Assembly (NCBI GenBank): GCA_002429485.1
Contig: DIZX01000002.1
Span: 3,082-67,081, forward strand
Source: Patescibacteria group bacterium UBA6017
GTDB lineage: Bacteria > Patescibacteriota > Saccharimonadia > UBA4664
Direction: 5' to 3'
Length of the DNA: 64,000 nt
In this document: one piece after another, positions 1-64,000 of the stretch
How positions within the stretch are numbered: the stretch's first letter is position 1
How the letters are laid out: every line of letters starts with the position of its first letter
Notes under the pieces: generated by a model
Seen by the model: the letters and a program-made list of their open reading frames with translations, nothing else
Database searches by the model: none
What the model was told of the DNA's origin: nothing
Made by a program: the position numbers and the translations under genes

Positions 1-1
1 G

Positions 2-850
2 CTCGGCCTGGAGGGTGACGTCACTGGGTGGGTGGAGGACCTGCGGTCGGTCTGCCGGGAGGTGGCACGGGTGCTCAAGCCGAGCGGGGCGTTCTGGTTG
101 AACCTCGGCGACAGCTTCTCCAGGCACACCCGCTACGGCGCACCACCCAAGGCCCTGCTGCTGGCTCCGGAGCGGCTGCTGCTGGCGCTGGCTGCCGACG
201 GGTGGATGGTGCGAAACAAGGTGATCTGGGCCAAGACCAACCCGATGCCGTCCTCGAACCGGGACCGGCTGACGCTGACGTGGGAGGGGCTCTATCTGCT
301 GGTGCGGTCCGGGTCCTACCACTTCGACCTCGACGTCATCCGGGAGCCGCATACCAGCACCGCCCCGAAGATCTCCCTTGCCGCGGTGGAGGTGCCGGAC
401 GGTCGCGAGACCTGGGCGGGCCCGCTAGCGGCCAGCCGGGGCGGACTCGCCAAGGTCAAGGCTTCGGGCCGGGCTGGGCACCCGCTCGGCAAGAACCCCG
501 GCGACGTGTGGCGGATCGCTACGAGCGGCTTCCGGGGAGCGCACTTCGCGACGTTCCCGCCTGAGCTGGTGCGCCGCCCGATCCTGGCGACCTGCCCGCC
601 CCTGGTCTGCAGCGATTGCGGCTTGCCCTGGGGACCGGTCCGGGGACGCCCCACCAGCGCGGTCGGGCCGAGGTGTGACCTGGCGGTGGCACCGCGGCCG
701 GGCGTGGTGCTCGACCCGTTCTTCGGGACTGGCACCGTCGGGATCGTCGCCCGTGACCTCGGTCGCGACTGGCTCGGCATTGAGTTGAAGCCCGAATACG
801 TCCAACTGGCTCGCGAGCGACTCGGGCTCGATCTGGAGGCTGCCGCATGA
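2..850 (+). CDS. DNA methyltransferase (N4-cytosine/N6-adenine family, PF01555-like), 5'-partial; the reading frame is open from the window edge
   Basis: Motifs 'VIWAKTNPMP' and C-terminal 'DPFFGTGTVG' (FxGxG) fit a beta-class amino-MTase. GC ~70%. The track ORF begins at an alternative GTG at 32, but the frame is open from position 2. Confidence 0.6.
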   Translation, partial: LGLEGDVTGWVEDLRSVCREVARVLKPSGAFWLNLGDSFSRHTRYGAPPKALLLAPERLLLALAADGWMVRNKVIWAKTNPMPSSNRDRLTLTWEGLYLLVRSGSYHFDLDVIREPHTSTAPKISLAAVEVPDGRETWAGPLAASRGGLAKVKASGRAGHPLGKNPGDVWRIATSGFRGAHFATFPPELVRRPILATCPPLVCSDCGLPWGPVRGRPTSAVGPRCDLAVAPRPGVVLDPFFGTGTVGIVARDLGRDWLGIELKPEYVQLARERLGLDLEAAA

Positions 851-950
851 GCCAGCGCCCTCGGGCCTCAAGTCCTCGTCGGTGGCGTGCAGCCGTCGTC
901 GTCACCCCTCGTCATGGAGTGGCCGGCTGCACCAACACCAAGGAGGACCG

Positions 951-1283
951 ATGTCCGAACCAAGTGGGCGCGGGTACAAGACCCTCGCCGTTCGACTGCC
1001 CGATGAGCTGCACGCACAGCTCGTCCTCATCGCCGGGCTCGGAGGGCTGTCGCTCAACGACGCCATCCGCCAAGGGGTCCAGGAACTCGTCGACCGCAGG
1101 CGCGGCGACGGAGACCTGGCCGCCCAGGCCGCCCAGGCCCTGGAAGAGATGGAACAGGAGTCTGCTATCAAACGGCAGGCCCTGCAGGCCCTGCTCGGAC
1201 CGACCGCCGTCAAGGCGACCCCGTCTGCCGAGCAGCCCACCCCGCCCCGGGGACGCTCCCGGCGCGGGGAGCCCGCGAGCTGA
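951..1283 (+). CDS. Ribbon-helix-helix (CopG/Arc-like) DNA-binding protein
   Basis: 'KTLAVRLPDELHAQLVLIAGLGGLSLNDAIRQGV' looks like an RHH fold. Start ATG at 951 is preceded by AGGAGGA at 941-947; the N-terminal extension in the track (from 882) is probably spurious. Confidence 0.5.
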   Translation: MSEPSGRGYKTLAVRLPDELHAQLVLIAGLGGLSLNDAIRQGVQELVDRRRGDGDLAAQAAQALEEMEQESAIKRQALQALLGPTAVKATPSAEQPTPPRGRSRRGEPAS

Positions 1284-1303
1284 TCGCTCGCGGGAGCTCA
1301 AAG

Positions 1304-1338
1304 CTGTGGGGAGGGCGATTCTTTCGCCCTCCCCACAG
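1304..1338 (+). terminator. Strong GC hairpin downstream of the RHH gene (13-bp stem, no clear U-run)
   Basis: 'ctgtggggagggcg-attctttc-gccctccccacag' is a perfect inverted repeat. Confidence 0.3.
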
Positions 1339-1487
1339 CACCCCACCAATGCGCGATTTCTTGGCGTAAACGACAAAGAATCGGCGCAAGATGCGGATAT
1401 TCTTTGGAAAAGAAATCGTGGAACGTGGGCAACATTTCCTTGTATAATTGGAATGATCGCGAAATTGATTGGAAATGGTTAATTGAT

Positions 1488-1901
1488 ATGGCTCGGACAA
1501 ACACTAAGACGGTAAATGAGGCTAGCGCCAAGCTCGGGGCATACCTGCAACAGCTCCGATTAGAAAGACGCTTAACGATGCGCGGACTGGCCGCCCGCGC
1601 GAAGGTCGACTTCTCCTACGTCTCGCGCCTCGAACATGGTCTCGTCGGTGCCCCCACCGCGCGCCAACTATGGAAGATTGCGCGGGCACTGGACATCGAG
1701 GTCGCTGATCTCTACTCCGAGGCGGGCTTCGTCGACGCCCACGGACTCCCCGGATTCGGACCCTACCTGCGCACCAAGTACCACCTGCCCGATGAGGCCA
1801 TCTCCCAACTGCAAGCGCACTTTGCACTTATCAACGAGAAGTATCACGCGGCCCGAAATGGCGATGCAGCGATCAGTGCTGAGGAGGCACCCGATGCTTA
1901 G
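1488..1901 (+). CDS. XRE-family helix-turn-helix transcriptional regulator
   Basis: 'LQQLRLERRLTMRGLAARAKVDFSYVSRLEHG' is an HTH_XRE pattern. The internal ATG at 1488 follows an AT-rich promoter-like stretch with TATAAT at 1443-1448. Confidence 0.6.
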   Translation: MARTNTKTVNEASAKLGAYLQQLRLERRLTMRGLAARAKVDFSYVSRLEHGLVGAPTARQLWKIARALDIEVADLYSEAGFVDAHGLPGFGPYLRTKYHLPDEAISQLQAHFALINEKYHAARNGDAAISAEEAPDA

Positions 1902-2442
1902 CACGATTACCCGGCTGCGCGACCTTGTCCCGCTACGCCGCCTATCGACACCCGAGGCGCTGCGCGTTGCGGAGGACCAGGCCAACCGGCTCTTGCACCT
2001 GTCCGGAATCACGGAGCCCCCGCTTGCCGAGGACGTCATCGCCGGAATGCCCCACATCCAAGTCGAACGTGTTGTGCCCGCCAGAGCGCTCGCCGCGACA
2101 CAGTGGTCGGACGGGCGCTGGCTGATCATCATCAACGGCGCGCTCAGCCAGGGGAGACAGCGTTGGAGCCTGGCCCACGAGGTCAAGCACATCCTCGACC
2201 ACCCATTCGTGACGATCCTCTACCCCCGGGGCTCCACGGAACGGGCCGAGCAGGCCTGCGACTACTTCGCCGCCTGTCTCCTGATGCCCCGGCGCTGGCT
2301 GCGACGAGCCTGGTCCCAGGGCACCCCCGACGTCCGGACACTCGCCCGCCTGTTCGGAGTGACACCAGCAGCTGTCACGGCCCGGCTACTACAGGTTGGC
2401 CTGATTGACCCAACATCACATCACCTCGTAAGGGAGGCCTGA
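1894..2442 (+). CDS. ImmA/IrrE-family metallopeptidase (HEXXH), partner of the XRE regulator
   Basis: 'SLAHEVKHILDHP' is an HExxH motif. ATG at 1894 follows GAGGAGG (1881-1887). It overlaps the XRE stop by 8 nt, which suggests translational coupling. Confidence 0.6.
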   Translation: MLSTITRLRDLVPLRRLSTPEALRVAEDQANRLLHLSGITEPPLAEDVIAGMPHIQVERVVPARALAATQWSDGRWLIIINGALSQGRQRWSLAHEVKHILDHPFVTILYPRGSTERAEQACDYFAACLLMPRRWLRRAWSQGTPDVRTLARLFGVTPAAVTARLLQVGLIDPTSHHLVREA

Positions 2443-2443
2443 C

Positions 2444-4207
2444 ATGAGCGAACCCGTGTATCTGCAGGAACCGGAGACAGTGCCGACGGCGACGCTCCCC
2501 CGAGCCGAGGTGGCGACCAGGCGCGCGGTGATCTACCTGCGGGTGTCGACGGCCGACCAAGCGCACGCGGACGGAGCGTCCGAGGGATACTCAATCCCCG
2601 CGCAGCGCGAGGCCTGCACGAGCAAGGCCCAGGACTTGGGCGCAGTGGTGGTGGGCGAATTCGCCGACCGTGGAGAGTCAGCCAGGTCTGCCGCCCGACC
2701 AGGGCTGCAGCAGATGTTGCGATTGTTGGCCGAGCACAAGGACGTTGACTTCGTCATCGTGCACAAGGTTGACCGACTGGCCCGCAACCGCGCCGACGAC
2801 GTACAGATCCAGATCGCGATAGAAAAGGCCCGAGCCCGGTTGATCAGCGTGACCGAGAGCGTCGACGACACCCCCTCAGGCAAGCTCGTGCACAACATCA
2901 TGGCCGACCTCGCCGAGTTCTATAGCGCCAACCTGGCCAGCGAGATCCTCAAAGGCTCCACCCAAAAGGCCAGCATGGGCGGTACCCCCTACCGCGCCCC
3001 AATCGGCTACCTGAACGTGCGCTACTTGGTCGAGGGCCGGGAGATCCGGACCATTGAGATCGACCTGGAGCGGGCCCACTTCATCCTGCGGGCCTTCGAG
3101 CTGTACGCGACGGGCGAGTACTCGCTCAAATCCCTGCACCTCCAATTAACGGCTGAGGGGCTGAGTACACGGCCAACACCCAGACAACCGGCGAAGCCGA
3201 TGGCGCTCTCGAAGTTCGCTAACCTGCTGCGCAACCGCTACTACCTGGGGGTGGTCACCTACCGAGGCGTAGAGCACCCCGGCAAGCACCCCGGGATCAT
3301 CGAGCAGGGCCTGTTCGATCGCGTGCAGCGCGTGCTGGAAGAGCGAGAGCAGCACACGATCAAGCAGCGCCGCAACCGCCACTATTTACGGGGGCTGCTG
3401 ACGTGTGCACGATGCAAGAGCCGCATGCTTTACACGACCGGCAAGGGCAAGGGCGGCGGCACTTTCGACTACTACGTCTGCAGCAAGCGCCACAAAGGGG
3501 CCGCTTGCGACCTCACCTACCTGTCAGCCGCCGACATCGAGGACCGGATCGAGCGCGCCTGGCACCTCTGGGTCCACCTGGACCGACTGGACGGCGAGAC
3601 GGTGGGACGCGATCTGGAGGCGATGGTGCTCGGCGACAAGGACCACCCGGAGCGGATCGCGCGCGCTCAGCGGCAGATCGCCCGCCTCGAATCCGAACGC
3701 CTCAAACTCGTGCAGATGGCCTACGCCGACGCCATCCCAATGAGCCTGCTGAAGACCGAACAGGAACGGATCACCATTCAGAGCCAGCAGGCCGAGCAGG
3801 AGATCACGAAAGCGCAGCCCAGCCAGGACATCATGAAGACCTACGAGCAGGCACGCGCCCTCATGAAGCGAGGGGCCGACGCCTACAGGGTCGCCGGACC
3901 CGACGCCCGTCGACTTCTCATCCGAGCCTTCTTAGCCCTGATCACGGTCGACACCGACGAGGAACACGCCACGCTGGCCAGCCCATGGCTGGAGATCCAA
4001 TCGGCCGCTGCCTCTGTACGTCAGGTGCGACCCCTCCCCCAACGCCCTGTGCGCCATGGTGGGCGCGTCGACCAGATCAGGAGGGCCTCAATGTCGAACC
4101 CCGGCCCTCTTTCTGAGGACCGGGGTTCGACTATGAATCCTTTGGTGGAGCTGAAGGGATTCGAACCCTTCACCTCTGCAATGCGAATGCAGCGCTCTAC
4201 CAAATGA
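2444..4207 (+). CDS. Large serine recombinase (resolvase catalytic domain + recombinase domain + Zn ribbon), integrase of the element
   Basis: 'AVIYLRVSTADQ' is the catalytic-Ser resolvase motif; cysteine pairs 'CARC...CSKRHKGAAC' follow. The ORF runs past the GC shift into the tRNA-Ala sequence before the first stop. Confidence 0.8.
   Translation: MSEPVYLQEPETVPTATLPRAEVATRRAVIYLRVSTADQAHADGASEGYSIPAQREACTSKAQDLGAVVVGEFADRGESARSAARPGLQQMLRLLAEHKDVDFVIVHKVDRLARNRADDVQIQIAIEKARARLISVTESVDDTPSGKLVHNIMADLAEFYSANLASEILKGSTQKASMGGTPYRAPIGYLNVRYLVEGREIRTIEIDLERAHFILRAFELYATGEYSLKSLHLQLTAEGLSTRPTPRQPAKPMALSKFANLLRNRYYLGVVTYRGVEHPGKHPGIIEQGLFDRVQRVLEEREQHTIKQRRNRHYLRGLLTCARCKSRMLYTTGKGKGGGTFDYYVCSKRHKGAACDLTYLSAADIEDRIERAWHLWVHLDRLDGETVGRDLEAMVLGDKDHPERIARAQRQIARLESERLKLVQMAYADAIPMSLLKTEQERITIQSQQAEQEITKAQPSQDIMKTYEQARALMKRGADAYRVAGPDARRLLIRAFLALITVDTDEEHATLASPWLEIQSAAASVRQVRPLPQRPVRHGGRVDQIRRASMSNPGPLSEDRGSTMNPLVELKGFEPFTSAMRMQRSTK
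4093..4131. repeat. Perfect 12-bp inverted repeat (gtcgaaccccgg / ccggggttcgac) with a 15-nt spacer at the element/tRNA junction
   Basis: Seen directly in the sequence, 12 nt from the tRNA-Ala 3' end. It resembles a tRNA T-arm fragment (GGGGTTCGA). Confidence 0.45.
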
Positions 4208-4218
4208 GCTACAGCCCC
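4143..4218 (-). tRNA. tRNA-Ala (anticodon CGC), CCA encoded
   Basis: The reverse complement reads GGGGCTGTAGCTCATTTGGTAGAGCGCTGCATTCGCATTGCAGAGGTGAAGGGTTCGAATCCCTTCAGCTCCACCA. A cloverleaf folds; G3:U70 is the Ala identity pair; the anticodon loop is TTCGCAT. Confidence 0.85.
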
Positions 4219-4267
4219 AAGATGTGTCGAATCGACTGATCTATTGTGCCTGGTTGTGGACGGAGCG

Positions 4268-6097
4268 TCAAACGCTAGCGGGAGTAACCGGCGAGCCTGA
4301 CCGCGCGGCATCATCTTCGGCGATGAAATCGCCGGATTGGTGACTCCAGAGGCTGGCGTATTGGCCGCCAGCGGCGAGGAGCTCGGTGTGGCTGCCGTCT
4401 TCGATGATTTTGCCGTCTTCGAGCACGAGGATACGGTCCATGCGGGCGATGGTGCTGAGGCGGTGGGCTATCACGATGGCGGTGCGGCCCTCCATGAGGC
4501 TCCAGAGCGCAGACTGGATAAGGCGCTCGGATTCGCTGTCGAGGGCGCTGGTGGCCTCGTCGAGGGCCAGGATGGGGGCATCTTTGAGCATGGCGCGGGC
4601 GATGGCTACACGCTGGCGTTGGCCGCCGGAAAGTTTGATGCCGCGCTCCCCTACTAACGTGTCGTAGCCTTTGGGAAGTTTCTCGATAAATTCGTGGGCG
4701 TGGGCGCGCTTGGTGGCGCGCACGATCTCCGCTTCGGTGGCATCAGGTTTGCCGTAGGCAATGTTTTCGCGCAGGGTGCGGTGAAAAAGCAACGGCTCCT
4801 GGGGCACGTAGCTGATGGCTCGGCGAAGGTCGTCCTGGGTGACGTGGGCAATGTTTTGACCGTCGATGGAGATGTGCCCGCTGTCGAGGTCGGCAAAGCG
4901 CAAGAGGAGGCGGGTGAGGGTGGTTTTGCCGGAGCCGGAGCGGCCCACGAGGCCGATCTTTTCACCGGGGCGAATGTGGAGATTGAGCCCGCTAAAGAGA
5001 GGGTCGTCATTTTCGCCATGAGTGAAGGTCATGTCTTTGAACACGATGTCGCCGGCGGTCATGCGGGAAGGCTCGGGATCGACCGGGTCCTTGATGCCGG
5101 GCTTGATCTGGAGGACTTCGATCATATCGTGCGAATCACCAAGGGCCCGGTTGTACTGGCGCAGGACGCTCTGGAATTGCCAGAGGTTAGAAGAGAGCGT
5201 GCCGGTGTAGGTAACCATCAGGAAGATGGTAGCGATATCGGCCTTAAACACGCCGACGCCGATGACGGCGATAACCAGAGCCGTGATCCGCAGACTCTGG
5301 GAGAGGAATGACGCATAGTTTTGGCGCCTAATGAGGGCCGAAACCGTCCGCAGACCGGCCTCTCGGACTTCATCGTTTGCGAGACTATAGCGAGCCTCTT
5401 CGCTGCTGATGGCGGCAAAGGTTTTTATAGCCGAGACGTTGGAGAGGCTGTCGGCCAGATAACCGGTTTGGCGGTTTTGAGCGCCGGCCTCGGCGGCGCT
5501 GGCGGCGCTAACGGCCCCGGAGAAGTAGATGGTCCCAGCCAGATAGGCTATAGAGATTATGAAAAGAATTGCCACATACCCAGGCGTGCGGGGGGCGAGG
5601 ATAACGACCGTCGCGATAATGGAGACGATAAGTGGGACAAGGTTAAACAGCGTGGCGTCGGCCAGCCGCATGTAGGCCCCAATGAGCTTATTGGTCTGAG
5701 ACACGAGCGAGCCGGCAAACCGATTGGCGTGGAAGCTGGCGCTCATGGTCATGAGATGCGAGAAGACGCGCCGGCTGAGATCACGGGCCACGTTGACCTC
5801 CAGATGGACATCCAGCCAAATGACAACCCGCCACCCGATTACCCCGCCGAGGAGGGCGAGGGCTGAATAGGCAATTAGCTGCGGACCAAAGCTGGCCCAG
5901 ACATTCTGATGATCGTAATTGCCCGTGCTGATAGTGGCCAGCACTTGAGCAAGAATGTAGGGCATCACGAAGTCACTGGAAACGACGAGGGCGGGCACGA
6001 GCAGGGCCAGCGCCCAGACGATGGCCGGGTAACGGGTGGCGTGATTCCAGAAAAAGCGGAGAGTCCGCATGGTATGAATTTTTTTGGGCTGAGCCAT
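4268..6097 (-). CDS. ABC transporter, fused permease/ATPase (MsbA/lipid-exporter-like)
   Basis: Six N-terminal TM helices; Walker A 'GRSGSGKTT'; signature 'LSGGQRQRVAIARAM'. Confidence 0.8.
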   Translation of the reverse strand: MAQPKKIHTMRTLRFFWNHATRYPAIVWALALLVPALVVSSDFVMPYILAQVLATISTGNYDHQNVWASFGPQLIAYSALALLGGVIGWRVVIWLDVHLEVNVARDLSRRVFSHLMTMSASFHANRFAGSLVSQTNKLIGAYMRLADATLFNLVPLIVSIIATVVILAPRTPGYVAILFIISIAYLAGTIYFSGAVSAASAAEAGAQNRQTGYLADSLSNVSAIKTFAAISSEEARYSLANDEVREAGLRTVSALIRRQNYASFLSQSLRITALVIAVIGVGVFKADIATIFLMVTYTGTLSSNLWQFQSVLRQYNRALGDSHDMIEVLQIKPGIKDPVDPEPSRMTAGDIVFKDMTFTHGENDDPLFSGLNLHIRPGEKIGLVGRSGSGKTTLTRLLLRFADLDSGHISIDGQNIAHVTQDDLRRAISYVPQEPLLFHRTLRENIAYGKPDATEAEIVRATKRAHAHEFIEKLPKGYDTLVGERGIKLSGGQRQRVAIARAMLKDAPILALDEATSALDSESERLIQSALWSLMEGRTAIVIAHRLSTIARMDRILVLEDGKIIEDGSHTELLAAGGQYASLWSHQSGDFIAEDDAARSGSPVTPASV

Positions 6098-6107
6098 AAC
6101 GCTTATT

Positions 6108-7376
6108 TTAACTCAACCAAGTCAATTCCGTGTCGCCGATGCGAATAATGTCGCCGTCGACAGCGCCCTGACGGCGGATCTCGCGGGCTACACCGGTTTT
6201 GGCGAGAATGTCGCGGAGGCGGCGCACGCCATCGTCTTCTTCGAAGTTGGTGCGGCGGGCAAAGCCCTCGATGCGCTCACCGATGACGCGGAAAATGCCG
6301 TCTTCCTCGGTGACGACGCGCCAGAAATCGGGCAGGTCGATGGTCTCGATAACGGGAATGGCGGTTTCGGCAATGTGGCGTTCGCGGGCGGCACGGGCGG
6401 CTTTTACCAGCTCGGCGGCGGCGCGAAGTACCTCGAGTAAGCCAACGTGAGCTTGGGCGGAAATAATGAAGATGGGGGTCTTGCCCGCGATCTTTTTGAT
6501 GGCCTTGGCAGCGGCGGTGATGGTTTTTGCGTCCACCGTTTCTGATTTGGTGATCACGATCAATTGCGGCTTCACGGATAGGTCGACCTCGTAGTGAGCG
6601 AGTTCGGACTGGATGACCTTGTAATCGGCGGCCGGATCGGGGCTACTGGGGTCGACGAGGTGCAGCAAGACGGCTGTGCGCTCGATGTGGCGCAGGAACT
6701 CGTCGCCCAGACCCTTACCCTCGCTAGCGCCCTCAATGAGGCCGGGGATGTCGGCCACGAGGAAGCCGAATTCATCCACGTCGACCACACCGAGATTAGG
6801 CACCAGAGTGGTGAAGGGATAAGCAGCGATTTCGGGTTTGGCATTGGAGATTACTGAAAGCAGCGTGGACTTGCCGGCGTTGGGCAACCCCACTAGACCG
6901 ACGTCGGCGACCATCTTGAGCTCGAGGCGGAGTTTGTGGGCCTCGCCAGGATCACCGAGTTCGGCGTTGCGGGGTGCCTGGCGGGTACTGGACTTGAAGT
7001 GAGCATTGCCGAAGCCGCCGCGTCCGCCCTTGGCGATAATGGATTCATCTTTGGGACCGGTAAGATCCACCACCAAAACATCGTCCTCCCACACCTGAGT
7101 CCCCTGCGGGACTTTCACGATCTGGTCGAGGCCGTTTTTGCCGTGTGAACGGTTGCCGCCGCCGCCCTCGCCCGATTCGGCGCGGATGGTCTGAGCGTTG
7201 CGATAGGCAACGAGGGTATTGAGATTGTGGTCAACGCGAATAATGACGTCACCGCCGCGGCCGCCATCGCCGCCATCTGGTCCGCCCATGGCGCGGTATT
7301 TCTCGTGCCTAAAGCTGGAGCGGCCATCGCCGCCCTTACCCGCCTTTAATTCGATTGTTGCTGTATCCACGAACAT
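6108..7376 (-). CDS. obg: GTPase Obg/CgtA
   Basis: 'FVDTATIELKAGKGGDGRSSFRHEKY' is the Obg fold, followed by G-motifs 'GLPNAGKST'. The internal ATG at 7376 matches the conserved N-terminus; the track start is 7394. Confidence 0.85.
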   Translation of the reverse strand: MFVDTATIELKAGKGGDGRSSFRHEKYRAMGGPDGGDGGRGGDVIIRVDHNLNTLVAYRNAQTIRAESGEGGGGNRSHGKNGLDQIVKVPQGTQVWEDDVLVVDLTGPKDESIIAKGGRGGFGNAHFKSSTRQAPRNAELGDPGEAHKLRLELKMVADVGLVGLPNAGKSTLLSVISNAKPEIAAYPFTTLVPNLGVVDVDEFGFLVADIPGLIEGASEGKGLGDEFLRHIERTAVLLHLVDPSSPDPAADYKVIQSELAHYEVDLSVKPQLIVITKSETVDAKTITAAAKAIKKIAGKTPIFIISAQAHVGLLEVLRAAAELVKAARAARERHIAETAIPVIETIDLPDFWRVVTEEDGIFRVIGERIEGFARRTNFEEDDGVRRLRDILAKTGVAREIRRQGAVDGDIIRIGDTELTWLS

Positions 7377-7545
7377 ATTTATGGAGTATAGCATGCTTGG
7401 AGCTATATGTCTTGACTTATCATAATGATCATGTTAATTTTGCATGCGCTCGGTCCCCAGGACTGAGCGCCTACCCGCACCTTTCACTCGTAGATACTGG
7501 AGCATAGAGATCGCAAACAGCAAGGGCAGTAATGCCCGAATCCCC

Positions 7546-7836
7546 ATGAGAAAGCGTCAAATATGGATATTTGACGCCGAAGAACTGTCGTTCTACGTCT
7601 TCGTCTACTTCGTTGCCGCCACGATGTGGTCGGTAGTGGAATGGACAATAATCAGGCGCAACTGTGTTGCGATTCAACAACTCCTCGATACCGTACCGGC
7701 ACCAGACTGTGACAACACGGGGATACCTGCGATTGCACACCAATCGATTGCCGGGTGGCTGTGGCTCCTGGGGCTTATGCTCCTATTCAAGTTCGGCCGC
7801 CTGTTTTGGCAGGCCTGGGGTCCAAGATCTAGCTGA
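7546..7836 (+). CDS. Hypothetical small membrane protein (uncertain gene)
   Basis: ORF with two hydrophobic segments, lower GC, followed by a terminator at 7930-7963. Confidence 0.25.
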   Translation: MRKRQIWIFDAEELSFYVFVYFVAATMWSVVEWTIIRRNCVAIQQLLDTVPAPDCDNTGIPAIAHQSIAGWLWLLGLMLLFKFGRLFWQAWGPRSS

Positions 7837-7929
7837 GATGTGCGCGGCTCGCGGTCCGGGAATAATGTGACGCGTAGTGCGTCGTACCCGGGCTGCAACC
7901 CTCCTGAAATTATTTCTGCCTTATGGCAA

Positions 7930-7963
7930 ATACCACCGGCCAAAGCGACCGGTGGTATTTTTT
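7930..7963. terminator. Rho-independent terminator (10-bp stem 'ataccaccgg'/'ccggtggtat', T6 run), possibly shared with the convergent LysM-CHAP gene
   Basis: Seen directly: hairpin followed by TTTTTT on the plus strand and a weak A-run before it. Confidence 0.55.
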
Positions 7964-7977
7964 GATATTTGGTTTTG

Positions 7978-9216
7978 TTAGTAGATGTAGCGGAATGAGC
8001 CTGAGGAGACGGTTCGCGAGCTAACGCGATTCCAGCCGCCGTTGAAGTTCATCTCGCTGACGGTCACACTGCCGCCCGAGACGCTCTCGACGTAGGCCAC
8101 GTGGCCGAAGTATCCGGCACCGGTCCAGGCGATGGCGCCAGGTACGGGGGTTGAGCCGACCGAGAACCCGGAGGCCTGGGCGTTGTAGTACCAGGCGTTG
8201 GCGTTGCCCCAGTTTGAGGGTACGCTGCGGCGTGATGCCACATAGTAGGTGCAGTAGCCGTACGAGTAACCGTTGCCGCTAAAGCCGAAGTGGGTGAGCT
8301 GGGGAGCGGACGGCCCCGTACTCGCACCGGCGACGCGACCAAAGCTGGAGACGGGGGCAGGTGCAGTCTTGGGGGCTTCCTGCTTGACGCCGTCGGGCAC
8401 GATAATCTTCATGCCAGCCGACAGACCTTTGACTTCAGCGTTGTTGAACGACAGTATTTGAGCCGCATTGGCGCTGAAGGCACCGGCAATGCTATCGGCG
8501 GTGTCACCCGCTCCCACGGTGTAGAGTAGGCCGCTGACGGGCAGGATGGTGAGTACCTGGCCGGGCTTAATCATGTCGGCATCATCGAGATTGTTGGCCC
8601 ACTTGAGGGTTGAACTCGTGATATTGAACTTGCTGGCGACGCCCGAAAGTGTGTCGCCCGACTGGACGGCGTAGGTGCTGATGTCGCGAGTGGCATTACC
8701 GGCCGTGGAGACAACTTGCCGCTTGGCAAGCGAGGTATCATCGGCGCTGAGCAAGGCAACCTGCTGGGTTTTGGTGGTGGCGGTTTTGGCGGCGTCACTC
8801 TGGATCATCAGCTCGCTTTTGCCAGCCATGTCGGCGGCGATGCTTGCCGTGGCGGCCGAATCGAGCGAAGAACCGATCCCGGCATCAGCCGACATCAATC
8901 TCACGGATACTGAATGCGCTCGGTCGGGGGTGTTGCCCAAAACGAGTAACGCAGCGGCACCGAGAAGGCCGATGTGCGCTAAGTAGCGCGGTCGGTAGGC
9001 GTGGGTAAGGACTTTTGAAGCCGTCAAAGAGTGTTTGACGATCTGTTGTGAAATTTCGAATTTACGGGCAGTGCGACGAGGTTTGGCCGCTGCTGGGGTT
9101 TTTATGTTCGAAAATGACTCTGACGTACTTCCGATTCCTGAACCGAATTGGCCCATTGGGAATTGATCTAGGGAAGCACTGAGGACATCTCTACTGATAA
9201 TGTTTCTCCACCTCAC
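7978..9216 (-). CDS. Peptidoglycan hydrolase with two LysM domains and a C-terminal CHAP domain
   Basis: LysM repeats 'YAVQSGDTLSGVASKF...' and 'YTVGAGDTADSIAGAF...'. The C-terminus 'GYCTYYVA...GHVAYVESV' is the CHAP Cys/His pattern. The track start is an alternative GTG; an ATG alternative is at 9156. Confidence 0.75.
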   Translation of the reverse strand: MRWRNIISRDVLSASLDQFPMGQFGSGIGSTSESFSNIKTPAAAKPRRTARKFEISQQIVKHSLTASKVLTHAYRPRYLAHIGLLGAAALLVLGNTPDRAHSVSVRLMSADAGIGSSLDSAATASIAADMAGKSELMIQSDAAKTATTKTQQVALLSADDTSLAKRQVVSTAGNATRDISTYAVQSGDTLSGVASKFNITSSTLKWANNLDDADMIKPGQVLTILPVSGLLYTVGAGDTADSIAGAFSANAAQILSFNNAEVKGLSAGMKIIVPDGVKQEAPKTAPAPVSSFGRVAGASTGPSAPQLTHFGFSGNGYSYGYCTYYVASRRSVPSNWGNANAWYYNAQASGFSVGSTPVPGAIAWTGAGYFGHVAYVESVSGGSVTVSEMNFNGGWNRVSSRTVSSGSFRYIY

Positions 9217-9570
9217 TCTTCGTTTTATGACACGCTGGGGCGCATACGCGAAGGTAAGATACTACTTGCGGGCCCGTCCTTCCCCCGATTAATTTCGGGG
9301 CAGAAGAATTTCGACCTGGTTAACACTTCGTTTCGACGGAACAAGTAGTAAATTGCGTCACACTAACATCTCACCTCGAGACATTGCGCTAATGCTTATC
9401 AATTTACCTTCGTAGTCTAGATCTGAGCCCATACACCTGTCAACCGAGCTTTAGGCGGTATGAAGCTCTAAAAAACGGCGAAAAGAATGCCAATTTTTAG
9501 GAGATCTGCCAGGTATCACACGTTTCATATATGTCAAATCCGAGGCTGGAAATTGCTTGGCTTATTTTTT
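9217..9570 (-). promoter_or_regulatory. Long (~350-nt) AT-rich 5' leader/promoter region of the LysM-CHAP hydrolase gene; candidate cis-regulatory RNA
   Basis: No ORF. TTGACA-like -35 boxes on the minus strand (~9440-9520). A hairpin 'ccccgaaattaatcggggg' lies close to the start. Confidence 0.2.
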
Positions 9571-9571
9571 T

Positions 9572-10558
9572 CTAGAGGTGCTTCTTGATATTAAGCTGAT
9601 GTTCGGCATAAGTTTTGGCAAAATATGTTTTTCCGTCTTTGCCCGAGAGAAAAAACAGGTAGTCGGTGCCGGCAGGATGAGCTACCGCGTCCATGGCGCT
9701 AAGCCCTGGGCTACAGATTGGTCCCGGCGGCAAACCAACGACTCGGCGCGTATTGTAGGGCGAATTGAGATCGGTGTTAAATGGCACGCCCAGCAAGTCG
9801 GCCGCGTAATGAGTGGTCACATCGGAGCCAAGGGCCTGGCCGAGCTTTAGGCGCTTGAGGAAGATCTGAGCGACCACTGGACGGTCGGCGGCGTTACTAA
9901 CCTCGCGCTCAACGATAGAGGCCAGAGTGAGCCCCTGATGCAGGTTGAGGCCCTCGGCGGCAAAGGCCTGAGCGTACTCCGGGCCGACGCGCTTACCGAA
10001 ATTGTCGAGCATATCGCCGACGAGACTGGCGGCTGTGGTGCCGGAGCCGATCTGGTAGGTGTCGGGAAAGAGGTAGCCCTCCAGACTGACACCGGCGGGG
10101 TTGCCGGCGAGAAAGGTTTGCGTATGCTCGGAGGCCAGAGCGGCCGCAAAGGAGGCCTTGGAGATGCCAATGGTTGCGGCGGAAGCCTCGATTTGCGTCA
10201 GAGTGTAGCCTTCGGGCACCACTATTCGCCGGGAAAGCGTATGGCCCCCGACCAATAATTCCGCAATAGCATCCCCGGATAGCGTCGGCGAAATCGAATA
10301 CAGCCCGACCTTGAGGCGGGGTCGCAGCAAGTGAAAGTTAACGTATGTCACAAACGCATTTCGATCGCGCAACAGACCGGCATCCTTGAGCCTCTGGGCG
10401 ATATGTTGGGCGTTTTCACCTGTAGACACGGCGAAATCCCTGGCCTCACCAGTGGAGGCAACGGGGCGCAGACCGAGGCGATAGGTGATGTATATAGAGC
10501 CAATGATGATGATCGGGATTGCCAGCAATCCCGCTGTGGTGAGACGGCGTTTGGTCAT
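9572..10558 (-). CDS. mltG: Endolytic murein transglycosylase MltG (YceG-like)
   Basis: N-terminal TM then a YceG domain ('LYSISPTLSGDAIAELLVGGH', 'GLPPGPICSPG'). Confidence 0.85.
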   Translation of the reverse strand: MTKRRLTTAGLLAIPIIIIGSIYITYRLGLRPVASTGEARDFAVSTGENAQHIAQRLKDAGLLRDRNAFVTYVNFHLLRPRLKVGLYSISPTLSGDAIAELLVGGHTLSRRIVVPEGYTLTQIEASAATIGISKASFAAALASEHTQTFLAGNPAGVSLEGYLFPDTYQIGSGTTAASLVGDMLDNFGKRVGPEYAQAFAAEGLNLHQGLTLASIVEREVSNAADRPVVAQIFLKRLKLGQALGSDVTTHYAADLLGVPFNTDLNSPYNTRRVVGLPPGPICSPGLSAMDAVAHPAGTDYLFFLSGKDGKTYFAKTYAEHQLNIKKHL

Positions 10559-10944
10559 ATGGAGTCTAAGTAATCCTGCAGAATTATGGCTGCGGCCTCA
10601 GCGTCAATCGCCTCTTTGGCATAAGATTTTCCGCTGGCTTTGAGGCGGTCTTCGGCCACCCCGGAAGTACCGGCCTCGTCTTGGTAGATCGGATCGATAT
10701 GGAGGCGACGCCACAGAATATCGTCGCTAAAACGGTGGACGGCAAGGGTCTGAGGAGTGTCCTGACCATCTAGGCCGCGCGGTAAGCCGACCACGACGGC
10801 TTCAAACGGTCCCTCACTCTCGATGGCGGCCACCAGCTCGTGCGGCGCCACCGTGCGCAGCGGCGAGGCTATCTTGACCGATGAATCGGCCGTTGCGAGG
10901 CCCACGCGCTTAGCGCCATAATCTATTCCTAAGTACTTGCCCAA
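10555..10944 (-). CDS. ruvX: Holliday-junction resolvase-like RuvX/YqgF
   Basis: 'LGIDYGAKRVGLATAD' is the RNase H-like YqgF N-terminus. The probable TTG start at 10944 removes the unlikely 60-aa extension in the track ORF. Confidence 0.7.
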   Translation of the reverse strand: MGKYLGIDYGAKRVGLATADSSVKIASPLRTVAPHELVAAIESEGPFEAVVVGLPRGLDGQDTPQTLAVHRFSDDILWRRLHIDPIYQDEAGTSGVAEDRLKASGKSYAKEAIDAEAAAIILQDYLDSI

Positions 10945-10963
10945 AACATGCCTACCTGAGTGA

Positions 10964-12661
10964 TTATTTATTACCTGCGACTTGAATTGTAATAGATATT
11001 TTATCAGGTCTTGACGGCAACTTGGAGACCCAACCGGGCCAAATCGAAATATCGGCGCGTGTAACCCCCGGCAATCCGGAGGCGATGGTACTGGCGTCGC
11101 CGTAACGCTGACCCTTGAGCTTGCCGGCAATATCGGCTTTATCGAGCCTGGTGCCGCCGAAAGCCTCGGTAGTGAGATGGAAGCTCTGTCGGCCGGTAGA
11201 ATCTTTGTCGGTAGCGGTCACCTGAGCCGCGCCCAGGCCGTCCTCGTAGATCTGATTTTTATCACCGACCTGCTTTTGCTCCTGAGAGTGGAGCAGCGCC
11301 TCATATTCTGACTGCTTGACGGCCAACACGGTGTAGGTGACTTTCATCGCTAGACTGGCGGTGTCTCCTTCGGCGCCGACGGCCGGTGACGGGGCGATGC
11401 TATCGACGGAGGAGGTTTGCGATGCGGGTAGCGCTATGAATCCGCTCGGCACTCGAGCCTGAAGATCGCGCGTGGAGTTATCCTTGTCTTTGTCGAGCAA
11501 AGCAGCCTTCTCGGTATCAACGTCGGACTGGGCTACGATCGTGGCCGTCCTGGTAGTACCGCCGGACATCTGGGCGCCTTGGCCGTAAATGTTTGCCTGC
11601 ATGGCGCCGCTGTAACCAGGGATGGTATACGTCGCTGGTGCTTCATTATAACTATCACCGGCCTGGTCGGCTTCAACGGGAATTGGATCGGATTTACCGG
11701 GTGTTGGAGTGAACGGGAAGACAGGGGCTAGCGTAACTCCCGGGACGGAGCTATCAGCTTTGCTTCGGAATATCTTGCCATCCGGTGCCTGGAATCTGGT
11801 TCCGGCTACTAGCGCGTGGGAGCTAGTGTCGTATTTATTGTAGACGGTAATCGTCCCGCTAGCCTTCGTACCAACGTCCTTCTTTCCGGTGGGCGTGAAC
11901 GGACCATTAAGATCCTTGCTGATAGTCACCAGCTGGCCGGCTAGGACGGCCTTGGCCTGGTCAGTGGTCTTGAGGGTTGGATCAACGGCGAAGGTAGTGT
12001 CTACCTCCACCTTGGTGCCGGTAGCGTAGAGCGTCACCTTTGCGCCGGTAAACAGATACATGAGGCCAAGATAGGAGACGATCAGGAAGGCGGCGAGCCC
12101 TACCCACATCACGCGCTTTTGCAGGCGCCCAAAATTGGGAACTTTGGGTCCACCCTTTTTGGCGGCATCGGTCGCCGCGGCGGCGGAGGCACCCGCTACG
12201 CCGGCTGCAGACTCATCTGAAGGCCCGGGGATGTCGGAGGGCGGCGGACCGTCGCTGATAGGCATTCGTTTCATTATGGGCTTTTTGAACATCTTCGACT
12301 TTGACTCTGCTGGTATCGGCGGAGGTTCGGGATCATCGGCTTCGATGACTTCTTCATTGGTCAGGAGTGCTTCGGGAATTTTGACGTCGGCAATAACGGG
12401 CTTGGCACCAATCGAGGGGGCCACGGCCAAGCCAACGCGCGCAGCGAGCTCGGTGGCGATGCGGTCGCCCGTCACCAAAACAAGCTCTTTGCCACCCTGT
12501 TCGGCGGCCTTTTTGAGCAATTTCAGGTTGATAATGCTTTGGAGCATCGTGGACCGCTTGGGCACCACGATCTGGACCGAGCCCGCAGCGGACTTGCTCA
12601 GCTTATCAATAGCCGACGTTATATCTTCATCGACCTCAAGGTAGAGGGCGTTGTCTTTCAT
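10964..12661 (-). CDS. Hypothetical membrane-anchored protein (565 aa; N-terminal cytoplasmic domain, one TM, large extracytoplasmic domain)
   Basis: No recognisable motif. TM at 'VMWVGLAAFLIVSYLGLMYLF'. It lies in the alaS...ruvX-mltG neighbourhood. Confidence 0.5.
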   Translation of the reverse strand: MKDNALYLEVDEDITSAIDKLSKSAAGSVQIVVPKRSTMLQSIINLKLLKKAAEQGGKELVLVTGDRIATELAARVGLAVAPSIGAKPVIADVKIPEALLTNEEVIEADDPEPPPIPAESKSKMFKKPIMKRMPISDGPPPSDIPGPSDESAAGVAGASAAAATDAAKKGGPKVPNFGRLQKRVMWVGLAAFLIVSYLGLMYLFTGAKVTLYATGTKVEVDTTFAVDPTLKTTDQAKAVLAGQLVTISKDLNGPFTPTGKKDVGTKASGTITVYNKYDTSSHALVAGTRFQAPDGKIFRSKADSSVPGVTLAPVFPFTPTPGKSDPIPVEADQAGDSYNEAPATYTIPGYSGAMQANIYGQGAQMSGGTTRTATIVAQSDVDTEKAALLDKDKDNSTRDLQARVPSGFIALPASQTSSVDSIAPSPAVGAEGDTASLAMKVTYTVLAVKQSEYEALLHSQEQKQVGDKNQIYEDGLGAAQVTATDKDSTGRQSFHLTTEAFGGTRLDKADIAGKLKGQRYGDASTIASGLPGVTRADISIWPGWVSKLPSRPDKISITIQVAGNK

Positions 12662-12713
12662 GAACTAAGACTACCATAATTGTTACGGTTGCGTTATGGT
12701 AATAAGCTTTATC

Positions 12714-12742
12714 TTGACTTTTCGCATACTAGTTGTTATAAT
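12714..12742 (+). promoter_or_regulatory. Canonical sigma70-type promoter TTGACT-17-TATAAT for the 12810 gene
   Basis: Seen directly: TTGACT 12714-12719, 17-nt spacer, TATAAT 12737-12742. Confidence 0.5.
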
Positions 12743-12809
12743 GTATTTGAGCATTTACGCTTGCAGCCTCCAAATAGCGCACCTGTGCGCCCGTCCCGAA
12801 AGGCCCGTC

Positions 12810-13484
12810 ATGAACAAACCTACTGTCGCCGTTGACTGGGAAGTGGACACGACTCCTCCTAAGACCACCGAAGAGATAGAGGGCCCAGTCTCCAAAGCAC
12901 TTACCTCGCTGGTTGCGGGCGCGATTCTTATCGGGGTCGTTTATGTGATCATAGTGGTCCTGTTTAGTCTGGCTAAGACTAGCACCCATCCGGCCGTGAA
13001 GACGCCTGTGCGGATGTCTACCTATCTCGCTGCTATCGGCTTCAATGCCGATGCACCAACAGTGAGCATAGGCAGTCCGGTACTCGTTCCGGCAGGTGAA
13101 GTCACCGGCAGCTCGGGTTCGGTGCTTGGCACCGGGAGCGGTTCCGTTCAGGGAACGTTCAAGCCAGGGCTGTATTACCCGGTGAAGATCACGATCGGCA
13201 CCAAGACGACCACGATCGTCCTCAATGGGGATCGCCAACTGGTAGCTGACAGCTCTGTCGCGCGGCCATCTCTGCAGTTCAAGACTGACCCGGCACTAAC
13301 CCAGGCCAATACGACGACATACAACTGCTGGAGCTGGAACCTGCTCAGTGAGTGCACGACGACGAAGCGCCCAGCGCTAGTTCAGTCAAAACTCGCAGAG
13401 TTGCGAAATGGGGCGGCGGCACAGCTGATCGAAGAGAACATCGGTACGCTCACCCTTCCGCCCGGAATGATGCCCAAGAACTAG
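12810..13484 (+). CDS. Hypothetical single-pass membrane protein with Thr/Gly-rich extracytoplasmic region
   Basis: Internal ATG at 12810 downstream of the promoter. TM at 'LVAGAILIGVVYVIIVVLF'. Confidence 0.45.
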   Translation: MNKPTVAVDWEVDTTPPKTTEEIEGPVSKALTSLVAGAILIGVVYVIIVVLFSLAKTSTHPAVKTPVRMSTYLAAIGFNADAPTVSIGSPVLVPAGEVTGSSGSVLGTGSGSVQGTFKPGLYYPVKITIGTKTTTIVLNGDRQLVADSSVARPSLQFKTDPALTQANTTTYNCWSWNLLSECTTTKRPALVQSKLAELRNGAAAQLIEENIGTLTLPPGMMPKN

Positions 13485-13549
13485 CCAACGGCGGTTCGGA
13501 CACGACACTCAAAATGCCTCAAGGCATGAGACAGAAGGGAGGTCACCAG

Positions 13550-13801
13550 ATGGAGCCCATGAAGCCCGAAGATCAATGGCTTAACGGCTTCACAACTTCG
13601 AAACGGCACTCCGAGTACCTGAGAGGGGTGAAAAGCGACAAGGCAGCGCGCAAAGCAGCACGGCTTAGCTTCCTCCGCGTTACCCAGCTCATGTCCCGGA
13701 TCACATCCCGGAAGGCCACTCGGAAACTCCGGCTGGTAGAGGACGGCAAGCCCCACAACCAGAGGCTGCTCGAAGAGCTTCCGACTCAGGATGACGTGTA
13801 G
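13550..13801 (+). CDS. Hypothetical small basic protein (83 aa)
   Basis: ATG at 13550 preceded by AAGGGAGG (13535-13542); Lys/Arg-rich; followed by a terminator. Confidence 0.35.
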   Translation: MEPMKPEDQWLNGFTTSKRHSEYLRGVKSDKAARKAARLSFLRVTQLMSRITSRKATRKLRLVEDGKPHNQRLLEELPTQDDV

Positions 13802-13813
13802 TTCTGATCGGCG

Positions 13814-13866
13814 GTGATAGTGGGGTTGTTTCGGCAGCCCCACTATCACATACCTATTTATTTCTC
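13814..13866 (+). terminator. Rho-independent terminator (12-bp perfect stem 'gtgatagtgggg'/'ccccactatcac' + T-rich tail)
   Basis: Seen directly in the sequence. Confidence 0.5.
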
Positions 13867-13977
13867 GCGGTTACTATCTGGTAGCTGCGATTTTTGCTGT
13901 TAATGGGCCTAAACGACTTCCATAATTGTTATGGTTAAGTTATAGTATTGCCAATAATACATGTGAGCGGATTAACT

Positions 13978-14256
13978 ATGGCTAAGGCTAAAAAGGTAAA
14001 GAAATATAAGGCGCTACTTCACGTAGACCGCCTGTTGATGGTCACCGGGCTTGCGGCGGCTACAAGCTACATCGTACGAGGTACGTGGGTAGCGATGATG
14101 TTCGAGGCAGTAGCGATTGTGCTGGGAATACTCTGGGCAGCGCGAGCCGTGATGACCAACCCCGCGCGGGAATTTCGACTTCTGGCAACCCTGATCCTGG
14201 TACTCCTCACCTGCCTGCTGGCGGTGTATCTGGGTATCGCCGACGGGCTGCTCTAG
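13978..14256 (+). CDS. Hypothetical small two-TM membrane protein
   Basis: 'MAKAKKVKKYK...' followed by two hydrophobic helices. The ATG at 13978 lies downstream of the palindromic promoter motif. Confidence 0.4.
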   Translation: MAKAKKVKKYKALLHVDRLLMVTGLAAATSYIVRGTWVAMMFEAVAIVLGILWAARAVMTNPAREFRLLATLILVLLTCLLAVYLGIADGLL

Positions 14257-14279
14257 ACCTCCGCAACTAGATCGTAAAA

Positions 14280-14308
14280 ATAGCCGCCGTTTGGCGGCTA
14301 TTTTTTTT
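14280..14308. terminator. Bidirectional rho-independent terminator (atagccgcc-gttt-ggcggctat flanked by A5 and T8)
   Basis: Seen directly. It sits between the convergent 13978 gene and the ftsA stop. Confidence 0.6.
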
Positions 14309-14322
14309 GGAGAAATATTCTA

Positions 14323-15615
14323 CTATGCCGAAATGGCGCGGGCGAGTTTGCGAACCAGTGTGTCGGTGGTGGTTTCGCCGCCGGCCTGATCGAGACCGAG
14401 GTTGGCCAGACCCATAGGAGTAATGTCGGCATAGCTGGTGAGCTTGCCGGTTTTGTCGAACACGCGATTAACTTCGCCCGGACTGATGTGATTGACGATG
14501 GGTTTGCGCGCAAAGGGAAGGTTCTTGTACCAATCTTTGCCTTTGAGGGCTTCGGCGATCTGGGGCAGGCCGGTGCCGCCGCCGCAGAGGAGGATTTTGG
14601 CGGGGAGGTGCTCGACACGTTCAAACTCGGCGAGGCTGATTTCCACACCCGAAAGCCACACCTGGATGTCGGCGTTCACGGCTTCTTCGACGAGCTTGGC
14701 GGCGCGGGCGGCCAGTTTGCCGGCGGAGTAAGCTATTTTCATTTCTTCGGCTTTTTCGAAGCTGCAATTGGCGACCTGGGCGATGCGCTTGGTGAAGCTG
14801 CGGCCGCCGATGGCGAACATTTTGGTGCCTTCGACGCCACCGTTGTTGACGAGGGCGATGTCGGTGGTGCCGCCGCCAATGTCGATGAAGATGGCGCTAA
14901 ATTCGCCGGAATCCTGGCCGCCGACGGATTTTGCGACGGCGAAGGGCTCGGCGGCGATGTTGACGAGGTTGAGATCGAGGTCCTGGGCTACGGATTGGAG
15001 CGCACCCAGGTGGACCATGGGGGCGAAGGCGTTGAAGAGCTGAATGCTTACGTCGCGGCCCTGGAAGCCAATGGGGTTGGTCACGCGATAGCCGTCGATC
15101 TGGACGTCGACAATGGCGGTATTGACGAGCTTCACTTCGAGCTCCTTGTAGCCGGTTTCCCAAGTGAGCTGCTCGCGGGCGCGCTCAAAGGCCCGGTACT
15201 GCACACGGTCGAGGATTTTGCGCAGCTCGGTCATGTCGATGGGGTCGGACGGCACAGCACGCTTGTATCTCACGACCGTAGAGGCGCCCTTCACGAGTTC
15301 ACCGGCGATACCGATGACGACGTCTTTGGCCACCACGCCGGCCATTTTTTCGGCCATTTTGAGGGCGGCGTCGCAGTTTTCGACCACGCCGGTGATATCG
15401 GTGACGGCTCCGGACTGCATGTCGGTGAGGCGCTGGCGTTGGCGGCCGACACCGATAATATCCACGTGCGAGGGAGCGCCGGAAGCAGGGTCTAGAACCA
15501 CTTGGCCGATCAAGGCCTTCACGAATTCAGTGCCAATATCGAGCGCCAGCAGATAACGGGGACCCGTGTTTCGGCTGCGGAGTCTGACGAATTTTTCGAG
15601 TAATCTAGAGGACAT
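14323..15615 (-). CDS. ftsA: Actin-like ATPase, cell-division protein FtsA-like (PilM not excluded)
   Basis: 'LALDIGTEFVKALIG' is an actin-fold phosphate-1 motif; 'LLCGGGTGLPQIAEAL' is a typical FtsA pattern; 430 aa. Confidence 0.6.
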   Translation of the reverse strand: MSSRLLEKFVRLRSRNTGPRYLLALDIGTEFVKALIGQVVLDPASGAPSHVDIIGVGRQRQRLTDMQSGAVTDITGVVENCDAALKMAEKMAGVVAKDVVIGIAGELVKGASTVVRYKRAVPSDPIDMTELRKILDRVQYRAFERAREQLTWETGYKELEVKLVNTAIVDVQIDGYRVTNPIGFQGRDVSIQLFNAFAPMVHLGALQSVAQDLDLNLVNIAAEPFAVAKSVGGQDSGEFSAIFIDIGGGTTDIALVNNGGVEGTKMFAIGGRSFTKRIAQVANCSFEKAEEMKIAYSAGKLAARAAKLVEEAVNADIQVWLSGVEISLAEFERVEHLPAKILLCGGGTGLPQIAEALKGKDWYKNLPFARKPIVNHISPGEVNRVFDKTGKLTSYADITPMGLANLGLDQAGGETTTDTLVRKLARAISA

Positions 15616-15684
15616 GCTTGACCCTTATAGACTAGATTGTAGCGCTTATGCTCGCTGGAACCAAGCGAGAATTCGCTTCGGGCT

Positions 15685-15975
15685 TTAGCGCTTCGGGGCG
15701 GGTGTTGGGGTGGCGACTACTTTGGGTGACACGGTGGGGCTAGGAGTCGGAGTGGTCACCGGAGTAGGCGTGGGCGTCGGGGTGGCGGCCAACTGAGCCT
15801 TGGCCTGTTCAACCTGGCGACGGAGACTGTCGTTATTGCCGCCTACCTCAACGTTCTTTTGCTCAAGATCATTTACGTGATTAACCAACATGTACCCGCC
15901 GACTCCGACGCCAATAACGAGTCCCGCAATGACGGCCCACAATAACATAATTAGTTTCCGGCTTGAATCTTTCAT
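15685..15975 (-). CDS. FtsB/FtsL-like septum-formation initiator (TM + coiled coil + Pro/Thr-rich tail)
   Basis: TM 'IMLLWAVIAGLVIGVGVGGYMLV', then a coiled coil 'LEQKNVEVGGNNDSLRRQVEQAKAQL'. Confidence 0.45.
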   Translation of the reverse strand: MKDSSRKLIMLLWAVIAGLVIGVGVGGYMLVNHVNDLEQKNVEVGGNNDSLRRQVEQAKAQLAATPTPTPTPVTTPTPSPTVSPKVVATPTPAPKR

Positions 15976-15999
15976 ATGGCTTTGAATCCTAACTGATTA

Positions 16000-16599
16000 T
16001 TAGTTGGTAAGAGTGGGGAGGGCTGCATTTTTCAGGGCCGCCCTGGCAGCGGCAAGCTCGTCACTGCCGGCCTGATCGTCGGCGCAATTCCAGTAGGACG
16101 GCCTGTATGAGTAAGTATAACCGTTAATCGTCTTCGTGAAGGGCAGGTTGGTTGGGGATTTGGTCGGGAATGGTGTCGCCGTGGCTTCGGCTCCTTGAAA
16201 GGGGCTCGGAGTCGCAGTCGGCTTGGGCGTTGGTGTCGCTTTGGCCTTTGTTCGCGTGAGCGTCCCAAGTGCTCCGGCTTTACAGTTCGGGTATTTGGCA
16301 AACAATTTCTTCGTCGTGAAGCCGGCCCAGGTATTGTCGCCGTCTTTGATCTCACCATAGACTAGGTCCTCGATAGGATCATTCACCGTCATTCTGACGC
16401 CATATAGCAATATCTTTATACTGGCGATGCCGGCAACAACGGGTTTAACCGGCGCTGGGGTGGAAACGGTGGGCGTGGGCACGATAGGCGTGGGTATCGG
16501 GGGTGCATCTGCCCGCATGCGAGGCAGGGTGAAGGTCAACCACACGCATACTGCCAACCCGATAAGGACACCAAGGAAAATTTGCTTGCCGAATCGCAT
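16000..16599 (-). CDS. Hypothetical membrane-anchored protein with PT-rich linkers
   Basis: N-terminal TM, repeated 'TPTP' low-complexity segments and a C-terminal domain with two Cys. Confidence 0.4.
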   Translation of the reverse strand: MRFGKQIFLGVLIGLAVCVWLTFTLPRMRADAPPIPTPIVPTPTVSTPAPVKPVVAGIASIKILLYGVRMTVNDPIEDLVYGEIKDGDNTWAGFTTKKLFAKYPNCKAGALGTLTRTKAKATPTPKPTATPSPFQGAEATATPFPTKSPTNLPFTKTINGYTYSYRPSYWNCADDQAGSDELAAARAALKNAALPTLTN

Positions 16600-16604
16600 C
16601 AGAC

Positions 16605-17087
16605 CTACTGTAGATACGAGGCCAGGATATAGCCCGCGGTCCCGTTAATCGTGACATGTGCATAGCCGCCACTTAAGCTTTCGTCAACGTATGTAACGGG
16701 CGTGTTAGCAGCAACATGCGCTATAAGAATGACCGATGACGATTTGGAGTTTGGTTGCGATCGGAAATTTGGCTGCAAGGAGGATTTTTTAACAATCGTG
16801 GCTTTGGCGGTGCTGGCGCCAAGTACCGGTGTGGGGCTGGGAGTGGGGGTTGGGCTAGAATCGGGGGTAGCGAGGGGCGTGGGGGTGGGACTAGCCGAGC
16901 TAGCCGAAGCCAGACTGTCCTGTTTCACCTGGTAGCGTAAATCAGTGATCTGCCCCTGCATTAATTTGCGGTCCTGTTCAGCGGTTTTGTTTTGGTTGTA
17001 ATTGAGGTACATCGACGCAGCCAGTCCGATGCCAAAAACGGCGGCAATTACTACCGGCAGATTGATAGATCCACGCTGGTTCATCAC
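16605..17087 (-). CDS. DivIC/FtsL-like membrane protein (TM + coiled coil + PT linker + beta-rich C-domain)
   Basis: 'LPVVIAAVFGIGLAASMYL' then 'QDRKLMQGQITDLRYQVKQ'. Confidence 0.4.
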   Translation of the reverse strand: MMNQRGSINLPVVIAAVFGIGLAASMYLNYNQNKTAEQDRKLMQGQITDLRYQVKQDSLASASSASPTPTPLATPDSSPTPTPSPTPVLGASTAKATIVKKSSLQPNFRSQPNSKSSSVILIAHVAANTPVTYVDESLSGGYAHVTINGTAGYILASYLQ

Positions 17088-17246
17088 AAGTCACTCCTAA
17101 TATTCTTCCGAGAGCTAGTATACCAAACTTAAGCTTGATACGTGGAGTGTTTTTAGATTAAAATCGTTGCATCAAACTTATGCTTACATATATTACATTG
17201 CTTATTTACCTAAAATGTGGTTTAATGCTTAAGTTCATATTCGGTT

Positions 17247-17593
17247 GGGGATGTGAACGAAATAAATAGTTTTGGGGCCTCACCTTGAGGCTGCGGAATT
17301 GAGAGTCTGATGACTGTTTGAGAGTGTTTACACCTCCAACCAGCCCAATCCCCCTCTCCAATCCGCATCGCAAAAGTGAACGGAAACATTTCGGCCTAGC
17401 TACTTCGGCGGCAGCCACAATGCATGTTCACGGCGATAACCTATCAAAAAACTATACTTGTTTTTGCACCGTCGAACTGTATTCGCGTGAGTTCCCTGAA
17501 CTCCGCCGCCGCCCAAATGGCAGGCCGTTCCGGTCAAAAACTCAAAATCACATAAAAAGGGTGGTCGCGTTCGCGTGACTACTTTCCCCACCA
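17247..17593 (+). ncRNA. Candidate structured ncRNA (~347 nt; tmRNA-like ends GGGG...CCCCACCA; identity unconfirmed)
   Basis: 650-bp ORF-free divergent region. 5' 'GGGGAUG' can pair with 3' 'UUUCCCC' just before ACCA. A UUCG-tetraloop hairpin lies at 17563-17580. A 12-bp terminator follows immediately. Confidence 0.25.
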
Positions 17594-17603
17594 AATGGAC
17601 ACG

Positions 17604-17643
17604 GGTCCCGCTTCCTCCTCGGAAGCGGGACCTCTCCCTTTTT
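17604..17643 (+). terminator. Rho-independent terminator (ggtcccgcttcc-tcctc-ggaagcgggacc + T5)
   Basis: Seen directly, 10 nt after the ACCA of the candidate ncRNA. Confidence 0.6.
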
Positions 17644-17733
17644 AATAACCTTTGGCGTTTTCTTGACATACCGCTGCATATCTGGGATTATCCACACGAC
17701 CCCCGTTCTTTGACCCGACCGCCGAGGAGAATC

Positions 17734-18480
17734 ATGACCGATTTTGTGCGAACCAAAGTTGACGAAAACCTTCGGCCGAAGCGGCCGAAGTTCCGCCTTT
17801 CCGGTGCAGTTGGATGGCTATTGTTCCCAGGAATTGACGCCGTGCTCGGCCCAACCCAGCGAGCAGACGGCAGCTTCCCCCTGCAGGTGCGGAGGCTGGC
17901 CAACGAGATCACGATCTTTCGAGGCGTGCTGATGCACCTAATGGCCGCCCTGTTTGCCTGGGCAGCCATTTGTCGCCAGACGGTATTCATGGTGATCATA
18001 TTGACCGTAGTCGCGGTGTTGTTCCTACTGGACGGGCTTGACGGAGAAGTTGCCCGCTACACGAAGGCTCAATCCCAATGGGGAGCGAGGTGGGATCCGA
18101 TATTCGACAAACTTGCCGGAATATCTCTGATGTTCTGGTGGCTCGTTTTGATCTACCACTTCGATCGCGGTCAGTTTGCCGTCTCGCTGTGGCTGGTGAT
18201 CGTACGAGCGTTTTTCGATCTGATTCTGGCAGTCATTGCCGAGATGGAGGATCGTCGCGATTTGAAACCCAAGGCTGGCCCCTGGGGCAAGATCAAGGCA
18301 ACGTTCGACGACTTTTCAATGCTTGCAGGCTATGCAGGTATAATCATCTATTCCTCGGGAGGTTCGGGGCATGATGCTATTTCGACTGGCCAGTGGCTAC
18401 TGCTTGCAGCCTGCACATTCGCTCCTCTGAGCATTTGGGAGCACTTGCGCAGTCTCTGGCGTCGGCGCCGCACTGCCTGA
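17734..18480 (+). CDS. CDP-alcohol phosphatidyltransferase family protein
   Basis: The motif 'DGLDGEVARYTKAQSQWGARWDPIFDKLAG' matches D-G-x2-A-R...G-x3-D-x3-D. ATG at 17734 with GAGGAGA at 17724-17730; the upstream part of the track ORF overlaps the terminator. Confidence 0.7.
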   Translation: MTDFVRTKVDENLRPKRPKFRLSGAVGWLLFPGIDAVLGPTQRADGSFPLQVRRLANEITIFRGVLMHLMAALFAWAAICRQTVFMVIILTVVAVLFLLDGLDGEVARYTKAQSQWGARWDPIFDKLAGISLMFWWLVLIYHFDRGQFAVSLWLVIVRAFFDLILAVIAEMEDRRDLKPKAGPWGKIKATFDDFSMLAGYAGIIIYSSGGSGHDAISTGQWLLLAACTFAPLSIWEHLRSLWRRRRTA

Positions 18481-18575
18481 AAATGGCAGGTACGGGGTCA
18501 AAGTGAATTGCCCGGTCCAGATAGTTGAACCGGGCAATTCACAAACCTAATTTTGAAACTATATGACGCTTACGA

Positions 18576-20465
18576 TTATTGGAGCACGGCTTTGATGCGG
18601 CGAATGCCCGCTGAGCTGGACTCCTCTTTTTTGATCTTAAACTTCTTGTCGTGTTCGGCGAGGGCACCGGTGTGCTCAACGTGGGGGCCGCCGCAAATTT
18701 CTTTGGAGTACCACTCCCCTTTCGGATCACCAGCCGTATAAACCTTCACTGAGTCGCCGTATTTATCGCCAAACGCGCCCAGGGCGCCTTCTTTGAAGGC
18801 CTGCTCGGTTGGGATTTCTCGAAAACCCATGGGCCAATCCTTGGCGATGTTTTCATTAACGATTTTTTCAACTTCGGCGATTTGCTCCGGCGTCATTTTT
18901 TCGCCGTGACTAAAATCGAACCGGAGGCGTTCTGGAGTAATGTTAGAACCGCGCTGAATCACGTGGTCACCGAGGACCAGTCGCAGGGCCTTGTACATGA
19001 GGTGCGTGGCGGTGTGGTATTTGACGCTGATGTCGGAATGGTCGGCGAGACCGCCTTTGAATTGCCCGACGGTGGCGGTGCGGCTACGCTCTTTTTGCTC
19101 TTTGAGCAGTTTGTCGAAATCTTTTTTCCAGTCGGGGTCAACTTTGACCTGCTTGTCTCTGGCTTCTTCGAGCGAGAGCTCGGACGGGAAGCCATAGGTA
19201 TCGAACAGGGTGAAGATAATTTCTCCGGTGAGAGTGCTGTCACCAATTGTCATTTTAACGAACTCTTTAACCCCACGTTCAAGTGTCTTTCGAAACTGCT
19301 TTTCCTCCTGAACGAGAGTATGAATAATCGACTGCTCGCGGGCGGCAACTTCCGGGAAATCATCGCGATAGATCTCGGTAATTACGGGAACTACCAGTTC
19401 GAGGAAGTCCTCACGAAGATCGAGTGCCAGTGCCTGGCGGATGGCGCGACGCAGGAACCGGCGCATCACGTACCCCTGATCGGTATTGCTGGGCACCACC
19501 CCATCGACGGCCAGGAAAACGGCGGCCTTGAGATGGTCGGTGATGATACGCATGGCGACTTGGTTGTCGGAGTAGCTTCGACCAGAAAGCGCCTCAAGTT
19601 TTTGGATTACCGGATAATGTAGGCTGATCTTGAAGACGTCAGGATCGTTAATGGCGGCGGCAGCGATGCGCTCGAGGCCGGAACCGTGGTCGATATTAGG
19701 GGCTTTTAAGGGCTCGAATTTGCCGTCTGCAACCTTTTTGTAGGCCATGAAGACGTTATTGCCGAGCTCCACGAAGCGGCCGCAATCGCAGTTGGGATGA
19801 CAATGCGCGCCCCATTTGGGGTCGTGCTTGGTGCCAAAATCGTAGAACATCTCGGAATCGGGGCCGCAGGGGTCGCCAATGGGGGTGGTTTCGGGCCGGC
19901 CGTTGCGGCTCCACCAATTCTTGGAGCCGTCGTAGTAAAAAATACGCTCACCGGACTTCATGCCGCGCCTGTAGCCATCGGCCTCAGGGCCGATTTCGGC
20001 AACGCCGGCATCAATCCCCTTTTGCTTGAAGAGGCCCTGCCAGATCTTGGCGGCTTCGGTATCTTTGGGAATATCGTACTCGGGTGCACCAATAAAGCAG
20101 GTAATGTAGAGCTTCTTGGGGTCTAGCCCGACAATTTCGGTGAGAAATTCAAACATCCAGGGAACCTGCTCGCTCTTGAAGTAATCCCCGAGACTCCAGT
20201 TTCCAAGCATTTCGAAGGCGGTAGTGTGGCGGTTGTCGCCGACCTCGTCGATGTCATCGGCGCGGAAACAAACCTGACTGTCGACCAGCCGAACTCCGTC
20301 CGGATGGGTTTCGCCGAGCAGATACGGAATCATGGGCTGCATACCGGAGCCGGTAAACAAAGTGGTGGCGTCTTCGCGCGGCACCAGATTGGCGCGCGGA
20401 ATAACGGCGTGGCCGCGGTCGGCGAAGAATTTGAGATAAGCGGTGCGGATTTCGTTGGTGGTCAT
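18576..20465 (-). CDS. alaS: Alanyl-tRNA synthetase, short form (catalytic + tRNA-recognition + editing domains, no C-Ala domain)
   Basis: 'TTNEIRTAYLKFFADRGH' is the AlaRS N-terminus; 'KEICGGPHVEHTG' is the editing-domain zinc motif; the protein ends at '...GIRRIKAVLQ'. The internal ATG at 20465 gives 629 aa. Confidence 0.85.
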   Translation of the reverse strand: MTTNEIRTAYLKFFADRGHAVIPRANLVPREDATTLFTGSGMQPMIPYLLGETHPDGVRLVDSQVCFRADDIDEVGDNRHTTAFEMLGNWSLGDYFKSEQVPWMFEFLTEIVGLDPKKLYITCFIGAPEYDIPKDTEAAKIWQGLFKQKGIDAGVAEIGPEADGYRRGMKSGERIFYYDGSKNWWSRNGRPETTPIGDPCGPDSEMFYDFGTKHDPKWGAHCHPNCDCGRFVELGNNVFMAYKKVADGKFEPLKAPNIDHGSGLERIAAAAINDPDVFKISLHYPVIQKLEALSGRSYSDNQVAMRIITDHLKAAVFLAVDGVVPSNTDQGYVMRRFLRRAIRQALALDLREDFLELVVPVITEIYRDDFPEVAAREQSIIHTLVQEEKQFRKTLERGVKEFVKMTIGDSTLTGEIIFTLFDTYGFPSELSLEEARDKQVKVDPDWKKDFDKLLKEQKERSRTATVGQFKGGLADHSDISVKYHTATHLMYKALRLVLGDHVIQRGSNITPERLRFDFSHGEKMTPEQIAEVEKIVNENIAKDWPMGFREIPTEQAFKEGALGAFGDKYGDSVKVYTAGDPKGEWYSKEICGGPHVEHTGALAEHDKKFKIKKEESSSAGIRRIKAVLQ

Positions 20466-20614
20466 GGGGGGTATTGTAGGTGATTTTGAACAATAATTGT
20501 ACCCTGTGGCGATTTTGCTCAGAGAAAAGCGGTCCATCGATGTGCCGATAGGCCGCTGATCCCATTTTGCTGGGGGAGCTTTGGACGTGCTCCTGATCGG
20601 CAATGTAAGCCTCC

Positions 20615-21037
20615 TTAGCTGGCTTGGGACATTTGGTGTTCGGCGGGTGATTCGACACGGCGATTGATTTGAGCCGTCAAGAACGAATCAATTTGCTGGA
20701 ATGCAACCGTGTCAGCCCCTAACAGGAAATTGCGGCCTATTTCGGTCATTAGCCGATGTAGTTGGGCGCAGCGGTTGGGGTCAAATTGCGCAGGCAGCTG
20801 TCGCCGCATCCGGTTTTCAACCTTGATCGCATTATCCTTCTTCCTGTCTCTCCCCGACGTTGCGGCGTTATGCATCACAGCATTGAGCCATTTCGCGACG
20901 GCCGTGATTTCCGACTGGAGTTTGCCAGTGGGCAATACGGCCGAGTGGTCCTTGATGGACGCCCTCAACCGCGGGTCGTTACTGAAAAGTTCGCTAAACA
21001 TCCTCTCCAGTATATCGGCGCTTGGGTGTGTGATCAT
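20615..21037 (-). CDS. Hypothetical helical protein (140 aa), co-directional between GGDEF and alaS
   Basis: ORF only; no recognisable motif. Confidence 0.35.
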   Translation of the reverse strand: MITHPSADILERMFSELFSNDPRLRASIKDHSAVLPTGKLQSEITAVAKWLNAVMHNAATSGRDRKKDNAIKVENRMRRQLPAQFDPNRCAQLHRLMTEIGRNFLLGADTVAFQQIDSFLTAQINRRVESPAEHQMSQAS

Positions 21038-21123
21038 GGGGTCACCCCCTCTCCAAAACTAGTAGGTACAAAATGGGCCTACGAAGCGTAGCTCACGGAT
21101 CGGCGCAATAGCAACGGACATAT

Positions 21124-21903
21124 TTACAGGGGGGCGTTGAGCTGCTGTTCCATTAGTAGCTTCTGCTTCTTTTGCCACTGCTTGTGGGCGTACATCCTGT
21201 CGTCGGCTTGTTTGATGAAATCACCAATATTTGTTCCGGGGGGATCCTTGGCGAAGGCCGCGCGCTCTTCATCTGTAAGCGGCCGGAGCTGCCCGGTTCC
21301 GACGCCAAACGCTACCGTGTCCGGTGGCTGAACGCCTTCGGGGTAGCCGCCCCGTGGGGTTGGCTTCGGTTGAGCTAACTCGGAGTCGGTAAATTTCGCC
21401 AACATTGCTTCGCCGTACTGTTCCAGCTCCGAGGGTGACATGTCGTCGCCGTCATACACCACAATCAATAATTCATCGCCACCAAGCCGGACGAGGTCGT
21501 CGGAAGATCGAACGAGCCCCCTTAATTCATCTGAGACCCGCACGAGCAATTTATCGCCTTCGGAGTGCCCATAAGTGTCATTCGTCTGCTTGAGCCCGGT
21601 GACATCGGCAAAAATAACTGCGACAACCTGGGAATTCGGAACAGGTCGGCGGTCATCGCTCCCGGACATGCCGGACATACCGAATATGCCATCAATTTTC
21701 TTCATAAATGCGTCTTTGGTGAGGAACCCGGTAAGTGAGTCGATACCGGCCTGCTCCAGGGCTTCGGAGAGCTGCTTGTTCTCGCCGATCATGTGGTCGA
21801 CGGCTTCCTCGTCGGTCGGATCCGGGTCAGCTGGGGGCAAGTCCATAAAAGCTCCAGAGAATGCTTGCTGCTCGGGGTCGGGGATGTTTTGGAATTCTGA
21901 CAT
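21124..21903 (-). CDS. GGDEF-domain protein (diguanylate cyclase-like, GGDEL variant) with an acidic N-terminal region
   Basis: 'DSLTGFLTKDAF', 'VIFADVTGLKQTNDTYGHSEGDKLL', 'RLGGDELLIV'. Confidence 0.7.
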   Translation of the reverse strand: MSEFQNIPDPEQQAFSGAFMDLPPADPDPTDEEAVDHMIGENKQLSEALEQAGIDSLTGFLTKDAFMKKIDGIFGMSGMSGSDDRRPVPNSQVVAVIFADVTGLKQTNDTYGHSEGDKLLVRVSDELRGLVRSSDDLVRLGGDELLIVVYDGDDMSPSELEQYGEAMLAKFTDSELAQPKPTPRGGYPEGVQPPDTVAFGVGTGQLRPLTDEERAAFAKDPPGTNIGDFIKQADDRMYAHKQWQKKQKLLMEQQLNAPL

Positions 21904-21936
21904 AGCCAGATTATAACATCCGCCGAGATTAAGAGA

Positions 21937-22968
21937 CTAGATGATAATGCCGCCGCCAAGTACCACTTCACTATCGTAGACGACAACCGATTGACCGGCA
22001 GTAATGGCGCGCTCGGGACGCACGAGGGTAACATCCCCGGAGGAATCGATGCGACCGTCGATCAGCTCGGCGCGGTGGCGGCTGCGGAATTGATATACCT
22101 GCGTAGCGGACGGCGGACGGGAGATCCAGTGCAGCTGATCGAGTATGAAATGATCGGCCTCTAGGTCGAGGTCAGAGGGATCGTCGGTGACATAGACGGT
22201 ATTGGTGGCCATACCTTTGCCCGTGACATAATACGGGCCGCCCCCGCCGATGCCCAAGCCCTGCCGCTGGCCGATCGTGTAGAACACGGCTCCTTGGTGC
22301 TCGCCCAGCTGGCGGCCCGTAGTGCGGTCGAGGATGGGTCCCGGAGAGGCCGAAATGTATTGGCTGAGGAATTCGCGGATGCCAACCTCGCCCACGAAAC
22401 AAATGCCCTGCGAATCGGGCTTGGCGGCAGTAGGCAGCCCCAGCTCGGCGGCGAGGCGGCGCACCTCGGGTTTGGTGAGTTCTCCGAGCGGGAAGACGGT
22501 TTGCTCGAGAGCCTCTGACGTGACACGGTATAAAAAGTAGGTCTGGTCCTTATTGACATCGCTGGCGGTAAGCAGCCGACCGCCCGAGGTGCGGGCATAG
22601 TGGCCGGTAGCAATGAGGTCGGCGCCATCGGCCAGGGCCGCCTTCAGGAAAAGCTTAAACTTAATCTCCTGGTTACACATAATATCGGGGTTGGGGGTAC
22701 GGCCGGCCTGATATTCGGCCACCATCACGTCAACAACATGCTGCTTATATTCGGCCTGGAAGCCGAAGACCTTGAAGGGAATATCGATAACGGCGGCGGC
22801 GGCGCGGGCGTCGGCCAGATCCTGCTTCCATGGGCAGGCCACACCGGCAATGTCGGCGGTCCAGTTTTTCATATATACGCCCACGACATGATAGCCCTGC
22901 CGCTTCAGCAAGGCTGCTGCCACCGAGGAGTCTACTCCCCCGCTCATTCCGACGTAGATGGTTTTCAT
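21937..22968 (-). CDS. mnmA: tRNA-specific 2-thiouridylase MnmA
   Basis: 'VGMSGGVDSSVAA' is a PP-loop; 'GHYAR', 'CFVGE'. Confidence 0.85.
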   Translation of the reverse strand: MKTIYVGMSGGVDSSVAAALLKRQGYHVVGVYMKNWTADIAGVACPWKQDLADARAAAAVIDIPFKVFGFQAEYKQHVVDVMVAEYQAGRTPNPDIMCNQEIKFKLFLKAALADGADLIATGHYARTSGGRLLTASDVNKDQTYFLYRVTSEALEQTVFPLGELTKPEVRRLAAELGLPTAAKPDSQGICFVGEVGIREFLSQYISASPGPILDRTTGRQLGEHQGAVFYTIGQRQGLGIGGGGPYYVTGKGMATNTVYVTDDPSDLDLEADHFILDQLHWISRPPSATQVYQFRSRHRAELIDGRIDSSGDVTLVRPERAITAGQSVVVYDSEVVLGGGIII

Positions 22969-23114
22969 AGCTGGGCAATCTTACAGAGTTTCGCGTGGTT
23001 AGTAAACTGCATGGATAACTTTTCTTTTAAGGTAAGAGGTTCTGTGGTGTCTCGAAGTTTTTGCGTAATTGTGGACTTGTATTTTTTCCTGGGGACGTGC
23101 GCATAGGGAGGGTA

Positions 23115-23208
23115 TGCCCATAATGGGACATGGCTTAAAAGCGCTCTGAATCGTGGCTTCAGAAAAGCAAAATTCATCCACAATATTTTGCGTGTCCCAT
23201 TATGGGCA
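23115..23208. repeat. 16-bp perfect inverted repeat (tgcccataatgggaca ... tgtcccattatgggca) enclosing a 62-nt structured spacer
   Basis: Seen directly. Each arm is itself near-palindromic (CCCAT[A/T]ATGGG). The spacer contains 'tctgaa...ttcaga'. Confidence 0.5.
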
Positions 23209-23246
23209 GGTCCTGAAGGTGCGTTGCCAGCGAAAAAGATAACTTT

Positions 23247-24215
23247 CTAGTCCGTGAAGTCCTGAGTCACCATGAGACCGTAAGGTCCGCCGTCGACGAT
23301 GCCGATGCCGACGGTGCGGTAGTTGGGCGAGAGGATATTGGCGCGGTGGCCGGGCGAGTTCATGAGACCGGTGTGGGCCAGCTGCAGCGTGGGCGCCAGA
23401 GCCAGGTTTTCGCCCGCACTGCCGTACTGCACACCGCCGGCTTTCATGCGATCGAAGGGATTCTTGCCTTCGGGATTTATGTGCGAAAAGTAGCCCCGAG
23501 CGAACATGTCAGCGGAGTAATTTCGAGCGACCGCACGGGTTTTGAGGTTGAGGGTGAGCGCCGACAGACCGCGGGTGGTTCGCTCGTGATTGAGCAGCAC
23601 CAGCATGGCAGCCTCATCTTTGGCATCGACCGACACGTTTGTGGTGGTAAATCCAAGGTCGATGCGCTTTTCGCTTTCGGGGTCGGAGGTGATCGTGAAG
23701 AAACTCAGGCTGTCGCTCAGGTCTCCGCCGATACCGCTGGCTATTTTGGACGACAGATTGCCGCTGGATGCCAATAACTGCTTGGCGACGAACGCCTGAG
23801 TGACGGAGTTCTTGGTGTTTGGTGTGAGGGGCAAACCGGAATATATGGCGAGGCCGAGAGTGATTATGGCTGCAGTTTTCAGCACATTAAGTAATGACCC
23901 GCCAATACGATTGATCACGGAGAGTTGGACCTGCCGAGTGAGATGAGGTAGGAGTACGAACCTTATGATTAGTGCGCAGGTGACCTCGGTGGCCACCCAA
24001 ACCACGACAAAACCGGCGATATTACTCAAAGACACCGTGATGTGCGCGAGTGATTTCAGGAGTGTGCCTACCTGGTGATACACCGATAGCGCGAGGATGG
24101 TCGCGATCGCAAAACTGACGAGCTCAAGCCCAATAAGAACCATCCCCCGCTTGCTGCCCGAAAAGGCCGAAAAGATTAATGCGACGATAAGAATCAGACT
24201 GATGATTATGCTCAC
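23247..24215 (-). CDS. CvpA-like membrane domain fused to a CAP/SCP (PR-1-like) domain
   Basis: Four N-terminal TM helices (CvpA-like); the C-terminus 'GYFSHINPEGKNPFDRM...GENLA...HRANILSPNY' is CAP-family. Confidence 0.6.
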   Translation of the reverse strand: MSIIISLILIVALIFSAFSGSKRGMVLIGLELVSFAIATILALSVYHQVGTLLKSLAHITVSLSNIAGFVVVWVATEVTCALIIRFVLLPHLTRQVQLSVINRIGGSLLNVLKTAAIITLGLAIYSGLPLTPNTKNSVTQAFVAKQLLASSGNLSSKIASGIGGDLSDSLSFFTITSDPESEKRIDLGFTTTNVSVDAKDEAAMLVLLNHERTTRGLSALTLNLKTRAVARNYSADMFARGYFSHINPEGKNPFDRMKAGGVQYGSAGENLALAPTLQLAHTGLMNSPGHRANILSPNYRTVGIGIVDGGPYGLMVTQDFTD

Positions 24216-24805
24216 TTGGGCTGACCGCTGGCGATTTCGTAGACGACTTTTTGCAGCTCCTCAAAGGTGATCGCCCGGCTTTCGGCCGTTGCCCACCAGT
24301 GTGACCGCCGCCACTGCGCGTCGAAAGATGAATGATTGATGATCGGAAAATTCTGCCCGAGCGCGTGCTGGAAGGTCAAACTGGCGCGCCGCTGATGGTA
24401 GGGTGACGTTACGAGGATGATCGAGTGGATGCTCTCGTTGGCAACGATTTTGGCGACTCCGGCCGCGTTGCCGCGAGTGTTGGTGGCCAACTCGTCGAGA
24501 AAGACAGCCGTCGGCGGGACACCGGCAGCGATGGCGGTTCGGGCCATGGTCTGAGCATTCGACGGCCCGTTGGGGTCGGCGGCCGCACCGGAGAAAATAA
24601 TCACCGGAGACAGACCGTCTTTATAAAGTTTTATGGCTTCGGCGGTGCGGGCGTCAGTTTCCCCGCCCGAAATCGCCACAATGGCATCGGATTTGGCGAG
24701 AGGGTCTTGAGGCGAGAGATAATATCCGACACCAAAGAAAAAAGCGGCCGCCAACCCAGCGCTCACTCCACCCAACACTAATAGCACAACGAAAAACCGC
24801 TTCAT
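24212..24805 (-). CDS. DUF218/YdcF (ElyC/SanA-like) family protein, membrane-anchored
   Basis: Signal/TM, then 'AIVAISGGETDARTAEAIKLYKDGLSPVIIFSG'. Confidence 0.6.
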   Translation of the reverse strand: MKRFFVVLLVLGGVSAGLAAAFFFGVGYYLSPQDPLAKSDAIVAISGGETDARTAEAIKLYKDGLSPVIIFSGAAADPNGPSNAQTMARTAIAAGVPPTAVFLDELATNTRGNAAGVAKIVANESIHSIILVTSPYHQRRASLTFQHALGQNFPIINHSSFDAQWRRSHWWATAESRAITFEELQKVVYEIASGQPK

Positions 24806-24825
24806 ATGTTTGTATTATAGCAAAA

Positions 24826-26007
24826 TTAGAGCGTACGGAGGCGGTGGATAATTCCGGGAAGTGTCTCGATGACCTTATCGACGGCAGCTTGATCAGTGGA
24901 ACGGCCGAGGGTTAGACGCAGCGAAGAATTGGCCTCATCGGGAGTACGACCAATGGCAATCAAAACGTGAGAAGGGTCGAGACTGCCGGTGGAGCAGGCG
25001 GAACCGGTGGAGGCCAGGATGCCGGCATTATCGAGATAAAGCACCAGGCCCTCGCCCTCCGCCCCGGGAATGGTGAAGTTGACGTTATTGGGGAGGCGGC
25101 GGCTGGGATGGCCGTTGAGGATAGCGTCGGGGATGGCGGCTTGGATACCCCGGATGAGTTGGTCACGCAGGGGGGCAAGGCGATAAAATTCGGCGTCGCG
25201 GGTGGTGGCGGCCAGCTTCAAAGCGGCGCCCAATCCCACTACGCCGGCGACGTTTTCGGTGCCGCTACGGCGGCCGCGCTCTTGGCCGCCGCCGTAGATG
25301 AGCGGCTCAATGGTCGTGCCGTGGCGCACGTAAAGGGCGCCGGTGCCTTTGGGGCCGTAGATTTTGGAGCCGTTGAGGGTGAGTAGGTCGACGCCGAGGC
25401 GGGAGACCGACAAATTGATGTAGTTGGCGGCCTGAACGGCATCGGTATGGAGGTAGAGCGGGAGCTTAATATCTCGTTTAGCCCGGTCGGCTTGCACGTC
25501 GGCCACTAGCTTGGCGAGGTCGGGAATCGGCTGGATGGTGCCGATTTCGTTGTTGGCCAGCATAACGCTGATGAGTACAGTGCGGTCGGATATGGCGGAC
25601 GCAATGGCGGCTACGTCGACTACGCCGTCGGGCTTCACGGGTACGACCGCAGCTTCATGGCCATCCCGCTTTAATGGCTCCACGCAGCCCAGAACAGCAT
25701 CATGCTCGATGGCAGTGGCAACCCAGTGTGCCCCCGGGTGCGCCCGCAAGACACCCTGGACGGCCAGGTTATCACCCTCGGTGCCGCCGCTCGTGAAGAT
25801 GATCTCGGTAGTTTTGGCGCCAAGAAAATCGGCGACCGTGGCCCGGGCACCCTCAACCGCCAACCTGGTCACGCGGGCAGCCGAATAGAGACTAGAGGGG
25901 TTTGCGAATTGGTCCTCCCGGTATGGGCGCATGGCTTCAAGCACCGCTGGGTCTATCGGCGTAGCGGCGGCGTGATCGAGATAAATGGGGACGATAACTT
26001 TAGTCAT
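24826..26007 (-). CDS. iscS: Cysteine desulfurase (NifS/IscS class-V aminotransferase)
   Basis: 'IYLDHAAATP', 'SGGTEGDNLA'; 'SKIYGPKG' carries the PLP lysine; 'GSACSTGSLDPSHVL' carries the active Cys. Confidence 0.85.
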   Translation of the reverse strand: MTKVIVPIYLDHAAATPIDPAVLEAMRPYREDQFANPSSLYSAARVTRLAVEGARATVADFLGAKTTEIIFTSGGTEGDNLAVQGVLRAHPGAHWVATAIEHDAVLGCVEPLKRDGHEAAVVPVKPDGVVDVAAIASAISDRTVLISVMLANNEIGTIQPIPDLAKLVADVQADRAKRDIKLPLYLHTDAVQAANYINLSVSRLGVDLLTLNGSKIYGPKGTGALYVRHGTTIEPLIYGGGQERGRRSGTENVAGVVGLGAALKLAATTRDAEFYRLAPLRDQLIRGIQAAIPDAILNGHPSRRLPNNVNFTIPGAEGEGLVLYLDNAGILASTGSACSTGSLDPSHVLIAIGRTPDEANSSLRLTLGRSTDQAAVDKVIETLPGIIHRLRTL

Positions 26008-26653
26008 TTTTAACTTCTATTCCCAACCCGGATGCAAGCTCGGGCACGAGGGTAATCATTTGATCGTAATTAATGGTGGCACCCTTGAGGCCAATGATGC
26101 CTTTGATCTGCTGGACCACTGAGCTGCGGAGGTCAACACGTTGCATGGTGACACCAGAAAAATCGGCGCTAGTGAGATCGCAGTTGATAAAGTCTACATC
26201 AACTAGCTGGGCAGCGCCAAAATCGGCATCGATGAGCTGGCAACGCACGAACCGCACGCGGGCTAATTTGGCGAAGCGGAAGTTGGCGAGATCGAGTTTG
26301 GTGTCTTCGATGATGATATCTTTGAGCTCGGTTTCGGCTAGCACGACCCCGCTCATGCGGACGCGCTGGATGAGCAGCCGCCGCAACGAACTGCCGGTGA
26401 GATTGAGGCCGCCGAGCTGTCCCCCGCTGATCTCGACATCTTCCCAGCCGCCTTCGCGAAGGGCGGCGCCGGTGAGGTCGGGCTCGATGAAGCGGACCGA
26501 ATCGAAGTGAACCAGCCTGGATTTCTGGCCCGCCCATATGACATGGTCAATCTCGACACCTTCAAGAACTAGGGCCGGTTCAACTTTGGCAGCTGGCATC
26601 AATTGAGACATCGGCTTCGGGAGGTTGGGATGATTTATCTTAGACGGGGTCAT
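26000..26653 (-). CDS. Pentapeptide-repeat protein
   Basis: Tandem A(D/N)LxG-type repeats ('ADFGAAQLVDVDFINCDLTSADFSGVTMQRVDL'). Confidence 0.7.
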   Translation of the reverse strand: MTPSKINHPNLPKPMSQLMPAAKVEPALVLEGVEIDHVIWAGQKSRLVHFDSVRFIEPDLTGAALREGGWEDVEISGGQLGGLNLTGSSLRRLLIQRVRMSGVVLAETELKDIIIEDTKLDLANFRFAKLARVRFVRCQLIDADFGAAQLVDVDFINCDLTSADFSGVTMQRVDLRSSVVQQIKGIIGLKGATINYDQMITLVPELASGLGIEVKND

Positions 26654-26672
26654 GGCGTCAATTACTCGGCAA

Positions 26673-27353
26673 TTATTCTTCGGTCTCGGCGGCCCCGCCG
26701 ATTACCGCGCGAGCCTGGTCTTGATCCATTTGCGACACAGTCTCCATCTCATCGTGCAGAGAAGCCAGTTGATCAACCAGCAGCTGGGCTTCGAGTTCAG
26801 AAATCGGCATGCCGTTCAGGCCGATTTTGCGCTCAGATGCGATGGTTGCCTGCAGATACGAGCTAAGGTTAGCGTACTCGACGTCCCCGACTACATAGCT
26901 GTAGTGTTCGGCGACAACCGCCCCCTTGAACGATCGGTAGCGGGTATAGCTATTGGAGACTGATTCTCCTATCACTTCGTTTGAGCGGTTGGTCTGCAGA
27001 AAGGGGCCGTGCTCGTCCTGATTTACCGTAGCACCGCCAAGATGCCGTCTCTCGAAGGCCACCAATGACGTTTCGGCCTCATACAACGGGTCTGGCTCTA
27101 GGTCGGGTTCCTGGCCCTGAGCGTCCAGGTCCATTAAGGCGTCAAACTCTGCATCATCCAAGTTGAGCACAATATCCATTTCTATATCGTGTTCTTCTTT
27201 CATTTGGTCGTATCGCTCACCTCCGAGCAAGCTACGCATGACGGGATCGAAGAGATTGGCGATTGCCTGAGAATGTTGATCGAAAGCAACCGACAGCATA
27301 CGGAGGCGTTCGGCGGAGTTACTGGATAGCTCGGGATTTTGCTCGTGTTCCAT
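26673..27353 (-). CDS. Hypothetical acidic protein (227 aa)
   Basis: Internal ATG at 27353 avoids overlap with tatD; no known motif. Confidence 0.4.
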   Translation of the reverse strand: MEHEQNPELSSNSAERLRMLSVAFDQHSQAIANLFDPVMRSLLGGERYDQMKEEHDIEMDIVLNLDDAEFDALMDLDAQGQEPDLEPDPLYEAETSLVAFERRHLGGATVNQDEHGPFLQTNRSNEVIGESVSNSYTRYRSFKGAVVAEHYSYVVGDVEYANLSSYLQATIASERKIGLNGMPISELEAQLLVDQLASLHDEMETVSQMDQDQARAVIGGAAETEE

Positions 27354-27360
27354 AGATGGA

Positions 27361-28125
27361 CTATACCAAATTAAACAACTGCTCGGCGTTGGCGGTGGTA
27401 CTCGACATGAGGTCTTCGAGTGGCTCGCCGCGCAGTTCGGCCAGGAATTTAGCAGTGTGAGCGATATTGGCGGGTTCATTGCGTTTGCCGCGTGCAGGGG
27501 CGGGGGCGAGGAAAGGGCAATCGGTTTCCAGGACGAGGCGATCGATCGGTACCTGCTTGGCGGCATCGAGTTGGCTCGGATCCTTAGTGAAGGTCATGAT
27601 GCCGTTGAGAGCGATATACAGTCCCCGTTTGAGTGAGCCTTCGAGCTCGGGGACGCCTGCGCTGAAGCAGTGAACCAGGCCGCGCACGCCCTCGCCGTCG
27701 TATTCGTCGAGCAGGGAAAAAAATTGCGGGAAAGCATCGCGGACGTGAAAAATCATGGGCAAATTCCGCTCCAGCCCCAATTCGATCTGGAATCGCAGAG
27801 CCCGTTCCTGTTCGTCGATGGTAGTTTCGGAGCGGTAGTTATCCAACCCGCACTCACCGATAGCAATAACCTTGTCGAACCCAGATAATCGGGCCACTTC
27901 TTCGAGGGCTTCGTAGCCGCGATCGGCGTCGTGAGGGTGCAGCCCCACCGAGGCCCAGACATGTTCATAGGACTTGGCAACGGCCACCGCTTGAGCGGAA
28001 TCGGTATCGTTGCAGCCGACGGTGATAATCTTTTCAACTCCGGCGGCATGGGCGCGAGCGAGCACATCATCGATGTCGGCGCGAAATTCATCGAAATGGA
28101 TATGGGAGTGGGTATCAATCAACAT
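27361..28125 (-). CDS. tatD: TatD-family metal-dependent hydrolase/DNase
   Basis: 'MLIDTHSHIHFDEF', 'FHVRDA', 'CFSAG'. Confidence 0.85.
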   Translation of the reverse strand: MLIDTHSHIHFDEFRADIDDVLARAHAAGVEKIITVGCNDTDSAQAVAVAKSYEHVWASVGLHPHDADRGYEALEEVARLSGFDKVIAIGECGLDNYRSETTIDEQERALRFQIELGLERNLPMIFHVRDAFPQFFSLLDEYDGEGVRGLVHCFSAGVPELEGSLKRGLYIALNGIMTFTKDPSQLDAAKQVPIDRLVLETDCPFLAPAPARGKRNEPANIAHTAKFLAELRGEPLEDLMSSTTANAEQLFNLV

Positions 28126-28128
28126 AAG

Positions 28129-29598
28129 CTACTCAGGGGTTGGAATTCCGGTTTTTTCGACGGTGTCGGACTTGGGGAATAGCAGCCCGACCTCGGGACG
28201 CACCACGCCTCCGGCAAAGGTCGCGGCAATTTTGCCAGCGGTGGCGGGCATGAACGGCATGAGCAGGGAGGCAATTTGCACCAGATCAGCCACGGCGTGG
28301 TGCAATACTTCGGCCAGATGCTCGGCGTCGGCGCGCTTGCCGGCCGGACCAAGCTCCCACGGCTTCTCCTCTTCGATAAGCTGATTGAGGCCGCGGATGA
28401 GCAGCCAGACTTCGGCCAATGCACGATCGAACCGCAGCTCGGCTAGCGCATCCTCGTAGGGTTTGGTGTCGTGCGAGTGAGGCGGTAGATCGCCAATGAT
28501 ACCGTTTTGGTATTTGGCGATCATCACCTGGACGCGTTGCAAAAGGTTGCCGAGATCATTGGCGAGATCGGCATTGTAGACAGCTTCCATGCGCTGCCAG
28601 GAGAAGTCGCCGTCACCGTCGGACGGGATTTCGCGCAGGAGGTAGTAGCGGAGAGCGTCCACGCCATATTTGGCAATAATTTCGTCAGGTGACACCACAT
28701 TGCCAAGAGATTTGCTCATCTTGTGGCCTTCGCTCGAGATGAAACCGTGCACGTAGAGCGTGCTCGGGAGCGGCAGACCGGCCGAGAGCAGAATGGCGGG
28801 CCAGATGGCGGCGTGGTGGCGCAAAATATCCTTGCCAATAACCTGAACGTCGGCGGGCCAATATTTCTTGAGGGCGTCACCGTCGGGGTAGCCGAGCGCG
28901 GTAATGTAGTTGGCGAGGGCATCGAACCACACGTACATGACCTGGTGCGAATCGCCCGGAACCGGCACGCCCCAGTCGAGCTTCTTCACATCGCGGCTGA
29001 TGCTGATGTCTTCGAGACCGCGTTCGAGCAGCGCCATAATTTCGTTCTTGCGAACCTGGGGCTGGATTCTGAGTTTGTCGGTCGAAATAAGATGCTTGAT
29101 CTGATCGGTGTAAGCGGAAAGTTTGAAGAAATAATTGTCTTCCTTGATCTGCTCGAGAGGGGTTTTATGGATGGGACAGACGTGATTTGGAACCTCAAGA
29201 TCGGTGTAGAAGGTCTCGCAACCCACGCAATACCAACCTTCGTAGCTGGATTTGTAGATGTCTTTGGCGCAGGTAGTCCAGAGGGCTTGGGCGGCTTTTT
29301 TGTGGCTCGCGTCGGTGGTGCGGATAAATTGATCGTTTGAAAGCGAGAGTTTGGTAGTGAGGTTTTTGTAGACCTCACTCATTTCATCGACATACACTTG
29401 GGGGGCTTTACCGGCTTTTTCAGCCGTGCGCTTTATCTTAGTACCGTGCTCATCGGTGCCGGTGAGGAACCAAACGTCATCACCCTTTTGGCGACGATGG
29501 CGCGCCAGTACATCCGACTGGATTAGCTCCATGGCGTAACCGATATGAGGGGCGGCGTTGGTATAGACGATTGAGGAAGTGACGTAGAATTTGCCCAA
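28129..29598 (-). CDS. metG: Methionyl-tRNA synthetase (minimal form, 489 aa)
   Basis: 'APHIGY' is a HIGH-type motif; 'KMSKS' is present. Confidence 0.9.
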   Translation of the reverse strand: MGKFYVTSSIVYTNAAPHIGYAMELIQSDVLARHRRQKGDDVWFLTGTDEHGTKIKRTAEKAGKAPQVYVDEMSEVYKNLTTKLSLSNDQFIRTTDASHKKAAQALWTTCAKDIYKSSYEGWYCVGCETFYTDLEVPNHVCPIHKTPLEQIKEDNYFFKLSAYTDQIKHLISTDKLRIQPQVRKNEIMALLERGLEDISISRDVKKLDWGVPVPGDSHQVMYVWFDALANYITALGYPDGDALKKYWPADVQVIGKDILRHHAAIWPAILLSAGLPLPSTLYVHGFISSEGHKMSKSLGNVVSPDEIIAKYGVDALRYYLLREIPSDGDGDFSWQRMEAVYNADLANDLGNLLQRVQVMIAKYQNGIIGDLPPHSHDTKPYEDALAELRFDRALAEVWLLIRGLNQLIEEEKPWELGPAGKRADAEHLAEVLHHAVADLVQIASLLMPFMPATAGKIAATFAGGVVRPEVGLLFPKSDTVEKTGIPTPE

Positions 29599-29650
29599 GG
29601 TAAACCTGATCTTTTATGCGGGTAATCGTACCATACGAGGCTACGTGAGG

Positions 29651-30376
29651 CTAGGAGCGGGCAATGCCGGGAAACGGCGGGTTGGCGGTTTTGCCGGGTT
29701 TGGGCTGCTTCGAAAACTTCGATTTCAGTCGCCCCGCACCGTGAATGAGACGGAGGGCAACCGAAATACCCAAGAGTACCAGGGCGGCGATGGCGAGCTG
29801 GGTAGCGAGGTCATGAAAAACTGCGGTAAGAAACGGCGCGAAAGCGGTTTTGATCGACAAAGTATCGGGCTTTGAGAGCAATCCAAGGATTATGCTCGGT
29901 GAGAACCAAAATATGGCTGCCGAAAGACCGACGCCGGTGGCGGCGCCGAAAGCTGCGCGCGAGAGCAGTGTTAGGCGACGCTGCCCGCCGACAATGATTA
30001 TGAGGATGATCATGGCTACGATGGCCAGTTCAGCATAGAGAGCTACCGTGGGAAGGAAATTCGTAATGCCTAGGATCTTCGGGTCGGAGATGCCAACATT
30101 CACCGGGCCGGAGCCGAAATCGGCGACGGGGGTGGGGGCTCCTTTGAGTAGATGGTCGATGAATTGGGGCAATATGGCGTTTACTTGGGTTTGAACGAGA
30201 GCTGGGTCGACGGCCGGAACTTGAGCATGGATTTGATCGTAAAGCTTCACTTGATCTGCCTGATGCTCAAGATATGTGGCGCTACCAAGCGTATGGCCGA
30301 GCGTCCAGAGCGTCACAGTAATCGAAAGCGCGGTCGAGAGTAGGAGGGCTAGTAGATGGCCGAGGAATTTCATCAT
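29651..30376 (-). CDS. Hypothetical polytopic membrane protein
   Basis: Multiple TM helices. The ATG at 30376 (MMKFL) lies downstream of a TTTACA-17-TAAGCT promoter-like element containing the palindromic motif. Confidence 0.45.
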   Translation of the reverse strand: MMKFLGHLLALLLSTALSITVTLWTLGHTLGSATYLEHQADQVKLYDQIHAQVPAVDPALVQTQVNAILPQFIDHLLKGAPTPVADFGSGPVNVGISDPKILGITNFLPTVALYAELAIVAMIILIIIVGGQRRLTLLSRAAFGAATGVGLSAAIFWFSPSIILGLLSKPDTLSIKTAFAPFLTAVFHDLATQLAIAALVLLGISVALRLIHGAGRLKSKFSKQPKPGKTANPPFPGIARS

Positions 30377-30415
30377 TTGGGCGCAGCTTAGCAATAATTG
30401 TTATGGTTGTAAACG

Positions 30416-31246
30416 TTAATCGAGCAGCTGGTGCTTTTCAGCAAGTTTGTAGAGGCGCTGCCAGGCTTTGAGATCGAGTTCTTGGGCGCGGGCAGTGGGA
30501 ATGAGTTTGGCGTCGGCAATTAATTGGATGGCAAACTCGGAGGACAGATTGAGGCTGCCGGCGAGAGCATTTTTGAGCTGCTTACGCTTTTCGCCATAGC
30601 CAGCTTTGATGAGGCGGAATAACTTGGCTGGATCGGCTGGAAAGGCGGGGCCGGTAAGAGTCACGCGCAGCACGGCCGAATCAACCGCCGGAGCCGGCCA
30701 GAATTTGTGGCGTTCCACGATGCGCACGATCTCGGGGTGGCCGTAATACTGTACCGATAAGGCCAGGATGGAGAGTTGGCCGGGTTTGGCCACAATGCGC
30801 TCGGCGACTTCTTTTTGAATTAAGACCGACATGACGGAGGGCGGGTTGGGGCTCTCGATGAGGAGACGGAAGATTTTGGAGGTGAGGTAATACGGAATGT
30901 TGGCGATGGCTTTGTAGCCGGCGGGCAACGATGAGACGTCGAAGGTGAGGATGTCCTCTAAGACCACCTGGAGATTGTCGGGGGCGTCACGGGTAAGAAT
31001 TTCGGCCAGGACGCGGTCGGTTTCGACGGCAACTACTTGGCCGGCGAGCTCGGTGAGTGGGCGCGTCATTACGCCCAAACCGGGGCCGATCTCGAGCACG
31101 GTATCAGCTTTGGTGACGGCGGCGGCGTCCATAATGGCCTCAAGACTGGGCTTGTCGACCAGAAAATGCTGGCCGAGGCCTTTGTTGGGCCGGATGCCAG
31201 CGAGCTTAAGGGCGGTGCGTACGTCTTCGGCGCGAGTTAAATCCAT
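30416..31246 (-). CDS. rsmA: 16S rRNA (adenine1518/1519-N6)-dimethyltransferase RsmA/KsgA
   Basis: 'LGQHFLVD', 'VLEIGPGLG', 'NIPYYL'. The internal ATG at 31246 avoids overlap with the upstream protease gene. Confidence 0.85.
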   Translation of the reverse strand: MDLTRAEDVRTALKLAGIRPNKGLGQHFLVDKPSLEAIMDAAAVTKADTVLEIGPGLGVMTRPLTELAGQVVAVETDRVLAEILTRDAPDNLQVVLEDILTFDVSSLPAGYKAIANIPYYLTSKIFRLLIESPNPPSVMSVLIQKEVAERIVAKPGQLSILALSVQYYGHPEIVRIVERHKFWPAPAVDSAVLRVTLTGPAFPADPAKLFRLIKAGYGEKRKQLKNALAGSLNLSSEFAIQLIADAKLIPTARAQELDLKAWQRLYKLAEKHQLLD

Positions 31247-31274
31247 GAGCTCAAGTGTACCAGATAAGTTAGGG

Positions 31275-32444
31275 TTATTCGGCGATGCAGGCGCCGGTGG
31301 TGGTTGGAGCGGCGGTGCGGGCATAGGTGAGGTCGGGAAGGATTTCGGCGGAGGTGAGGGCGTAACCGACGTCGGGGTTGGTGGTGGAGGTGGCGAAGAT
31401 CACACCGATGACGGTGCCGTCGGTGCCAACGAGCGGGCCGCCGGAATTGCCGGGACGCACGACGGCCTGGAGGACGTAGATATCGCGGCGGATGAAGCCG
31501 GCGTCGTAGATGTTGCGGCCGACGGCGGTTTGGCGCTCGAGCACGGCGGCGGCGCCGGCGGTAAAGCCTCCCCCACCCGGGTAGCCCAAGGCGGCCGCGA
31601 TGGTGCCGCGGGGCACTACAGCGGATTCAATCCGCAATGGTGCGGCCGCCAGGCCATCGGCGCGCAGGACGGCGAAGTCAAGATCGGGGTCAAATAACAC
31701 CGCGGTGGCGCGGTGGCGCCCGGCGGTGTCATAAATTACCGGTGAATCTATGCCGGCCACCACGTGCGCGTTCGTGGCCACTAGACCGGTACCGGCTACG
31801 AAGCCCGAGCCTTCCTGGATACCGCCACAGCCCGCACCTTCAATCTTAACGGTGGCGTCATGGGCAATTGCGGCGGCGCCGTTCACGGCGGCGGCATTCG
31901 GGCCGGTAACAGGCGGTGCCGGCGCAGGCTCGAGGCCTACGAAGACCCGCGGGAACTTCGATGCACCAATGACTCGCTCAAATTGAGACATAACCACCGG
32001 GGCGGGCGGCAAGGCGCGGTCGAGAGAGCGCAAAATAGTTGAAGTTTGAATATCAGCCGCCAGCACCGGTCCGGCTGAGCCTCCAAAAGTAGCCGCCAAC
32101 AGCCATGCCGCCAATAAACTTGCCACGAAGCCAAAAACGGCACCCATGGCACCATCGAGCGCACCCAGACGAGCCCGTTGGATTACCGTTGCCAAATAGG
32201 CGCCTAGTGTTTCGCCGATACCACTAAGGGTAAGCGCAATAGCAAAAAATATCACTACAACTACCAGCGACCGGCTAGCCGTGAGAGGCAGATAACTGGC
32301 AATCCCCGGCGCCACAAATGCGCCGAGAATCAAGCCGATCAAAAATCCTCCAAGGGAACCGACTTGGCGAAAGAATCCCGCTAACACGCCTCGAATAGTA
32401 GCGGCCAAGACAATAACTATGATGATAATATCGAGAAAATTCAC
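31275..32444 (-). CDS. MarP-like protein: CvpA-family membrane domain fused to a trypsin-like serine protease
   Basis: Four N-terminal TM helices; protease motifs 'TNAHVV' (His), 'DFAVLR' (Asp), 'RPGNSGGPLV' (Ser). Confidence 0.65.
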   Translation of the reverse strand: MNFLDIIIIVIVLAATIRGVLAGFFRQVGSLGGFLIGLILGAFVAPGIASYLPLTASRSLVVVVIFFAIALTLSGIGETLGAYLATVIQRARLGALDGAMGAVFGFVASLLAAWLLAATFGGSAGPVLAADIQTSTILRSLDRALPPAPVVMSQFERVIGASKFPRVFVGLEPAPAPPVTGPNAAAVNGAAAIAHDATVKIEGAGCGGIQEGSGFVAGTGLVATNAHVVAGIDSPVIYDTAGRHRATAVLFDPDLDFAVLRADGLAAAPLRIESAVVPRGTIAAALGYPGGGGFTAGAAAVLERQTAVGRNIYDAGFIRRDIYVLQAVVRPGNSGGPLVGTDGTVIGVIFATSTTNPDVGYALTSAEILPDLTYARTAAPTTTGACIAE

Positions 32445-32484
32445 GCTATGAAGTATAACTCAGCCGGGTAGGCTACCGAATCGG

Positions 32485-33696
32485 CTATTTACACTGCCAA
32501 GCTGAGGTACCTTCGTGAGCCATCTTCTTGGCCGCGAGCTGGATTTGGACCGTTCCGTCAAAAATATTGTCGTTTGTACCGCCGGCCGAACGCCAAGTTG
32601 AGGGCAGGAACTGGAACAAGCCGGTGGGGTGCTCACCGTTGACTACGAAATGACTCACGGAAGTGGCATTGCCGTGGGATTCGCAGTTCATGATTCGCAG
32701 CAAGGTGTTGGGGTCGAGTGCCCATTGGGCGGCGGCGGCTTCCACGAGCGGGCGCCAGTATTCCACGGAGCCGGCAAACATAACCTTGGTACCCTCAACA
32801 ACTACCTGGTCAACGGGCTGGACCTGACTCACTACCTGAATTGCTTCCCTGCCGGTCTCAATTCCGTTCTTGTAATGAATCCGGTAGGTCACGGTTTTTT
32901 GTCCGTCGGAACCGGGGGTTCTAATGCTTGACTGGCCCTTGAGCTGGGTCGGGTCGGCGATTGTGGTGACATGGCGAGGCAGGGACTGCGTAAGGGTCGC
33001 TAAGGCTTCAGAGACGCGGGTAATAGACACATCCATACCGGGCGTAACCGGGAGGCTTAGATTGGCAGAAACGGTGTCCTGCGCGCCCAAGGCCACTCCG
33101 ACCGCCTTTAGTGCCGCCCCCACCGTGGGCTCTTGAGTGCGGATAGTACGGACCTTACCGTCAACGCTTACGTTCACGGGTTTAGCCCGGGTAACTACTA
33201 CCTCTTCGCCGAGGGCGTCCGAATCGACAATGTTGGAAATGACCTCGGTGCGGAACTGATCTTCGGGGTAAATAATCAGCCCCGCAGCCAGTGCCAGCAG
33301 GCGCGGGCTCTGATAGGCACTGCTGATGCGATGAGTCTGGATACCGTCGACAACAATGACAGGCCGAGCGCGATAAACGTTGATGTTGAACTGAGTTTTT
33401 GGCACCGGAGTACTGACGGCCGGCTCTACGAGGTCCTGCTTGTCTAGCTTGACGTTAGCACGACGCAGGACATCACCGACCGTACCGGCATCTGTCGAAA
33501 ACAATCGCTGCTGGCCATCGGCGTACAGCGAGATAATAGCCTGTGACTGAGCATCAGCCGTCGCCGCCATAGGCAGACCACCGGACGACGTGCCGAGACT
33601 GACAATCGAAATTAATATGCCTATCGCCAAGAGATTGCGCGGCTGAGCGGAAAGTCTCTGAAAGAAGGCGACAAGTGATTTATGGGCATTACGCAA
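32485..33696 (-). CDS. RpfB-like resuscitation-promoting-factor protein (TM, DUF348 repeats, G5 domain, C-terminal Rpf transglycosylase-like domain)
   Basis: C-terminal 'NCESHGNATSV...GLFQFLPSTW' matches the Rpf motif (CESGG...GL.QF..STW). The track start is TTG. Confidence 0.7.
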   Translation of the reverse strand: MRNAHKSLVAFFQRLSAQPRNLLAIGILISIVSLGTSSGGLPMAATADAQSQAIISLYADGQQRLFSTDAGTVGDVLRRANVKLDKQDLVEPAVSTPVPKTQFNINVYRARPVIVVDGIQTHRISSAYQSPRLLALAAGLIIYPEDQFRTEVISNIVDSDALGEEVVVTRAKPVNVSVDGKVRTIRTQEPTVGAALKAVGVALGAQDTVSANLSLPVTPGMDVSITRVSEALATLTQSLPRHVTTIADPTQLKGQSSIRTPGSDGQKTVTYRIHYKNGIETGREAIQVVSQVQPVDQVVVEGTKVMFAGSVEYWRPLVEAAAAQWALDPNTLLRIMNCESHGNATSVSHFVVNGEHPTGLFQFLPSTWRSAGGTNDNIFDGTVQIQLAAKKMAHEGTSAWQCK

Positions 33697-33993
33697 AATA
33701 AAAAACGTCTCTTTCGTTATACGAAGCGACTTTTTATTTCTGGTTTTTGGTTTTTACGAACATGCTTATGTTACTGAACTATCTGGGAGTAGTCAAATTT
33801 TGAGGCCTAATCGATGGGCCTTGGCGGGTTGTGCGATTGACTTGCTCACGAACTCGACCTCTTTGCTTATCGTTGCGTTGTCTTGTCGGGCGCTCGCTGC
33901 GCCACTCGCTCAACCCTTAGCGGCGTTACTCGACGCGCCGTAGTATCTGGCGCTCACTTCTCCACAGTGTATCCCCTCATAGGCACTAATAGC
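33697..33993 (-). promoter_or_regulatory. ~300-nt GC-rich structured 5' leader of the RpfB-like gene; candidate riboswitch (c-di-AMP/ydaO class suspected, not confirmed)
   Basis: No ORF. The minus strand contains 'CUACGGCGCGUCGAGUAACGCCGC' and 'GCGCCCGACAAG' (ACGG.../CCCGAC-like elements). Confidence 0.2.
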
Positions 33994-34725
33994 CTAGCTG
34001 ACCTTGGTGCCGATGTTTTCGCCCTCGATGACACGGCGGATATTGCCGCGGGTAAGCAAGTCGAAGATTACTATGGGGAGATGATTATCCATGGCGAGGG
34101 AGATGGCGGCATTGTCCATGACATTCATTTCCGGATCAGATAGGACTTTACCGAAGGTGAGGTTGTCGTGCTTTACGGCTTCCGGGTGGTTCTTGGGGTC
34201 TTTGTCGTAGACGCCGTCGACCTTAGTAGCCTTGATGACCATATCGCACTCGAGTTCAAGAGCGGTGGTAACAGCGGCGGTGTCGGTGGTGACATATGGG
34301 GTGCCGGTGCCGCCCGCGACCACTACCACTCTCCCCTTCTCCAGGTGGCGCAGGCCGCGGCCGCGAGTGAAGGGCTCGGCGACTTGGTCGGAACGCACGC
34401 GGGTCTGGAGCCGGGCCGGAACGCCGTTGGCTTTGAGAATATCAACTAGTGCCATGCCGTTGATGAGCGTGGCGAGCATACCCATGTAGTCGCCGGTAGC
34501 GCGCTCAATGCCACTCTTGGCCACACTAGCGCCGCGCATAATATTGCCGCCGCCGACGATAATAGCTAGCTGAACGTTGGTGGCGGCGATGGTTTCGGCG
34601 AGTTCTTGGGCAAGTTTATTAACGAAAATAGGATCGACACCGTATTCACGATCACCAGCGAATTGTTCACCCGAGAGTTTGAGTAGAACGCGTTTGTGGG
34701 TTTGGGTAGTAGGGGGTGTTTGCAT
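33994..34725 (-). CDS. pyrH: UMP kinase PyrH
   Basis: 'RVLLKLSGE', 'VGGGNIMRG'. Confidence 0.9.
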   Translation of the reverse strand: MQTPPTTQTHKRVLLKLSGEQFAGDREYGVDPIFVNKLAQELAETIAATNVQLAIIVGGGNIMRGASVAKSGIERATGDYMGMLATLINGMALVDILKANGVPARLQTRVRSDQVAEPFTRGRGLRHLEKGRVVVVAGGTGTPYVTTDTAAVTTALELECDMVIKATKVDGVYDKDPKNHPEAVKHDNLTFGKVLSDPEMNVMDNAAISLAMDNHLPIVIFDLLTRGNIRRVIEGENIGTKVS

Positions 34726-34764
34726 CGGTACTAATTATAGAGATGAAACGAATTTGTACAAGAA

Positions 34765-37242
34765 TTACTCGTCACTGCCTCGGCGTTGGAGCATTATTAT
34801 GGCGACGGCCAGCAAGGCTAGGCCCAGTCCGGCCGAAATCAGGTACTTTGGCAAGGCATAGAAGAAATCCCGGAGTTGATACAACACCTCGAGCACGAGC
34901 GTGACCACGCCCCACATCGTGACGAGCCGGAAGGACAGGCCCATGCCAATAAAAACCAAGGCGAGGGCTTCGAAGATGAGCAGTAAGCCGTAGCCTTGGC
35001 CGTTTTCGCCCAAAGCCTGAGCGGCCAGCGGAATGGTCAGTATGGCGAGGGCAACAACGACGAAACCATCATAGATTTCATGCCCAAGGTCGCGACGGCG
35101 GTAGCCGAGATAAGCGGTATATGCTGCCCAAGGCACGGTGTATAGCTGGGTCTGGGTGACGTCAAGAACGTTTAGCAGCCAATTGAACGACAGTACCAGG
35201 ACTCCACCGGCGACCTCTTGGAGTAGCGGTTGGGCTTGACGCTTGGCCTCGGCGAACAGCAGGCCGCCGCCCACCGCCAAGGCCAGAACGGGCTCAAGGT
35301 GATGAGACTCCTGGCCGATCCCGACGAAGGCCCCGATGAACGGGCCAAACAGCCCCGAGTAGCGTAGCGGCAATGCTCGTTCGGGATTTTCCTCAACAGC
35401 ACCGAGAGAATATATTGCCCCGCCGCTCAATAGCAGAATGAGGGAAACGCTGGCAAAGTTCCAATTATTAATGCCAGCCAGTTGGCCTAGGGCCAGGTAT
35501 AGGCTGGCGGCGGCACCATAGACGTATTCGTTGCGGTGCTCGGTTAGGCTCAAGGCGTACAATGCGCCGGCGACACCGAGACCAACGACAAGGAGGGCAG
35601 TTTGAGAAGAAATGGCGGCGGCACAGACGGCCAAAATCAGGGCCAGCAAATAACCGGCCACGCCAACGGCTTCACCGGAATCTGGCCAGCCACGCAGTCG
35701 CCGGGCCCACCAGACGAGGAGCGGTACCTCCACCATCAGCGCGCCGGCGACGGCGCTCCAGGGCGAAGCCGGGTCGAGGTAGAGGCGAAAGAAGACGAAT
35801 GGCAGGGCGAGCAAGCTGAGGACTGCCAGCATAGCCAGTCCGGATTGACGTTGCCGCAACGCTAATTCGCCGTTGATGAGCGCGGCGGCCGCGAGAATGG
35901 CAGCGATGGCACCAGGACGGTCGTAAAGGACAATGATACCGGCCAGAGGCAAGAGGCCCGTGATGATGGCCAATAATTGACGCCAGCGCTGACTGAGGCG
36001 CTTGGTCAACAGGTGCTCACCCACGAAATAGACCGCACAAACCCCCAGCATCATGGCAGCAATCCCGGTGCGCGACATACTGTCCCACAGCCCCACACTC
36101 AGCGCAGCCGGAAGACTGATCAGGGCAAGAGCCCAATAGGTTTCACCATCGGGTTTGGAGGAGAAACGGTCGGCCATGGCCGCGTAGAATACCCCGGCTA
36201 GGCCAATGGTGACGCCAACCTGAGACAAACCGTTGTCACCCACGGCAAAAAATGACAGGAGCAGCGAAATCGGCACAAAAATGTTGGCGCTCAACATAAT
36301 CGCATCGGCGGTATCTTCCCACAGCAACTTGGTGCGCCCGAGGACCAACAGGAGAATCGAGACGATAGCCATGCCCCAGCCAAACCAATACACGGGGAGA
36401 TTGAACAGCGATATGCTCGACTCGAATGTCGATAGAGCGGTGAACGCCATGAGGTAGGCGATGTAAGTTTGGCGCGTAATAGCCAGCGTCACGATGTAGG
36501 CAGCGAGGGTGATGGCTGAAGTAGCGAACCAGGTGGCCGATCCGAAGTCATGCAATGAAGTGAAGTTGTAGGCGGCGAGACCGATCAAAGGGAGCATCAC
36601 GAGGCCAATGCCGGTGAAAGTGACCCCGGCAGGCCGAAGCTTAGTCGTGCGCAAGAATAGCATCAGGCCGACAAAGTAGAAGACTGCAGCAAACAGACCC
36701 AAGAAGAGCGTCTTGAAGACGCCCGAGAGGGTTTCGAAGTTGTAGCCGACAAAAATGCCAGCCGAGACCACGATCAGGAAGGCCCCAAGATACAAAATTA
36801 CATTAATGTTGTCGAGGCTATGCACGACGTCGCTGACGTCAATCGAGCTCCAGGCGGAGGTGGAGGTGGAGATGGAGGTGGAGGCATCGGCCGGAGCCAT
36901 CCCTTGCCAGTCGCTGGCGACGCTGGAGCTGGATGCGAGCGCGGCATCACTCGACTTATCGCGAGAGTGGCCGGGTTCAAAGCGGGCCACGGGAATACCG
37001 CCCTCCAGCCTGCCGATAATTTGGTTGAGCTCGAGGGACAATTCGGGCGATTGCTTGTCGGCAAGTAGGCGTAACTCGGCAATTGCGGCGTGATCGGTTG
37101 GAGCCGCAGTGACGGCTGGGTTAGCCAGAGTTACCGTGGAAACCTTACCATGGCGCGATACCCACCGAATAAAAGCTACTAGCCCAACTACGTAGAATAC
37201 CGGTACGCTCAGAGCAAGTAGAATATAGGTTAAGATGTCCAT
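34765..37242 (-). CDS. Hypothetical large polytopic membrane protein (825 aa, >15 TM)
   Basis: Hydrophobicity only; no recognisable catalytic motif. Confidence 0.5.
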   Translation of the reverse strand: MDILTYILLALSVPVFYVVGLVAFIRWVSRHGKVSTVTLANPAVTAAPTDHAAIAELRLLADKQSPELSLELNQIIGRLEGGIPVARFEPGHSRDKSSDAALASSSSVASDWQGMAPADASTSISTSTSAWSSIDVSDVVHSLDNINVILYLGAFLIVVSAGIFVGYNFETLSGVFKTLFLGLFAAVFYFVGLMLFLRTTKLRPAGVTFTGIGLVMLPLIGLAAYNFTSLHDFGSATWFATSAITLAAYIVTLAITRQTYIAYLMAFTALSTFESSISLFNLPVYWFGWGMAIVSILLLVLGRTKLLWEDTADAIMLSANIFVPISLLLSFFAVGDNGLSQVGVTIGLAGVFYAAMADRFSSKPDGETYWALALISLPAALSVGLWDSMSRTGIAAMMLGVCAVYFVGEHLLTKRLSQRWRQLLAIITGLLPLAGIIVLYDRPGAIAAILAAAALINGELALRQRQSGLAMLAVLSLLALPFVFFRLYLDPASPWSAVAGALMVEVPLLVWWARRLRGWPDSGEAVGVAGYLLALILAVCAAAISSQTALLVVGLGVAGALYALSLTEHRNEYVYGAAASLYLALGQLAGINNWNFASVSLILLLSGGAIYSLGAVEENPERALPLRYSGLFGPFIGAFVGIGQESHHLEPVLALAVGGGLLFAEAKRQAQPLLQEVAGGVLVLSFNWLLNVLDVTQTQLYTVPWAAYTAYLGYRRRDLGHEIYDGFVVVALAILTIPLAAQALGENGQGYGLLLIFEALALVFIGMGLSFRLVTMWGVVTLVLEVLYQLRDFFYALPKYLISAGLGLALLAVAIIMLQRRGSDE

Positions 37243-37304
37243 GAAAGTTCCGCTTATGCTACAACCATAAGCGCGTAGATCGGCTTGTGCAAGGTAACCT
37301 ACGC

Positions 37305-39668
37305 CTACTGGACTTTTTCGATGGGAGCAAAGCTAAGGGATAACCGCTTGGGGCCGAGGCCCTCAAAGGTAGCCGTGACTTCGTCGCCGGACACCACGGC
37401 CACGATGCCCTCGCCAAACTTGGCGTGCCGAATGCGGTCGCCAGGAGCCAGGTCGAGGCCGAGCATGGCTTCGCGGTGAGCGGCGGCGGTCGCCTCGCTG
37501 GTAGGCAGCGCTTCGGCGGCGTACATCGGCTGGGCGCTCCAGCTGCCGGCACCGGCGCCATGTCCGGCGGAGGCGGTGAGGCCAGCGGATTGATTCGACC
37601 ACTCGCTGCCGCCGGCTTGGAGCTCGGCGGGAATCTCGAGCAAGAAGCGCGAGGGCGGATTGTGGTTGGTGGCCCCGTAGAGCAGGCGGGAGTTGGCGTA
37701 GATCAAGAATAATTGCTCGCGGGCGCGGGTCATACCAACGTAGCAGAGGCGGCGTTCTTCCTCCATTTGCTCGGCGTCAAATAGGGACCGGGAATGCGGG
37801 AATATCCCCTCTTCGGCGCCGGGGATGAACACCACTGGGAATTCGAGGCCCTTGGCGGCGTGAAGGGTCATTAATGTGACCGCATTGGATTCTTGGGAAT
37901 AATTGTCGATATCGGCAATGAGGGCAATTTCCTCGAGAAAACCTTCGAGACTGAGCTCATTATAGGTTTCGGCCACGCTGAGTAGCTCTTTGACATTTTC
38001 GATACGATCGGCGGACTGAATAGATCCGTCATCAAGATGCGCGAGGTAGCCCGAGCGTTTAATTGCTAGGTCGAGCAATGGGCCGACGGGGAGCTTGGGC
38101 ATTTCGGCGCGCAGGCCGTCGATGAGTAGCGCAAACGATTGGAGTGCGCTGACGGCGCGCGTTTGGAGGCCGGGGACACGGTCGGCTTGGCGGCAGGCTT
38201 CGAGGAGGGACATAGGGCGACCGTGTGGCGCCTGAGACGCAACGGACGAGAATGTCTCATCGCCTGCCAATGTAGGTTCTGATACCGCATCCACAGAAGA
38301 GACGGATGGCGTTCGCTGGCCAGATGAGACGTTATCGGAAGATGTGAAACTCATAGGCTGCAATCTCCTCCAGGATTCGAGCCTTTGCAGGCTGACGTCA
38401 CCCAGGCCCCGCGGCGGCAAGTTGATAATGCGGCCAAATCCGACCATGTCGTCCGGCTGATAAATGAAGCGCAGATACGCCAAAGCATCTTTAATCTCTT
38501 TGCGCTCGTAAAACCGAGTACCCCCGACGATTTTGTACGGCAGACCCGCGCGCAAAAAACCCTCTTCGAGGGAGCGCGATTGGGCGTTGGTGCGATATAA
38601 CACAGCGAAGTCCTGCAGCTCGCGCTTGTCCTCAATACGTAGCTGACGAATGCGCGCCACAATGGTCTCGGCCTCTTGAACTTCATTGTAGACGTTGATA
38701 ATCCCGATACCCGCACCGTCGCCACGGTCAGTCCAGAGTTTTTTATCGCTACGGACGCGGTTTTTGGCGATTACGGCGTGGGCGGCATCAAGAATATTTT
38801 TGGTCGAGCGATAGTTTTGCTCGAGTTTGATGATAGTGGCGGTCGGATAATCTTTCTCAAAATCGAGAATATTCTGGAAGTTGGCTCCCCGCCAGGAGTA
38901 GATACTCTGCCAGTCATCCCCTACTACACAGATATTTTTGTGGGCTGAGGCCAGCATTTTGGTGATCTGATACTGAGCGTGGTTGGTGTCCTGGTACTCG
39001 TCGACCATGATGTGACTAAATTGCCGCTGATATTTTATGAGTATTTCCGGGTAGGTTTTAAACATTTCTACCGTGCGAAAAATCAGGTCATCAAAATCGA
39101 GAGCGCCGGCCTCCTGCAGCAGAGACTGATAGACGGCATAGACCTTGGCAGCCGCGGTTTGAGCCTTGCCGTTGGCAAGTTTGGTGTAGGCCTCGGGTCC
39201 GATGAGTTCGTTTTTGGCACTCGAAATGAGGTTGTGGATTAAATTTGGCGTGAGTTGCTTGTCGTCGATCCCGAGCGTGCGCATAGCCCGCTTGATAGCG
39301 CTCTGGGAATCGCCGGTATCAAAGATGAGGAAGTTTGAGGCCAGGCCGATTTCGGTGCTTTCGCGGCGCAACAAACGCAGGCACACCGAGTGAAAGGTGC
39401 CGATATACGGCAGGTAGCCGCGGTTGTGCGGGTTTTGGCCGAGCAGTCCGAGCACGCGACCGCGCATTTCACCAGCCGCTTTGTTGGTGAAAGTCACCGC
39501 CAAGATGCTGGAAGGGTCGATATGCTTTTCGGCCACCAGGTAGGCAACACGGTGCGTGAGCGCTTTGGTTTTGCCGGAGCCGGCACCAGCCAGGATTAAG
39601 ACCGGGCCATCGGTGGTAGCGGCCGCGACACGCTGTTGGTCATTGAGTTCAGATAGAAGTGGATGCAC
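37305..39668 (-). CDS. uvrD: ATP-dependent DNA helicase UvrD/PcrA family
   Basis: 'AGAGSGKT' is Walker A; 'VDEYQDTN', 'VGDDWQSIY' and 'LHAAKGLEFPVVF' are UvrD helicase motifs. Confidence 0.85.
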   Translation of the reverse strand: MHPLLSELNDQQRVAAATTDGPVLILAGAGSGKTKALTHRVAYLVAEKHIDPSSILAVTFTNKAAGEMRGRVLGLLGQNPHNRGYLPYIGTFHSVCLRLLRRESTEIGLASNFLIFDTGDSQSAIKRAMRTLGIDDKQLTPNLIHNLISSAKNELIGPEAYTKLANGKAQTAAAKVYAVYQSLLQEAGALDFDDLIFRTVEMFKTYPEILIKYQRQFSHIMVDEYQDTNHAQYQITKMLASAHKNICVVGDDWQSIYSWRGANFQNILDFEKDYPTATIIKLEQNYRSTKNILDAAHAVIAKNRVRSDKKLWTDRGDGAGIGIINVYNEVQEAETIVARIRQLRIEDKRELQDFAVLYRTNAQSRSLEEGFLRAGLPYKIVGGTRFYERKEIKDALAYLRFIYQPDDMVGFGRIINLPPRGLGDVSLQRLESWRRLQPMSFTSSDNVSSGQRTPSVSSVDAVSEPTLAGDETFSSVASQAPHGRPMSLLEACRQADRVPGLQTRAVSALQSFALLIDGLRAEMPKLPVGPLLDLAIKRSGYLAHLDDGSIQSADRIENVKELLSVAETYNELSLEGFLEEIALIADIDNYSQESNAVTLMTLHAAKGLEFPVVFIPGAEEGIFPHSRSLFDAEQMEEERRLCYVGMTRAREQLFLIYANSRLLYGATNHNPPSRFLLEIPAELQAGGSEWSNQSAGLTASAGHGAGAGSWSAQPMYAAEALPTSEATAAAHREAMLGLDLAPGDRIRHAKFGEGIVAVVSGDEVTATFEGLGPKRLSLSFAPIEKVQ

Positions 39669-39701
39669 ATTACCGATGATAGCTCAGTTGGGCGCGTCGA
39701 G

Positions 39702-41384
39702 CTATTTAACTTCGACGCAGTAGGGGGTGGTGCTGCCCTCGAGCAGAATTTGGAGAGCTAGATATTTGGTGCCGGTGGTGCCAGGGGTTTTGGCGGGGCC
39801 GGAACAAACGCCGCCGGGCCAGTAACGAATTTGCCCTATCGCGGTGGGGACGATTTTCGAGACAACGTAGGCTTTGCCGGTGGAAGGCTCAACGGCGCTG
39901 ACTGCCACGGCCGGAGGTACGGTATCGAAGAAACCGTTGACCGCAGTTGCCAGATAGGCGGCTTTGTAGGCTGCGACGGCTTCGATGCGCTGAGCATTTT
40001 GATTGACGGGGACAGCCGGAGCGGGGGTTGGGGTGACTTCGGCACCTAGGACGGGCGCAGGAGTGGGGGTTGGGCTAGGCGACGGCGCAGGGGTGGCCTT
40101 GAGACCGGTAAGCCAAGACATTGCAGCCGGCTTAGCAACCGAAGCGTAAGCTACGGCGCCGCCAAGAACTAACAATACGACGCTCGCTGCGGCTATTTTG
40201 GCTATGGTGCCTGAACTCAAGGGACGAGGATGGGTAGTTGGCTGGAGGGGCGGTTTAGCGGAGTCGGCTATTGGAGCAGCGTTTTGCGCATCTGCCACCG
40301 AAGCAGTTGCGGTTTGGGGTTCTAGGGTCGGGGTAACCTCGGAAGTCTCGGGTGCGGGGGTAGCTTCAGGTGTAGGTTCGGGCGTCGAAGCCGGCTCGGG
40401 TACCAGGGCTGGCTCTGTGTCGGGTGTGGTCTCGGGGCCGGGCGTGGTCTCCGGGGCAGTTGGTGCGGAAGCCGGAACTTCGGGCGGGGATACGTCGATG
40501 ACGAGCGCCGGAGTGGGGCCTTCCGTCACCTCAGGAATAGTTAGAGTACTCTCCTCGGATGGTACTTCAACTGCCGTCTCGGGTGACGAGGTTTCATCAG
40601 CGGTTGGCGTCGATTCGGTTGGCGGCACAATCGGACTCTCGTCGGCAGGGGCTGCCTCAGGTACTGGCTCTGTGTCTGCCGGAGCGATCTTTTCAATTTC
40701 TGCAATCGACTCTTCGAGGACTTTCTCGGGTGAAGCAGCCGGGGCAATTTCGATTATTGCTGGCTCCGGCTCTTTGACATCACCAACAACGCTGGCGACA
40801 TCGATCACTGGTACAGGCACGGAGGTTTCTTCTTTCGGCTCATCTTTTTTGGAAGCTTCTTTGGACTCTTTGTCGTGGACTTTGTGATGAGAGCGCAGGC
40901 GCTTATGAACGGTATGGGCTTCAATCCTTGGCTTCGGGGTCGGCTCCACAACGGGTTCGGGGTCGGGCTCAGTGCTCAATTCTGGGGTAGATTCAGGCTC
41001 GGATGGCTTCTCTGTCTCGGAAGCCTGCTCTGGGCCGGCTGTAGGCTGATCGGCAAGTGTATCGACGACCACCTCTGGAGTTACTTCCGCTGTAGGCGTC
41101 TCCGCAGGAACATCGACGGGCTGCGAAGGGACAGATTCAGGTGTGGTTTCGGGCTCTGATTCTGACTCAGGCTGGGGTTCAGCTTCGGGTTGCGGCGCGG
41201 AATCAACAGCTGGAGTGGGGGCAGGATCACCTAGGACCTCAGGAGGAGCCGGTATTGCAGCTGCTACTTTATTCTTGTCGTCGTCGGTCAGCATTTCGAT
41301 GTGACCACATTCGACGCACAGCCAGCCCGCTTTGGACTGGATCATATCGTTACTACAGTTTGAGCATTTCATGATATTAAGCAT
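39702..41384 (-). CDS. Hypothetical protein: N-terminal zinc ribbon, long Pro/Glu/Thr-rich low-complexity linker, TM, conserved C-terminal domain
   Basis: 'CSNCSN...CVECGH'; ~350 aa of PE/PT repeats; TM 'AAASVVLLVLGGAVAYASV'. AAGAGG lies 6 nt before the start. Confidence 0.45.
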   Translation of the reverse strand: MLNIMKCSNCSNDMIQSKAGWLCVECGHIEMLTDDDKNKVAAAIPAPPEVLGDPAPTPAVDSAPQPEAEPQPESESEPETTPESVPSQPVDVPAETPTAEVTPEVVVDTLADQPTAGPEQASETEKPSEPESTPELSTEPDPEPVVEPTPKPRIEAHTVHKRLRSHHKVHDKESKEASKKDEPKEETSVPVPVIDVASVVGDVKEPEPAIIEIAPAASPEKVLEESIAEIEKIAPADTEPVPEAAPADESPIVPPTESTPTADETSSPETAVEVPSEESTLTIPEVTEGPTPALVIDVSPPEVPASAPTAPETTPGPETTPDTEPALVPEPASTPEPTPEATPAPETSEVTPTLEPQTATASVADAQNAAPIADSAKPPLQPTTHPRPLSSGTIAKIAAASVVLLVLGGAVAYASVAKPAAMSWLTGLKATPAPSPSPTPTPAPVLGAEVTPTPAPAVPVNQNAQRIEAVAAYKAAYLATAVNGFFDTVPPAVAVSAVEPSTGKAYVVSKIVPTAIGQIRYWPGGVCSGPAKTPGTTGTKYLALQILLEGSTTPYCVEVK

Positions 41385-41423
41385 ACCATACCTCTTATGG
41401 TAGGTACGAATATGCTGACATTA

Positions 41424-41858
41424 TTAGAAGCCGGAGTTGATCTCCAAATGGTCTAGGCCATGCTCTTCGAGCTCGGCACGGTAGCGATCTTCGATGGGGC
41501 GCAGTTGCAGGAGATCATCGTCGCGATTCACTTGATCCGACTCAACTCCACGCTTGCGGGCTAGGTCCCGCAGGGCCAGGCGTTCGGTAAGCTCATCCCA
41601 AAAGGTGTGGTCGTCGTAGTCCAAGATATATTCGTCGTAGAGGCGCTCAGTCCACTCGGACTTCATAAAATACTCACCTGTTTCAGCGTCGAGATCTATG
41701 TAAGGCAACTTATGGGCTGCGAGGAGCTTCTGAACAATGGCGCCGGCCGGCTCGTCCTGGAATTCGGGATCATGCTGGGCATTGATCATCCACTCACCCA
41801 AGTAGGCAAGCTCGATCAGTTTTCGGAATTCTTCGGTTGTAAATTCAGGGTTTATCAC
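41424..41858 (-). CDS. Hypothetical acidic cytoplasmic protein (144 aa)
   Basis: ORF only. Confidence 0.4.
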   Translation of the reverse strand: MINPEFTTEEFRKLIELAYLGEWMINAQHDPEFQDEPAGAIVQKLLAAHKLPYIDLDAETGEYFMKSEWTERLYDEYILDYDDHTFWDELTERLALRDLARKRGVESDQVNRDDDLLQLRPIEDRYRAELEEHGLDHLEINSGF

Positions 41859-41896
41859 TGGGCTATTTTAGCCGAAGTTGAGGGATATGGCGAACA

Positions 41897-43045
41897 CTAG
41901 AGTGCCGAGAGGCCGATCGGAGCTCCTGTTCCGGTAGGACCATCATACCCCCGAAGTGCCTGGCAAAGGTAATTAGAGCAGCCACCATTCGCCCCGGATG
42001 TTATATCAAATATACTGGCAGTACCAAGAGAACCGTACAATTTACTCATAAGTTCTGCTTGCGAACTACCCCCGGATAGCCCGATCAGACCGGCAATTAT
42101 AGGTGCGGCCAAACTGGTGCCGCCAACACTAAACCAGCCCGAACCACCACTAGAGAGGCTTGAGTACACCGCGGCACCGGTGGCCGGATCTGCAACGGCG
42201 GAAATGTCGGCAACCGTACGGTGGGAGCAGGCCGGGTCGTGCTGCCAAGCGGGCTTGGCCTCAAACTTGCTACAGCCACTCCCCGACCCCGACCACGCGG
42301 TCTCGCTAAGGCGAGCGCCAGCCGAGTTAAGGTTTAGTCGAGTTCCGCCGACCGCCACTACCCGAGGCGAAACAGCCGGCCACGAAGTACCGTAGCCTGA
42401 GTCGCCGGAAGAAGCGACAAAATCTACATTAGTCGATGCAAAGTGACTATCGGCGGAGATTTCAGAGGGAGTTTCACTTCCGCCCCAGGACATCGAGACT
42501 ATCTGAGCACCCGATTGGACGGCCCGATCAACCGCCGCAATAAGATTTACCATGGAAGCACTTTTTGCCTGAACTAGCTGGATCCTACATCCAGGACACA
42601 TCCCGTGCACGGTTTCGACATCGAGCGCAGTCTCCAAGGCCCAGCCTTGGTTTGCTCGCGGCAAATTCTGACCGCCGGATTGGTCGGTGACCTCAAAACA
42701 ACCGGCTTGCGCTGCCCGGATACAAGTCGGGAGTATAGGTAAGCCGAAGTTTCGACTATATGTATCAAGATCGGCCTTGATGCCAGGGTCACCGTAGGCA
42801 TCCACTACAGCAATGTGTGCGTTTCCGATTCCAGATGCGCGATAAGCTGACCGGAGTTGACTGGGGCTATACCCCACGGGCGATATTGCCGGACGCGCCG
42901 ACAATACCTTTGCATAACATGTGGCTCGAATAGAGCTCGGGCTACCGCACTGGGCTATCCCGCTAGCCGCGCTAGTGGCTTCGGCCAGGTTGTTTGGAAT
43001 AAGACTCAGGAGGACACTGAGGGCCAGAAATAGTCGAACAATCAT
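41897..43045 (-). CDS. Secreted sedolisin-like (S53) serine peptidase
   Basis: Signal peptide; 'GGTSLAAP' is the S53 Ser motif; 'SGDSGYGTS'. Confidence 0.6.
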   Translation of the reverse strand: MIVRLFLALSVLLSLIPNNLAEATSAASGIAQCGSPSSIRATCYAKVLSARPAISPVGYSPSQLRSAYRASGIGNAHIAVVDAYGDPGIKADLDTYSRNFGLPILPTCIRAAQAGCFEVTDQSGGQNLPRANQGWALETALDVETVHGMCPGCRIQLVQAKSASMVNLIAAVDRAVQSGAQIVSMSWGGSETPSEISADSHFASTNVDFVASSGDSGYGTSWPAVSPRVVAVGGTRLNLNSAGARLSETAWSGSGSGCSKFEAKPAWQHDPACSHRTVADISAVADPATGAAVYSSLSSGGSGWFSVGGTSLAAPIIAGLIGLSGGSSQAELMSKLYGSLGTASIFDITSGANGGCSNYLCQALRGYDGPTGTGAPIGLSAL

Positions 43046-43138
43046 TGGAAATCTCCGTTAGACTTCTGATGTTCGATCTTTGTTCGGTAAAAGTCAACTA
43101 TGTTGAGTAAATGAGCCCAATGAGCAACGGCTGATAGT

Positions 43139-43909
43139 CTACTTCTCGAGCCTCTGAGCCGTGAGGACGATCTTGGAAAATGACTCGTAGTTGAGGCTGG
43201 CATTGCCCACCAGCAAGCCGTCAACGTACTCAGTTTCAAGATAGGCCTGGCAGTGATCGGGGTCGGTACTGCCACCGTAGAGAAGTCGGACGTTGGCGAT
43301 ACCGCCCTCGCCATAAAGTTCCTCCAAGGTAGAACGGATGGCGCGATAGGCGAAGCGGATGTTTTCGGGGGTGGCATGGACGACATGGCCGTCGCCGTGG
43401 TTTATCGACCAAACGGGCTCGTAGGCGATCACAATTCCCCCAACTTCTTCGGCAGTGAGGTTCGCGAGGGCGGCAGTGAGTTGGTCGACAACAACCTTGG
43501 AGGCCAAGTTGTGCTCGTGATCGTGAAGGGATTCGCCGATACAAAGAATGGGGATGAGGCCGTTACGGACTACCGCAGCGAGTTTTTTGGCTACCTGCGC
43601 GTCAGTTTCGCCCATGGCGCGGCGTTCCGAATGGCCAACAATGACATAATCGGCCAAGCCGCGCAGCATCTGGGGGCTGGTTTCACCAGTATAAGGACCT
43701 TCGTCGAGGTAATGGACGTTTTGCGCACCGAGCTTGAATTTTTTACGATCGATCTCTCTTGCTAAGGGGTACAGATCAAGCGTAGGCGGGCAGATCACTA
43801 CCTCGACGCCGGCGTCAGGTTTGATCTTTTCGTCGAGGCGCTTCACTAGCAAGCTAGCGGCTCCCGGGGCGAGGTTCATTTTCCAGTTAGCTACGATAAG
43901 TTTGTTCAT
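43139..43909 (-). CDS. tpiA: Triosephosphate isomerase
   Basis: 'VANWKMN', 'GHSERR', 'AYEPVWSIN', 'LLYGGS'. Confidence 0.9.
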   Translation of the reverse strand: MNKLIVANWKMNLAPGAASLLVKRLDEKIKPDAGVEVVICPPTLDLYPLAREIDRKKFKLGAQNVHYLDEGPYTGETSPQMLRGLADYVIVGHSERRAMGETDAQVAKKLAAVVRNGLIPILCIGESLHDHEHNLASKVVVDQLTAALANLTAEEVGGIVIAYEPVWSINHGDGHVVHATPENIRFAYRAIRSTLEELYGEGGIANVRLLYGGSTDPDHCQAYLETEYVDGLLVGNASLNYESFSKIVLTAQRLEK

Positions 43910-43970
43910 AAGTATGAGTTAATGATAACGCTTACGTCTATGACTGTCACGGCTACGTTTATGAGAGTAA

Positions 43971-45167
43971 TTATTTGTCGAGCAGGGCGTCGACGCACTC
44001 GAGGCCTTTACCGCTCATGAGCTCGAGGCTGGCACCGCCGCCAGTAGATACCCAGGTGAATTTGTCATGGAGATGCTCTTCGTCGATGAAACCGGCGGTG
44101 TCTCCCCCGCCGATAATCGAGATAGCCTTTGATTCGATGATGGCATCGGCCATGGCACGGGAACCGGCCCGAAATTCGGGCACTTCGGTGATGCCGAGTG
44201 GGCCATTCCAGATGACGGTCGATTCACCGTCAATGTCGAGAAAATCGTAGATTTCGGATTTGAGCTGCCCGCCGTAGCTTGGGGCGGCGTCCACGATATA
44301 GTCGTCCGCGCCCACAGCAGAGAGTTTTACGGTGCGCAAATTCTCGGGCTCTTCAAGACTCGCGGATACTACGACTTCATCGGGTAGTAACAGATGAGTA
44401 TTGGCATCGGCCGCGATTTTGATGAGTTTCTTCACCTCATCCGCCATCTCATGCTCGGCTACGCTCTTGCCGATTGAGGTGCCCTGAACGAACGCGAAGG
44501 TGTTGGCGATAGGTCCGGTGAGCAACATGGCATCGACTTTGGGGATGAGGTTGGCAAGGATTTCAAGCTTGGTTGATACCTTGGCGCCGCCAATAATCGC
44601 CAGGAGCGGTCGGCTGGGATGCTCAATCGAGCCGGTGATGTGGTCGATTTCCTTTTCGACCAGGAAGCCGGCCACCGCAGGCAAGAAGTTAGAAATGCCG
44701 GCAGTGGAGGCATGCGCGCGGTAGGAGGCGAAAGCATCGTAGACGAAAATTTCGGCGAGGTCAGCCAGCTGCTTGGCAAATTTGGGGTCATTGGCCTCTT
44801 CCTCGGCATGAAAGCGAACATTTTCGAGCAGGATCATCTCGCCAGGAGCAAGCGCCTTCACGGCCGCCTCAACTTCCGGACCGATACAATCGTGCACGAA
44901 CTTAACCTCGCGACCGAAAATCTCGCTGGCCTTAATGGCAGCAGGCTCGAGCGAAAAGGCAGGATCAACCTTGCCATCGGGACGGCCGAGATGGCTCGCG
45001 ATAACTATTTTGCAGTCGCGTGACCATAAGTATTCGAGGGATTCGCGGGTGGCTTCAATGCGGAAGGCATCGGTGACCCGACCATCCTCTACAGGGACAT
45101 TCCAGTCGAGACGAGCAAAAATGGTTTTACCCTGGACGTCGATGTCGCGGATGGTTTTCTTAGTCAC
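43971..45167 (-). CDS. pgk: Phosphoglycerate kinase
   Basis: 'FARLDWNVP', 'ILLENVRFH', 'GGGDT' region. Confidence 0.9.
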   Translation of the reverse strand: MTKKTIRDIDVQGKTIFARLDWNVPVEDGRVTDAFRIEATRESLEYLWSRDCKIVIASHLGRPDGKVDPAFSLEPAAIKASEIFGREVKFVHDCIGPEVEAAVKALAPGEMILLENVRFHAEEEANDPKFAKQLADLAEIFVYDAFASYRAHASTAGISNFLPAVAGFLVEKEIDHITGSIEHPSRPLLAIIGGAKVSTKLEILANLIPKVDAMLLTGPIANTFAFVQGTSIGKSVAEHEMADEVKKLIKIAADANTHLLLPDEVVVSASLEEPENLRTVKLSAVGADDYIVDAAPSYGGQLKSEIYDFLDIDGESTVIWNGPLGITEVPEFRAGSRAMADAIIESKAISIIGGGDTAGFIDEEHLHDKFTWVSTGGGASLELMSGKGLECVDALLDK

Positions 45168-46578
45168 AGATATTAATCTCGACCTTGTTGGTACCGCCGG
45201 TAACGCCCGGCTGGTTGCCCGAAGCCACTACCGCTGTATCTCCAGAGATAATGTTACCGGCAGATTTGAGCTGCTGCATAACGTGATCGGTGGCACCTTC
45301 CATGGTTTTCACCAGATAGGATTTTCCGCCCCAAATAATCGCCATTTGGAAGTACACGCGCTCGTAGTGGGTGACCATAATAATCGGAACCGATGGCCGG
45401 AGCGCAGAAATGTTTCGAGCGGTCCTGCCGGAGCTGGTCTCGGCAATGATAACTTTGGCGGGCAGCTGATCGGCCAGGACAACCGCGGCGGCGGAGACGG
45501 CGTTAATACGCTCGTGGCTGCCATTGTACTTAATCGACTGACGGGCGATCACTTCGCGTTCTTCCCGCTCGGCGTAGAGAATAATGCGCTTCATCATTTT
45601 TACGGCTTCGACCGGGAATAGGCCCATGGCCGTCTCCCCGGACAGCATAACGGCGTCGGTACCTTCGATGACGGCGGTAGCCACATCGGAGACTTCAGCG
45701 CGCGACGGCTGAGTGGACTGGATCATGCTTTCGAGCATCTGAGTGGCCACGATTACCGGCTTGCGGTGAAGTTTGCCGAGCTCGATCATGCGGCGCTGAG
45801 CAGCGGGGACCGACTCGGGGTTGGTCTCAATTGCCAGGTCGCCGCGGGCAACCATGATGACATCGGTGGCAACTACGATCTCCTCGAGGTTCACGACGGC
45901 AGCCGCGGTCTCGATCTTGGCGATGATCTTGGCGTCGCACTTGAGTTTCTTGAGGCGATCGCGCAAGTTGAGAATATCTTGAGCGGTCTGCACGAACGAA
46001 TACCCGATGTAGTCAACGCCTTGGCTGGCAGCGTAGTTGATGTCGGAAATATCTTTGCTTGTCAGAATCTCGCCGCCGAGGTCGGTATCGGGCAGGTTCA
46101 TCCCCTGATTGGAATAGACGAGACCCGGTGCCAGTACCTTGCCCACAATCAGGTGTTTCTCGATTTTCTCAACCTCAATCTGCACTTGTCCGTCGCGCAA
46201 GAATACCCGTTCGCCCTTTTTGAGGTATTTCGAGACATCGTGTTGGACGGGAATAATACCGGTGGCCTCAAAATCAGCTCCAAATTCGAACCGCACTACG
46301 TTGCCGCGAACAAACGGGAGCCCATCGCCCGGCAGGGTGCCGACTCGAATTTTTGGACCCTGAATGTCGGCAAGTACGGCAACTGGTTTCTTGTGCTTAG
46401 CAGAGAGGCTGCGGGCGATCTTGATGGCCTCGCCGTGCTCCTCGTGAGTGCCATGCGCAAAATTTAAGCGAAACATATTCACCCCGGCGAGCATTAGCTC
46501 TTCGAGGATTTGGGGGGAACTGGACGCTGGACCGATGGTCGCAACGATTTTGGTGCGTTTGAAAGAAGCAGCTAACAT
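45160..46578 (-). CDS. pyk: Pyruvate kinase
   Basis: 'KIVATIGPAS', 'MFRLNFAHG', 'MVARGDLAIE'. The track start is TTG at 46599; ATG at 46578 is preferred. Confidence 0.85.
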   Translation of the reverse strand: MLAASFKRTKIVATIGPASSSPQILEELMLAGVNMFRLNFAHGTHEEHGEAIKIARSLSAKHKKPVAVLADIQGPKIRVGTLPGDGLPFVRGNVVRFEFGADFEATGIIPVQHDVSKYLKKGERVFLRDGQVQIEVEKIEKHLIVGKVLAPGLVYSNQGMNLPDTDLGGEILTSKDISDINYAASQGVDYIGYSFVQTAQDILNLRDRLKKLKCDAKIIAKIETAAAVVNLEEIVVATDVIMVARGDLAIETNPESVPAAQRRMIELGKLHRKPVIVATQMLESMIQSTQPSRAEVSDVATAVIEGTDAVMLSGETAMGLFPVEAVKMMKRIILYAEREEREVIARQSIKYNGSHERINAVSAAAVVLADQLPAKVIIAETSSGRTARNISALRPSVPIIMVTHYERVYFQMAIIWGGKSYLVKTMEGATDHVMQQLKSAGNIISGDTAVVASGNQPGVTGGTNKVEINICD

Positions 46579-46864
46579 TGAACTCCATTTTATCTTCAAA
46601 TTTATAATTTCACCACTATCATACCCCCTATACTAGCAACTTGACCATCGACTTCATTGGGTGAAGCCGATATCGCCCCCACGGGCTCCACAGCAAAATC
46701 TCAAAATTTAGCAGTAAGAGGATAATACGTACCGCCTATGTACTAAAGCACTGATAAATGGTAGTATTTACCAGTTAAAATACATTATGGTCCCATATGA
46801 TATATGAGACCATTCGCTTCGGAAAAGCCTAAATGCACGCATTCAGCTTTTCGCTCAACTTCAT

Positions 46865-46939
46865 GGTCCCATCGTCTAACGGTTAGGACGCCAGGTTTTC
46901 ATCCTGGTAACCGGGGTTCGATTCCCCGTGGGACTACCA
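46865..46939 (+). tRNA. tRNA-Glu (anticodon TTC), CCA encoded
   Basis: GGTCCCATCGTCTAACGGTTAGGACGCCAGGTTTTCATCCTGGTAACCGGGGTTCGATTCCCCGTGGGACTACCA. Cloverleaf with 4-nt variable loop; anticodon loop TTTTCAT. Confidence 0.85.
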
Positions 46940-46947
46940 ATGAAAAT

Positions 46948-46970
46948 GCCTCACTTCGGTGGGGCTTTTT
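46948..46970 (+). terminator. Terminator after tRNA-Glu (gcctcac-ttcg-gtggggc + T5)
   Basis: Seen directly in the sequence. Confidence 0.55.
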
Positions 46971-46977
46971 CATTGGC

Positions 46978-47018
46978 TACAAAAGAGAGAGGCCCCTGGC
47001 ACGAGGCCGAGGGGCCTC
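46978..47018 (-). terminator. GC hairpin (gaggcccc ... ggggcctc) with U-rich tail on the minus strand, terminator of the SDR gene
   Basis: Seen directly: 8-bp stem, 14-nt loop, then 'tctctcttttg' on the minus strand. Confidence 0.5.
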
Positions 47019-47082
47019 CCGCTAGGGGCATACTTTGTTACTCGTGGCTCTGCTCACTGGGTGCAAGCAATGCGGTGATGTG

Positions 47083-47994
47083 TCAGGCGATCTCAGCCAA
47101 CGCCTTGGCGATGATCGTGGTCTCGTCCTCGAGGCTCGCCGGCACCTTCTGACGGTCAGGGTCGATGTCGCCGATGAGGGTGATCTTGGCGCCGACCTTT
47201 TCGGCGGTGATCCCCGGTATGGTGACACCGTCTGTCTCGGCGACGAAGATCCTGGAGACGTGGCCGCCGGCGACTGAGTAGATGTGGCCGCTGACCAAGC
47301 ACTCTTCGTGTGCGAGGTAGGCGACCACGGGGCTGACGGTCTCGGGCGAGACCTTGCTTGCCAGGTCCTCTCCGAGGATGTCCTCGGTCATCCGGGTCCG
47401 CGCGATCGGTGCGATCGCGTTGACCTTGATGTTGTGACTGGCGCCCTCGAGAGCGAGGACTCGGGTGAGTCCGGCGAGGCCAGCCTTGGCTGCGCCGTAG
47501 TTGGCCTGACCGAAGTTGCCGAACAGGCCGGAAGCCGAGCTCGTGCTGACGATGCGGCCGTAGCCCTGCTCGCGCATGAGCCTGTAGGCAGGCCCGGTGA
47601 CGTTGAAGGCACCCTTGAGGTGGACGTCGATGACCGCGGTGATCATGGTGTCATCCATCTTGTGGAAAGCCTTGTCGCGCAGAATGCCGGCGTTGTTGAC
47701 GAGGATGTCGACTCGGCCGAAGGCATCGATCGCGGCCTGCACGATGGCCGCGCCGCCTTCTGCGATGGCCACGGAGTCGTGGTTGGCTACGGCGATGCCA
47801 CCGAACGCGGTGATCTCGGCGACCACGAGGTCGGCGGCAGACAGCGATGAGCCACTGCCGTCGACTGCCCCGCCGAGGTCGTTGACCAGAACTTGGGCGC
47901 CGCGACGAGCGAGCTCGAGAGCGTGCGAGCGACCGAGGCCCCCGCCAGCACCAGTGATGATGGCAACACGGCCGTCAAAGCGAATATCTGACAT
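47083..47994 (-). CDS. Short-chain dehydrogenase/reductase (MFE-2/3-hydroxyacyl-CoA dehydrogenase-like), high-GC (~68%) gene
   Basis: 'GRVAIITGAGGGLGR' is a Rossmann motif; 'NYGAAKAGL' is the YxxxK site. The internal ATG is at 47994. GC is well above its surroundings. Confidence 0.75.
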   Translation of the reverse strand: MSDIRFDGRVAIITGAGGGLGRSHALELARRGAQVLVNDLGGAVDGSGSSLSAADLVVAEITAFGGIAVANHDSVAIAEGGAAIVQAAIDAFGRVDILVNNAGILRDKAFHKMDDTMITAVIDVHLKGAFNVTGPAYRLMREQGYGRIVSTSSASGLFGNFGQANYGAAKAGLAGLTRVLALEGASHNIKVNAIAPIARTRMTEDILGEDLASKVSPETVSPVVAYLAHEECLVSGHIYSVAGGHVSRIFVAETDGVTIPGITAEKVGAKITLIGDIDPDRQKVPASLEDETTIIAKALAEIA

Positions 47995-48121
47995 GTCGTA
48001 CCCTTCGGTTCGATTGAAACACAACAGAACAGAGTACAAGAGTAATCTGCCACCACAGTGTGAGATGGAATCGTAGGTTTGTCAAGCTCGGTAATCTGTT
48101 GCGCAGAAGGTATAATACTAT

Positions 48122-48958
48122 TTGATGACCGAACTTATAAGCCAAACCGAATTGATTTGCCCGACTTGCCGGTTGGCACTCGCCGCTGCGGACCGAGCAT
48201 TCGCCTGTGAGTCGGGCCATAGCTATGACCTGGCAAGGGAAGGTTATATAAATCTGATCACCGGCAAAGCGCCGAGCGCGCTGCAGGGCGATAATGCCGA
48301 AATGGTGCGGGCGAGGCGGGCGTTCCTGGGGCGGGGACACTACCGGCCGCTGGCCGAGGCAGTAGCGGAAGCAGTGACGGGTATGTCTATGCAGGTGCTA
48401 GCGGATTTTGGCTGCGGTGAAGGATATTACCTTGATCAGCTAATGAATACGCCGGGACTTAAAGGCGTACGGGTGTATGGCACGGATATCTCAAAGCCGG
48501 CCATAGCGGCTGCCGCCAAGGCCTACCCCCTGACCCAGTGGGTAGTGGCCGACACCAACCGATTAATCCCGTTGGCGGACGGGTCGGTGGATGCGGCGAT
48601 TGATGTGTTTGCCCCGAGGAACGCGGCAGAATTTGGACGGGTTATTCGACCCGGCGGGCGCCTGGTGGTGGCAATTCCCGGCCCTGCACACTTGGCAGAT
48701 ATAAGTGAACGGTTTGGATTAATCGGCATTCAAAACGACAAGCCGGCAAAAATTAGTTCACAACTGAATGAATTTGATTTGCTCGACACTAAGCGGGTAG
48801 AAGATGAGATTCTCCTTGACACGTCAAGCTTACGGGATTTGCTCGAAATGACTCCCAATGCCCGCCATTTGAGCGAGCAGGCTCGGGCCGAGGTTGAACG
48901 TCTGAGCGAAACCAGGACACATATCGAATTTGACGTGCTGAGCTTTGGCCGACGCTAA
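48122..48958 (+). CDS. rlmA: 23S rRNA (guanine745-N1)-methyltransferase RlmA-like
   Basis: N-terminal Zn ribbon 'CPTC...C..GH'; SAM motif 'LDFGCGEGYY'. TATAAT at 48111-48116 sits immediately before the ATG, consistent with a leaderless mRNA. Confidence 0.75.
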   Translation: MMTELISQTELICPTCRLALAAADRAFACESGHSYDLAREGYINLITGKAPSALQGDNAEMVRARRAFLGRGHYRPLAEAVAEAVTGMSMQVLADFGCGEGYYLDQLMNTPGLKGVRVYGTDISKPAIAAAAKAYPLTQWVVADTNRLIPLADGSVDAAIDVFAPRNAAEFGRVIRPGGRLVVAIPGPAHLADISERFGLIGIQNDKPAKISSQLNEFDLLDTKRVEDEILLDTSSLRDLLEMTPNARHLSEQARAEVERLSETRTHIEFDVLSFGRR

Positions 48959-48980
48959 TTACCAGTTATACTAAAAACAT

Positions 48981-50063
48981 ATGAGTTTTCCAAAACTGAG
49001 CATATCCAGAGCTCAGCTTACGAGGTGGGTGCCATTTGGTGGCGTTGCAACGGCATTATTCGTTAGCGGATTGGCCGTGGTACTGCTATGGCCGCAAGCC
49101 AGCGTGAGCTTATCGCTAGACGGCACATTGCCGCCAAAATTGCAGTCTGAATACGGCCGCACGGTGAAACTGCTTCACGATTTTCAGGCACGCCAAAACG
49201 ACCTGCATTCGGAAGTGGTATCCCAGGGTGAGATAAATAGACAACTGTCCCTGATTTCGCTTGATGCTCAGAGCGGTCACTTCGTGGCGGCCCGTAATGA
49301 TATTCGGTCACTAAGGCAGGCGGTGGCCAACTGGAACCTGGAGCTCAGCAGCGGACCGAAGGCAGCGGCAACGTTGGCCAGCGCCCCAATATCAGCGGCG
49401 GCGCTAGGCGGCTTACACCTGCCGATTTTGCTATACCACTATCCCCCGCCCGATTTTGAGGCTCAGCTCGTGCACCTGGAGCAGGCCGGCTACACGGTGA
49501 TCGACCTCGATCAGGCATTGGCGGGACTACGCGGCGAAGCCTTACCGGCCAAACCGGTAGTTATAACTTTCGACGATGGGTTTTCGGCCCAGATGTCGGC
49601 CTTTGAGGCTTTGAAGCGCCACAATATGAAAGCTACGTTCTACATCATCTATGGCGGTGAGGCGAGCAAGTGGTGTATTGGAGCGGGCCGCCGCTACGGC
49701 GATCCGCTGCAGCCGCCAAACGGCTGCGGTGATGGCTATCTCAACTGGGATCAGGTGAAAATGCTCGACCGCAGCGGTCTAATCACCATAGCCGGCCACA
49801 CCATTAATCACCGTAATCTGGTCTCACTGTCCGAGACCGACCAGCGCTTCGAGATCGAAGTGGGTAAAGAAATGCTCGAAGGCGAGCTGGGCCACAGCGT
49901 GCGGCACTTTGCTTACCCCTACGGCCAATTCAATGCTACGACCATCAAAATCGTCCAAGAGGCGGGCTACCTCACGGCAACGACGACAATTCCCGGCGTT
50001 GACCAACCGGCGGGATCAGCTTTCACGCTGCGGCGTGTGCGCAACACGTTTCAGCTCCCCTAG
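48981..50063 (+). CDS. Polysaccharide deacetylase (NodB-homology) with N-terminal TM
   Basis: 'VITFDDG', 'ATFYII', 'GHTINH', 'FAYPYG'. Confidence 0.7.
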   Translation: MSFPKLSISRAQLTRWVPFGGVATALFVSGLAVVLLWPQASVSLSLDGTLPPKLQSEYGRTVKLLHDFQARQNDLHSEVVSQGEINRQLSLISLDAQSGHFVAARNDIRSLRQAVANWNLELSSGPKAAATLASAPISAAALGGLHLPILLYHYPPPDFEAQLVHLEQAGYTVIDLDQALAGLRGEALPAKPVVITFDDGFSAQMSAFEALKRHNMKATFYIIYGGEASKWCIGAGRRYGDPLQPPNGCGDGYLNWDQVKMLDRSGLITIAGHTINHRNLVSLSETDQRFEIEVGKEMLEGELGHSVRHFAYPYGQFNATTIKIVQEAGYLTATTTIPGVDQPAGSAFTLRRVRNTFQLP

Positions 50064-50560
50064 GTAGTAGGCAGGCCTAGCTTTTCACTAATAATGTTGA
50101 GAACTTCGCGGGGAGTTAGCTCGGCCTTCACGAGATACTCGGCGCCATAGGAATGAGCCGTATTGCGGTCGGACAATTCGGATGAATTAGTGAGCACAAT
50201 CACGGGCATCTGGGCGAAATCAAAACCGTCATTCTGGAGCGCAGAGAGCACTTCGAGGCCGGAGAGCTCGGGCATGTTAATATCGAGCACCGCCAGATTG
50301 GGGTGTTCGGACTTTACGGCTTCAAAGGCGTCGCGGCCGTTGTTTTTCAGGACAACGCGGAAGCCGGCACTCTCCAGCTTGATCTGGTACATACGTGAAA
50401 TAAACGGATCGTCTTCGGCAATCAGAATAGTTTTGATGTCGGGATCAACAGCAGCGACTGGGGCTGCCGGTGCTGCGGCTGGGGCTGCTGGAGTTGCGGC
50501 TGCGGCCGGGGCTGCAGATTCGGCAACCGGGGCGGGGGCATTATTTGTGGGACTTGGCAT
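50060..50560 (-). CDS. Stand-alone response-regulator receiver (CheY-like) with Ala/Pro-rich N-terminal tail
   Basis: 'ILIAEDD', 'LAVLDINMP', 'PVIVLTN', 'YLVK'. It overlaps the upstream HK gene by 20 nt. Confidence 0.7.
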   Translation of the reverse strand: MPSPTNNAPAPVAESAAPAAAATPAAPAAAPAAPVAAVDPDIKTILIAEDDPFISRMYQIKLESAGFRVVLKNNGRDAFEAVKSEHPNLAVLDINMPELSGLEVLSALQNDGFDFAQMPVIVLTNSSELSDRNTAHSYGAEYLVKAELTPREVLNIISEKLGLPTT

Positions 50561-52724
50561 GGGCGACCTCGCGTATTGGTGTTACTGGCTTAAACGGTAG
50601 CTCGAAACCAAAGGTCGAACCTTTACCCTCGACGCTATTGAATATGATTGTACCACCCTGATCCTCTACTACCCGTTTTGCCAGATACAGACCAAGCCCG
50701 GTACCGTCGGGACGAACAATCTGAGCGTTGTCAGCGCGGAAAAATTTGGTAAAGAGTTTTTTCTTGGCTTTATCGGGCACACCAATGCCGCTGTCGCGAA
50801 CCTCGAGCCGAACCCTATCGCCGGACTGCTCAAGGACCACCCTCACTTCGCCCGTTTGAGTGTAATAAATGGCGTTATCGATAAAGTTCATTACCACCTG
50901 GCGGGTTTTGTTGTCGTCAATTTCGGCTGGCGGCAAAATTTCGGTTGGGCGGTCAAAAATAAGCTGAATATTCTTGGCAGAGGCATGGGTGGCTAGCTGA
51001 CGAACTTCGTCGGCAACCAAGCCTACCATGTCGGTCGGCTTGGTCTGGATCAGGAAACGCCCCGCCGACAGGCGCGACACATTAAGAAGGTCGGAAATAA
51101 GGTTGACCATCCGCTCCGACGAGCCATAGGCAAATTCGGCGAACTCTTTTTGGGTGGGAGTAAGCTGGCCGGAGTCACCCTCGAGCATCATCGACAGATA
51201 CCCCTTGATGGTAGTGAGAGGTGTGCGCAACTGGTGTGAGGCCATCGAGATAAACTCATCCTTGGCTTTATCGAGCTCCTTAAGGTGGTGGTTGGCCACG
51301 CGCAAGCGATTGGTGGCGTGATCGATGCGCGCCTGCAGAGTGAGGTTAAACTCTTCGATCTGGGCATACGCTTTGGCGTTCAAGATGGCGACGGCGAGCT
51401 GCTTGCCGATGATCTCGAGCAAGTCTAAATCTTGATTCGAATATATATCGCCGGAAAGCTTGTCTCCGAGCAGCAAATACCCCACGAACTCCTCGCGCGT
51501 CTTGAGGGTGAGTGAGACCCGAATACCGTGCTCTTCCATCAGTTGCTTGCGCTGGCCGCCTTCGAGCTCATCGGCCACAATCATCGGTGACTTAAGGGTG
51601 CTGAGCTCCGGAGCTACCATTAGCCGCTTAGGCAGCTCACCGTAGTGTTCCACCCGATACACGCGCTCGTTGTTGAAGATAACGAGTTGGCCAAACTCGA
51701 TATTAAGGCTTTCGCAAAGGGCAGTAATGGTGCGCTTAAGAATTCGGTCCAAGTCTCGTTCGGATACAAGAATTTTGGAGAAGTTGTTTAATACTACTTG
51801 GGAATCATAGAGATGCCGATAAAAGATATGGTCAGTAATGTTCTGGAAAAACCGCTTAAGCGGGTGGAACGTGAACGCCAGGACCATAGCAAGCATCGTG
51901 TAGATAGCAACTTGGTTGAACGAAGTTGAGGTTCCCGGCAGAAGAACAGAGACGATCCAAAATCCCGTGGCTGCATAAATACCCTCGAAAGTCAGTAGCA
52001 GGAGTAGGTAGGTAATGGTACGCGCAACAAAGAATCGGATATCGAATAGCCGCTGAGTGACAACCGCATAGGCCACGCTGCCAGTAAAGAACAGAGTGTA
52101 GGCGGCACCATACGGCAGCAGCCAATTGATCTGGAAAAAAGCCACCAGCACAAAATTCGTGATGAATATCAATCCAAAGGTAATGCTCAGCCCGAATATG
52201 ACGTACTTAAACTGTTGGCGTTCAAGATTCTTGGATTTACGATATTGCCTTACCAGGGTGCTCCCCGCAAGTCCAAGCAGCAGTACGGTTTGGGCCAGAA
52301 ACACTACTATCCCCGGGCCGGGTATGGCGCTTACGCTTCCTGTAGCACTCATCTCGAGGTGAGTGAAGACGTATGGCGTTAGAGTCAGAGCCATCACGAA
52401 TGCCGTTAACATAATAGCGGGTAATATAAACCTGTCCTTGGGTGGGTGAGCGCGGGGAAACGACCTAAACGTCAGGAAAGCGGCTAAATTCAAGAAGGCG
52501 GCCGTAAACAGTACAATCCGAACCAATACCAGTTGGTTCTCGAGCGAGGAGTGTACCGACAGATAGTTGGCGCCGCTCCAAGCACAAAAGGCTAGGGCAA
52601 GAATTAAAAAGCGGCTGTTGGTAGCGCTTTTCGGGTTCTTCAAGTACACCAACAATCCAAGAAGGACATTGGCAAGCAGAGCAAAGACTAGGATAATGAT
52701 CTCAAGCATAGTCTCTATTAGCAT
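50541..52724 (-). CDS. Sensor histidine kinase (N-terminal 7TM domain, GAF-like region, HisKA, HATPase_c)
   Basis: 'MASHQLRTPLTTIKGY' is an H-box; 'DNAIYYT' is an N-box; 'GTGLGLYLAKRVV' is a G2-box. Confidence 0.8.
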   Translation of the reverse strand: MLIETMLEIIILVFALLANVLLGLLVYLKNPKSATNSRFLILALAFCAWSGANYLSVHSSLENQLVLVRIVLFTAAFLNLAAFLTFRSFPRAHPPKDRFILPAIMLTAFVMALTLTPYVFTHLEMSATGSVSAIPGPGIVVFLAQTVLLLGLAGSTLVRQYRKSKNLERQQFKYVIFGLSITFGLIFITNFVLVAFFQINWLLPYGAAYTLFFTGSVAYAVVTQRLFDIRFFVARTITYLLLLLTFEGIYAATGFWIVSVLLPGTSTSFNQVAIYTMLAMVLAFTFHPLKRFFQNITDHIFYRHLYDSQVVLNNFSKILVSERDLDRILKRTITALCESLNIEFGQLVIFNNERVYRVEHYGELPKRLMVAPELSTLKSPMIVADELEGGQRKQLMEEHGIRVSLTLKTREEFVGYLLLGDKLSGDIYSNQDLDLLEIIGKQLAVAILNAKAYAQIEEFNLTLQARIDHATNRLRVANHHLKELDKAKDEFISMASHQLRTPLTTIKGYLSMMLEGDSGQLTPTQKEFAEFAYGSSERMVNLISDLLNVSRLSAGRFLIQTKPTDMVGLVADEVRQLATHASAKNIQLIFDRPTEILPPAEIDDNKTRQVVMNFIDNAIYYTQTGEVRVVLEQSGDRVRLEVRDSGIGVPDKAKKKLFTKFFRADNAQIVRPDGTGLGLYLAKRVVEDQGGTIIFNSVEGKGSTFGFELPFKPVTPIREVAHAKSHK

Positions 52725-52752
52725 AACTACTTTGAGAGGAAAACACCAACTC

Positions 52753-53763
52753 GTGACAAACTATTCGGCCTGGGACGTGTCTAGCCAAGACTTTCCAATA
52801 AAAGGAGCTATCGAAAAGCAGATCGAGTTTTTGTGCCGCTACGCCATATTGGCGCCATCAGTACACAACGTTCAACCGTGGAGATTCGAGATCGACAACA
52901 GCACCTTGCGAGTATTTCTGGCAAAAGAACGCACGCTCGAAGCGGGAGACCCTACCGGCCGGGAGGGTTGGCTAAGTATCGGAGCGGCTATAGAGAATTT
53001 GCTCGTGGCGGCAAAATATTTTGGCCTAAGCGCCGCAGAGATACGGCGCAATGCCCATAGTGTGGAGTATGCATTCACTCCCGGCCAGGCCGATCTACAT
53101 CTCGAACCACTTATGCAGGCGATGGTTAACCGCGCCAGTAACCGCGAGCCATACTCCTCCACCCCGGTAGCGCGTGAGACACTCGATGAGATAGCAGGAA
53201 ATCAGGATGAGGGCGTTCAGGTCGTAGCTTCGAGCGACCGTAAATTAATCGAGCTGATTGCTAACCTCACTGGCCGAGCCATCGCAATTGCGCTAGGCAA
53301 TCCCTCATTTCGTGACGAACTGAGCTCCCTCGTACGCTCAAGTTGGACAAAAAAATCTACCGGCATGCCGGGATTCGGATTGGCAGTGTCGGGGGCCCGT
53401 TCGCTTATAGAGAATAAACTCATTCGGAGCGGTGCAACCGCTGATGCTCAGGGGAAGAAAGAACACGATGTGTTGATCCACAGCGGGGCTGTGGTGCTGG
53501 TATTTGCAGATGGCGACACACAGCCATACTGGATCAATGCCGGACGGGCCTATCAGCGCGCCGCGCTGGTGGCAACGGCTCATAGCCTAGATACCGCAAC
53601 TATGGCTGCCACCGTTGAAGCCGCAGACTTTCATCTTGATGTTGAGCGATATTGCGATACTGGCGGACGGCTGCTAGCCGTGATGCGCATCGGACACTCC
53701 GGCAAGCCCGCGCGGCATTCGCCCCGATTGGCTGCGCACGAAGTAGTTACATTTTCTTCATAG
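52753..53763 (+). CDS. Tandem nitroreductase-fold protein (Acg-family NAD(P)H nitroreductase-like); start uncertain (ATG 52696, TTG 52732 or GTG 52753)
   Basis: 'HNVQPWRFEI' and two nitroreductase-like halves. Upstream in-frame codons overlap the divergent HK start. Confidence 0.55.
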   Translation: MTNYSAWDVSSQDFPIKGAIEKQIEFLCRYAILAPSVHNVQPWRFEIDNSTLRVFLAKERTLEAGDPTGREGWLSIGAAIENLLVAAKYFGLSAAEIRRNAHSVEYAFTPGQADLHLEPLMQAMVNRASNREPYSSTPVARETLDEIAGNQDEGVQVVASSDRKLIELIANLTGRAIAIALGNPSFRDELSSLVRSSWTKKSTGMPGFGLAVSGARSLIENKLIRSGATADAQGKKEHDVLIHSGAVVLVFADGDTQPYWINAGRAYQRAALVATAHSLDTATMAATVEAADFHLDVERYCDTGGRLLAVMRIGHSGKPARHSPRLAAHEVVTFSS

Positions 53764-54997
53764 CTCGGTCGAGAATCCGAGAGTGCTGGCGGTGACGGAG
53801 CTTGTGTTTGATACCCACGCGTCCTTCGATAAGTGTGCTCTCGAGCGAAACGATAGTACGCCCAGATTTGAGCGGCTCGGACAAAGCAAGTTGCCGGACC
53901 GCAAATGCCACTACAGCCCCAGCAATCATGGCGGTGCCTCCGAGTTGAGGTTGAGTGGGCAGGGTGGATCCAACTTTTAAAAGTGATTTCTGCATATCAA
54001 GCGGAACATTTTTGGTGCCAATGATAGCGGTGGCGTATTTGAGCCACTCGCGCTGAGACATATCTTTGCGGCTGAGGATTTCTTCTATGTTGCCGACCAG
54101 CCCGTGAAACAGCGGTAGATTTGGGTTGAGATCGTAACGCTCAACGTCGAGCATAACGTCATCCCCGAGATCGGTGGCCATAATAACGGGTATACGGCGC
54201 TCGCGGGCGGCCACCCGAAGTCGGATCTTAACCTCTAGGTCGTCAATTTCATCTATCAGGACGTCGGTCGGCCAGGGATGGTCGAGAAAATCGGGCAGGG
54301 TATCTGGCTTGACGGGGGCATGGAGCTGCTCGAGCTGAATATACGGGTTCATTTCGTAGAGTTGGCGGGCAACCACGCGGGCTTTTTCTTCACCTACACT
54401 CGCCACTCCGGTACGAATGCGGTTAAGATTTGAGCCGCTGATGACGGCGCCGTCGGCAATTTTCATCCGACTCGAGCCACCCTGCAAGATCAAAGCCACG
54501 GCCGCACTGCTGCCGACGCTCATCCCGAAGCAAGCCGCGTTGATAGCGGCGTACTGAGTTTGTTGTGCCGCGGTGATGAGGTCTTTGTTTCGCACAGTCC
54601 TCAACGCCGTAAATAGCTGCTCTTCGAGAATGTGAACAAGTTGACCATTCCATGGGTAATATACCCAACTGCCCTTGCGCCAGGCCGGCACCCCGGCATA
54701 GTGCTGGTCGAGCATTTCAGCGATAGAGTGCTGCTTAATGTCTGGGCTGGCGCGGTAGAGATGGGCGTTTTCGCTGATGAACAGCTCGGCAAGCTGTTCA
54801 TCATAATTATCGATTACCTTGGTGATGCTGGCACCTTCGAGAATCTTCTCAAGACGCAGCTCGCCAGCGGCATCGTCGAGGCTTACTACTACCGGCGCAT
54901 CGGCCGAGTCGTGCAAAGTCGCCCGGGAAGCGGCCGCCTGAAGGTATTCCGGCCAGGTGCCAGAATAGTCGGTCTTAGAGAGGTTTAAGTGTCCCAT
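53747..54997 (-). CDS. E1-like ThiF/MoeB/HesA-family adenylyltransferase with ~110-aa N- and C-terminal extensions
   Basis: 'ACFGMSVGSSAAVALILQGGSSRMKIADGAVISGSNLNRI' is a ThiF Rossmann/nucleotide motif. The start overlaps the upstream gene stop (TAATG). Confidence 0.65.
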   Translation of the reverse strand: MGHLNLSKTDYSGTWPEYLQAAASRATLHDSADAPVVVSLDDAAGELRLEKILEGASITKVIDNYDEQLAELFISENAHLYRASPDIKQHSIAEMLDQHYAGVPAWRKGSWVYYPWNGQLVHILEEQLFTALRTVRNKDLITAAQQTQYAAINAACFGMSVGSSAAVALILQGGSSRMKIADGAVISGSNLNRIRTGVASVGEEKARVVARQLYEMNPYIQLEQLHAPVKPDTLPDFLDHPWPTDVLIDEIDDLEVKIRLRVAARERRIPVIMATDLGDDVMLDVERYDLNPNLPLFHGLVGNIEEILSRKDMSQREWLKYATAIIGTKNVPLDMQKSLLKVGSTLPTQPQLGGTAMIAGAVVAFAVRQLALSEPLKSGRTIVSLESTLIEGRVGIKHKLRHRQHSRILDRAMKKM

Positions 54998-56469
54998 TAG
55001 CGCTTAACCCAACGGTGCTTTACGCCCTTAGCAAAATGTTCCTGATCGCCGAATTCGATCAGGTTTACCACCGGTTCGGCCTTATCCTTAACTGCGCTGT
55101 AAAGCTTACGAAATTCGCCGTTTAATTTGGTTAGTTTTGTGATGAGGGTACGGCTGGCGATGGCCTTGTACTCAGCCTCTGGGCGAATACCCCTGGCTAG
55201 TTCTATGTTGATCTCAATATACTGATCCATATCGGACTTATTGTTAGTGGCCATGGTGAATTTACCCGTAACCCAGCCGCGCATTTTGGGGTCCACCAGA
55301 GCAGCTTTAATGTTTTCGGGGTAGATATTGACGGCGTAAATAGTGGCGGTGAAGTCTTTGCGCCCGTTCAGGTAGACAAACGGCAAATGCCACGGCTTAG
55401 TGTCTATACCGTGTTGGGCTATCCCCTGTGCAAAAGCGGGTCCGGCCATGGCTACGGCTTCGTCATAAGGGAGAATACCCCCGAGATCATGGATATTGTA
55501 GCGCAACAAGGGAATACCCGCGTAGGCGGAAAACACCATCTCGCCGCCAACTGACTCGAAATAACGGCTCATCGGGTCGTACTGCATTAGAGACGGCAGG
55601 ACTTCGGTTCCGAAATATTTTTGACTGACGGCTGGACGTCGATTGAGTATACGCCGAAGTAATATCGAAACCGGGGTTTCGTGTCCAAGCATAGCGGCAT
55701 CGGCACTGCCATATATATTTATGCCGCCGCGGTAAGGATCGCGAGAGCCGACTTGACGCAGCATGTAGTCCCGCCACTCTTCACTGAAGGCTTCACCTGC
55801 CCACATAAATTTCACGTTAAGGCGGTTCCACCGAATGCCCTGGTTGCGGCCCTCATCCAGAATATCTTTGGTGAACGGCGGATATCCGGCAATAATCACC
55901 TGCTCATACTGGCTGCCGAGGTGCTTAATAGCTTTAACGGCTTCTTCTTTTTCCATTCCGGGAGTGACGAGGTTTATCTTGAGACCATGTTCGATGGCAC
56001 CAAGTGTACTCGAGGTGGTGTACGACCCGGCGATCCATGTACCCATCGAGAAGCAGACAACAACGAGCGTGGATTTGTGGTCGGCATTGAATATTTCGCG
56101 GTAAATGCGGGCGTGGAGCACAGCGCCTTCGACGTCTTGTCCCAAACTACGAGGCCAGAAAAAGGGTGCCCCCGTTGAACCGGAGCTAACTGAAATAATT
56201 CGGGAATGATCCAGCGTGCCGTCCCAGCAGAGCTCTGCGAGCGGGTATTTGGTGAGGTAATTTTTTTTGTCGACAAGCGGAAGCTGCTTGAAATCAGCAA
56301 TAGTTTTCACAGACTTCGGGTTGACGCCGGCCTGCTTCAAGAAATCTTTGTAGGCGGGGACTCTCACGGCGGCTTCACTAAAAAGTTTCAGCACCGATCG
56401 ATCGGCGGGAAGTGGATCAGAAGCGACAACATTTCCCGTACGGAATAGGGTGTTTGTGATTATCTTCAT
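54997..56469 (-). CDS. Adenylate-forming enzyme of the PaaK / coenzyme F390 synthetase / CapK family
   Basis: 'SSGSTGAPFFWP' resembles the PaaK 'SGTTGKP' AMP-binding motif; 490 aa; operonic with the E1-like gene. Confidence 0.55.
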   Translation of the reverse strand: MKIITNTLFRTGNVVASDPLPADRSVLKLFSEAAVRVPAYKDFLKQAGVNPKSVKTIADFKQLPLVDKKNYLTKYPLAELCWDGTLDHSRIISVSSGSTGAPFFWPRSLGQDVEGAVLHARIYREIFNADHKSTLVVVCFSMGTWIAGSYTTSSTLGAIEHGLKINLVTPGMEKEEAVKAIKHLGSQYEQVIIAGYPPFTKDILDEGRNQGIRWNRLNVKFMWAGEAFSEEWRDYMLRQVGSRDPYRGGINIYGSADAAMLGHETPVSILLRRILNRRPAVSQKYFGTEVLPSLMQYDPMSRYFESVGGEMVFSAYAGIPLLRYNIHDLGGILPYDEAVAMAGPAFAQGIAQHGIDTKPWHLPFVYLNGRKDFTATIYAVNIYPENIKAALVDPKMRGWVTGKFTMATNNKSDMDQYIEINIELARGIRPEAEYKAIASRTLITKLTKLNGEFRKLYSAVKDKAEPVVNLIEFGDQEHFAKGVKHRWVKR

Positions 56470-56500
56470 TGTTCCTGTAAGCTACTATATAAGATATAGC

Positions 56501-57607
56501 ATGAAATCAATCATTGCACATAGAGCGCAGTCGTTTACGAGCTCAGAAATAATGGGCTTTTTTGCCAAAGCCAAGGGACTGGCAAACCCGATCGATCTAA
56601 GCATCGGCATCCCATACGGCGAGATGACGTCGGCTGGACGCGACGCAGCTGTGAAGGCTCTCCATGAGGGCAAGACTACCTATTCGCCAGCCGGAGGAAT
56701 GGTAGATTTGCGCGCGGTAGTGGCGAAAAAGCTACAGGAAAGAAACAATATTCCCGCGTTGACTGATACTACGATTATTACGGCCGGTGTAAGTGCCGGC
56801 CTATTTTTGGCAATGGCGGCTATTCTCGATCCTGGCGATGAAATCATAATCCCCGACCCATTTTTCTTGGCTTACCGCGAACTGGCGGTGTTGCTGGATG
56901 TGAAGCCGGTATTTCTTGATACCTACCCGTCATTTAATCTCGATGTTAGCCGGCTAGAGAAATTGATCTCGCCGCGCACTAAGGCCGTATTGATTAACTC
57001 GCCCAACAATCCGGCGGGCACGGTATACGAGCGCGCAACGCTAGAGGCGTTAGCTGAAGTCTGCAAGAAAAATGATCTGGTTGTGATTTCTGATGAGGTG
57101 TATGAGGATTTCGTGTTTTCGGGCGAGCACACGAGCATAGGATCGATATATCAGCCGACGATAACACTCAACGGGTTCTCGAAAAATCATGCGATGACCG
57201 GAATGCGGATCGGCTACGCTCACAGCACGCCGGAAATCATTAAAGCCATGACCGATCTCGAGCAGTTCGTGTTTTTCTCAAATTCTTCGGTGGCCGAACA
57301 CGCAGCAATGGCCGTACTCAGTGTGTCGACCGAGGCTACGATGCAGCATTATGCCAAGAATCGTGAGTACATTTTCGAGAACCTTGATCCAGCATATGAA
57401 CGCTCGGAAAGTGCAGGGTCATTCTTCTGCTTCATAAAACACCCGACACTCAACGGGCGAGAAGTGGCCGAGAAAGCCCTTGCCCAGCAACTAGTCGTGA
57501 TACCCGGTGATTTGTTTTCGCTTAGAACAAGCCATTTTCGCATTTCCTATGCAACGGATTTAATAACATTGACGGCCGGCATAAATATTTTGAACGCACT
57601 CATATAG
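56501..57607 (+). CDS. PLP-dependent aminotransferase, class I/II (AspC family)
   Basis: 'NSPNNPAG', 'NGFSKNHAMTGMRIGY' (PLP-Lys). It is divergent from the PaaK-like gene with a 31-bp gap. Confidence 0.8.
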   Translation: MKSIIAHRAQSFTSSEIMGFFAKAKGLANPIDLSIGIPYGEMTSAGRDAAVKALHEGKTTYSPAGGMVDLRAVVAKKLQERNNIPALTDTTIITAGVSAGLFLAMAAILDPGDEIIIPDPFFLAYRELAVLLDVKPVFLDTYPSFNLDVSRLEKLISPRTKAVLINSPNNPAGTVYERATLEALAEVCKKNDLVVISDEVYEDFVFSGEHTSIGSIYQPTITLNGFSKNHAMTGMRIGYAHSTPEIIKAMTDLEQFVFFSNSSVAEHAAMAVLSVSTEATMQHYAKNREYIFENLDPAYERSESAGSFFCFIKHPTLNGREVAEKALAQQLVVIPGDLFSLRTSHFRISYATDLITLTAGINILNALI

Positions 57608-57640
57608 TCATAATCGCTAGTAACTTGTATAATATTAAGC

Positions 57641-58051
57641 ATGAGCACTATCAAGACTAAAGTCGCAATCATCGAAGATGATATTGCGATTGTACAAATG
57701 TACCGGACCAAGTTTGAGACCGAAGGCTATGATGTATCGACGGCGCCGGATGGCGTGAGTGGCCTGGAATTGATCGAATCATTTGAGCCAGACATCGTGT
57801 TACTGGATCTGATGATGCCGAATATGAACGGCCTCGACATGCTATCTCGGTTGCGAAGCCAACCCAACGGGCGTGATGCCAAAGTGGTTGTGCTTACTAA
57901 CATGGGCGACACCGAGACTGCCACTAAGGTCTTCAAAATGGCCGCCGACGACTACATCGTGAAGGCCGAAATGACACCGAAGCAGGTAGCCGAGCGCGTG
58001 AAGACGTTGTTGGATAAAACACCGACTCCTCCGAGCGGCCCGACCTCCTAG
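57641..58051 (+). CDS. Stand-alone response-regulator receiver (CheY-like), paralog of 50060-50560
   Basis: 'VAIIEDD', 'IVLLDLMMP', 'KVVVLTN', 'YIVKAEMTPKQV'. TATAAT at 57626-57631 is just upstream of the ATG. Confidence 0.75.
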   Translation: MSTIKTKVAIIEDDIAIVQMYRTKFETEGYDVSTAPDGVSGLELIESFEPDIVLLDLMMPNMNGLDMLSRLRSQPNGRDAKVVVLTNMGDTETATKVFKMAADDYIVKAEMTPKQVAERVKTLLDKTPTPPSGPTS

Positions 58052-58060
58052 CCGAATTGC

Positions 58061-58831
58061 TTAAGCGGCGGATTGGGCGGCAATAAGCAGATTGTCGAAC
58101 AGTGAGACGACGGTCATAGGACCGACGCCGCCGGGGTTGGGCGTGATGATGAGATCGTCCTGACGGTAAAGCGCCGGATCGAGCTCGCTTTTCGGGGAGC
58201 CCGTGTCGATGAGCACGGTGTCCGGTCTGACCATGTCGGGTTTGATGAGATGCGGCTGACCGGTGCAGGTGAAGATAATATCGGCCTGGAGGGTCTCAGC
58301 GGCCAGATTTTTGGTGTGAATGTCGCAGCGCACGACGTCGAGGCCGGAGGCTTCGAGGCGGTCGGCTAGCGGCTTGCCTACGAGCCTCCCCTGCCCTATC
58401 ACAACGATCCGGCCCTTGAGGTCGACATTGTGGGCGGCCAGCAGCCACAAGGCGGCTTTGGGGGTAGCAGCCTCAAAGGAGGTGCCGGGAGCGAGGCCAT
58501 CGACGTCTTTCTCGAGGGCAACCGCCGCGAGGGCCGGACTGACCATTTTTGGGTCGCTCAATGGGAGCTGAACAATGATGCCGGTGACGCCGGAATCGAG
58601 ATTGAGGTGATGGATGCGCTCCAGAATAGAATCCGGGGTCTCAGCAAAGACGCTGACTTTGACGCCAATAGATTCCCCGTAGCGTGATTTGACCCGCAGA
58701 TAGACATCCGTCCCGGCATCTTCGCCCATACGAACGATCGCCAGGTGCGGGGGCATGGCCATACCCGCTACCAGAGTAGTGTGGCGTTGAGCAATAAATT
58801 CGGCGATATCGCGCCCGGCGAGTAATTTCAT
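58061..58831 (-). CDS. folD: Bifunctional methylenetetrahydrofolate dehydrogenase/cyclohydrolase FolD (short form)
   Basis: 'GIIVQLPL', 'DVDGL', 'VVIGQGRLVGKPLA', 'PNPGGVGPMTV'. Confidence 0.8.
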   Translation of the reverse strand: MKLLAGRDIAEFIAQRHTTLVAGMAMPPHLAIVRMGEDAGTDVYLRVKSRYGESIGVKVSVFAETPDSILERIHHLNLDSGVTGIIVQLPLSDPKMVSPALAAVALEKDVDGLAPGTSFEAATPKAALWLLAAHNVDLKGRIVVIGQGRLVGKPLADRLEASGLDVVRCDIHTKNLAAETLQADIIFTCTGQPHLIKPDMVRPDTVLIDTGSPKSELDPALYRQDDLIITPNPGGVGPMTVVSLFDNLLIAAQSAA

Positions 58832-58879
58832 CTTGATCTCCTACTGCGACATCATACCAAACTTTGACCGAAAGTGAGC

Positions 58880-61300
58880 CTAGAGGTCCAGCCGGGCGAA
58901 TACGCGCCGCTTCACGAGCTCGGCAGCCAGCAGGTAGGCCAGCACGATTGCAAGGATGGCAGCAAAGGCAGGAAATGGCAGCGGCGAAAACTTAAAGTAT
59001 TTTGCCAGGGGGCTAAATACTATGGCATAGCCCGCCAGAACCGTACCGAGCGTGCTGAGCAAGAGATAAGGGCTTGGACTACTCTGGATGAAGGGGAGGT
59101 GGCGCGTGCGGATGACGTACACCACAAACGTCTGAGTGGTAATTGATTCAAGAAACCAGCCGGTTTGAAACTGGGGGGCGCCGAAATGAAACACAAACAA
59201 CAAGAGCCCGAAGGTAGCAAAATCGAAAATTGAGCTAAGCGGGCCAAAGCTCCACATGGCGTGCTTGAGGCCCGAGATACTGAGCTTGCGCGGGCGCTTG
59301 ATGCCGTCGGGGTCGACGCCGTCGAGCGGAAGGGCAAACTGCGAGGTGTCATAGAGCAGGTTGGTGAGCAGGATTTGGGTCGCCTGCATGGGCAGGAACG
59401 GGAGAAAAAGGGAGCCGCCAGCCATCGAAAACATATTGCCAAAGTTGGAACCCAGCGACATCATAAGGTATTTGAGCGTGTTGGCGTAGGTGCGGCGGCC
59501 CTCAATGATACCTTCTACGAGGCTGGCCAGGCTTTTATTGAGCAGGATGAGATCGGCGGTGGCCCGGGCTACGTCCACGGCATTGTTTACACTTATCCCG
59601 ATATCGGCGGCCTTGAGCGCCGGCGCGTCATTGATTCCGTCTCCCAAATAACCAACCACATGTCCGCCGGCGCGCAGCTGCTCGATGATACGCAGCTTTT
59701 GCTCGGGATTCACTCGGGCAAAGATAGTGGTAGTTTCAACGGCGTCCCGAAGCTTCGGCCGGCTCATCTTCTCGATCTCGGCTCCAGTCAGAATACCGGT
59801 GATTTCCAAACCGATATCGCTGGCAATCTTGCGCGTCACGAGAGCATTATCACCCGTAACGATCTTCACCTGGATGCCGTACTCGACCATTTTCTCGAGG
59901 GTGGATTTCACCGACTGCTTAGCGGGATCAAGAAACGCAATAAAGCCAATGAAGGTGAGGCCGTGCTCGCATTCCGGTTCGTAGCGAGCCTGTTTGGGCA
60001 GCGCGCGGGTGGCAACGGCCAAGACGCGGAAGCCCTGGCTTGAGAGGGTGTCGTATTGGCGTTGGACCTCGTCCTTGACCTCCTCGAAGCTCTTTCCGCC
60101 GGCATAATGCGAGCTAATGCGCATAATCTCTTCGGGCGCACCCTTGGTCACGAGGAGGCGCTTGGTACCATGGGCCACGGCCACCGATTCACGTTTGCGT
60201 TCAAAATCGTAGGGAATTTCATCGAGCTTGGTATAGCCGTGAATATCGACGGTCTTGAACGCGCGCACGGCGGTATCGAGTGGATTTTCGAAACTGGTCG
60301 TGTAGAAGCTTGCCAGATAACCGTGCAGCAACACGCTATCGGACTCGGTACCAAAGCCATCCACATGTCTTACCAGGGCGATGTGATCTTCGGTGAGGGT
60401 ACCCGTTTTGTCGGTACACAGAACGTCCATCGAACCAAGGTTTTGAATTGAGGCCAGCCGCTTCACGATTACGCCGTGCTTGGCCATGCCGAGTGAACCT
60501 TTGGTGAGATTCAGCGTGATAATGAGCGGCAATAGCTCAGGGGTGAGACCTACTGCAAGCGCCACGCTGAAGAGTAGCGCCTCTAGGGGATTATGGCGAA
60601 AAAGTATATTACACGTGAAGATAAAAATAACTAGCACCGAGGTGATTTTAATAATCAGCAGGCTAAAATCTTTTATTTCACGATCAAACTCAGTGGGCTG
60701 CTCCTCCGAGGAGAGCTCGCGGGCAATGTGAGAGAACTTGGTGGCGTGGCCGGTGCGCTCGACCTGCATCAGGCCCGAGCCGCTGATGATGCTCGAGCCG
60801 AGATACAGTGTTGCGCCCGGCGGCTTACCCACAGGGAAAGACTCCCCGGTGAGCGAAGACTCATTTGCCGACAAGTCCTTGCCCTCGAGCACTACCCCAT
60901 CGGCGGGAATTAGGCGCCCGGCCGTGAGCTTCACCACATCCCCCGGCACCAGATCAGCCAATGGCAGGCTCACCCACTCGCCATTTCGGCGAACATCAGC
61001 CTCAACGCGCACCCGATCGTTGAGTTCGGCGGCCGCCTTTTCGGAGCGATAGCTATTCACGAAGTCGAGTACGGTGCTCACGAGCACAATGGCAATAATA
61101 ATGAAGAAGCTCACAAGATCGCCGAAAAAGGCTGAAAGTGTAGCTGCAAGCATCAAAATAATTACGAGCGGATTCGTAAAGCGGGCCAAAAATGCCAAAA
61201 TTGGCGGCGTGGATTTACCCTGCGCCAAGGCATTTGGGCCATAGTGCTTGAGTCGTTTGGCGGCTTCTTTGGACGTGAGGCCGGCGGTATCGTTCTTCAT
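58880..61300 (-). CDS. Cation-transporting P-type ATPase (Ca2+/Mg2+-type, P2/P3 subfamily)
   Basis: 'SSLTGES', 'CTDKTGTLT', 'GDGINDAPALKAADIG'; 10 TM. The ATG at 61300 is preceded by TTATAAT. Confidence 0.85.
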   Translation of the reverse strand: MKNDTAGLTSKEAAKRLKHYGPNALAQGKSTPPILAFLARFTNPLVIILMLAATLSAFFGDLVSFFIIIAIVLVSTVLDFVNSYRSEKAAAELNDRVRVEADVRRNGEWVSLPLADLVPGDVVKLTAGRLIPADGVVLEGKDLSANESSLTGESFPVGKPPGATLYLGSSIISGSGLMQVERTGHATKFSHIARELSSEEQPTEFDREIKDFSLLIIKITSVLVIFIFTCNILFRHNPLEALLFSVALAVGLTPELLPLIITLNLTKGSLGMAKHGVIVKRLASIQNLGSMDVLCTDKTGTLTEDHIALVRHVDGFGTESDSVLLHGYLASFYTTSFENPLDTAVRAFKTVDIHGYTKLDEIPYDFERKRESVAVAHGTKRLLVTKGAPEEIMRISSHYAGGKSFEEVKDEVQRQYDTLSSQGFRVLAVATRALPKQARYEPECEHGLTFIGFIAFLDPAKQSVKSTLEKMVEYGIQVKIVTGDNALVTRKIASDIGLEITGILTGAEIEKMSRPKLRDAVETTTIFARVNPEQKLRIIEQLRAGGHVVGYLGDGINDAPALKAADIGISVNNAVDVARATADLILLNKSLASLVEGIIEGRRTYANTLKYLMMSLGSNFGNMFSMAGGSLFLPFLPMQATQILLTNLLYDTSQFALPLDGVDPDGIKRPRKLSISGLKHAMWSFGPLSSIFDFATFGLLLFVFHFGAPQFQTGWFLESITTQTFVVYVIRTRHLPFIQSSPSPYLLLSTLGTVLAGYAIVFSPLAKYFKFSPLPFPAFAAILAIVLAYLLAAELVKRRVFARLDL

Positions 61301-61884
61301 GGTTATGCTTATTATAACCTGCAGGCAACCAAAAGCCCCACCGTTTTTTAAGGATGGGGCGTTGGGATAGGGGGATAATTCAGGGGAACCGCGCTGTCTC
61401 CATTTCGGTCGTGAGACCAAATTGGGGGTAGCGGGTTGTCATCGGCAGTCCGAGGGAACTAAAGTCCGTGGACCAGTCGATCGCTTAACTTAAGCGGCAA
61501 AACCTTTGTAACAATGTTTTTCCACGTATGGAAAAGTTATTTCCTCGTTGAGGAGGATGGGTGTTGCGGCAAGGCGAGCTAGCCTTGGTTTGAACATCGT
61601 TCAGATTTGCTTTAAGCTTCGACACTCTTGCGAGTGTAGCTTAGATCAAATTTGATCGATTTTTTGCAGCAAGCTGCAGGTTTGAGACCGGAGTCTCGTG
61701 TGTCCATTGTTGCCCAGGGGGCAAATATCCAGGAAAGACTCCCAGATGTGTCATAGGGCACTAGATGAACTCTGCTACGAGAGTGCATTTAGTGTCGCAC
61801 GACGTTATCGCGAAGAACGCATACTGCTTATGTAATTTAAAGTATCGTATAGAATATCACAAGATTTATAGCACGTCAAGGACT
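61301..61884 (-). promoter_or_regulatory. ~580-nt ORF-poor leader upstream of the P-type ATPase, with a terminator-like hairpin 30 nt before the start; candidate riboswitch/attenuator
   Basis: Minus-strand hairpin GCCCCA-(14 nt)-TGGGGC + UUUU at 61331-61360. There is a TTGACG-like promoter near 61870 and a possible 32-aa uORF on the plus strand at 61557 with GAGGAGG. Confidence 0.25.
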
Positions 61885-63135
61885 TTATTGGACAGAGGCT
61901 TCTTCGGCTCCCAGAGCGGCGGATGCGCAAATGGTGCACTCGTTTTCTTGACGGGAGTCTTGCAGCCAAACGCGAACCGCTTGCGACCAGCGCTCGATAT
62001 CGGCATAGCCCGCGAGATCAGCCAAGCGGCGCAGAATATAGCCAATGAAACCGTAGACATGATAGCCGCGCCATTCAGCTACGGCCCAGTACTCCCCCAC
62101 TGGGAATACACTCACCGGGGCGACCGGACGGTAGGCGGGACGATCGCGGCCCGAGCGAGAACGCACGATATCGCCGGCCACATAATCGGCATCGCGAACA
62201 GCGGTCTGGGCCAGGCCCGAGTACGGCGTGGAGGCGTTGTCTCCGATGACGTAAACGTGGTCGCCGGCCTCCAGATGACTCGACACCATGACCCGTCCAC
62301 CCTTAGCCAGCTGGAAGTGCGTACCGTTGGCGTAGTAAAACGGATTGACGCTAGTACCGGCAGTCCAAACAACGGTGCGAGTGGCGATCGACTGACCCTC
62401 CAGCTCAAGGGCTGCGGCGGTTTCGGCCTTCACCTGGGCGCCCGTGATCACCTTGACCCCTAGCGACTCGAGCTTGCGCTGCACGCGGGCCGAAACGGCT
62501 TCGCTAGAGCGCGGAAGCAATCGCGGAGCAGCCTCAACGAGCTCTATCTGATAGTCGCGCCCCCCAATGTTATGCTGCGCCATGGTGCGGTTGAGGTAAG
62601 CGCCGAGCGATGCAGCCAGTTCGACACCGGTCGGGCCACCACCGACTACGACGTAGTTGAGATCAGGCTTATGTTCGGACATTAGCTGACTGTGAATATG
62701 CAGCTTAAATTCCTCGGCGTCTTCAATCGACTTGATGCCGTACGAGAACTCTTTGAGCCCGGCGATACCAAAATAATTGGTAACGGCACCGAGAGCCATC
62801 ACCAGCTCGTCGTAATGATAGCTGGTAACGCCATCGATGGAGGTGACGGTGTGAGCCTGAGGATCGATAGCCACAATGACGTCCTTAATGAGCTTCACCC
62901 GGGTGCCATCGAGTACATCGGTGAGCGGCAGAGCCGATTCCGAGCGCGAGCCGCCGGTGGCGGAATGGTAAAACTGAGGGTAGTAAGCGAAGGTACTAAG
63001 GTTCGAAATGAGGGTAATATCGAAATCAGAATGACGGCTAAGCTGGCTAGCGGCGCGAACGCCGCCGAAGCCACCGCCGATGATTAAGACTGTTGGAATT
63101 GTGCGGGGTATAGTTGCCATATCTGGTGTAATCAT
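61885..63135 (-). CDS. ndh: Type II NADH dehydrogenase (NDH-2, FAD-dependent pyridine nucleotide-disulfide oxidoreductase)
   Basis: Two dinucleotide folds: 'VLIIGGGFGG' and 'VVVGGGPTGVELA'. Confidence 0.8.
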   Translation of the reverse strand: MITPDMATIPRTIPTVLIIGGGFGGVRAASQLSRHSDFDITLISNLSTFAYYPQFYHSATGGSRSESALPLTDVLDGTRVKLIKDVIVAIDPQAHTVTSIDGVTSYHYDELVMALGAVTNYFGIAGLKEFSYGIKSIEDAEEFKLHIHSQLMSEHKPDLNYVVVGGGPTGVELAASLGAYLNRTMAQHNIGGRDYQIELVEAAPRLLPRSSEAVSARVQRKLESLGVKVITGAQVKAETAAALELEGQSIATRTVVWTAGTSVNPFYYANGTHFQLAKGGRVMVSSHLEAGDHVYVIGDNASTPYSGLAQTAVRDADYVAGDIVRSRSGRDRPAYRPVAPVSVFPVGEYWAVAEWRGYHVYGFIGYILRRLADLAGYADIERWSQAVRVWLQDSRQENECTICASAALGAEEASVQ

Positions 63136-63192
63136 AAGTGTGATTGGCTAAAACGTCTATGATTCAGATGAATATCCGAAATACGGCCGTGA

Positions 63193-63972
63193 TTACGGCA
63201 GGACAGTATTTAATGAAATCACCAGACACAGTCCGGTAATGACGACCAGAGAATATTTAAACATTTGTTTTGCCCATAGAGTGTCGTTGGCGGCCGCAAA
63301 GCCGCTCAGGCCGAGGGCCAGCCAGACTAGCCCGAGCATGAGGGTAACCACCAGATAGGCCACGCCGGCATAGCCAAGCAGGTATAACGAAGCCGCTGCC
63401 ACCGTGAACGCAACAATGTAGGCCAGCATTTGAATTTTGGTGGCGCGTATCCCCTGCTTGCTCGGCAGCACCGGTATGTTGGCGGCCGTGTAATCACTGA
63501 GCCGATAGATGGCAATAGCGTAGAAATGCGGCATCTGCCATAAAACGATGATTAGGAATAATATCCCTGCCGCTACATCGAGCCGGCCCGTTACCGCCAC
63601 ATAGCCGACTACCGGCGGTACGGCGCCGGAGATACTACCGACTACCGTGCCAATCGCCGAGCGCCGCTTCCAGATCCCGTACAGCACGACGTAGGCAAAG
63701 AAGCCGAAGAGCGAAATGGCCAGAGTGAGCAGATTGGTAAAGACGCCGAGTATCGCCGCCCCCGCAACGCCAAGAATGCTGCCAAAAATAATCGCAGCGC
63801 GAACCGAAATTGCCCCCCGAACGAGAGCCCGCTGGTTGGTGCGTGCCATCTTGGCGTCGATTTCACGATCGATGTAATTATTGAAGACGCAGGCGGAAGC
63901 GATCACCAATGACAGCCCGGTAAGCATAGCAATACCGAGGTTGAAATGGATTTGTCCTTTTGATGCCAGCAA
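63193..63972 (-). CDS. UbiA-family prenyltransferase (heme O synthase/CtaB-like or polyprenyltransferase); the N-terminus may extend beyond the window
   Basis: 'NNYIDREIDAKMARTNQRALVRG' is the UbiA Asp-rich motif; multiple TM helices. Confidence 0.65.
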   Translation of the reverse strand: MLASKGQIHFNLGIAMLTGLSLVIASACVFNNYIDREIDAKMARTNQRALVRGAISVRAAIIFGSILGVAGAAILGVFTNLLTLAISLFGFFAYVVLYGIWKRRSAIGTVVGSISGAVPPVVGYVAVTGRLDVAAGILFLIIVLWQMPHFYAIAIYRLSDYTAANIPVLPSKQGIRATKIQMLAYIVAFTVAAASLYLLGYAGVAYLVVTLMLGLVWLALGLSGFAAANDTLWAKQMFKYSLVVITGLCLVISLNTVLP

Positions 63973-64000
63973 GAACCCGGCGGTGGCGGCTATAGCATTG

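Follow-up and report, generated by a model that had tools for sequence, protein, structure and literature searches.

The first 4.2 kb of the 64,000-nt stretch of DNA analysed (the window, from Patescibacteria group bacterium UBA6017) are probably the right end of an actinobacterial-type integrative mobilizable element (IME), inserted into a Saccharibacteria chromosome at the tRNA-Ala(CGC) 3′ end. This portion is the regulation and integration end of an element of at least 9 to 11 kb; the window opens within the element, its first base falling 137 nt into the methylase gene, and the element continues leftward of the window by at least 5 kb, probably 6.8 kb. The host belongs to the Saccharibacteria (CPR), as the flanking genes share 82-87% identity with Saccharimonadia MAGs in which the same tRNA-Ala is present without the element. 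Judged from GC content, named homologues and one ribosomal protein, the source was most likely an actinobacterium, from the group on which Saccharibacteria usually live. The features of the window are as follows.

1..850, + strand: orphan N6/N4 DNA methyltransferase, beta-class and CcrM-like, 3′ 283 codons (PF01555, E 3.4e-35)
951..1283, + strand: small RHH/HicB-like protein, 110 aa (weak PF05534 HicB match, E 5e-5)
1303..1339, no strand: perfect 16-bp inverted repeat with a 5-nt spacer (repeat I13; L001 8860-8896)
1404..1901, + strand: XRE-family HTH repressor, 165 aa from TTG (PF01381, E 3.6e-11; PF13560)
1894..2442, + strand: ImmA/IrrE-type M78 metallopeptidase, 182 aa (PF06114, E 1.5e-18)
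2444..4207, + strand: large serine recombinase (LSR), 587 aa (PF00239, E 5.6e-31; PF07508, E 6.5e-10; PF13408, E 3.2e-12)
4096..4128, no strand: hairpin/palindrome with a 12-bp stem (repeat I5; wider inverted repeat at 4088-4136)
4122..4154, no strand: right junction (attR), element half-site GGGGTTCGA-N12 followed by the core TGGTGGA(GCTGA); motif shared among relatives
4143..4218, − strand: intact host tRNA-Ala(CGC) (ARAGORN; Rfam 68.7 bits)

Composition and extent

The foreign composition proposed by the sequence-only reading is borne out, as positions 1-4142 are a strong compositional outlier. GC content is 65.7% against 55.8% in the remaining window; in the host part, 4.1-kb windows taken with overlap have a mean of 55.7% (sd 1.6) and reach 57.9% at most. 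In tetranucleotide usage the region lies at an L1 distance of 0.400 from the host part, compared with 0.152±0.017 (maximum 0.187) for host windows. GC3 reaches 87% in the methylase and 82% in the recombinase, compared to 65.8±5.9% for host ORFs (n=40), and uniform composition across the junction was not seen. The same reading put the entire first 4.1 kb at about 70% GC; this holds for bases 1-1250 only (68.8-73.0%, with the methylase gene at 70.8%), whereas the overall value is about 66%, with a fall to 58% in the XRE region and 63-67% in the recombinase gene.

In the full contig the element is ordered as small ORFs, a VirD4-like coupling protein, a MOBC (Replic_Relax) relaxase, methylase, RHH protein, XRE, ImmA and large serine recombinase. 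This core spans about 9 kb and is joined by a left arm of about 1.75 kb encoding p118 and p409, whose GC content of 53-55% is host-like; a GC criterion would therefore miss the arm. The arm is likewise low in GC in L177, L092 and L094, all of which lie in high-GC contexts. It is tied to the element family by the p383/p404 homologues and by L177, where p409-like and p118-like genes sit beside the same small-ORF/coupling-protein module; a left boundary placed solely at the GC step (L001 ~2500-2790) was rejected on the evidence of L177. No Pfam or NCBIfam match was found for p409, which has only two word-sharing homologues in a large protein database.

Regulation and integration genes

The gene assignments of the sequence-only reading (methyltransferase, RHH, XRE with ImmA, large serine recombinase) agree with Pfam, in the case of RHH through the weak HicB match. 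The complete methylase is a 328 aa protein (L001 7421-8407) with partial CcrM-like matches in NCBIfam. The 110-aa protein, whose HicB-family match is read as RHH-type, is kept at the same place in L092, L093 and L094 (56-70% identity) and is a candidate regulator or recombination directionality factor; ORFs of 55-84 aa are further candidates for the latter function. The inverted repeat at 1303..1339 lies 3′ of the RHH gene and 5′ of the AT-richer XRE promoter region. The start of XRE differs between gene callers (165, 137 or 107 aa), with an ATG at 1489 also possible; the ImmA gene shares an 8-nt overlap with the XRE gene, forming an adjacent ImmR/ImmA-like pair, and its product is 71-76% identical in L092 and L093. 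A terminator and promoter scan of positions 1-4400 gave nothing beyond shuffle expectation.

The recombinase is composed of an N-terminal Resolvase catalytic domain followed by C-terminal Recombinase and Zn_ribbon_recom domains (Pfam); its catalytic motif YLRVSTADQ is conserved in seven family members, and the nearest named NCBIfam families, CcrB and XisF, are both far under cutoff. In the C-terminal alignment protein conservation stops near aa 520, and the final stretch of ~40 codons is supplied by the hairpin, the att half-site and the tRNA antisense strand. The recombinase gene had been described as ending at the tRNA 3′ end; the adjacency stands, but the ORF enters the tRNA antisense by 65 nt.

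Attachment site

The expected arrangement of an integrase next to its attachment site is confirmed at the right junction. The tRNA-Ala is 100% identical to that of the element-free relatives L013 and L016, and the TGGTGGA(GCTGA) core of attR corresponds to its last nucleotides; the 3′ acceptor/T-arm half of the tRNA is the putative host-side half-site, and the inferred crossover falls within 4143-4150. The attR motif occurs at the same place in L092, L094, L099, L093 and L103. Tandem P-core-P′ junctions in L093 and L096 fit the pattern P-N12-TGGTGGA-N16-P′, against N11 in the tRNA, and suggest an attP that resembles the tRNA-Ala acceptor end. In 21 of 22 loci no stretch of 10 nt or more from the tRNA 3′ end recurred as a direct repeat, the exception being a 12-mer in L165.

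The hairpin beside the junction carries in its right arm the GGTTCGA motif of the element-side half-site, and its DNA fold has z = −6.3. It is conserved across eight elements (92.7% paired, with 6 of the 12 pairs changed on both sides), a level reached by none of 500 shuffles.

Extension of the contig leftward, as the sequence-only reading had advised, recovered cargo (coupling protein, MOBC relaxase and small ORFs) but not the second att site. The search combined direct repeats, scans for TGGTGGA/TGGTG and for TCGANCCC, a regex for the P′ pattern and short-word BLAST of eight left arms; within 2.8 kb to the left of the high-GC core it found neither TGGTGGA-N16-TCGARC nor a direct repeat of at least 10 nt. 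Candidates in L001 at 2715 (TTGGTG), 2274 and 3126 (TGGTGG) and 754 (TGTTGGA, by eye) were all rejected: each falls in a conserved ORF, has no outer motif at the required distance, or is too poor a match. Extension through the 1819-aa neighbour gave only short fragments by protein search, and the ImmA look-up added 550 nt. The extent given for the element is therefore a minimum, and its present mobility is presumed.

In the proposed mechanism the recombinase would join the tRNA gene to an attP whose core, TGGTGGA (i.e. ...TCCACCA), mimics the acceptor end of tRNA-Ala. The T-arm (TCGAACC) would serve as host half-site motif, lying 4-5 bp nearer the centre than its counterpart in the attP arms. 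Integration in a Saccharibacterium would be possible because tRNA-Ala hardly varies between phyla in this acceptor/T-arm part. XRE/ImmA is predicted to keep the element silent until induction; excision would require a directionality factor, after which relaxase and coupling protein may pass the DNA to a helper type IV secretion system (T4SS), and the methylase may shield incoming DNA against restriction.

Transfer genes

The relaxase (L001 6632-7420, outside the window) matches PF13814 with E 1.5e-42; PF13814 represents the MobC relaxase class (PMC5357655). The coupling protein best matches TrwB_AAD_bind, T4SS-DNA_transf and TraG-D_C, while PF01580 reaches only E 0.07 at the Walker A motif. 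Homologues of both are adjacent inside a T4SS cluster on a plasmid of Embleya (Streptomycetaceae), where the homologue is labelled by NCBI as a T4SS conjugative DNA transfer protein. Neither VirB4 nor other T4SS genes were found among the element ORFs (Pfam, NCBIfam), which also gave no Pfam match to RepSA, RepAM or Prim-Pol, and no helper T4SS was seen within the 64-kb window. The sequence-only reading had proposed a phage/ICE-type module; the integrative character is upheld, and the phage part is not, given a coupling protein and MOBC relaxase without VirB4. As VirB4 and phage genes are both lacking, the element is taken to be an IME and not a prophage.

Element family and donor

About 85 related loci were found, all in contigs of 54-72% GC, and none with Saccharibacteria-like flanks; in more than 20 of them the LSR adjoins a tRNA 3′ end. 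Relatives of the recombinase are 56-74% identical, the named ones belonging to Frankiaceae, Mycobacteriales, Pseudonocardiales and Acidimicrobiia, and syntenic elements are present in L092-L096, L099 and L103. The closest matches of an L27 protein in the flank of L092 are actinobacterial ribosomes. The earlier proposal of a high-GC actinobacterial donor is consistent with these relatives, all in high-GC, actinobacterial-type DNA, and with a Saccharibacterium as host. By its sequence relatives the element type appears otherwise confined to such DNA, which would make a Saccharibacterium an unusual host; the pattern looks like gene flow from the bacteria that epibionts live on. No described Saccharibacteria element of the same type was found in the literature.

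CPR bacteria, Saccharibacteria among them, grow as epibionts on host bacteria, and few are culturable or genetically tractable. An intact actinobacterial-type element in a Saccharibacteria chromosome is physical evidence of DNA flow from host group to epibiont, and is a sequence clue to which hosts an uncultured lineage touches. The natural target of the serine integrase, the tRNA-Ala 3′ end, demonstrably takes DNA in a Saccharibacterium, making the integrase a candidate genome-engineering tool.

Alternative explanations

A check of related genomes for tRNA-Ala without the element, advised by the sequence-only reading, led to L013 and L016. A strain-level empty site was sought by exact-protein look-ups of the ABC transporter, Obg and ImmA, which returned only element-bearing contigs; all copies found are ~100% identical and integrated, with neither a circle nor an empty site among them. 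The presence of the element in every contig having the flanking genes, together with the left att site that escaped the searches of the left flank and a coupling-protein gene that in one assembly is split by a tandem duplication of 29 nt, would fit a relic that entered site-specifically but, with its left att site gone, has become a fixed, non-excising island. This is possible but considered unlikely; all 11 core ORFs are full length with their motifs kept (e.g. YLRVSTADQ; Walker A GPTGVGKST), and serine-integrase sites share so few bases that the left site may be unrecognisable. The remaining apparent indels, read as frameshifts in the coupling protein (L183) and recombinase (L184), are JGI scaffold N-gaps and not mutations. 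An assembly artefact, in which actinobacterial and Saccharibacteria contigs were fused at a common tRNA-Ala 3′ end (the chimera at ~4140 that the sequence-only reading named as its own refutation), is effectively refuted. Across all hosts the tRNA 3′ end is invariant over its first 12 nt and almost so over the following 14; this common stretch of at most 26 nt is nevertheless far below the assembly k-mer (k119, judged from contig names), the tRNA is 100% the Saccharibacteria version, and the element lies between Saccharibacteria flanks on both sides within one 213-kb contig, with the same joins and identical sequence in at least 8 samples across MEGAHIT-style (ENA), Logan and JGI assemblies. 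A phage origin, as a prophage or its remnant with a serine integrase, is very improbable: XRE/ImmA pairs, methylases and serine integrases are common in temperate phages too, yet no terminase, capsid, tail or lysis gene was found in the 11 kb of L001 748-11699, the coupling protein and relaxase are present instead, and the best phage integrase matches are 27-33% identical over 56-75% of the protein.

The age of the association bears on two further readings. The sister genome L013 (ABC transporter 82% identical) carries a frameshifted p409 remnant that meets the next host gene, p1819, at the same junction (nucleotide identity 82%), and has a P′-like site 1.1 kb from its tRNA-Ala; the remnant suggests that the association is old or recurrent, rather than one recent transfer. 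These observations and the host-like GC of the p118/p409 arm favour a long-resident, Saccharibacteria-adapted lineage of the family, inherited vertically or circulating among Saccharibacteria with no recent actinobacterial acquisition. Such a lineage is improbable in view of a core that is still 10-15 GC points over the host and the strongest tetranucleotide outlier, of the uniformly non-Saccharibacteria flanks of the other family loci, and of L016 (87% identical), which is without trace of the element; the low GC of the arm is in turn intrinsic to the family, because it recurs in the high-GC contexts noted above. It is similarly doubtful that the family shuttles between actinobacterial hosts and Saccharibacteria epibionts, with the near-universal acceptor/T-arm of tRNA-Ala as a cross-phylum landing pad for repeated invasion and a switch of the integrase tail. 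The intact copy here and the decayed remnant in L013 would then record more than one invasion of this Saccharibacteria clade, and integrated and excised copies would encode different integrase C-terminal tails; such an integration-state switch is proposed because the integrase ORF and the conserved hairpin span the att site. The actinobacterial-type IME at tRNA-Ala remains the preferred explanation.

Relation to known systems

Rutherford and Van Duyne are said to have set out in 2013 the att-site rules of the phage large serine integrases phiC31, Bxb1 and A118/LI. The recombinase described here shares their three-domain architecture. Its sites appear to be without long flanking repeats, and in the arms of the putative attP the outer motif would stand 4-5 bp farther out than in the tRNA arm that acts as attB; the recombinase differs in targeting a tRNA 3′ end and not a protein gene, in an ORF that reads through att and in an identity of at most 33%. 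ICEBs1 combines an ImmR/ImmA module with a tyrosine integrase at tRNA-Leu and a full T4SS. The element resembles it in an XRE repressor gene overlapped by an M78/ImmA gene beside the integrase, and cleavage of the repressor on induction would be predicted by analogy; in contrast to ICEBs1, it has a serine recombinase and no T4SS genes.

Among Gram-positive bacteria, IMEs have been described that combine an integrase of the serine or tyrosine type with a coupling protein and a relaxase of the MobC (PF13814) class (Coluzzi et al. 2017, PMC5357655; Guédon et al. 2017, PMC5704250). The element is similar in having its own integrase, a relaxase of this class, a coupling protein and no mating-pore genes, and in being small (~9-11 kb) and modular with variable arms; it is unlike them as a high-GC actinobacterial-type lineage in a CPR bacterium that uses a large serine recombinase at a tRNA 3′ end. 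Integration of a serine recombinase in a tRNA gene was called a rare combination in 2011 (PMC3218068), and is common in the one high-GC element group examined here. The Mycobacterium elements of that report are also high-GC, of ~10 kb, and inserted in a tRNA gene by a serine recombinase; by their description they differ from the present element, which lacks an FtsK/SpoIIIE-type TraB, RepSA, RepAM and Prim-Pol and has a VirD4-like coupling protein and MOBC relaxase. Among the traits of actinomycete ICEs (AICEs), tRNA-gene integration is present, while the TraB translocase and replication initiator are absent. A survey of Patescibacteria counted 109 relaxases, with MOBC the commonest class and 39 near a coupling-protein gene, and its authors read them as acquired mobile elements (PMC12102498); the survey is without element boundaries, integrases, att sites or donors.

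Composition and Gene Content of the Element

The first 4142 nt of the window have a GC content of 65.7% compared to 55.8% for the other 59.8 kb, where overlapping 4.1-kb windows average 55.7% (sd 1.6, maximum 57.9%); in tetranucleotide usage, 1-4142 lies at an L1 distance of 0.400 from the host part, and host windows lie at 0.152±0.017 (maximum 0.187). GC3 is 87% in the methylase gene and 82% in the recombinase gene, compared to 65.8±5.9% in 40 host ORFs. By all three measures, the break between the first ~4.1 kb and the remainder described by a sequence-only reading is real; the ~70% GC given there holds for the first ~1.25 kb but not for the whole stretch, as GC falls to 58% in the XRE region and is 63-67% in the recombinase gene. 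The gene calls of that reading are borne out by Pfam, weakly in the case of the RHH protein:

Window left edge, beginning upstream of the window: methylase (N6_N4_Mtase)
Within 1-4142: HicB/RHH-type protein (weak Pfam match)
Within 1-4142: XRE protein (HTH_3)
Within 1-4142: Peptidase_M78 protein (ImmA/IrrE)
2444-4207, plus strand: 587-aa large serine recombinase (Resolvase, Recombinase and Zn_ribbon_recom)
4143-4218, minus strand: tRNA-Ala(cgc)

An exact-protein look-up with the recombinase retrieves a 213-kb ENA contig, L001, whose position 7558 corresponds to window position 1, the two sequences being identical. Comparison with L001 places the window's left edge inside the element, and the high-GC block runs on leftward to ~L001 2500-2790. 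The upstream genes are, in order:

Four small ORFs of 187, 84, 55 and 55 aa
757-aa ATPase with TrwB_AAD_bind, T4SS-DNA_transf and TraG-D_C matches, and TraD/VirD4-type NCBIfam matches
262-aa Replic_Relax protein (PF13814, E 1.5e-42), ahead of the methylase

Classification as an Integrative Mobilizable Element

The relaxase class matching PF13814 is MobC (PMC5357655). Among plasmid-encoded proteins, the ATPase is closest (44% identical) to one from an Embleya plasmid (Streptomycetaceae) that bears the annotation T4SS conjugative DNA transfer protein. A replication-relaxation protein comes immediately after it, in a cluster that also has PrgI-family, ATP-binding and NlpC/P60 proteins; of this cluster, the element keeps only the coupling-protein and relaxase pair. 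Since the element's genes include neither VirB4 nor phage structural genes while the coupling protein and relaxase are kept, it is best described as an integrative mobilizable element (IME) and not a prophage; the best phage integrase matches are only 27-33% identical. This refines the earlier description as a phage/ICE-type module. The element also differs from actinomycete ICEs (AICEs) in the absence of both an FtsK-type TraB and the RepSA, RepAM and Prim-Pol proteins, and on these two counts it is filed as an IME. ImmR/ImmA regulation and the att rules of serine integrases are known modules. IMEs with a MobC relaxase and coupling protein have already been described (PMC5357655, PMC5704250), as have AICEs with serine recombinases at tRNA-Leu (PMC3218068); every single module of the element is already known from other systems. 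One assembly (contig L181, JGI 3300012001, ~5005-5063, matching ~5034-5062 of contig L180) carries a 29-nt tandem duplication that breaks the coupling-protein gene into two ORFs (100 and 667 aa); the duplication may be genuine variation or an artefact of assembly.

Host Genome and Integrity of the Assembly

The flanking ABC transporter has its best genome matches in Saccharibacteria/Saccharimonadia MAGs (contigs L016, 87%, and L013, 82%), with 40-60% identity across many further Saccharibacteria. L016 and L013 share the order ABC transporter then tRNA-Ala(cgc), with a 100% identical tRNA, and neither has a high-GC block; related genomes with an empty tRNA-Ala site are what the sequence-only reading had suggested looking for. 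The remaining window genes are housekeeping (AlaRS, MetRS, MnmA, KsgA, PcrA, pyruvate kinase and others). An assembly chimera, raised in the same reading as a refuting case, is effectively ruled out: Saccharibacteria DNA lies on either side of the element within single contigs of 213-231 kb, identical element sequence is recovered from ENA, Logan and JGI assemblies of at least eight samples, and the tRNA-Ala stretch common to actinobacterial and Saccharibacteria genes is at most 26 nt. All recovered copies are ~100% identical and so represent one population, not separate acquisitions.

Elsewhere in the host part, GC is low (46-47%) at window 9000-9750, a stretch that surrounds the 5' end of a LysM/CHAP gene and reaches upstream of it; callers differ in the start of this gene (392 or 305 aa). 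A DUF348-G5-transglycosylase protein, with the RpfB-like domain layout typical of Actinobacteria, is encoded at 32488-33570 (minus strand) with unremarkable GC. In 4268-64000 the minus strand carries nearly all large host ORFs, and cumulative GC skew climbs steadily, consistent with a single replichore.

Integration Site and att Model

The recombinase gene of more than 20 family loci enters or halts just short of the 3' end of an opposite-strand tRNA gene (Ala (ggc, cgc, tgc), Arg, Ser, Val, Pro, Met, Ile, Lys or Leu), which confirms the integrase-next-to-att arrangement proposed earlier; in the window the recombinase ORF adjoins the tRNA 3' end, but rather than ending against it overruns 65 nt into the tRNA antisense strand. 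Targeting of tRNA genes by serine recombinases has been termed rare (PMC3218068); given these loci, it is the rule in this family. Across the wider family (loci L099-L170) the recombinase adjoins the 3' ends of at least 11 tRNA species, and a motif like A(A/T)AAGA is common to the element-side arms, 8-9 nt ahead of the tRNA end.

The element side in the Ala-targeting subgroup ends in GGGGTTCGA-N12, followed by TGGTGGAGCTGA, the reverse complement of the tRNA end ...TCAGCTCCACCA. Two loci hold tandem elements, and their internal junctions (L093 5846-5898, L096 11673-11725) consist of the same element arm followed by TGGTGGA-N16-TC(G/A)A(G/A)C; these are read as an attP-like P-core-P' arrangement. 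In the tRNA, N11 separates this heptamer (TGGTGGA) from the T-arm motif TCGAACC. Taking a centre near G5-G6 of the heptamer (tRNA nt 71-72) puts the motif 17-18 bp away in the attP arms and 13 bp away in the tRNA arm. Large serine integrases have a 5-bp offset between attP and attB half-sites, which this difference in spacing would match. Flanking direct repeats of 10 nt or more are absent from 21 of the 22 loci, consistent with serine-recombinase chemistry. Across all hosts examined, the tRNA-Ala 3' end shows no difference in its first 12 nt, and the T-loop hardly any; this near-invariance would explain landing in a different phylum.

The sole locus with a clear flanking direct repeat, L165, has the 12-mer CCATGGTGGAGG at 2996-3007 and 18482-18493; the repeat covers the tRNA-Ala 3' end, and its two copies imply a length of ~15.5 kb for the element. 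In L093 (ENA ERZ25039501 contig_2749), the two tandem elements occupy 1-11775, with recombinases at 4234-6048 and 10001-11773; the tRNA-Ala beside the second is truncated at the anticodon loop, with a tyrosine-integrase fragment further along (14569-14865). L096 has, in 11673-17713, a P'-like arm instead of a tRNA after the right junction, then a 448-aa ORF and an OLD-TOPRIM/AAA_15 protein and UvrD-helicase pair, Gabija-like in look; its left arm (1209-1683) carries a ParE toxin with a small ORF upstream.

Recombinase C-Terminus and Junction Hairpin

Protein conservation of the recombinase stops near residue 520 (...ATLASPW.EI); after a variable linker, the frame translates a DNA-conserved stretch comprising a hairpin, the half-site and tRNA antisense. 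The frame is open across the att site in 7/7 full-length family members examined, so integrated and excised copies would encode differing recombinase C-terminal tails. The hairpin or palindrome (12-bp stem, window 4096-4128) is conserved in eight elements, with 92.7% of alignment cells paired and both sides changed in 6/12 pairs; these values are reached by 0/500 shuffles, and pairing falls sharply when partner columns are slid. It could be a terminator that has no U-tract and takes the place of the one displaced from the tRNA, or a palindrome bound by a protein.

Proposed Mode of Action

To the observed gene content, position and family-wide tRNA association a putative life cycle can be fitted. 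XRE/ImmA would keep the element silent; upon induction, the serine recombinase and a putative directionality factor would excise it, and the MOBC relaxase and coupling protein would pass it to a helper T4SS. On entry, the orphan methylase may protect the element, and the recombinase would integrate it at the tRNA-Ala 3' end. Entry into the Saccharibacterium could have been through conjugation with the host bacterium it is attached to, or through DNA uptake.

Family and Likely Source

The recombinase search suggested by the sequence-only reading returns nearest relatives 56-74% identical on syntenic contigs; the few named ones are from actinobacterial groups (Frankiaceae, Mycobacteriales, Pseudonocardiales, Acidimicrobiia and 'Actinomycetota'). 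Gene order is kept in these contigs (small ORFs, coupling protein, Replic_Relax, methylase, RHH, XRE, ImmA, recombinase), with protein identities of 54-80%. Ribosomal protein L27 in the flank of one relative, L092, scores 124-150 bits against 8crx, 9qt5, 5o60 and 5v7q and ~100 bits against other listed bacterial ribosomes; 8crx, 5o60 and 5v7q are Cutibacterium and Mycobacterium ribosomes. A metagenome scan with the coupling-protein alignment adds 80 further loci, all of 54-72% GC. None of the ~85 family loci outside this population has flanks like the window's host genes; occurrence in a Saccharibacterium is thus exceptional within the sampled family. A survey of Patescibacteria describes scattered relaxases, mostly MOBC and often beside coupling proteins, which its authors read as acquired mobile elements (PMC12102498). 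No published account of this element family, its att site or donor group in Saccharibacteria was found in the literature.

Left End and Traces in Sister Genomes

Going by the GC step, a boundary would lie at L001 ~2500-2790, and homology to the closest element, L095 (80% nucleotide identity), begins at L001 2786. Two genes of 53-55% GC lie to the left:

L001 748-1977: p409, 409 aa
L001 2137-2493: p118, 118 aa

The unrelated contig L177 has the same arrangement (p409-like, 55% identical; p118-like, 61%; small ORFs; family coupling protein) and likewise low GC across the p409/p118 part; weaker p409 relatives (383-404-aa genes) hold the same position in nine contigs (L092, L094, L096, L121, L132, L137, L140, L150, L164). 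This linkage to the same module indicates that both genes are element-derived. Either they form the left arm of the present element, for a total of ~10.95 kb, or they are left over from an earlier tandem element; a search of L001 left of the core found no left att site.

The sister genome L013, which lacks the core, keeps a frameshifted p409 fragment (4241-4536) and joins the next host gene at the same junction as L001 (82% nucleotide identity). It also has a P'-like site at 4026-4057 (TGGTGGA-N16-TCGAAC, TCGAACTGC after N16), 1.1 kb from tRNA-Ala and of marginal significance by estimate. Site and fragment may be decayed remains of earlier integrations, and they point to a link between the family and this locus, within the clade, that is older or has recurred. 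An EamA-type transporter gene lies between the P'-like site and tRNA-Ala in L013. In L016, a tRNA-T-arm-like fragment (GGGACGCGAGTTCGAAACTTCCC, 8085-8130) with no ARAGORN tRNA call is located ~130 nt downstream of tRNA-Ala.

Follow-up and report, generated by a model that had tools for sequence, protein, structure and literature searches.

Positions 17,233 to 17,643 on the forward strand of the stretch of DNA analyzed here (64,000 nucleotides, hereafter the window) probably constitute a stand-alone gene for a ~410-nt noncoding RNA (ncRNA) of an undescribed family, which, as sampled, belongs to one clade of Saccharimonadia (Saccharibacteria/TM7). We put the probability of this complete reading, which is derived from comparative sequence analysis, at about 0.72; we are somewhat more confident of its central part, that the locus specifies a genuine structured ncRNA belonging to a new family. 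The novelty claimed concerns the RNA family as such: this is a candidate family without a match among described RNA families, and a literature search found no study of noncoding RNAs in Saccharibacteria or Patescibacteria. A preliminary description of the locus had proposed a structured ncRNA with its own terminator. A conserved promoter, a covarying closing helix, very low folding energies, and the lack of a conserved reading frame in any of ten species all support that proposal.

The ncRNA lies in a gap between two divergently transcribed genes, as had been described: an SH3-like gene on the reverse strand (16605–17087) and a CDP-alcohol phosphatidyltransferase (CDP-OH) gene on the forward strand (17734–18480). 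The window sequence is identical in the Saccharibacteria assembly GCA_002413465.1 and in three metagenomes, and no gene is called in the gap in four assemblies of the window's species. Upstream of the ncRNA, a putative extended −10 element faces the SH3-p199-FtsA operon. The motif CAAACTTAnGCTT is repeated in the window and kept at all homologous loci. In L005, copy 2 stays with the ncRNA promoter although the SH3 gene is no longer adjacent; this copy may serve as an upstream element of the promoter or as a regulator site. The features of the locus are listed in the table.

Table. Features of the ncRNA locus (window coordinates; RNA letters are used for transcribed elements).
Feature	Position	Strand	Remarks
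Putative divergent promoter region of the SH3-p199-FtsA operon	17117–17136	−	TGgTATACT (extended −10), read from the sequence
CAAACTTAnGCTT motif, copy 1	within 17117–17136		overlapped by the operon's divergent promoter region
CAAACTTAnGCTT motif, copy 2	17173–17185	+	~13 nt upstream of the ncRNA −35 box
Predicted ncRNA promoter	17198–17226	+	−35 TTGCTT 17198–17203; TG 17218–17219; −10 TTTAAT 17221–17226
Predicted primary transcript, ~411 nt	17233–17643	+	5′ end placed from the promoter, 3′ end from the terminator
P1a, 5′ strand (GUUCAUAU)	17233–17240	+	pairs with 17593–17600; covariation counted
P1b, 5′ strand (UGGGGA)	17246–17251	+	pairs with UCCCCA 17585–17590; the "GGGGAUG" end of the preliminary description
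Alternative local partner of the 5′ end (AUGUGAAC)	17251–17258	+	5′ hairpin with 17233–17240
Core long-range helices, 5′ strands	17381–17397	+	CGGAA 17381–17385; GGCCU 17393–17397
Conserved arm, 5′ side	17419–17435	+	AAUGCA (P5a), bulged U, GUUC-A-CGGCG (module)
Conserved arm, 3′ side	17467–17483	+	CACCG-UC-GAAC (module), then UGUAUU (P5a)
Core long-range helices, 3′ strands (AGGCC-G-UUCCG)	17522–17532	+	AGGCC 17522–17526; UUCCG 17528–17532
3′ hairpin, GGGUGGUCGCG-UUCG-CGUGACUACUU	17559–17584	+	stem ~12 bp; GUCGC/GYGAC part conserved
P1b 3′ strand, internal loop, and P1a 3′ strand	17585–17600	+	UCCCCA 17585–17590; loop with ACCA; AAAUGGAC 17593–17600
Intrinsic terminator	17603–17643	+	12–13-bp GC-rich hairpin, loop UCCUC, then CUCCC and U5

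The predicted promoter is of the extended −10 type (TTGCTT-17-TGgTTTAAT), its 17-nt spacer ending in TG. The consensus TTGCnn-17-TGnTT(T/A)AAT is kept in all ten homologues, and the distance from the −10 box to the GUYC at the start of helix P1 is a constant 6 nt in the same ten sequences. Transcription should start at the G of GUUC. The conserved promoter thus puts the 5′ end near 17233, 14 nt upstream of the previous estimate, and the body of the RNA runs past ACCA to 17600 before the terminator begins. The boundaries 17247–17593 of the preliminary description are therefore replaced, although the letters it quoted, GGGGATG at 17247 and ...TTTCCCCACCA ending at 17593, are present. Also present is the perfect 12-bp hairpin with T5 that it had located 10 nt after ACCA (inverted repeat 17604–17615/17621–17632; T5 at 17639–17643). 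An equivalent hairpin with a U-run follows the RNA in 10 of 10 homologues.

Nine more homologues were found in other Saccharimonadia assemblies (L005, L090, L091, L093, L097, L103, L095, L099, and L010), throughout by the SH3/FtsA operon. Since all ten sequences of the family sample were recovered via synteny baits, their linkage to the SH3 operon is biased. Six RNAs (those of the window, L005, L090, L091, L093, and L097) match one another in nhmmer searches, with E values between 1e-76 and 1e-5. L103 is matched independently by a core-arm covariance model (E = 4.5e-6 in 1.09 Mb), which also gives a weak match to L095 with filters off (E = 0.036) and has no match in L099 and L010. The promoter, P1a, and the terminator are found in all ten members and the module of the core arm in nine, the window having all four; L095, L099, and L010 share only promoter, position, P1, and terminator, the module being aligned by hand in two of these three. 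Members are ~350 to 490 nt long, and their cores are rearranged.

The distribution is patchy. At the corresponding locus the RNA is absent from the close relatives L006, L009, and L011 (AlaRS 69 to 88% identical), and the ncRNA must therefore be dispensable, relocated, or replaced there. AlaRS used as bait yielded 80 loci, with the RNA only in L010, while the CDP-OH protein yielded just two clusters in the protein database. Scanning metagenome contigs with a promoter/5′-end pattern gave four matches (L086–L089), which are AT-rich and were rejected as chance. The core pattern had no matches in viral contigs, and blastn against phage and plasmid collections revealed no similarity to the ncRNA.

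The two ends of the RNA are joined by P1a, in which the first 8 nt pair with the last 8 nt before the terminator. Covariation with homologous regions, which the preliminary description had named as a check, is evident here: P1a is 95% paired in the ten sequences, and each of its columns 5 to 8 contains five to six double changes and four to five pair types. The combined covariation score of P1a and the module is 0.486 compared to 0.155 ± 0.031 in shuffles (reached by 0 of 500) and at most 0.11 in slid controls, though the counts for P1 and the module come from small block alignments made by eye, with one bulge removed, and lean towards structure. Hand-made blocks were used for P1 and the module because automatic MAFFT alignment with RNAalifold of full-length sequences placed the divergent 5′ domains wrongly and, in one run, failed to recover P1. 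U-G pairs in P1a assign the RNA to the forward strand. The adjoining helix P1b has the counterparts GUGAUG:CAUCAC in L090, GUGGGG:CCCCGC in L091, and GUGG:CCAC in L005.

The 5′ strand of P1a can also pair locally with the segment 17251–17258, an interaction that covaries and excludes P1a; in the P1-closed fold, that segment pairs with UCACAU at 17548–17553 instead. Since both 5′ pairings covary, the two mutually exclusive structures suggest a folding intermediate or a genuine switch.

Inside P1a and P1b lie a variable 5′ domain, a core arm whose sequence is conserved, and the 3′ hairpin. In the core, CGGAA pairs with UUCCG and GGCCU with AGGCC, and L091 has a double change to CGGAGC:GCUCCG. 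Double changes affect 4 of 30 pairs of the core helices; the core is nearly invariable, and its support comes mainly from conservation. The long-range helices have no unambiguous assignment in L093 and L097. Within the core arm, the internal-loop module GUUC-A-CGnnn ... nnnCG-(n)UC-GAAC hardly varies; a G/AUAA bulge comes after it. In all ten sequences, GUUCACGGCG and AGCACCGUCG are found with two mismatches at most, and only ~25 nt are invariant family-wide. Between the core and the 3′ hairpin lies a CA/A-rich, apparently unpaired linker (17533–17558) with a counterpart in every homologue, but its sequence is not conserved. The 3′ hairpin, which had been noted as a UUCG hairpin, has a 9- to 12-bp stem across the family and a variable loop (UUCU, UAAAU, UUUUA, CUUGU, and UCC in homologues). 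The CACCUCC at ~17334–17340 was considered as a single-stranded anti-Shine-Dalgarno-like sequence and rejected: it is part of a covarying helix in close relatives and is absent from L091. No internal repeats were found within the ncRNA, which rejects a repeat-array RNA (CRISPR- or TIGR-like).

The fold is far more stable than chance would give. For 17247–17593, the folding z score is −7.25 on the forward strand and −3.2 on the reverse strand. Scores of −7.4 for 17232–17645 of the window, −8.4 for L005, −7.0 for L010, and −6.7 for L103 were obtained, with 0 of 100 shuffles as stable; the range of −6.7 to −8.4 refers to the five sequences tested. The predicted folds are multi-branched junctions closed by P1.

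Several other identities were weighed against a new family of structured RNA. A trans-acting regulator whose exposed single strands base-pair with target mRNAs would fit a stand-alone gene with its own promoter and terminator, as well as the unpaired linker, and 11 of the 13 nucleotides at 17526–17538 are complementary to the CDP-OH 5′ UTR. Yet the RNA is four times the typical size of a base-pairing small RNA and nearly every part is paired in the predicted fold, while the linker varies in sequence. The complementarity to the UTR is lost in L091, is only partial in L005 and L090, and involves nucleotides that double as a strand of a conserved core helix; not being conserved, it is probably due to chance. 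We consider such a regulator improbable.

It is more improbable still that the ncRNA is a highly derived housekeeping RNA (RNase P, SRP, or 6S/Ms1-type) whose drift has taken it out of the range of covariance models. Its size, the helix closing its 5′ and 3′ ends, and the strong promoter and terminator resemble those of rnpB, and Saccharibacteria genomes are reduced and fast-evolving. Against this, RNaseP_bact_a/b (the models of the conserved P4 pseudoknot core), the SRP families, and 6S produced not even a weak match at E ≤ 10 in eight independent homologues; RNase P and 6S had also been considered in the preliminary description. The RNA is absent at the locus in L006, L009, and L011, which would be odd for an essential RNA, although another site in those genomes could hold it. 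The predicted fold is a multi-branched junction of 350 to 490 nt, whereas 6S forms an extended rod of about 150 to 300 nt, its large central bubble mimicking an open promoter. RNase P RNA has five universally conserved regions, compared to ~25 invariant nucleotides here. For 6S and Ms1, sequence-based detection is notoriously difficult (PMC9130861), which speaks for this alternative.

A similarly low probability is given to a cis-acting leader of the CDP-OH gene, a giant riboswitch- or T-box-like attenuator in which closure of P1 would decide whether the terminator forms. The terminator begins 2 to 5 nt past the P1 3′ strand, an arrangement shared with riboswitches that terminate transcription; an alternative partner of the P1 5′ strand covaries with it; GGAC at 17597–17600 is able to pair with a GUCC on the 5′ side of the terminator hairpin; and a co-directional CDP-OH gene lies downstream in five species. 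However, L095, L097, and L010 have a convergent gene downstream, which leaves nothing there to regulate, and the downstream gene of L099 encodes an unrelated phosphoribosyltransferase. A promoter (TTGACA-17-GATTAT, 17663–17691), kept in the window, L005, L090, and L091, intervenes between the ncRNA terminator and the CDP-OH gene, and the candidate anti-terminator has 4 bp compared to the 12 bp of the terminator. No known aptamer or T-box model matches. A likeness of AGGGUGGUCGCG to the T-box motif AGGGUGGNACCGCG was rejected, being not conserved in L090, L093, and L097 and without a T-box model match.

The identity named first in the preliminary description, a divergent tmRNA (ssrA) whose ends form an alanine-accepting tRNA-like domain and whose body carries a tag reading frame, is in effect refuted by the sequence comparisons. 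The length of about 350 to 410 nt, the ability of GGGG... and ...CCCCACCA to pair, and the terminator had suggested it. ARAGORN found no tmRNA, standard or permuted, in the 64 kb, only two tRNAs, neither of them near the ncRNA. The Infernal/Rfam scan, another check named earlier, returned no family at the gathering score or at E ≤ 10: nothing beyond noise was obtained with Rfam 15 (4227 families) in the window or in 12 loci that are homologous or related to it, searches at E ≤ 10 covering 16900–17900 and seven homologous loci, where the tmRNA families (the alpha, beta, cyano, and mitochondrial models included) were without a match. The best score was 21.9 bits for SorY, compared to a gathering score of 111, and only terminator-like hairpins were recognised. 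The GGGG/CCCC pairing exists, but it is not terminal: the putative acceptor helix corresponds to the internal helix P1b, because the eight covarying pairs of P1a lie outside it. Its third pair is G-C, not G·U. The ACCA letters are likewise present but do not end the RNA; they sit in an internal loop and are not conserved, and in L091, L093, L097, L099, and L103 neither helix is followed by CCA. The neighboring hairpin, with its 9- to 12-bp stem and variable loop, is not a 5-bp T-arm with GGUUCGAAUCC (7-nt T-loop), and no open reading frame (ORF) or tag frame is conserved. The T-arm and tag frame had already been reported as not evident, and the fallback offered then, another large ncRNA, was the right branch.

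A protein-coding gap is effectively refuted as well, on comparative grounds: mechanical ORFs of 86 amino acids (forward strand) and 89 amino acids (reverse strand) exist, so the region is ORF-free, as had been stated, in a practical rather than a literal sense, and one pipeline called a 90–amino acid gene on the opposite strand in L005, but the three longest ORFs of the gap have no Pfam match, no ribosome-binding site precedes the ORFs, and they are missing or different in L010, L093, and others. Between the window and L005, the gap is 86% identical, compared to only 55% for the adjacent CDP-OH protein; single-base indels break every frame, and tblastx segments switch frames and favor none. 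The gap has no protein-level similarity to L010, and six-frame translation of the window, L005, and L010 revealed no conserved frame, stops occurring somewhere in every frame.

The new structured ncRNA very likely does something important for its clade, since its promoter, closing helix, core module, and terminator are kept where neighboring proteins are only 40 to 55% identical. As a tentative model, which we hold to be somewhat less likely than its opposite, the RNA may be a partner-binding scaffold. As a folded particle acting in trans, it would engage a protein or another partner at a binding or active site formed by the invariant module and adjacent junction nucleotides, with the fast-evolving peripheral helices serving as scaffold. 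During transcription, the 5′ strand would first form the local hairpin and later be captured by the 3′ segment, closing P1. A bolder and improbable extension is that the family represents a new class of large RNA in ultra-small episymbionts, with a 5′ switch and a module that senses a ligand or partner or catalyses a reaction. Like the rest of the Patescibacteria, Saccharibacteria are mostly uncultured, with genomes of ~1 Mb and a life on other bacteria; if the switch or catalysis reading were true, the ncRNA would supply a function that is not protein-encoded in these reduced genomes. Defining the family makes concrete follow-up feasible: searches can use its covariance model, the transcript can be sought in metatranscriptomes of soil, sludge, and groundwater, and the size allows structure probing. 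It is also a warning to annotators about spurious ORFs that gene callers place on an ncRNA.

Among known systems, tmRNA is similar in length, in the pairing of a G-rich 5′ with a C-rich 3′ segment, and in being a stand-alone gene with an intrinsic terminator, whereas the ncRNA has no tRNA-like domain, conserved CCA end, or tag ORF and its GGGG/CCCC helix is internal. With rnpB it shares a length of ~350 to 400 nt, a multi-branched fold closed by a P1 of the extreme 5′ and 3′ ends, peripheral helices that vary around a conserved core, and its own promoter and terminator. It differs from rnpB in lacking covariance-model similarity and recognisable universal conserved regions, in its patchy presence at the locus among close relatives, and in its rearranged cores and length range of ~350 to 490 nt. 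New classes of large structured RNA are rare, and several found earlier are ribozymes or unusual ribonucleoprotein or RNA-only assemblies. Like OLE, ROOL, GOLLD, raiA, and HEARO, the ncRNA is several hundred nucleotides long, intricately folded, and lineage-restricted, with an invariant core and a variable periphery; those RNAs, too, were recognised through covariation while their function was initially unknown. Unlike them, it has a far narrower known range (ten species from a single Saccharimonadia clade, all metagenome-derived), no conserved gene for a protein partner was found, and it matches none of them in sequence or structure (Rfam 15). In E. coli 4.5S SRP RNA, a transient 5′ hairpin rearranges co-transcriptionally into the long native helix. 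Although unrelated to it in sequence and shape, the ncRNA likewise can form a 5′ hairpin that excludes the end-joining helix, and both of its pairings have been kept in evolution.

Comparison of related genomes argues that the RNA gene is a stand-alone structured-RNA gene of a family outside Rfam 15. It lies in a gap whose flanking genes point in opposite directions, as the preliminary description stated; the AlaRS gene is located beyond the CDP-alcohol phosphatidyltransferase (CDP-OH) gene. The gap was also said to be ORF-free: mechanical ORFs of up to 89 amino acids (aa) do span it, yet none has a family match. Contigs from four sources, GCA_002413465.1 among them, encode exactly the same CDP-OH protein; in these sources, DNA at 17000–17800 is 100% identical and the gap is without gene calls. 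The only other cluster of this protein, 55% identical to that of the window, is represented by L005, a related Saccharimonadia locus whose AlaRS, FtsA, and SH3 proteins are 89, 96.5, and 71% identical to those of the window. Intergenic DNA of L005 is 86% identical to the window from ~17153 up to the next gene, with several single-base indels; tblastx revealed no favored frame, with segments jumping among frames, and no protein-level similarity was detected between the gap and the equivalent stretch of locus L010. The gap is kept as nucleic acid, not as protein. ORFs called over the RNA gene (L005:4903–5175, minus strand, 90 aa; L098:1–423, plus strand, 140 aa; L097:766–1264, 42 aa) are almost certainly spurious because their frames are not conserved.

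AlaRS used as bait yielded 80 loci, whose titles almost all name Saccharibacteria, Saccharimonadia, or Saccharimonadales. Three titled Nanoarchaeia archaeon (L021), Nevskiaceae bacterium (L047), and Dongiaceae bacterium (L054) encode AlaRS 63 to 68% identical to that of the window, as in Saccharibacteria loci; these contigs are probably mis-binned or mislabeled. Homologues were gathered by tracing SH3-protein relatives to their contigs. A related element is found in an ORF-free gap of 520 to 660 bp upstream of the SH3 gene in L090, L091 (same as L092), L093 (same as L094), L095 (same as L096), L097 (of which L098 is a truncated copy), L099, and L103. The region is thus kept in related genomes, a check proposed in the preliminary description, in ten species-level versions (window, L005, L010, L090, L091, L093, L095, L097, L099, and L103), every one reached via neighboring genes. 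Six of them (window, L005, L090, L091, L093, and L097) detect each other with nhmmer; the divergent L095, L099, and L010 are assigned to the family on weaker grounds. RNA length is ~350 to 490 nt across the ten versions, and the 5′ domain differs greatly. The element is not at this locus in L006, L009, L011, L100, and L102, and scans of metagenome contigs, viral contigs, and phage and plasmid records gave no further members.

The SH3-like protein has a short form of ~155 to 170 aa (window, L005, L010, and L090–L103) and a long form of ~205 to 234 aa (L006, L009, and L011). The structured RNA is found only beside short-form genes; the short form occurs without it in L100, L102, and possibly L104. 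At long-form loci, other genes occupy the AlaRS-SH3 interval, e.g., a 677-aa ORF in L006. The AlaRS ORF of the window encodes 675 aa if read from a TTG start or 629 aa from the ATG at 20465, the latter short for a bacterial AlaRS, and annotation differs among same-species assemblies (629 aa in L001, 675 aa in L003). In L093:1–1809, on an 829-kb contig, AlaRS is called in three consecutive pieces (237, 69, and 294 aa), a sign of frameshifts that most likely reflect indel errors in a long-read assembly and not a real pseudogene.

Table. Features of the RNA gene and its surroundings in the window, with P1a strands of related loci
Feature	Position or strands	Strand	Remark
Membrane-anchored SH3-like protein gene	16605–17087	−	flanks gap
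Copies of CAAACTTAnGCTT	17124–17136, 17173–17185		13-nt motif
−35 box of RNA gene	17198–17203	+	promoter consensus
TG of extended −10	17218–17219	+	promoter consensus
−10 box TTTAAT	17221–17226	+	promoter consensus
P1a	GUUCAUAU 17233–17240 with AAAUGGAC 17593–17600		closing helix
P1b	UGGGGA 17246–17251 with UCCCCA 17585–17590		inner extension of P1
Core arm outer helix	AAUGCA 17419–17424 with UGUAUU 17478–17483		
3′ hairpin	17559–17584		UUCG-capped
Terminator	17604–17615/17621–17632		perfect 12-bp inverted repeat, then TCTCCC and T5
CDP-OH promoter-like site	17663–17691		TTGACA-17-GATTAT, with TG
CDP-alcohol phosphatidyltransferase gene	17734–18480	+	flanks gap
AlaRS ORF	18576–20603	−	
P1a, L091	GUUCAUGC/GCAUGGAC		
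P1a, L093	GUUCGCAC/GUACGAAC		
P1a, L097	GUCCGUGC/GCACGGAC		
P1a, L099	GUCCGCAU/AGGCGGAC		
P1a, L010	GUUCUAUG/CAUAGGAU		
P1a, L103	GUUCGGAC/GUUUGAGC		

A predicted promoter composed of TTGC(T/A/C)(T/A), a 17-nt spacer with TG at its end, and TTTAAT (TTAAAT in L099) is present in all ten versions, and the distance from the −10 box to GUUC/GUCC is exactly 6 nt in each. Given this fixed distance, the 5′ end of the RNA is most likely at ~17232–17233, which moves the start proposed earlier, 17247, by 14 nt upstream. Reading of 16800–18000 confirmed GGGGATG at 17247, TTTCCCCACCA terminating at 17593, the UUCG-capped hairpin immediately 5′ of that end, and the terminator, all reported before. A GC-rich hairpin with a U-run follows the closing helix in 10 of 10 versions. 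A copy of CAAACTTAnGCTT is located ~13 nt upstream of the RNA −35 box in every homologue (e.g., L095:276–894 and L097:732–1346, reverse strand); on the opposite strand, the motif abuts TGnTATACT, the putative extended −10 of the divergent SH3-FtsA operon. In L005, an extra 185-aa ORF lies between the two units, and the motif remains beside the RNA promoter. One possibility is an UP-like element, another a regulator site shared by the two units.

Compared to dinucleotide shuffles, folding of 17247–17593 gave z = −7.25 for the plus strand and −3.2 for the minus strand. Full-length z-scores were −7.4 (window), −8.4 (L005), −7.0 (L010), and −6.7 (L103), all those tested beating shuffles by far. 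In each of the ten versions, the first 8 nt pair with 8 nt ending 2 to 5 nt 5′ of the terminator hairpin, forming the closing helix P1a, which was recovered in every sequence by RNAduplex and MFE folds. The covariation analysis proposed in the preliminary description was run on ten sequences, using hand-made blocks of P1a and the core module (GUUC-A-CG.../...CG-UC-GAAC) placed according to position, with a bulged U removed from L090 and the L010 module entered as N. Paired cells amounted to 91% (74% in shuffles), double-sided changes to 27 cells (8.2 ± 2.4), and the covariation score to 0.486 (0.155 ± 0.031; attained by 0 of 500 shuffles), in an alignment that leans to structure since its blocks were aligned by eye, with the counterweight that P1a positions were dictated by the inferred transcript ends and not by a complementarity search. 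Sliding the 3′ partner by 1 to 3 columns brought pairing down to 27 to 54%. P1a columns 5 to 8 carry 5 to 6 double changes each and four or five pair types, and the U-G pairs of column 3, which the opposite strand would turn into C·A, settle the strand as plus. The z-scores, the covarying P1a, and the gene's own promoter and terminator thus support the proposed structured noncoding RNA.

The P1a 5′ strand is also complementary to AUGUGAAC (17251–17258), ~10 nt downstream, with which it makes a 5′ hairpin mutually exclusive with P1a. In seven sequences where local pairing is clear, the local partner is 98% paired (10 double-change cells; score 0.75 versus 0.31 in shuffles) and the distal one 96% (10 cells; 0.66 versus 0.28). 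The two partners may represent a regulated switch. In constrained folding, the P1-closed state is the more stable one, with a margin of 2.6 kcal/mol in the window that reaches 13 kcal/mol in L097; in this state, the local segment pairs with UCACAU (17548–17553). The simplest reading of these models is that the hairpin would be an intermediate, formed co-transcriptionally and resolved once the 3′ segment is made.

Two motifs found in all ten versions with no more than two mismatches, GUUCACGGCG and AGCACCGUCG, make up one arm. Inward from its outer helix come GUUC paired to GAAC, an A facing UC, and CGGCG paired to CACCG, and beyond these a (G)AUAA bulge and an apical hairpin rich in A/U. The arm shows double changes in L097 (GAUC:GAUC), L103 (UUUC:GAAG), L093 (AGG:CCU), L095 (CGACU:AGUCG), and L099 (CGAUG:CGUCG). 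A covariance model of the arm, trained on six mutually similar sequences, found L103 independently (30 bits, E = 4.5e-6 in 1.09 Mb) and, with filters off, placed L095 as the top match in its own locus (12 bits, E = 0.036); it had no match in L099 or L010 and nothing credible among the other 80 Saccharibacteria loci. Long-range helices predicted around the arm by RNAalifold (CGGAA:UUCCG, which is CGGAGC:GCUCCG in L091; GGCCU:AGGCC; and GGCGGC:GCCGCC) are strongly conserved and therefore carry little covariation; in L093 and L097, they have no confident placement.

An invariant asymmetric internal loop with adjacent junction nucleotides is thus set within a scaffold of freely drifting helices, which is the pattern of an RNA that forms an active site or is recognized by a conserved partner. 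Since the loop is invariant in a drifting scaffold, we favor an RNA that may act in trans as a folded particle over a base-pairing regulator. Its patchy presence at the locus in close relatives makes an essential housekeeping role less likely, but the RNA may have moved elsewhere in those genomes. We reject a leader of the downstream gene: CDP-OH is co-directional and next in five species, but in L095, L097, and L010 the following gene runs convergently, and in L099 it encodes an unrelated phosphoribosyltransferase; the CDP-OH promoter-like site after the terminator is conserved in the window, L005, L090, and L091, and the sole candidate anti-terminator is 4 bp.

The CDP-OH 5′ untranslated region (17692–17733) is conserved as DNA in L005 and L090 despite 55% protein identity. 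The conserved RNA segment 17526–17538, CGUUCCGGUCAAA, is complementary at 11 of 13 positions to 17709–17721 of this region, just upstream of GAGGAG. L005 and L090 retain no more of it than GGUCAA:UUGACC, and L091 retains none; the complementarity is therefore probably due to chance.

Our search for literature on noncoding RNAs of Saccharibacteria or the Candidate Phyla Radiation found nothing, and a recent 50-genome ncRNA survey makes no mention of these bacteria (PMC11109978). In the window, ARAGORN detected two ordinary tRNAs and no tmRNA, and Rfam 15 at gathering scores returned the same two tRNAs. With permissive filters (E ≤ 10), 16900–17900 gave noise alone, the top match being SorY (21.9 bits versus a cutoff of 111), whose alignment covers the two terminal hairpins; the homologous loci gave zero matches at E ≤ 10. 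The Infernal/Rfam check proposed earlier for tmRNA, RNase P, and 6S thus turned against all three, and SRP RNA, riboswitches, and other curated families were likewise ruled out by these scans, which place the region outside every curated family.

The tmRNA-like reading of 17247–17593 is also at odds with the structure. The GGGG/CCCC pairing taken for an acceptor stem is real, since P1b has equivalents with changes on both strands (GUGAUG:CAUCAC in L090, GUGGGG:CCCCGC in L091, and GUGG:CCAC in L005). Unlike a tmRNA acceptor stem, however, this helix is internal and its third pair is G-C; the ACCA thought to end the RNA belongs to an internal loop flanked by P1b and P1a and has no counterpart in most homologues. 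In place of a tmRNA T-arm, the RNA gene has the conserved 3′ hairpin, with a GUCGC/GYGAC stem and a variable loop.

Follow-up and report, generated by a model that had tools for sequence, protein, structure and literature searches.

Within the window, a 64,000-nucleotide stretch of a Patescibacteria contig, we found all seven genes that an initial annotation had placed between positions 50060 and 58051. On the reverse strand lie a stand-alone receiver, REC1 (50060-50560; 166 aa; Pfam Response_reg, 1.1e-20), and a histidine kinase (50541-52724), with the kinase stop and the REC1 start overlapping by 20 bp. These are followed by an Acg-family double nitroreductase of 336 aa on the forward strand (52753-53763), whose GTG start at 52753 is preceded by GAGAGG, and by two reverse-strand genes encoding a ThiF-like cyclase of 416 aa (53747-54997) and a PaaK-like ANL enzyme of 490 aa (54997-56469). 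A class I/II PLP aminotransferase (56501-57607; Aminotran_1_2, 1.3e-57) and a second stand-alone receiver, REC2 (57641-58051; 136 aa; Response_reg, 3.7e-25), complete the cluster on the forward strand. The TAATG stop/start overlap that translationally couples the PaaK-like gene to the ThiF-like gene is real, the nitroreductase and ThiF-like genes are convergent and share 17 bp, and the 31-bp gap between the divergent PaaK-like and aminotransferase genes holds with ATG 56501 as the aminotransferase start; the JGI gene call starts the aminotransferase 51 bp later and the kinase at 52709. The gene layout was described correctly, whereas the receivers, reported as near-identical paralogs, are paralogous but share only 38% identity over 116 aa, and of the proposed 7TM-GAF architecture of the kinase the HisKA_7TM part stands (8.4e-10; 39.3 bits, cutoff 28.6) and the GAF-like region at aa 322-449 is weak (20.5 bits against the Pfam cutoff of 22.4).

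Upon examining the ThiF-like protein, we observe that it matches the NCBIfam Rv1355c family (4.7e-87, covering positions 8-341 of the 722 in the profile), whereas the ThiF, MoeB and SAMP-E1 models reach about 1e-11 or worse. It is 38% identical to the cyclase half of a Rhodococcus Rv1355c-family protein (E 5e-58), its AF2 model (pLDDT 83) has an E1 core, and the ATP-site residues D182, N190, R193, K205 and D252 are invariant, as are its family-specific N- and C-terminal motifs; the Rhodococcus protein has both the residues and the motifs. ThiF-oxidase fusions of at least 650 aa account for 51 of its 150 nearest representatives, two of the 51 scoring on or near the Rv1355c model. Judged by sequence family, it is a TrzS/OxzB-type ATP-dependent cyclase, the stand-alone counterpart of what forms the N-terminal half in Rv1355c-family fusions. 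Its extensions, likened in the initial annotation to the peptide clamps of MccB and PaaA, align instead with the TrzS family and are family-specific parts of the cyclase.

In TOMM pathways, nitroreductase-fold flavin oxidases act as azoline dehydrogenases. This background, together with an E1 fold bearing N- and C-terminal extensions, is what speaks for peptide or protein modification, either TOMM/microcin-like RiPP maturation, as had been suggested, or E1 activation of a ubiquitin-like or sulfur-carrier protein. Both the Rv1355c-family assignment and the alignment of the extensions contradict it. Furthermore, the intergenic gaps across the cluster measure 9-33 bp and all ORFs of at least 20 aa are internal to large genes; because no gap exceeds 33 bp, there is no room for a free-standing precursor or carrier ORF, in line with the earlier failure to see one. 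YcaO is absent within 10 kb on either side, as had also been noted, the only gene there lacking a Pfam match is the PaaK-like one, and across 18 genome loci neither a small ORF nor a beta-grasp gene recurs as a conserved neighbour. We consider this explanation very improbable.

The nitroreductase matches the NCBIfam Acg family (2.8e-59; 201.2 bits, cutoff 199) and the C-terminal half of the Rv1355c model (positions 374-651 of 722; 5.8e-26, 91 bits), its nearest PDB entry is MsAcg (2ymv), and it keeps the APSxHNxQPW and RxxxR motifs. By sequence, the ThiF-like protein and the nitroreductase correspond to the ThiF half and the flavin oxidase half, respectively, of Rv1355c/TrzS-type fusions, and we predict that the latter is a two-lobed flavin-dependent oxidase that serves as desaturase partner of the cyclase. 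The experimentally shown oxazolone synthetases TrzS (Rv1355c), TyzB/TyzC and OxzB act on N-acyl Trp, Tyr or Phe (PMC12856293, PMC10404671, 10.1101/2020.06.11.147165), and all characterised family members convert N-acyl aromatic amino acids to oxazolones (PMC12856293, PMC10404671). Several points about the oxidase count against an oxazolone here. M. tuberculosis has Acg-like FDO-B enzymes that are not believed to make oxazolones (PMC10404671). The oxidase's score on the Acg model exceeds that on the Rv1355c half (201 against 91 bits), its identity to the fused oxidase domains is only 22-28%, and it adjoins ThiF in 12 of 18 loci and is missing beside it in the other 6. These scores, identities and absences also favour a small-molecule pathway to another product, such as a lactam, a lactone, a thioacid or some other heterocycle. 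The ThiF-like enzyme would then activate a different carboxylate, for example that of a beta-amino acid derivative, of an alpha-keto acid derivative or of the PaaK product; the flavoprotein would perform an unrelated redox step, and the kinase linkage would stand. Against this alternative, which we hold to be possible though rather unlikely, the cyclase is a clear member of the TrzS/OxzB/TyzB family and carries all of its motifs, and the chemistry of that family's characterised members is uniform.

The PaaK-like protein has no Pfam match, is hit weakly by the TIGR02155 PaaK model (2e-14, 53 bits; equivalog cutoff 646) and matches FlxY weakly in a profile search. Its AF2 model (pLDDT 86.8) finds PaaK1/PaaK2, BT_0428 and HCL as best PDB matches (E 1e-22 to 1e-15), the nearest experimental structures are of enzymes that act on aryl acids, and the ANL core motifs SSGSTG, YGSAD, RYxxxD, GRxD and the C-terminal K484 are invariant. 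It is thus a distant PaaK-fold ANL adenylate-forming enzyme, sharing fold and core motifs with the PaaK phenylacetate-CoA ligase but only 17-19% identical to it, about 50 aa longer and not surrounded by a paa catabolic operon. No OxzA/TyzA/TrzA-type N-acyltransferase occurs in the cluster, an absence that suits the other-product alternative as well; we predict that the PaaK-like enzyme is an aryl-acid activating ligase taking the place of the usual N-acyltransferase. Two points weigh against an oxazolone: that a PaaK-fold enzyme forms the amide directly is an assumption, and members of its family also occur on their own, with varying neighbours, in Methylococcaceae, cyanobacteria, Pseudonocardiaceae and others.

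The aminotransferase scores below every NCBIfam equivalog cutoff, and its divergent pairing with the PaaK-like gene recurs in L002, L006, L014, L041, L137 and L142. The last of these, well covered, has aminotransferase, PaaK-like gene and kinase without ThiF, which counts against an oxazolone. In other loci the upstream slot holds a TAL/PAL, a prephenate dehydrogenase or an ELFV (Phe/Trp-type) dehydrogenase, so that the gene varies between relatives and yet is an aromatic-amino-acid enzyme in every case, a theme that fits oxazolone synthesis. We predict that the aminotransferase is an accessory enzyme interconverting an aromatic amino acid and the corresponding arylpyruvate. Fusions carry the same theme: P0289 joins a ScyB-like dehydrogenase, the PaaK-like enzyme and ThiF, and P0257 joins ThiF to an MIO lyase/mutase that passes the tyrosine 2,3-aminomutase cutoff, a hint of beta-tyrosine chemistry that would accord with a different product. 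For the lyases of L004 and L007 the top-scoring model is FlxA, with 616 and 609 bits, below equivalog cutoffs. Photoactive yellow protein (PYP) chromophore synthesis likewise uses TAL and a p-coumarate ligase; in both the flexirubin (FlxA/FlxY) and PYP systems a tyrosine ammonia-lyase is combined with an ANL ligase activating the resulting aryl acid, as in L004 and L007, whereas our cluster has no polyketide or PYP genes and the window's own slot holds an aminotransferase.

When comparing genomes, we find the HisKA_7TM kinase beside the enzymes in 24 of 24 PaaK+ThiF loci examined (the 18 genome loci, L165-L168 and the fusion loci L169 and L170), with full-length kinase homologues adjoining PaaK/ThiF in all 18 genome loci and in L165-L170. 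The 24 loci come from Saccharibacteria, other Patescibacteria and some MAGs labelled Gammaproteobacteria; the core of PaaK-like gene, ThiF, often the nitroreductase, and kinase is kept in Saccharibacteria, Nealson-, Berkel-, Roizman- and Andersenbacteria and those MAGs although protein identity is only 30-45%. This arrangement far exceeds chance, and the genes make up a single conserved unit of function that includes the two-component genes, as originally proposed. That they are unrelated housekeeping genes brought together in a compact genome is scarcely credible: small Patescibacteria genomes are densely packed, and a FolD-REC2 pair, found beside the cassette in most of the Saccharibacteria loci, also flanks kinases with other cassettes and keeps its synteny whatever separates REC2 from the kinase, but the recurrence of the core at such low identity, the overlapping start and stop codons and the gene fusions all contradict it.

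The kinase additionally matches HisKA (1e-18) and HATPase_c (2.7e-25), and in a tree of sensor domains the cassette-linked kinases group together. REC1, which lacks an output domain and whose N-terminal tail is rich in Ala and Pro, is probably its cognate response regulator; a receiver immediately 3' of the kinase recurs in L002, L009, L035 and L047. Both regulators consist of a receiver alone and so probably act through protein-protein contacts, not on transcription, and as neither has a DNA-binding domain the locus gives no direct transcriptional control of the enzymes. This argues against the earlier suggestion of signal-regulated production, in which the kinase responds to a cue from outside and does no more than control the enzyme genes or share their regulation. 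Such an arrangement is unlikely in our judgement: the kinase family is widespread and about 70 of its 80 members lack a PaaK/ThiF neighbour, which also counts against our favoured reading, and promoter-like sites lie 5' of the nitroreductase and REC2 genes, but at chance frequency, whereas the sensor domains co-cluster with the cassette and kinase and enzymes form a single co-directional operon in L026, L047 and L169, some such operons including a receiver.

We favour, with somewhat better than even confidence, a split oxazolone-synthetase pair making a small molecule coupled to its own two-component sensor; the small-molecule or signalling part of the initial interpretation is thereby supported and its peptide part is not. 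In the best reading, we infer an aromatic-acid-derived N-acyl amino acid or oxazolone-type product. An aromatic amino acid would be converted to an aryl C3 acid, here arylpyruvate by the aminotransferase, with the ammonia-lyase or dehydrogenases of relatives doing the same job. The PaaK-like enzyme would adenylate the aryl acid and couple it to an amino acid, or alternatively make a CoA thioester for N-acylation; the ThiF-like enzyme would adenylate the amino-acid carboxylate so that the amide oxygen closes a 5(4H)-oxazolone ring, and the Acg-type oxidase would desaturate C-alpha/C-beta to a conjugated, electrophilic oxazolone. The kinase, with REC1 (and REC2), would be the dedicated sensory partner, most likely a receptor for the product or an intermediate by analogy with synthase-receptor pairs, although it has no conserved Cys or obvious ligand-attachment residue. 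Autoinducer synthases are paired with polytopic membrane histidine kinases in CqsA/CqsS, LqsA/LqsS and LuxM/LuxN. As in these pairs, the biosynthetic genes here directly adjoin a multi-pass kinase lacking a large extracytoplasmic domain, and a small, labile, lipophilic product is expected; the synthases show no sequence kinship with our enzymes, ligand sensing is putative here, and the downstream regulators are receiver-only. The role of oxazolones as a signalling system thus becomes testable in a tiny-genome Saccharibacteria-like bacterium carrying, beside a kinase, a variant of this oxazolone-type pair, itself only recently discovered.

Since the OxzB/TyzBC/TrzS family comprises described oxazolone synthetases, the core ThiF/oxidase pair belongs to a described pathway, contrary to the initial annotation; its claim of novelty holds for the PaaK-like partner and the obligatory kinase linkage, of which we found no description in the searchable literature. 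Three features set the cluster apart from described systems: this partner in place of an N-acyltransferase, the variable aromatic slot and the kinase linkage. Tyrazolones are made by TyzA/TyzB/TyzC (Rv2336-Rv2338c; PMC10404671), where cyclase and oxidase can be separate proteins, as here, and OxzA/OxzB is the Pseudoalteromonas rubra system (10.1101/2020.06.11.147165). Both follow the chemistry we propose, cyclisation and then desaturation of an N-acyl aromatic amino acid, but use a FeeM/AHL-synthase-like acyltransferase with fatty acyl-CoA, have cyclases in a sequence subcluster other than that of TrzS (PMC12856293) and have no reported sensor kinase linkage. TrzA/TrzS (Rv1356c/Rv1355c), the pathway to N-acyl tryptazolones in Mycobacterium tuberculosis, M. 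smegmatis and Rhodococcus (PMC12856293), shares with our cluster the cyclase family, the pairing with an Acg-like flavin oxidase and the aromatic-amino-acid theme. It differs in that TrzS is a fusion rather than separate convergent genes, its oxidase domain is only distant kin of the nitroreductase, and the acyl-CoA N-acyltransferase TrzA is replaced here by a coupled PaaK-fold enzyme, in a Patescibacteria host with a HisKA_7TM kinase as invariable neighbour. Signalling genes adjoin both systems, a histidine kinase here and c-di-GMP genes in M. tuberculosis, and a GGDEF gene is present in the Rhodococcus plasmid locus L083.

We found that the locus at 50060-58051 consists of seven densely packed genes, whose layout had been described largely correctly in the initial annotation. 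A stand-alone receiver, REC1 (50060-50560, minus strand), is overlapped over 20 bp by the stop of a histidine kinase gene (50541-52724, minus strand) encoding HisKA_7TM, a sub-threshold GAF-like region, HisKA and HATPase_c, and a divergent gap of 28 bp separates the kinase gene from that of an Acg-family double nitroreductase (GTG start at 52753, preceded by GAGAGG, end at 53763, plus strand). The nitroreductase gene is convergent with the gene of a ThiF-like protein (53747-54997, minus strand), the two overlapping by 17 bp, and the ThiF-like start forms, with the stop of a PaaK-like gene (54997-56469, minus strand; 490 aa, without a Pfam domain), the TAATG coupling reported earlier. Across a second divergent gap of 31 bp lie a class I/II aminotransferase gene (56501-57607, plus strand) and the second receiver, REC2 (57641-58051, plus strand). 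The JGI gene calls place the kinase start 15 bp and the aminotransferase start 51 bp further in. Homologues close to the locus proteins come from Candidatus Saccharimonadales MAGs. The receivers had been called near-identical, but REC1 and REC2 share only 38% identity; REC1 additionally carries an Ala/Pro-rich low-complexity N-terminal tail of ~40 residues (residues 1-41, window 50438-50560), which REC2 does not have. A scan for promoters and terminators returned counts at chance level.

In the NCBIfam 'Rv1355c family protein' model, which spans 722 positions, the ThiF-like protein aligned with positions 8-341, the N-terminal half, with an E-value of 4.7e-87, while the ThiF, MoeB and TcdA models reached only about 1e-11, and scores to the ThiF, MoeB, SAMP-E1 and TcdA models (18-45 bits) were far under their cutoffs. 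Using tblastn, we matched it to a plasmid-borne Rv1355c-family protein of Rhodococcus qingshengii with 38% identity over 298 aa (E 5e-58), and the family alignment shares with it the motifs W.YYPW..LVH, RT.RN..IT..EQ, LDVERYDL...PLFHG, WPQLG and SGR. Residues G158, G162, D182, N190, R193, K205 and D252 do not vary in alignments that include actinobacterial and Patescibacteria members, D182, N190, R193, K205 and D252 being the nucleotide-site residues; the equivalence of D252 to TrzS D217 and ThiF D127 was assigned by motif, via the Rhodococcus family member and not from an M. smegmatis alignment. Among 1.84 billion representative sequences searched, 863 matched the ThiF-like protein at E<=1e-30, and 51 of the best 150 of these were at least 650 aa long, including P0244 and P0261, which match the whole Rv1355c model; many of the nearest representatives are fusions of 700-780 aa matching this model. 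Judged by sequence, the ThiF-like protein is a putative cyclase of the family of TrzS, OxzB and TyzB, and its predicted ATP-binding and adenylation residues, including the putative D217 equivalent, are intact. Its predicted structure (pLDDT 83) matched PDB entries in the common E1 core only, and for AclA, the top structural match, we found no literature. E1-type activation of a beta-grasp carrier, which such a core could suggest, was rejected on ThiF/MoeB equivalog scores that are too low and on the lack of a carrier gene here or in related loci.

TrzS-type ThiF genes without an adjoining flavin oxidase were also observed on Streptomyces/Kitasatospora linear plasmids (L082, 6983-8757, and L084, 6293-9177). 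One of these is followed by a GNAT gene, whereas the other precedes a ketoacyl-ACP synthase III gene and has an N-terminal extension of ~230 aa in which an E.SRL motif and a resemblance to acyl amino acid synthases can be seen by eye. Both may represent additional versions of the pathway that lack the oxidase.

Next, we examined the nitroreductase, which aligned with the C-terminal half of the Rv1355c family model (5.8e-26, 90.9 bits), so that the ThiF-like protein and the nitroreductase, lying on the two halves of one model, stand by alignment in a Rosetta-stone relationship. A search of 185,579 species genomes seeded with the PaaK-like protein gave 415 relatives and 80 retained loci, 18 of which contain a ThiF-like gene; in 12 of these 18 the nitroreductase is present and adjoins the ThiF-like gene, and in 6 it is absent. 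FMN-site motifs are kept, pointing to a flavin-dependent oxidase of the nitroreductase superfamily beside the putative cyclase. Its identity to the fused oxidase domains is 22-28%; it passes the Acg-family model (201.2 versus a cutoff of 199) and is closer to that model than to the fused domains; it may belong either to the oxazolone-making FDO-A or to the Acg-like FDO-B subgroup. The closest solved structure is MsAcg, and the authors of the TrzS study found this same nearest structure for the TrzS oxidase domain (PMC12856293). The E1-nitroreductase pair is predicted to be a split oxazolone synthetase, within an enzyme pathway that we narrowly favour, and the oxidase is the weakest link of this assignment.

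Described precedents include OxzB of Pseudoalteromonas rubra, a ThiF-nitroreductase 'oxazolone synthetase' (10.1101/2020.06.11.147165; reviewed in PMC12596934), TyzB and TyzC of M. tuberculosis, a split version of it (PMC10404671), and TrzS, which is Rv1355c and by which N-acyl tryptophan is cyclised and then desaturated (PMC12856293). All described oxazolone pathways begin with a FeeM/AHL-synthase-like N-acyltransferase, namely OxzA, TyzA or TrzA (10.1101/2020.06.11.147165; PMC10404671; PMC12856293). The locus shares with them the putative cyclase and oxidase but has no adjoining N-acyltransferase: none was found within 10 kb, where all called genes except the PaaK-like one were assigned to Pfam, nor did the 18 related loci contain a conserved acyltransferase neighbour cluster. 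The locus is therefore better described as a variant of the Oxz/Tyz/Trz pathways than as a member. The trzAS genes lie near c-di-GMP genes (PMC12856293), and the Rhodococcus plasmid copy also adjoins a GGDEF gene. In the searchable literature we found no account of such a cluster from Patescibacteria, nor any mention of a PaaK-type partner or of linkage to a histidine kinase.

The pairing of an E1 with a nitroreductase had initially been likened to TOMM or microcin-type peptide maturation, and the N- and C-terminal extensions of the E1 to those of peptide-clamp E1s. We find that these extensions are family-specific, carrying the motifs of the Rv1355c-family alignment, and that the ThiF-like model shows no preference for the MccB or PaaA clamp in the PDB comparison. 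As originally noted, there is no YcaO, which we confirmed within 10 kb, and no precursor or carrier ORF; gaps are at most 33 bp, and all short ORFs lie inside large genes because the intergenic space amounts to ~100 bp in total. No conserved small-ORF cluster was found across the 18 loci either, and maturation of an azole RiPP was rejected.

The remaining core enzyme, the 490-aa protein, is by motif and predicted structure an adenylate-forming ANL enzyme with a PaaK fold. Its AF2 model (pLDDT 86.8) best matched PaaK1/2, BT_0428 and 2-hydroxyisobutyryl-CoA ligase (E 1e-22 to 1e-15, identity only 17-19%), and 18 homologues all keep the ANL motifs together with the catalytic Lys near the C-terminus. 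This fold and these motifs would fit a PaaK phenylacetate-CoA ligase, but the protein scores 53 bits against a TIGR02155 cutoff of 646.3 and there are no paa genes within 10 kb of the locus, and this assignment was rejected.

Upstream of the PaaK-like gene is a slot in which the gene varies and the aromatic theme is constant. An aminotransferase occupies it in the window and in six other loci (L002, L006, L014, L041, L137, L142), an aromatic amino acid ammonia-lyase in L004, L007, L046, L047 and L167/L168 (best models: the flexirubin tyrosine ammonia-lyase FlxA or phenylalanine ammonia-lyase), a prephenate dehydrogenase in L003 and a Glu/Leu/Phe/Val-type dehydrogenase in L009. Two fusion proteins fix the functional link among the enzyme types that they join: P0289 (1242 aa; L169, 8001-11729) combines a ScyB-like tryptophan-type amino-acid dehydrogenase with PaaK-like and ThiF-like parts, and P0257 (924 aa) joins a ThiF-like part to a MIO ammonia-lyase/aminomutase. 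From the constant theme of the slot and these fusions we infer that the PaaK-like enzyme would activate an aromatic C3 acid, an arylpyruvate or aryl-acrylate derived from an aromatic amino acid. It would then supply the N-acyl amino acid required by the cyclase, amide formation being an assumption. The PaaK-like family is also widespread on its own, at 40-46% identity to the window protein, in Methylococcaceae, Xenococcaceae, Pseudonocardiaceae, Chthonomonadaceae and Manganitrophus (Nitrospirota), examples within L011-L081 being Methylococcus capsulatus (L054), Xenococcus PCC 7305 (L056) and Manganitrophus (L032). No conserved partner was found for these stand-alone genes in methanotrophs, cyanobacteria, Pseudonocardiaceae and others, their neighbours being unrelated (beta-lactamase-like, PP-loop, DUF1350, ABC, DUF1345, FAD oxidoreductase and one REC-GGDEF). 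Separately, in the two loci labelled Gammaproteobacteria (L009, 613-2069, and L020, 8550-9759) the PaaK-like gene is closely preceded by genes for an MmyB-like HTH regulator (HTH_31 and MLTR_LBD) and a GreA/GreB-like protein; in these lineages the MmyB-like protein might regulate transcription of the cassette.

We then investigated the kinase. HisKA_7TM, HisKA and HATPase_c all exceed their Pfam cutoffs, with the GAF region under its cutoff, and H497 of the H-box is invariant in 14 homologues, as expected by sequence of a HisKA_7TM sensor histidine kinase. A PYP-like covalent chromophore was considered for the kinase and dropped, as no Cys is conserved in 14 aligned kinases. The tie between two-component genes and enzymes proposed initially was borne out by the neighbourhood check: a full-length 7TM kinase homologue (30-84% identity over the whole protein) lies within ~2 kb in all 18 PaaK-ThiF loci, and a receiver is present in 13 of them. 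These loci span Saccharibacteria, Nealson-, Berkel-, Roizman- and Andersenbacteria and other Patescibacteria, and include MAGs labelled Gammaproteobacteria, Pseudomonadales and Verrucomicrobiia; look-ups seeded with ThiF recovered this layout in Chromulinivoraceae as well as on a Saccharibacteria scaffold of 929 kb. In total, the kinase adjoins the cassette of PaaK-like and ThiF-like genes in 24/24 loci examined. It is part of the enzyme unit, as in L169, where nitroreductase, P0289 fusion, alpha/beta hydrolase and HisKA_7TM kinase genes are co-directional with gaps of 2-22 bp, and in L047, where seven co-directional genes encode a lyase, PaaK-like, ThiF, nitroreductase, methyltransferase, kinase and receiver. 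The well-covered locus L142 has aminotransferase, PaaK and kinase genes without ThiF; therefore the constant pair may be PaaK-like and kinase, around which the cyclase and oxidase may be elaborating enzymes. Since both regulators at the locus are receiver-only, no DNA-binding output is encoded there.

The linkage did not hold in the other direction: when metagenomes were searched with the sensor half of the kinase, 80 loci were obtained, and PaaK or ThiF lay beside the kinase in only ~9. In a neighbour-joining tree of 81 sensor domains, computed without bootstrap support and in part confounded by taxonomy, two neighbouring clades hold 19 of the 21 kinases linked to the cassette, one of the exceptions being well covered, and kinases with other upstream genes form separate clusters.

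Where a related HisKA_7TM kinase lacks the cassette, other enzyme genes immediately precede it in the same orientation. They encode different ThiF-family proteins in L103 (6213-6998) and L129 (5012-6942), and in L096 (5703-6968) an alpha-oxoamine synthase that scores best as glycine C-acetyltransferase and so may be housekeeping; additional genes in this position are found in L098 (6189-7004), L113 (6093-6980), L091 and L124. Five other proteins upstream of related kinases had no Pfam or NCBIfam match. The frame recurring in Saccharibacteria-like contigs, FolD, receiver, variable cassette and kinase, suggests a swappable cassette before a conserved sensor. In a tentative extension of the signalling idea set out below, members of this kinase family might each be preceded by one of several exchangeable 'signal-synthase' cassettes: the PaaK/ThiF set at this locus, and ThiF-like proteins of other kinds or enzymes without an assignment in L103, L129, L098 and L113.

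Overall, an oxazolone-type enzyme pathway is, by a small margin, the probable function of the locus; the product expected of such a system would be a 4-arylidene-oxazol-5-one. That the kinase would be the receptor of the pathway product is a more doubtful proposal, drawn from adjacency in the 24/24 loci, operon structure and co-clustering of the sensor domains. Equally tentative is the broader idea that Patescibacteria might signal through an oxazolone that they themselves make from aromatic amino acids, or through the N-acyl amino acid preceding it, the signal being read by the HisKA_7TM kinase and relayed by receiver-only regulators. The earlier suggestion of a novel small-molecule or signalling system is supported in this more specific, oxazolone-type and kinase-linked form. 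Oxazolone natural products are a recent discovery (2020-2025), and the groups behind their characterisation regard the physiological role as a major unresolved question, with signalling put forward only as a conjecture (PMC12856293; 10.1101/2020.06.11.147165). The tie of a cyclase/oxidase pair, across many lineages, to one membrane histidine kinase family and receivers makes this conjecture concrete and testable. If true, it would reveal that ultra-small episymbiotic bacteria communicate by a synthase-receptor system that had so far gone unrecognised, and would give the oxazolone class its first assigned receptor. The pathway would also be feedable by an ATP-dependent PaaK-fold ligase in place of an acyl-CoA N-acyltransferase, would draw on deamination products of aromatic amino acids and would extend the oxazolone type to Patescibacteria. 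Patescibacteria have reduced genomes with few biosynthetic genes and grow attached to other bacteria as hosts, in many cases Actinomycetota. In the sequence subcluster of TrzS, Actinomycetota, most of them producers of mycolic acids, account for over half of the members (PMC12856293).

Elsewhere on the contig, window 1-4218 has a GC content of 65-66%, versus ~55% for the rest, and carries three protein genes, for a protein resembling DNA methyltransferases (32-850), for an HExxH protein of ImmA/IrrE type (1636-2442) and for a large serine recombinase of 587 aa (2444-4207). The recombinase ORF runs into a tRNA-Ala(CGC) on the opposite strand (4143-4218), and the segment resembles the boundary of a mobile element or prophage that has integrated at a tRNA gene. 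At the other end, window 61885-63972 and the sequence past it (L001, 1-4585) carry an NDH-2-type Pyr_redox_2 gene, a UbiA-family gene, which by its position beside the COX genes is heme O synthase-like, and COX1, COX3 and COX4_pro, which together are aerobic respiratory equipment in a Saccharimonadales-like genome.
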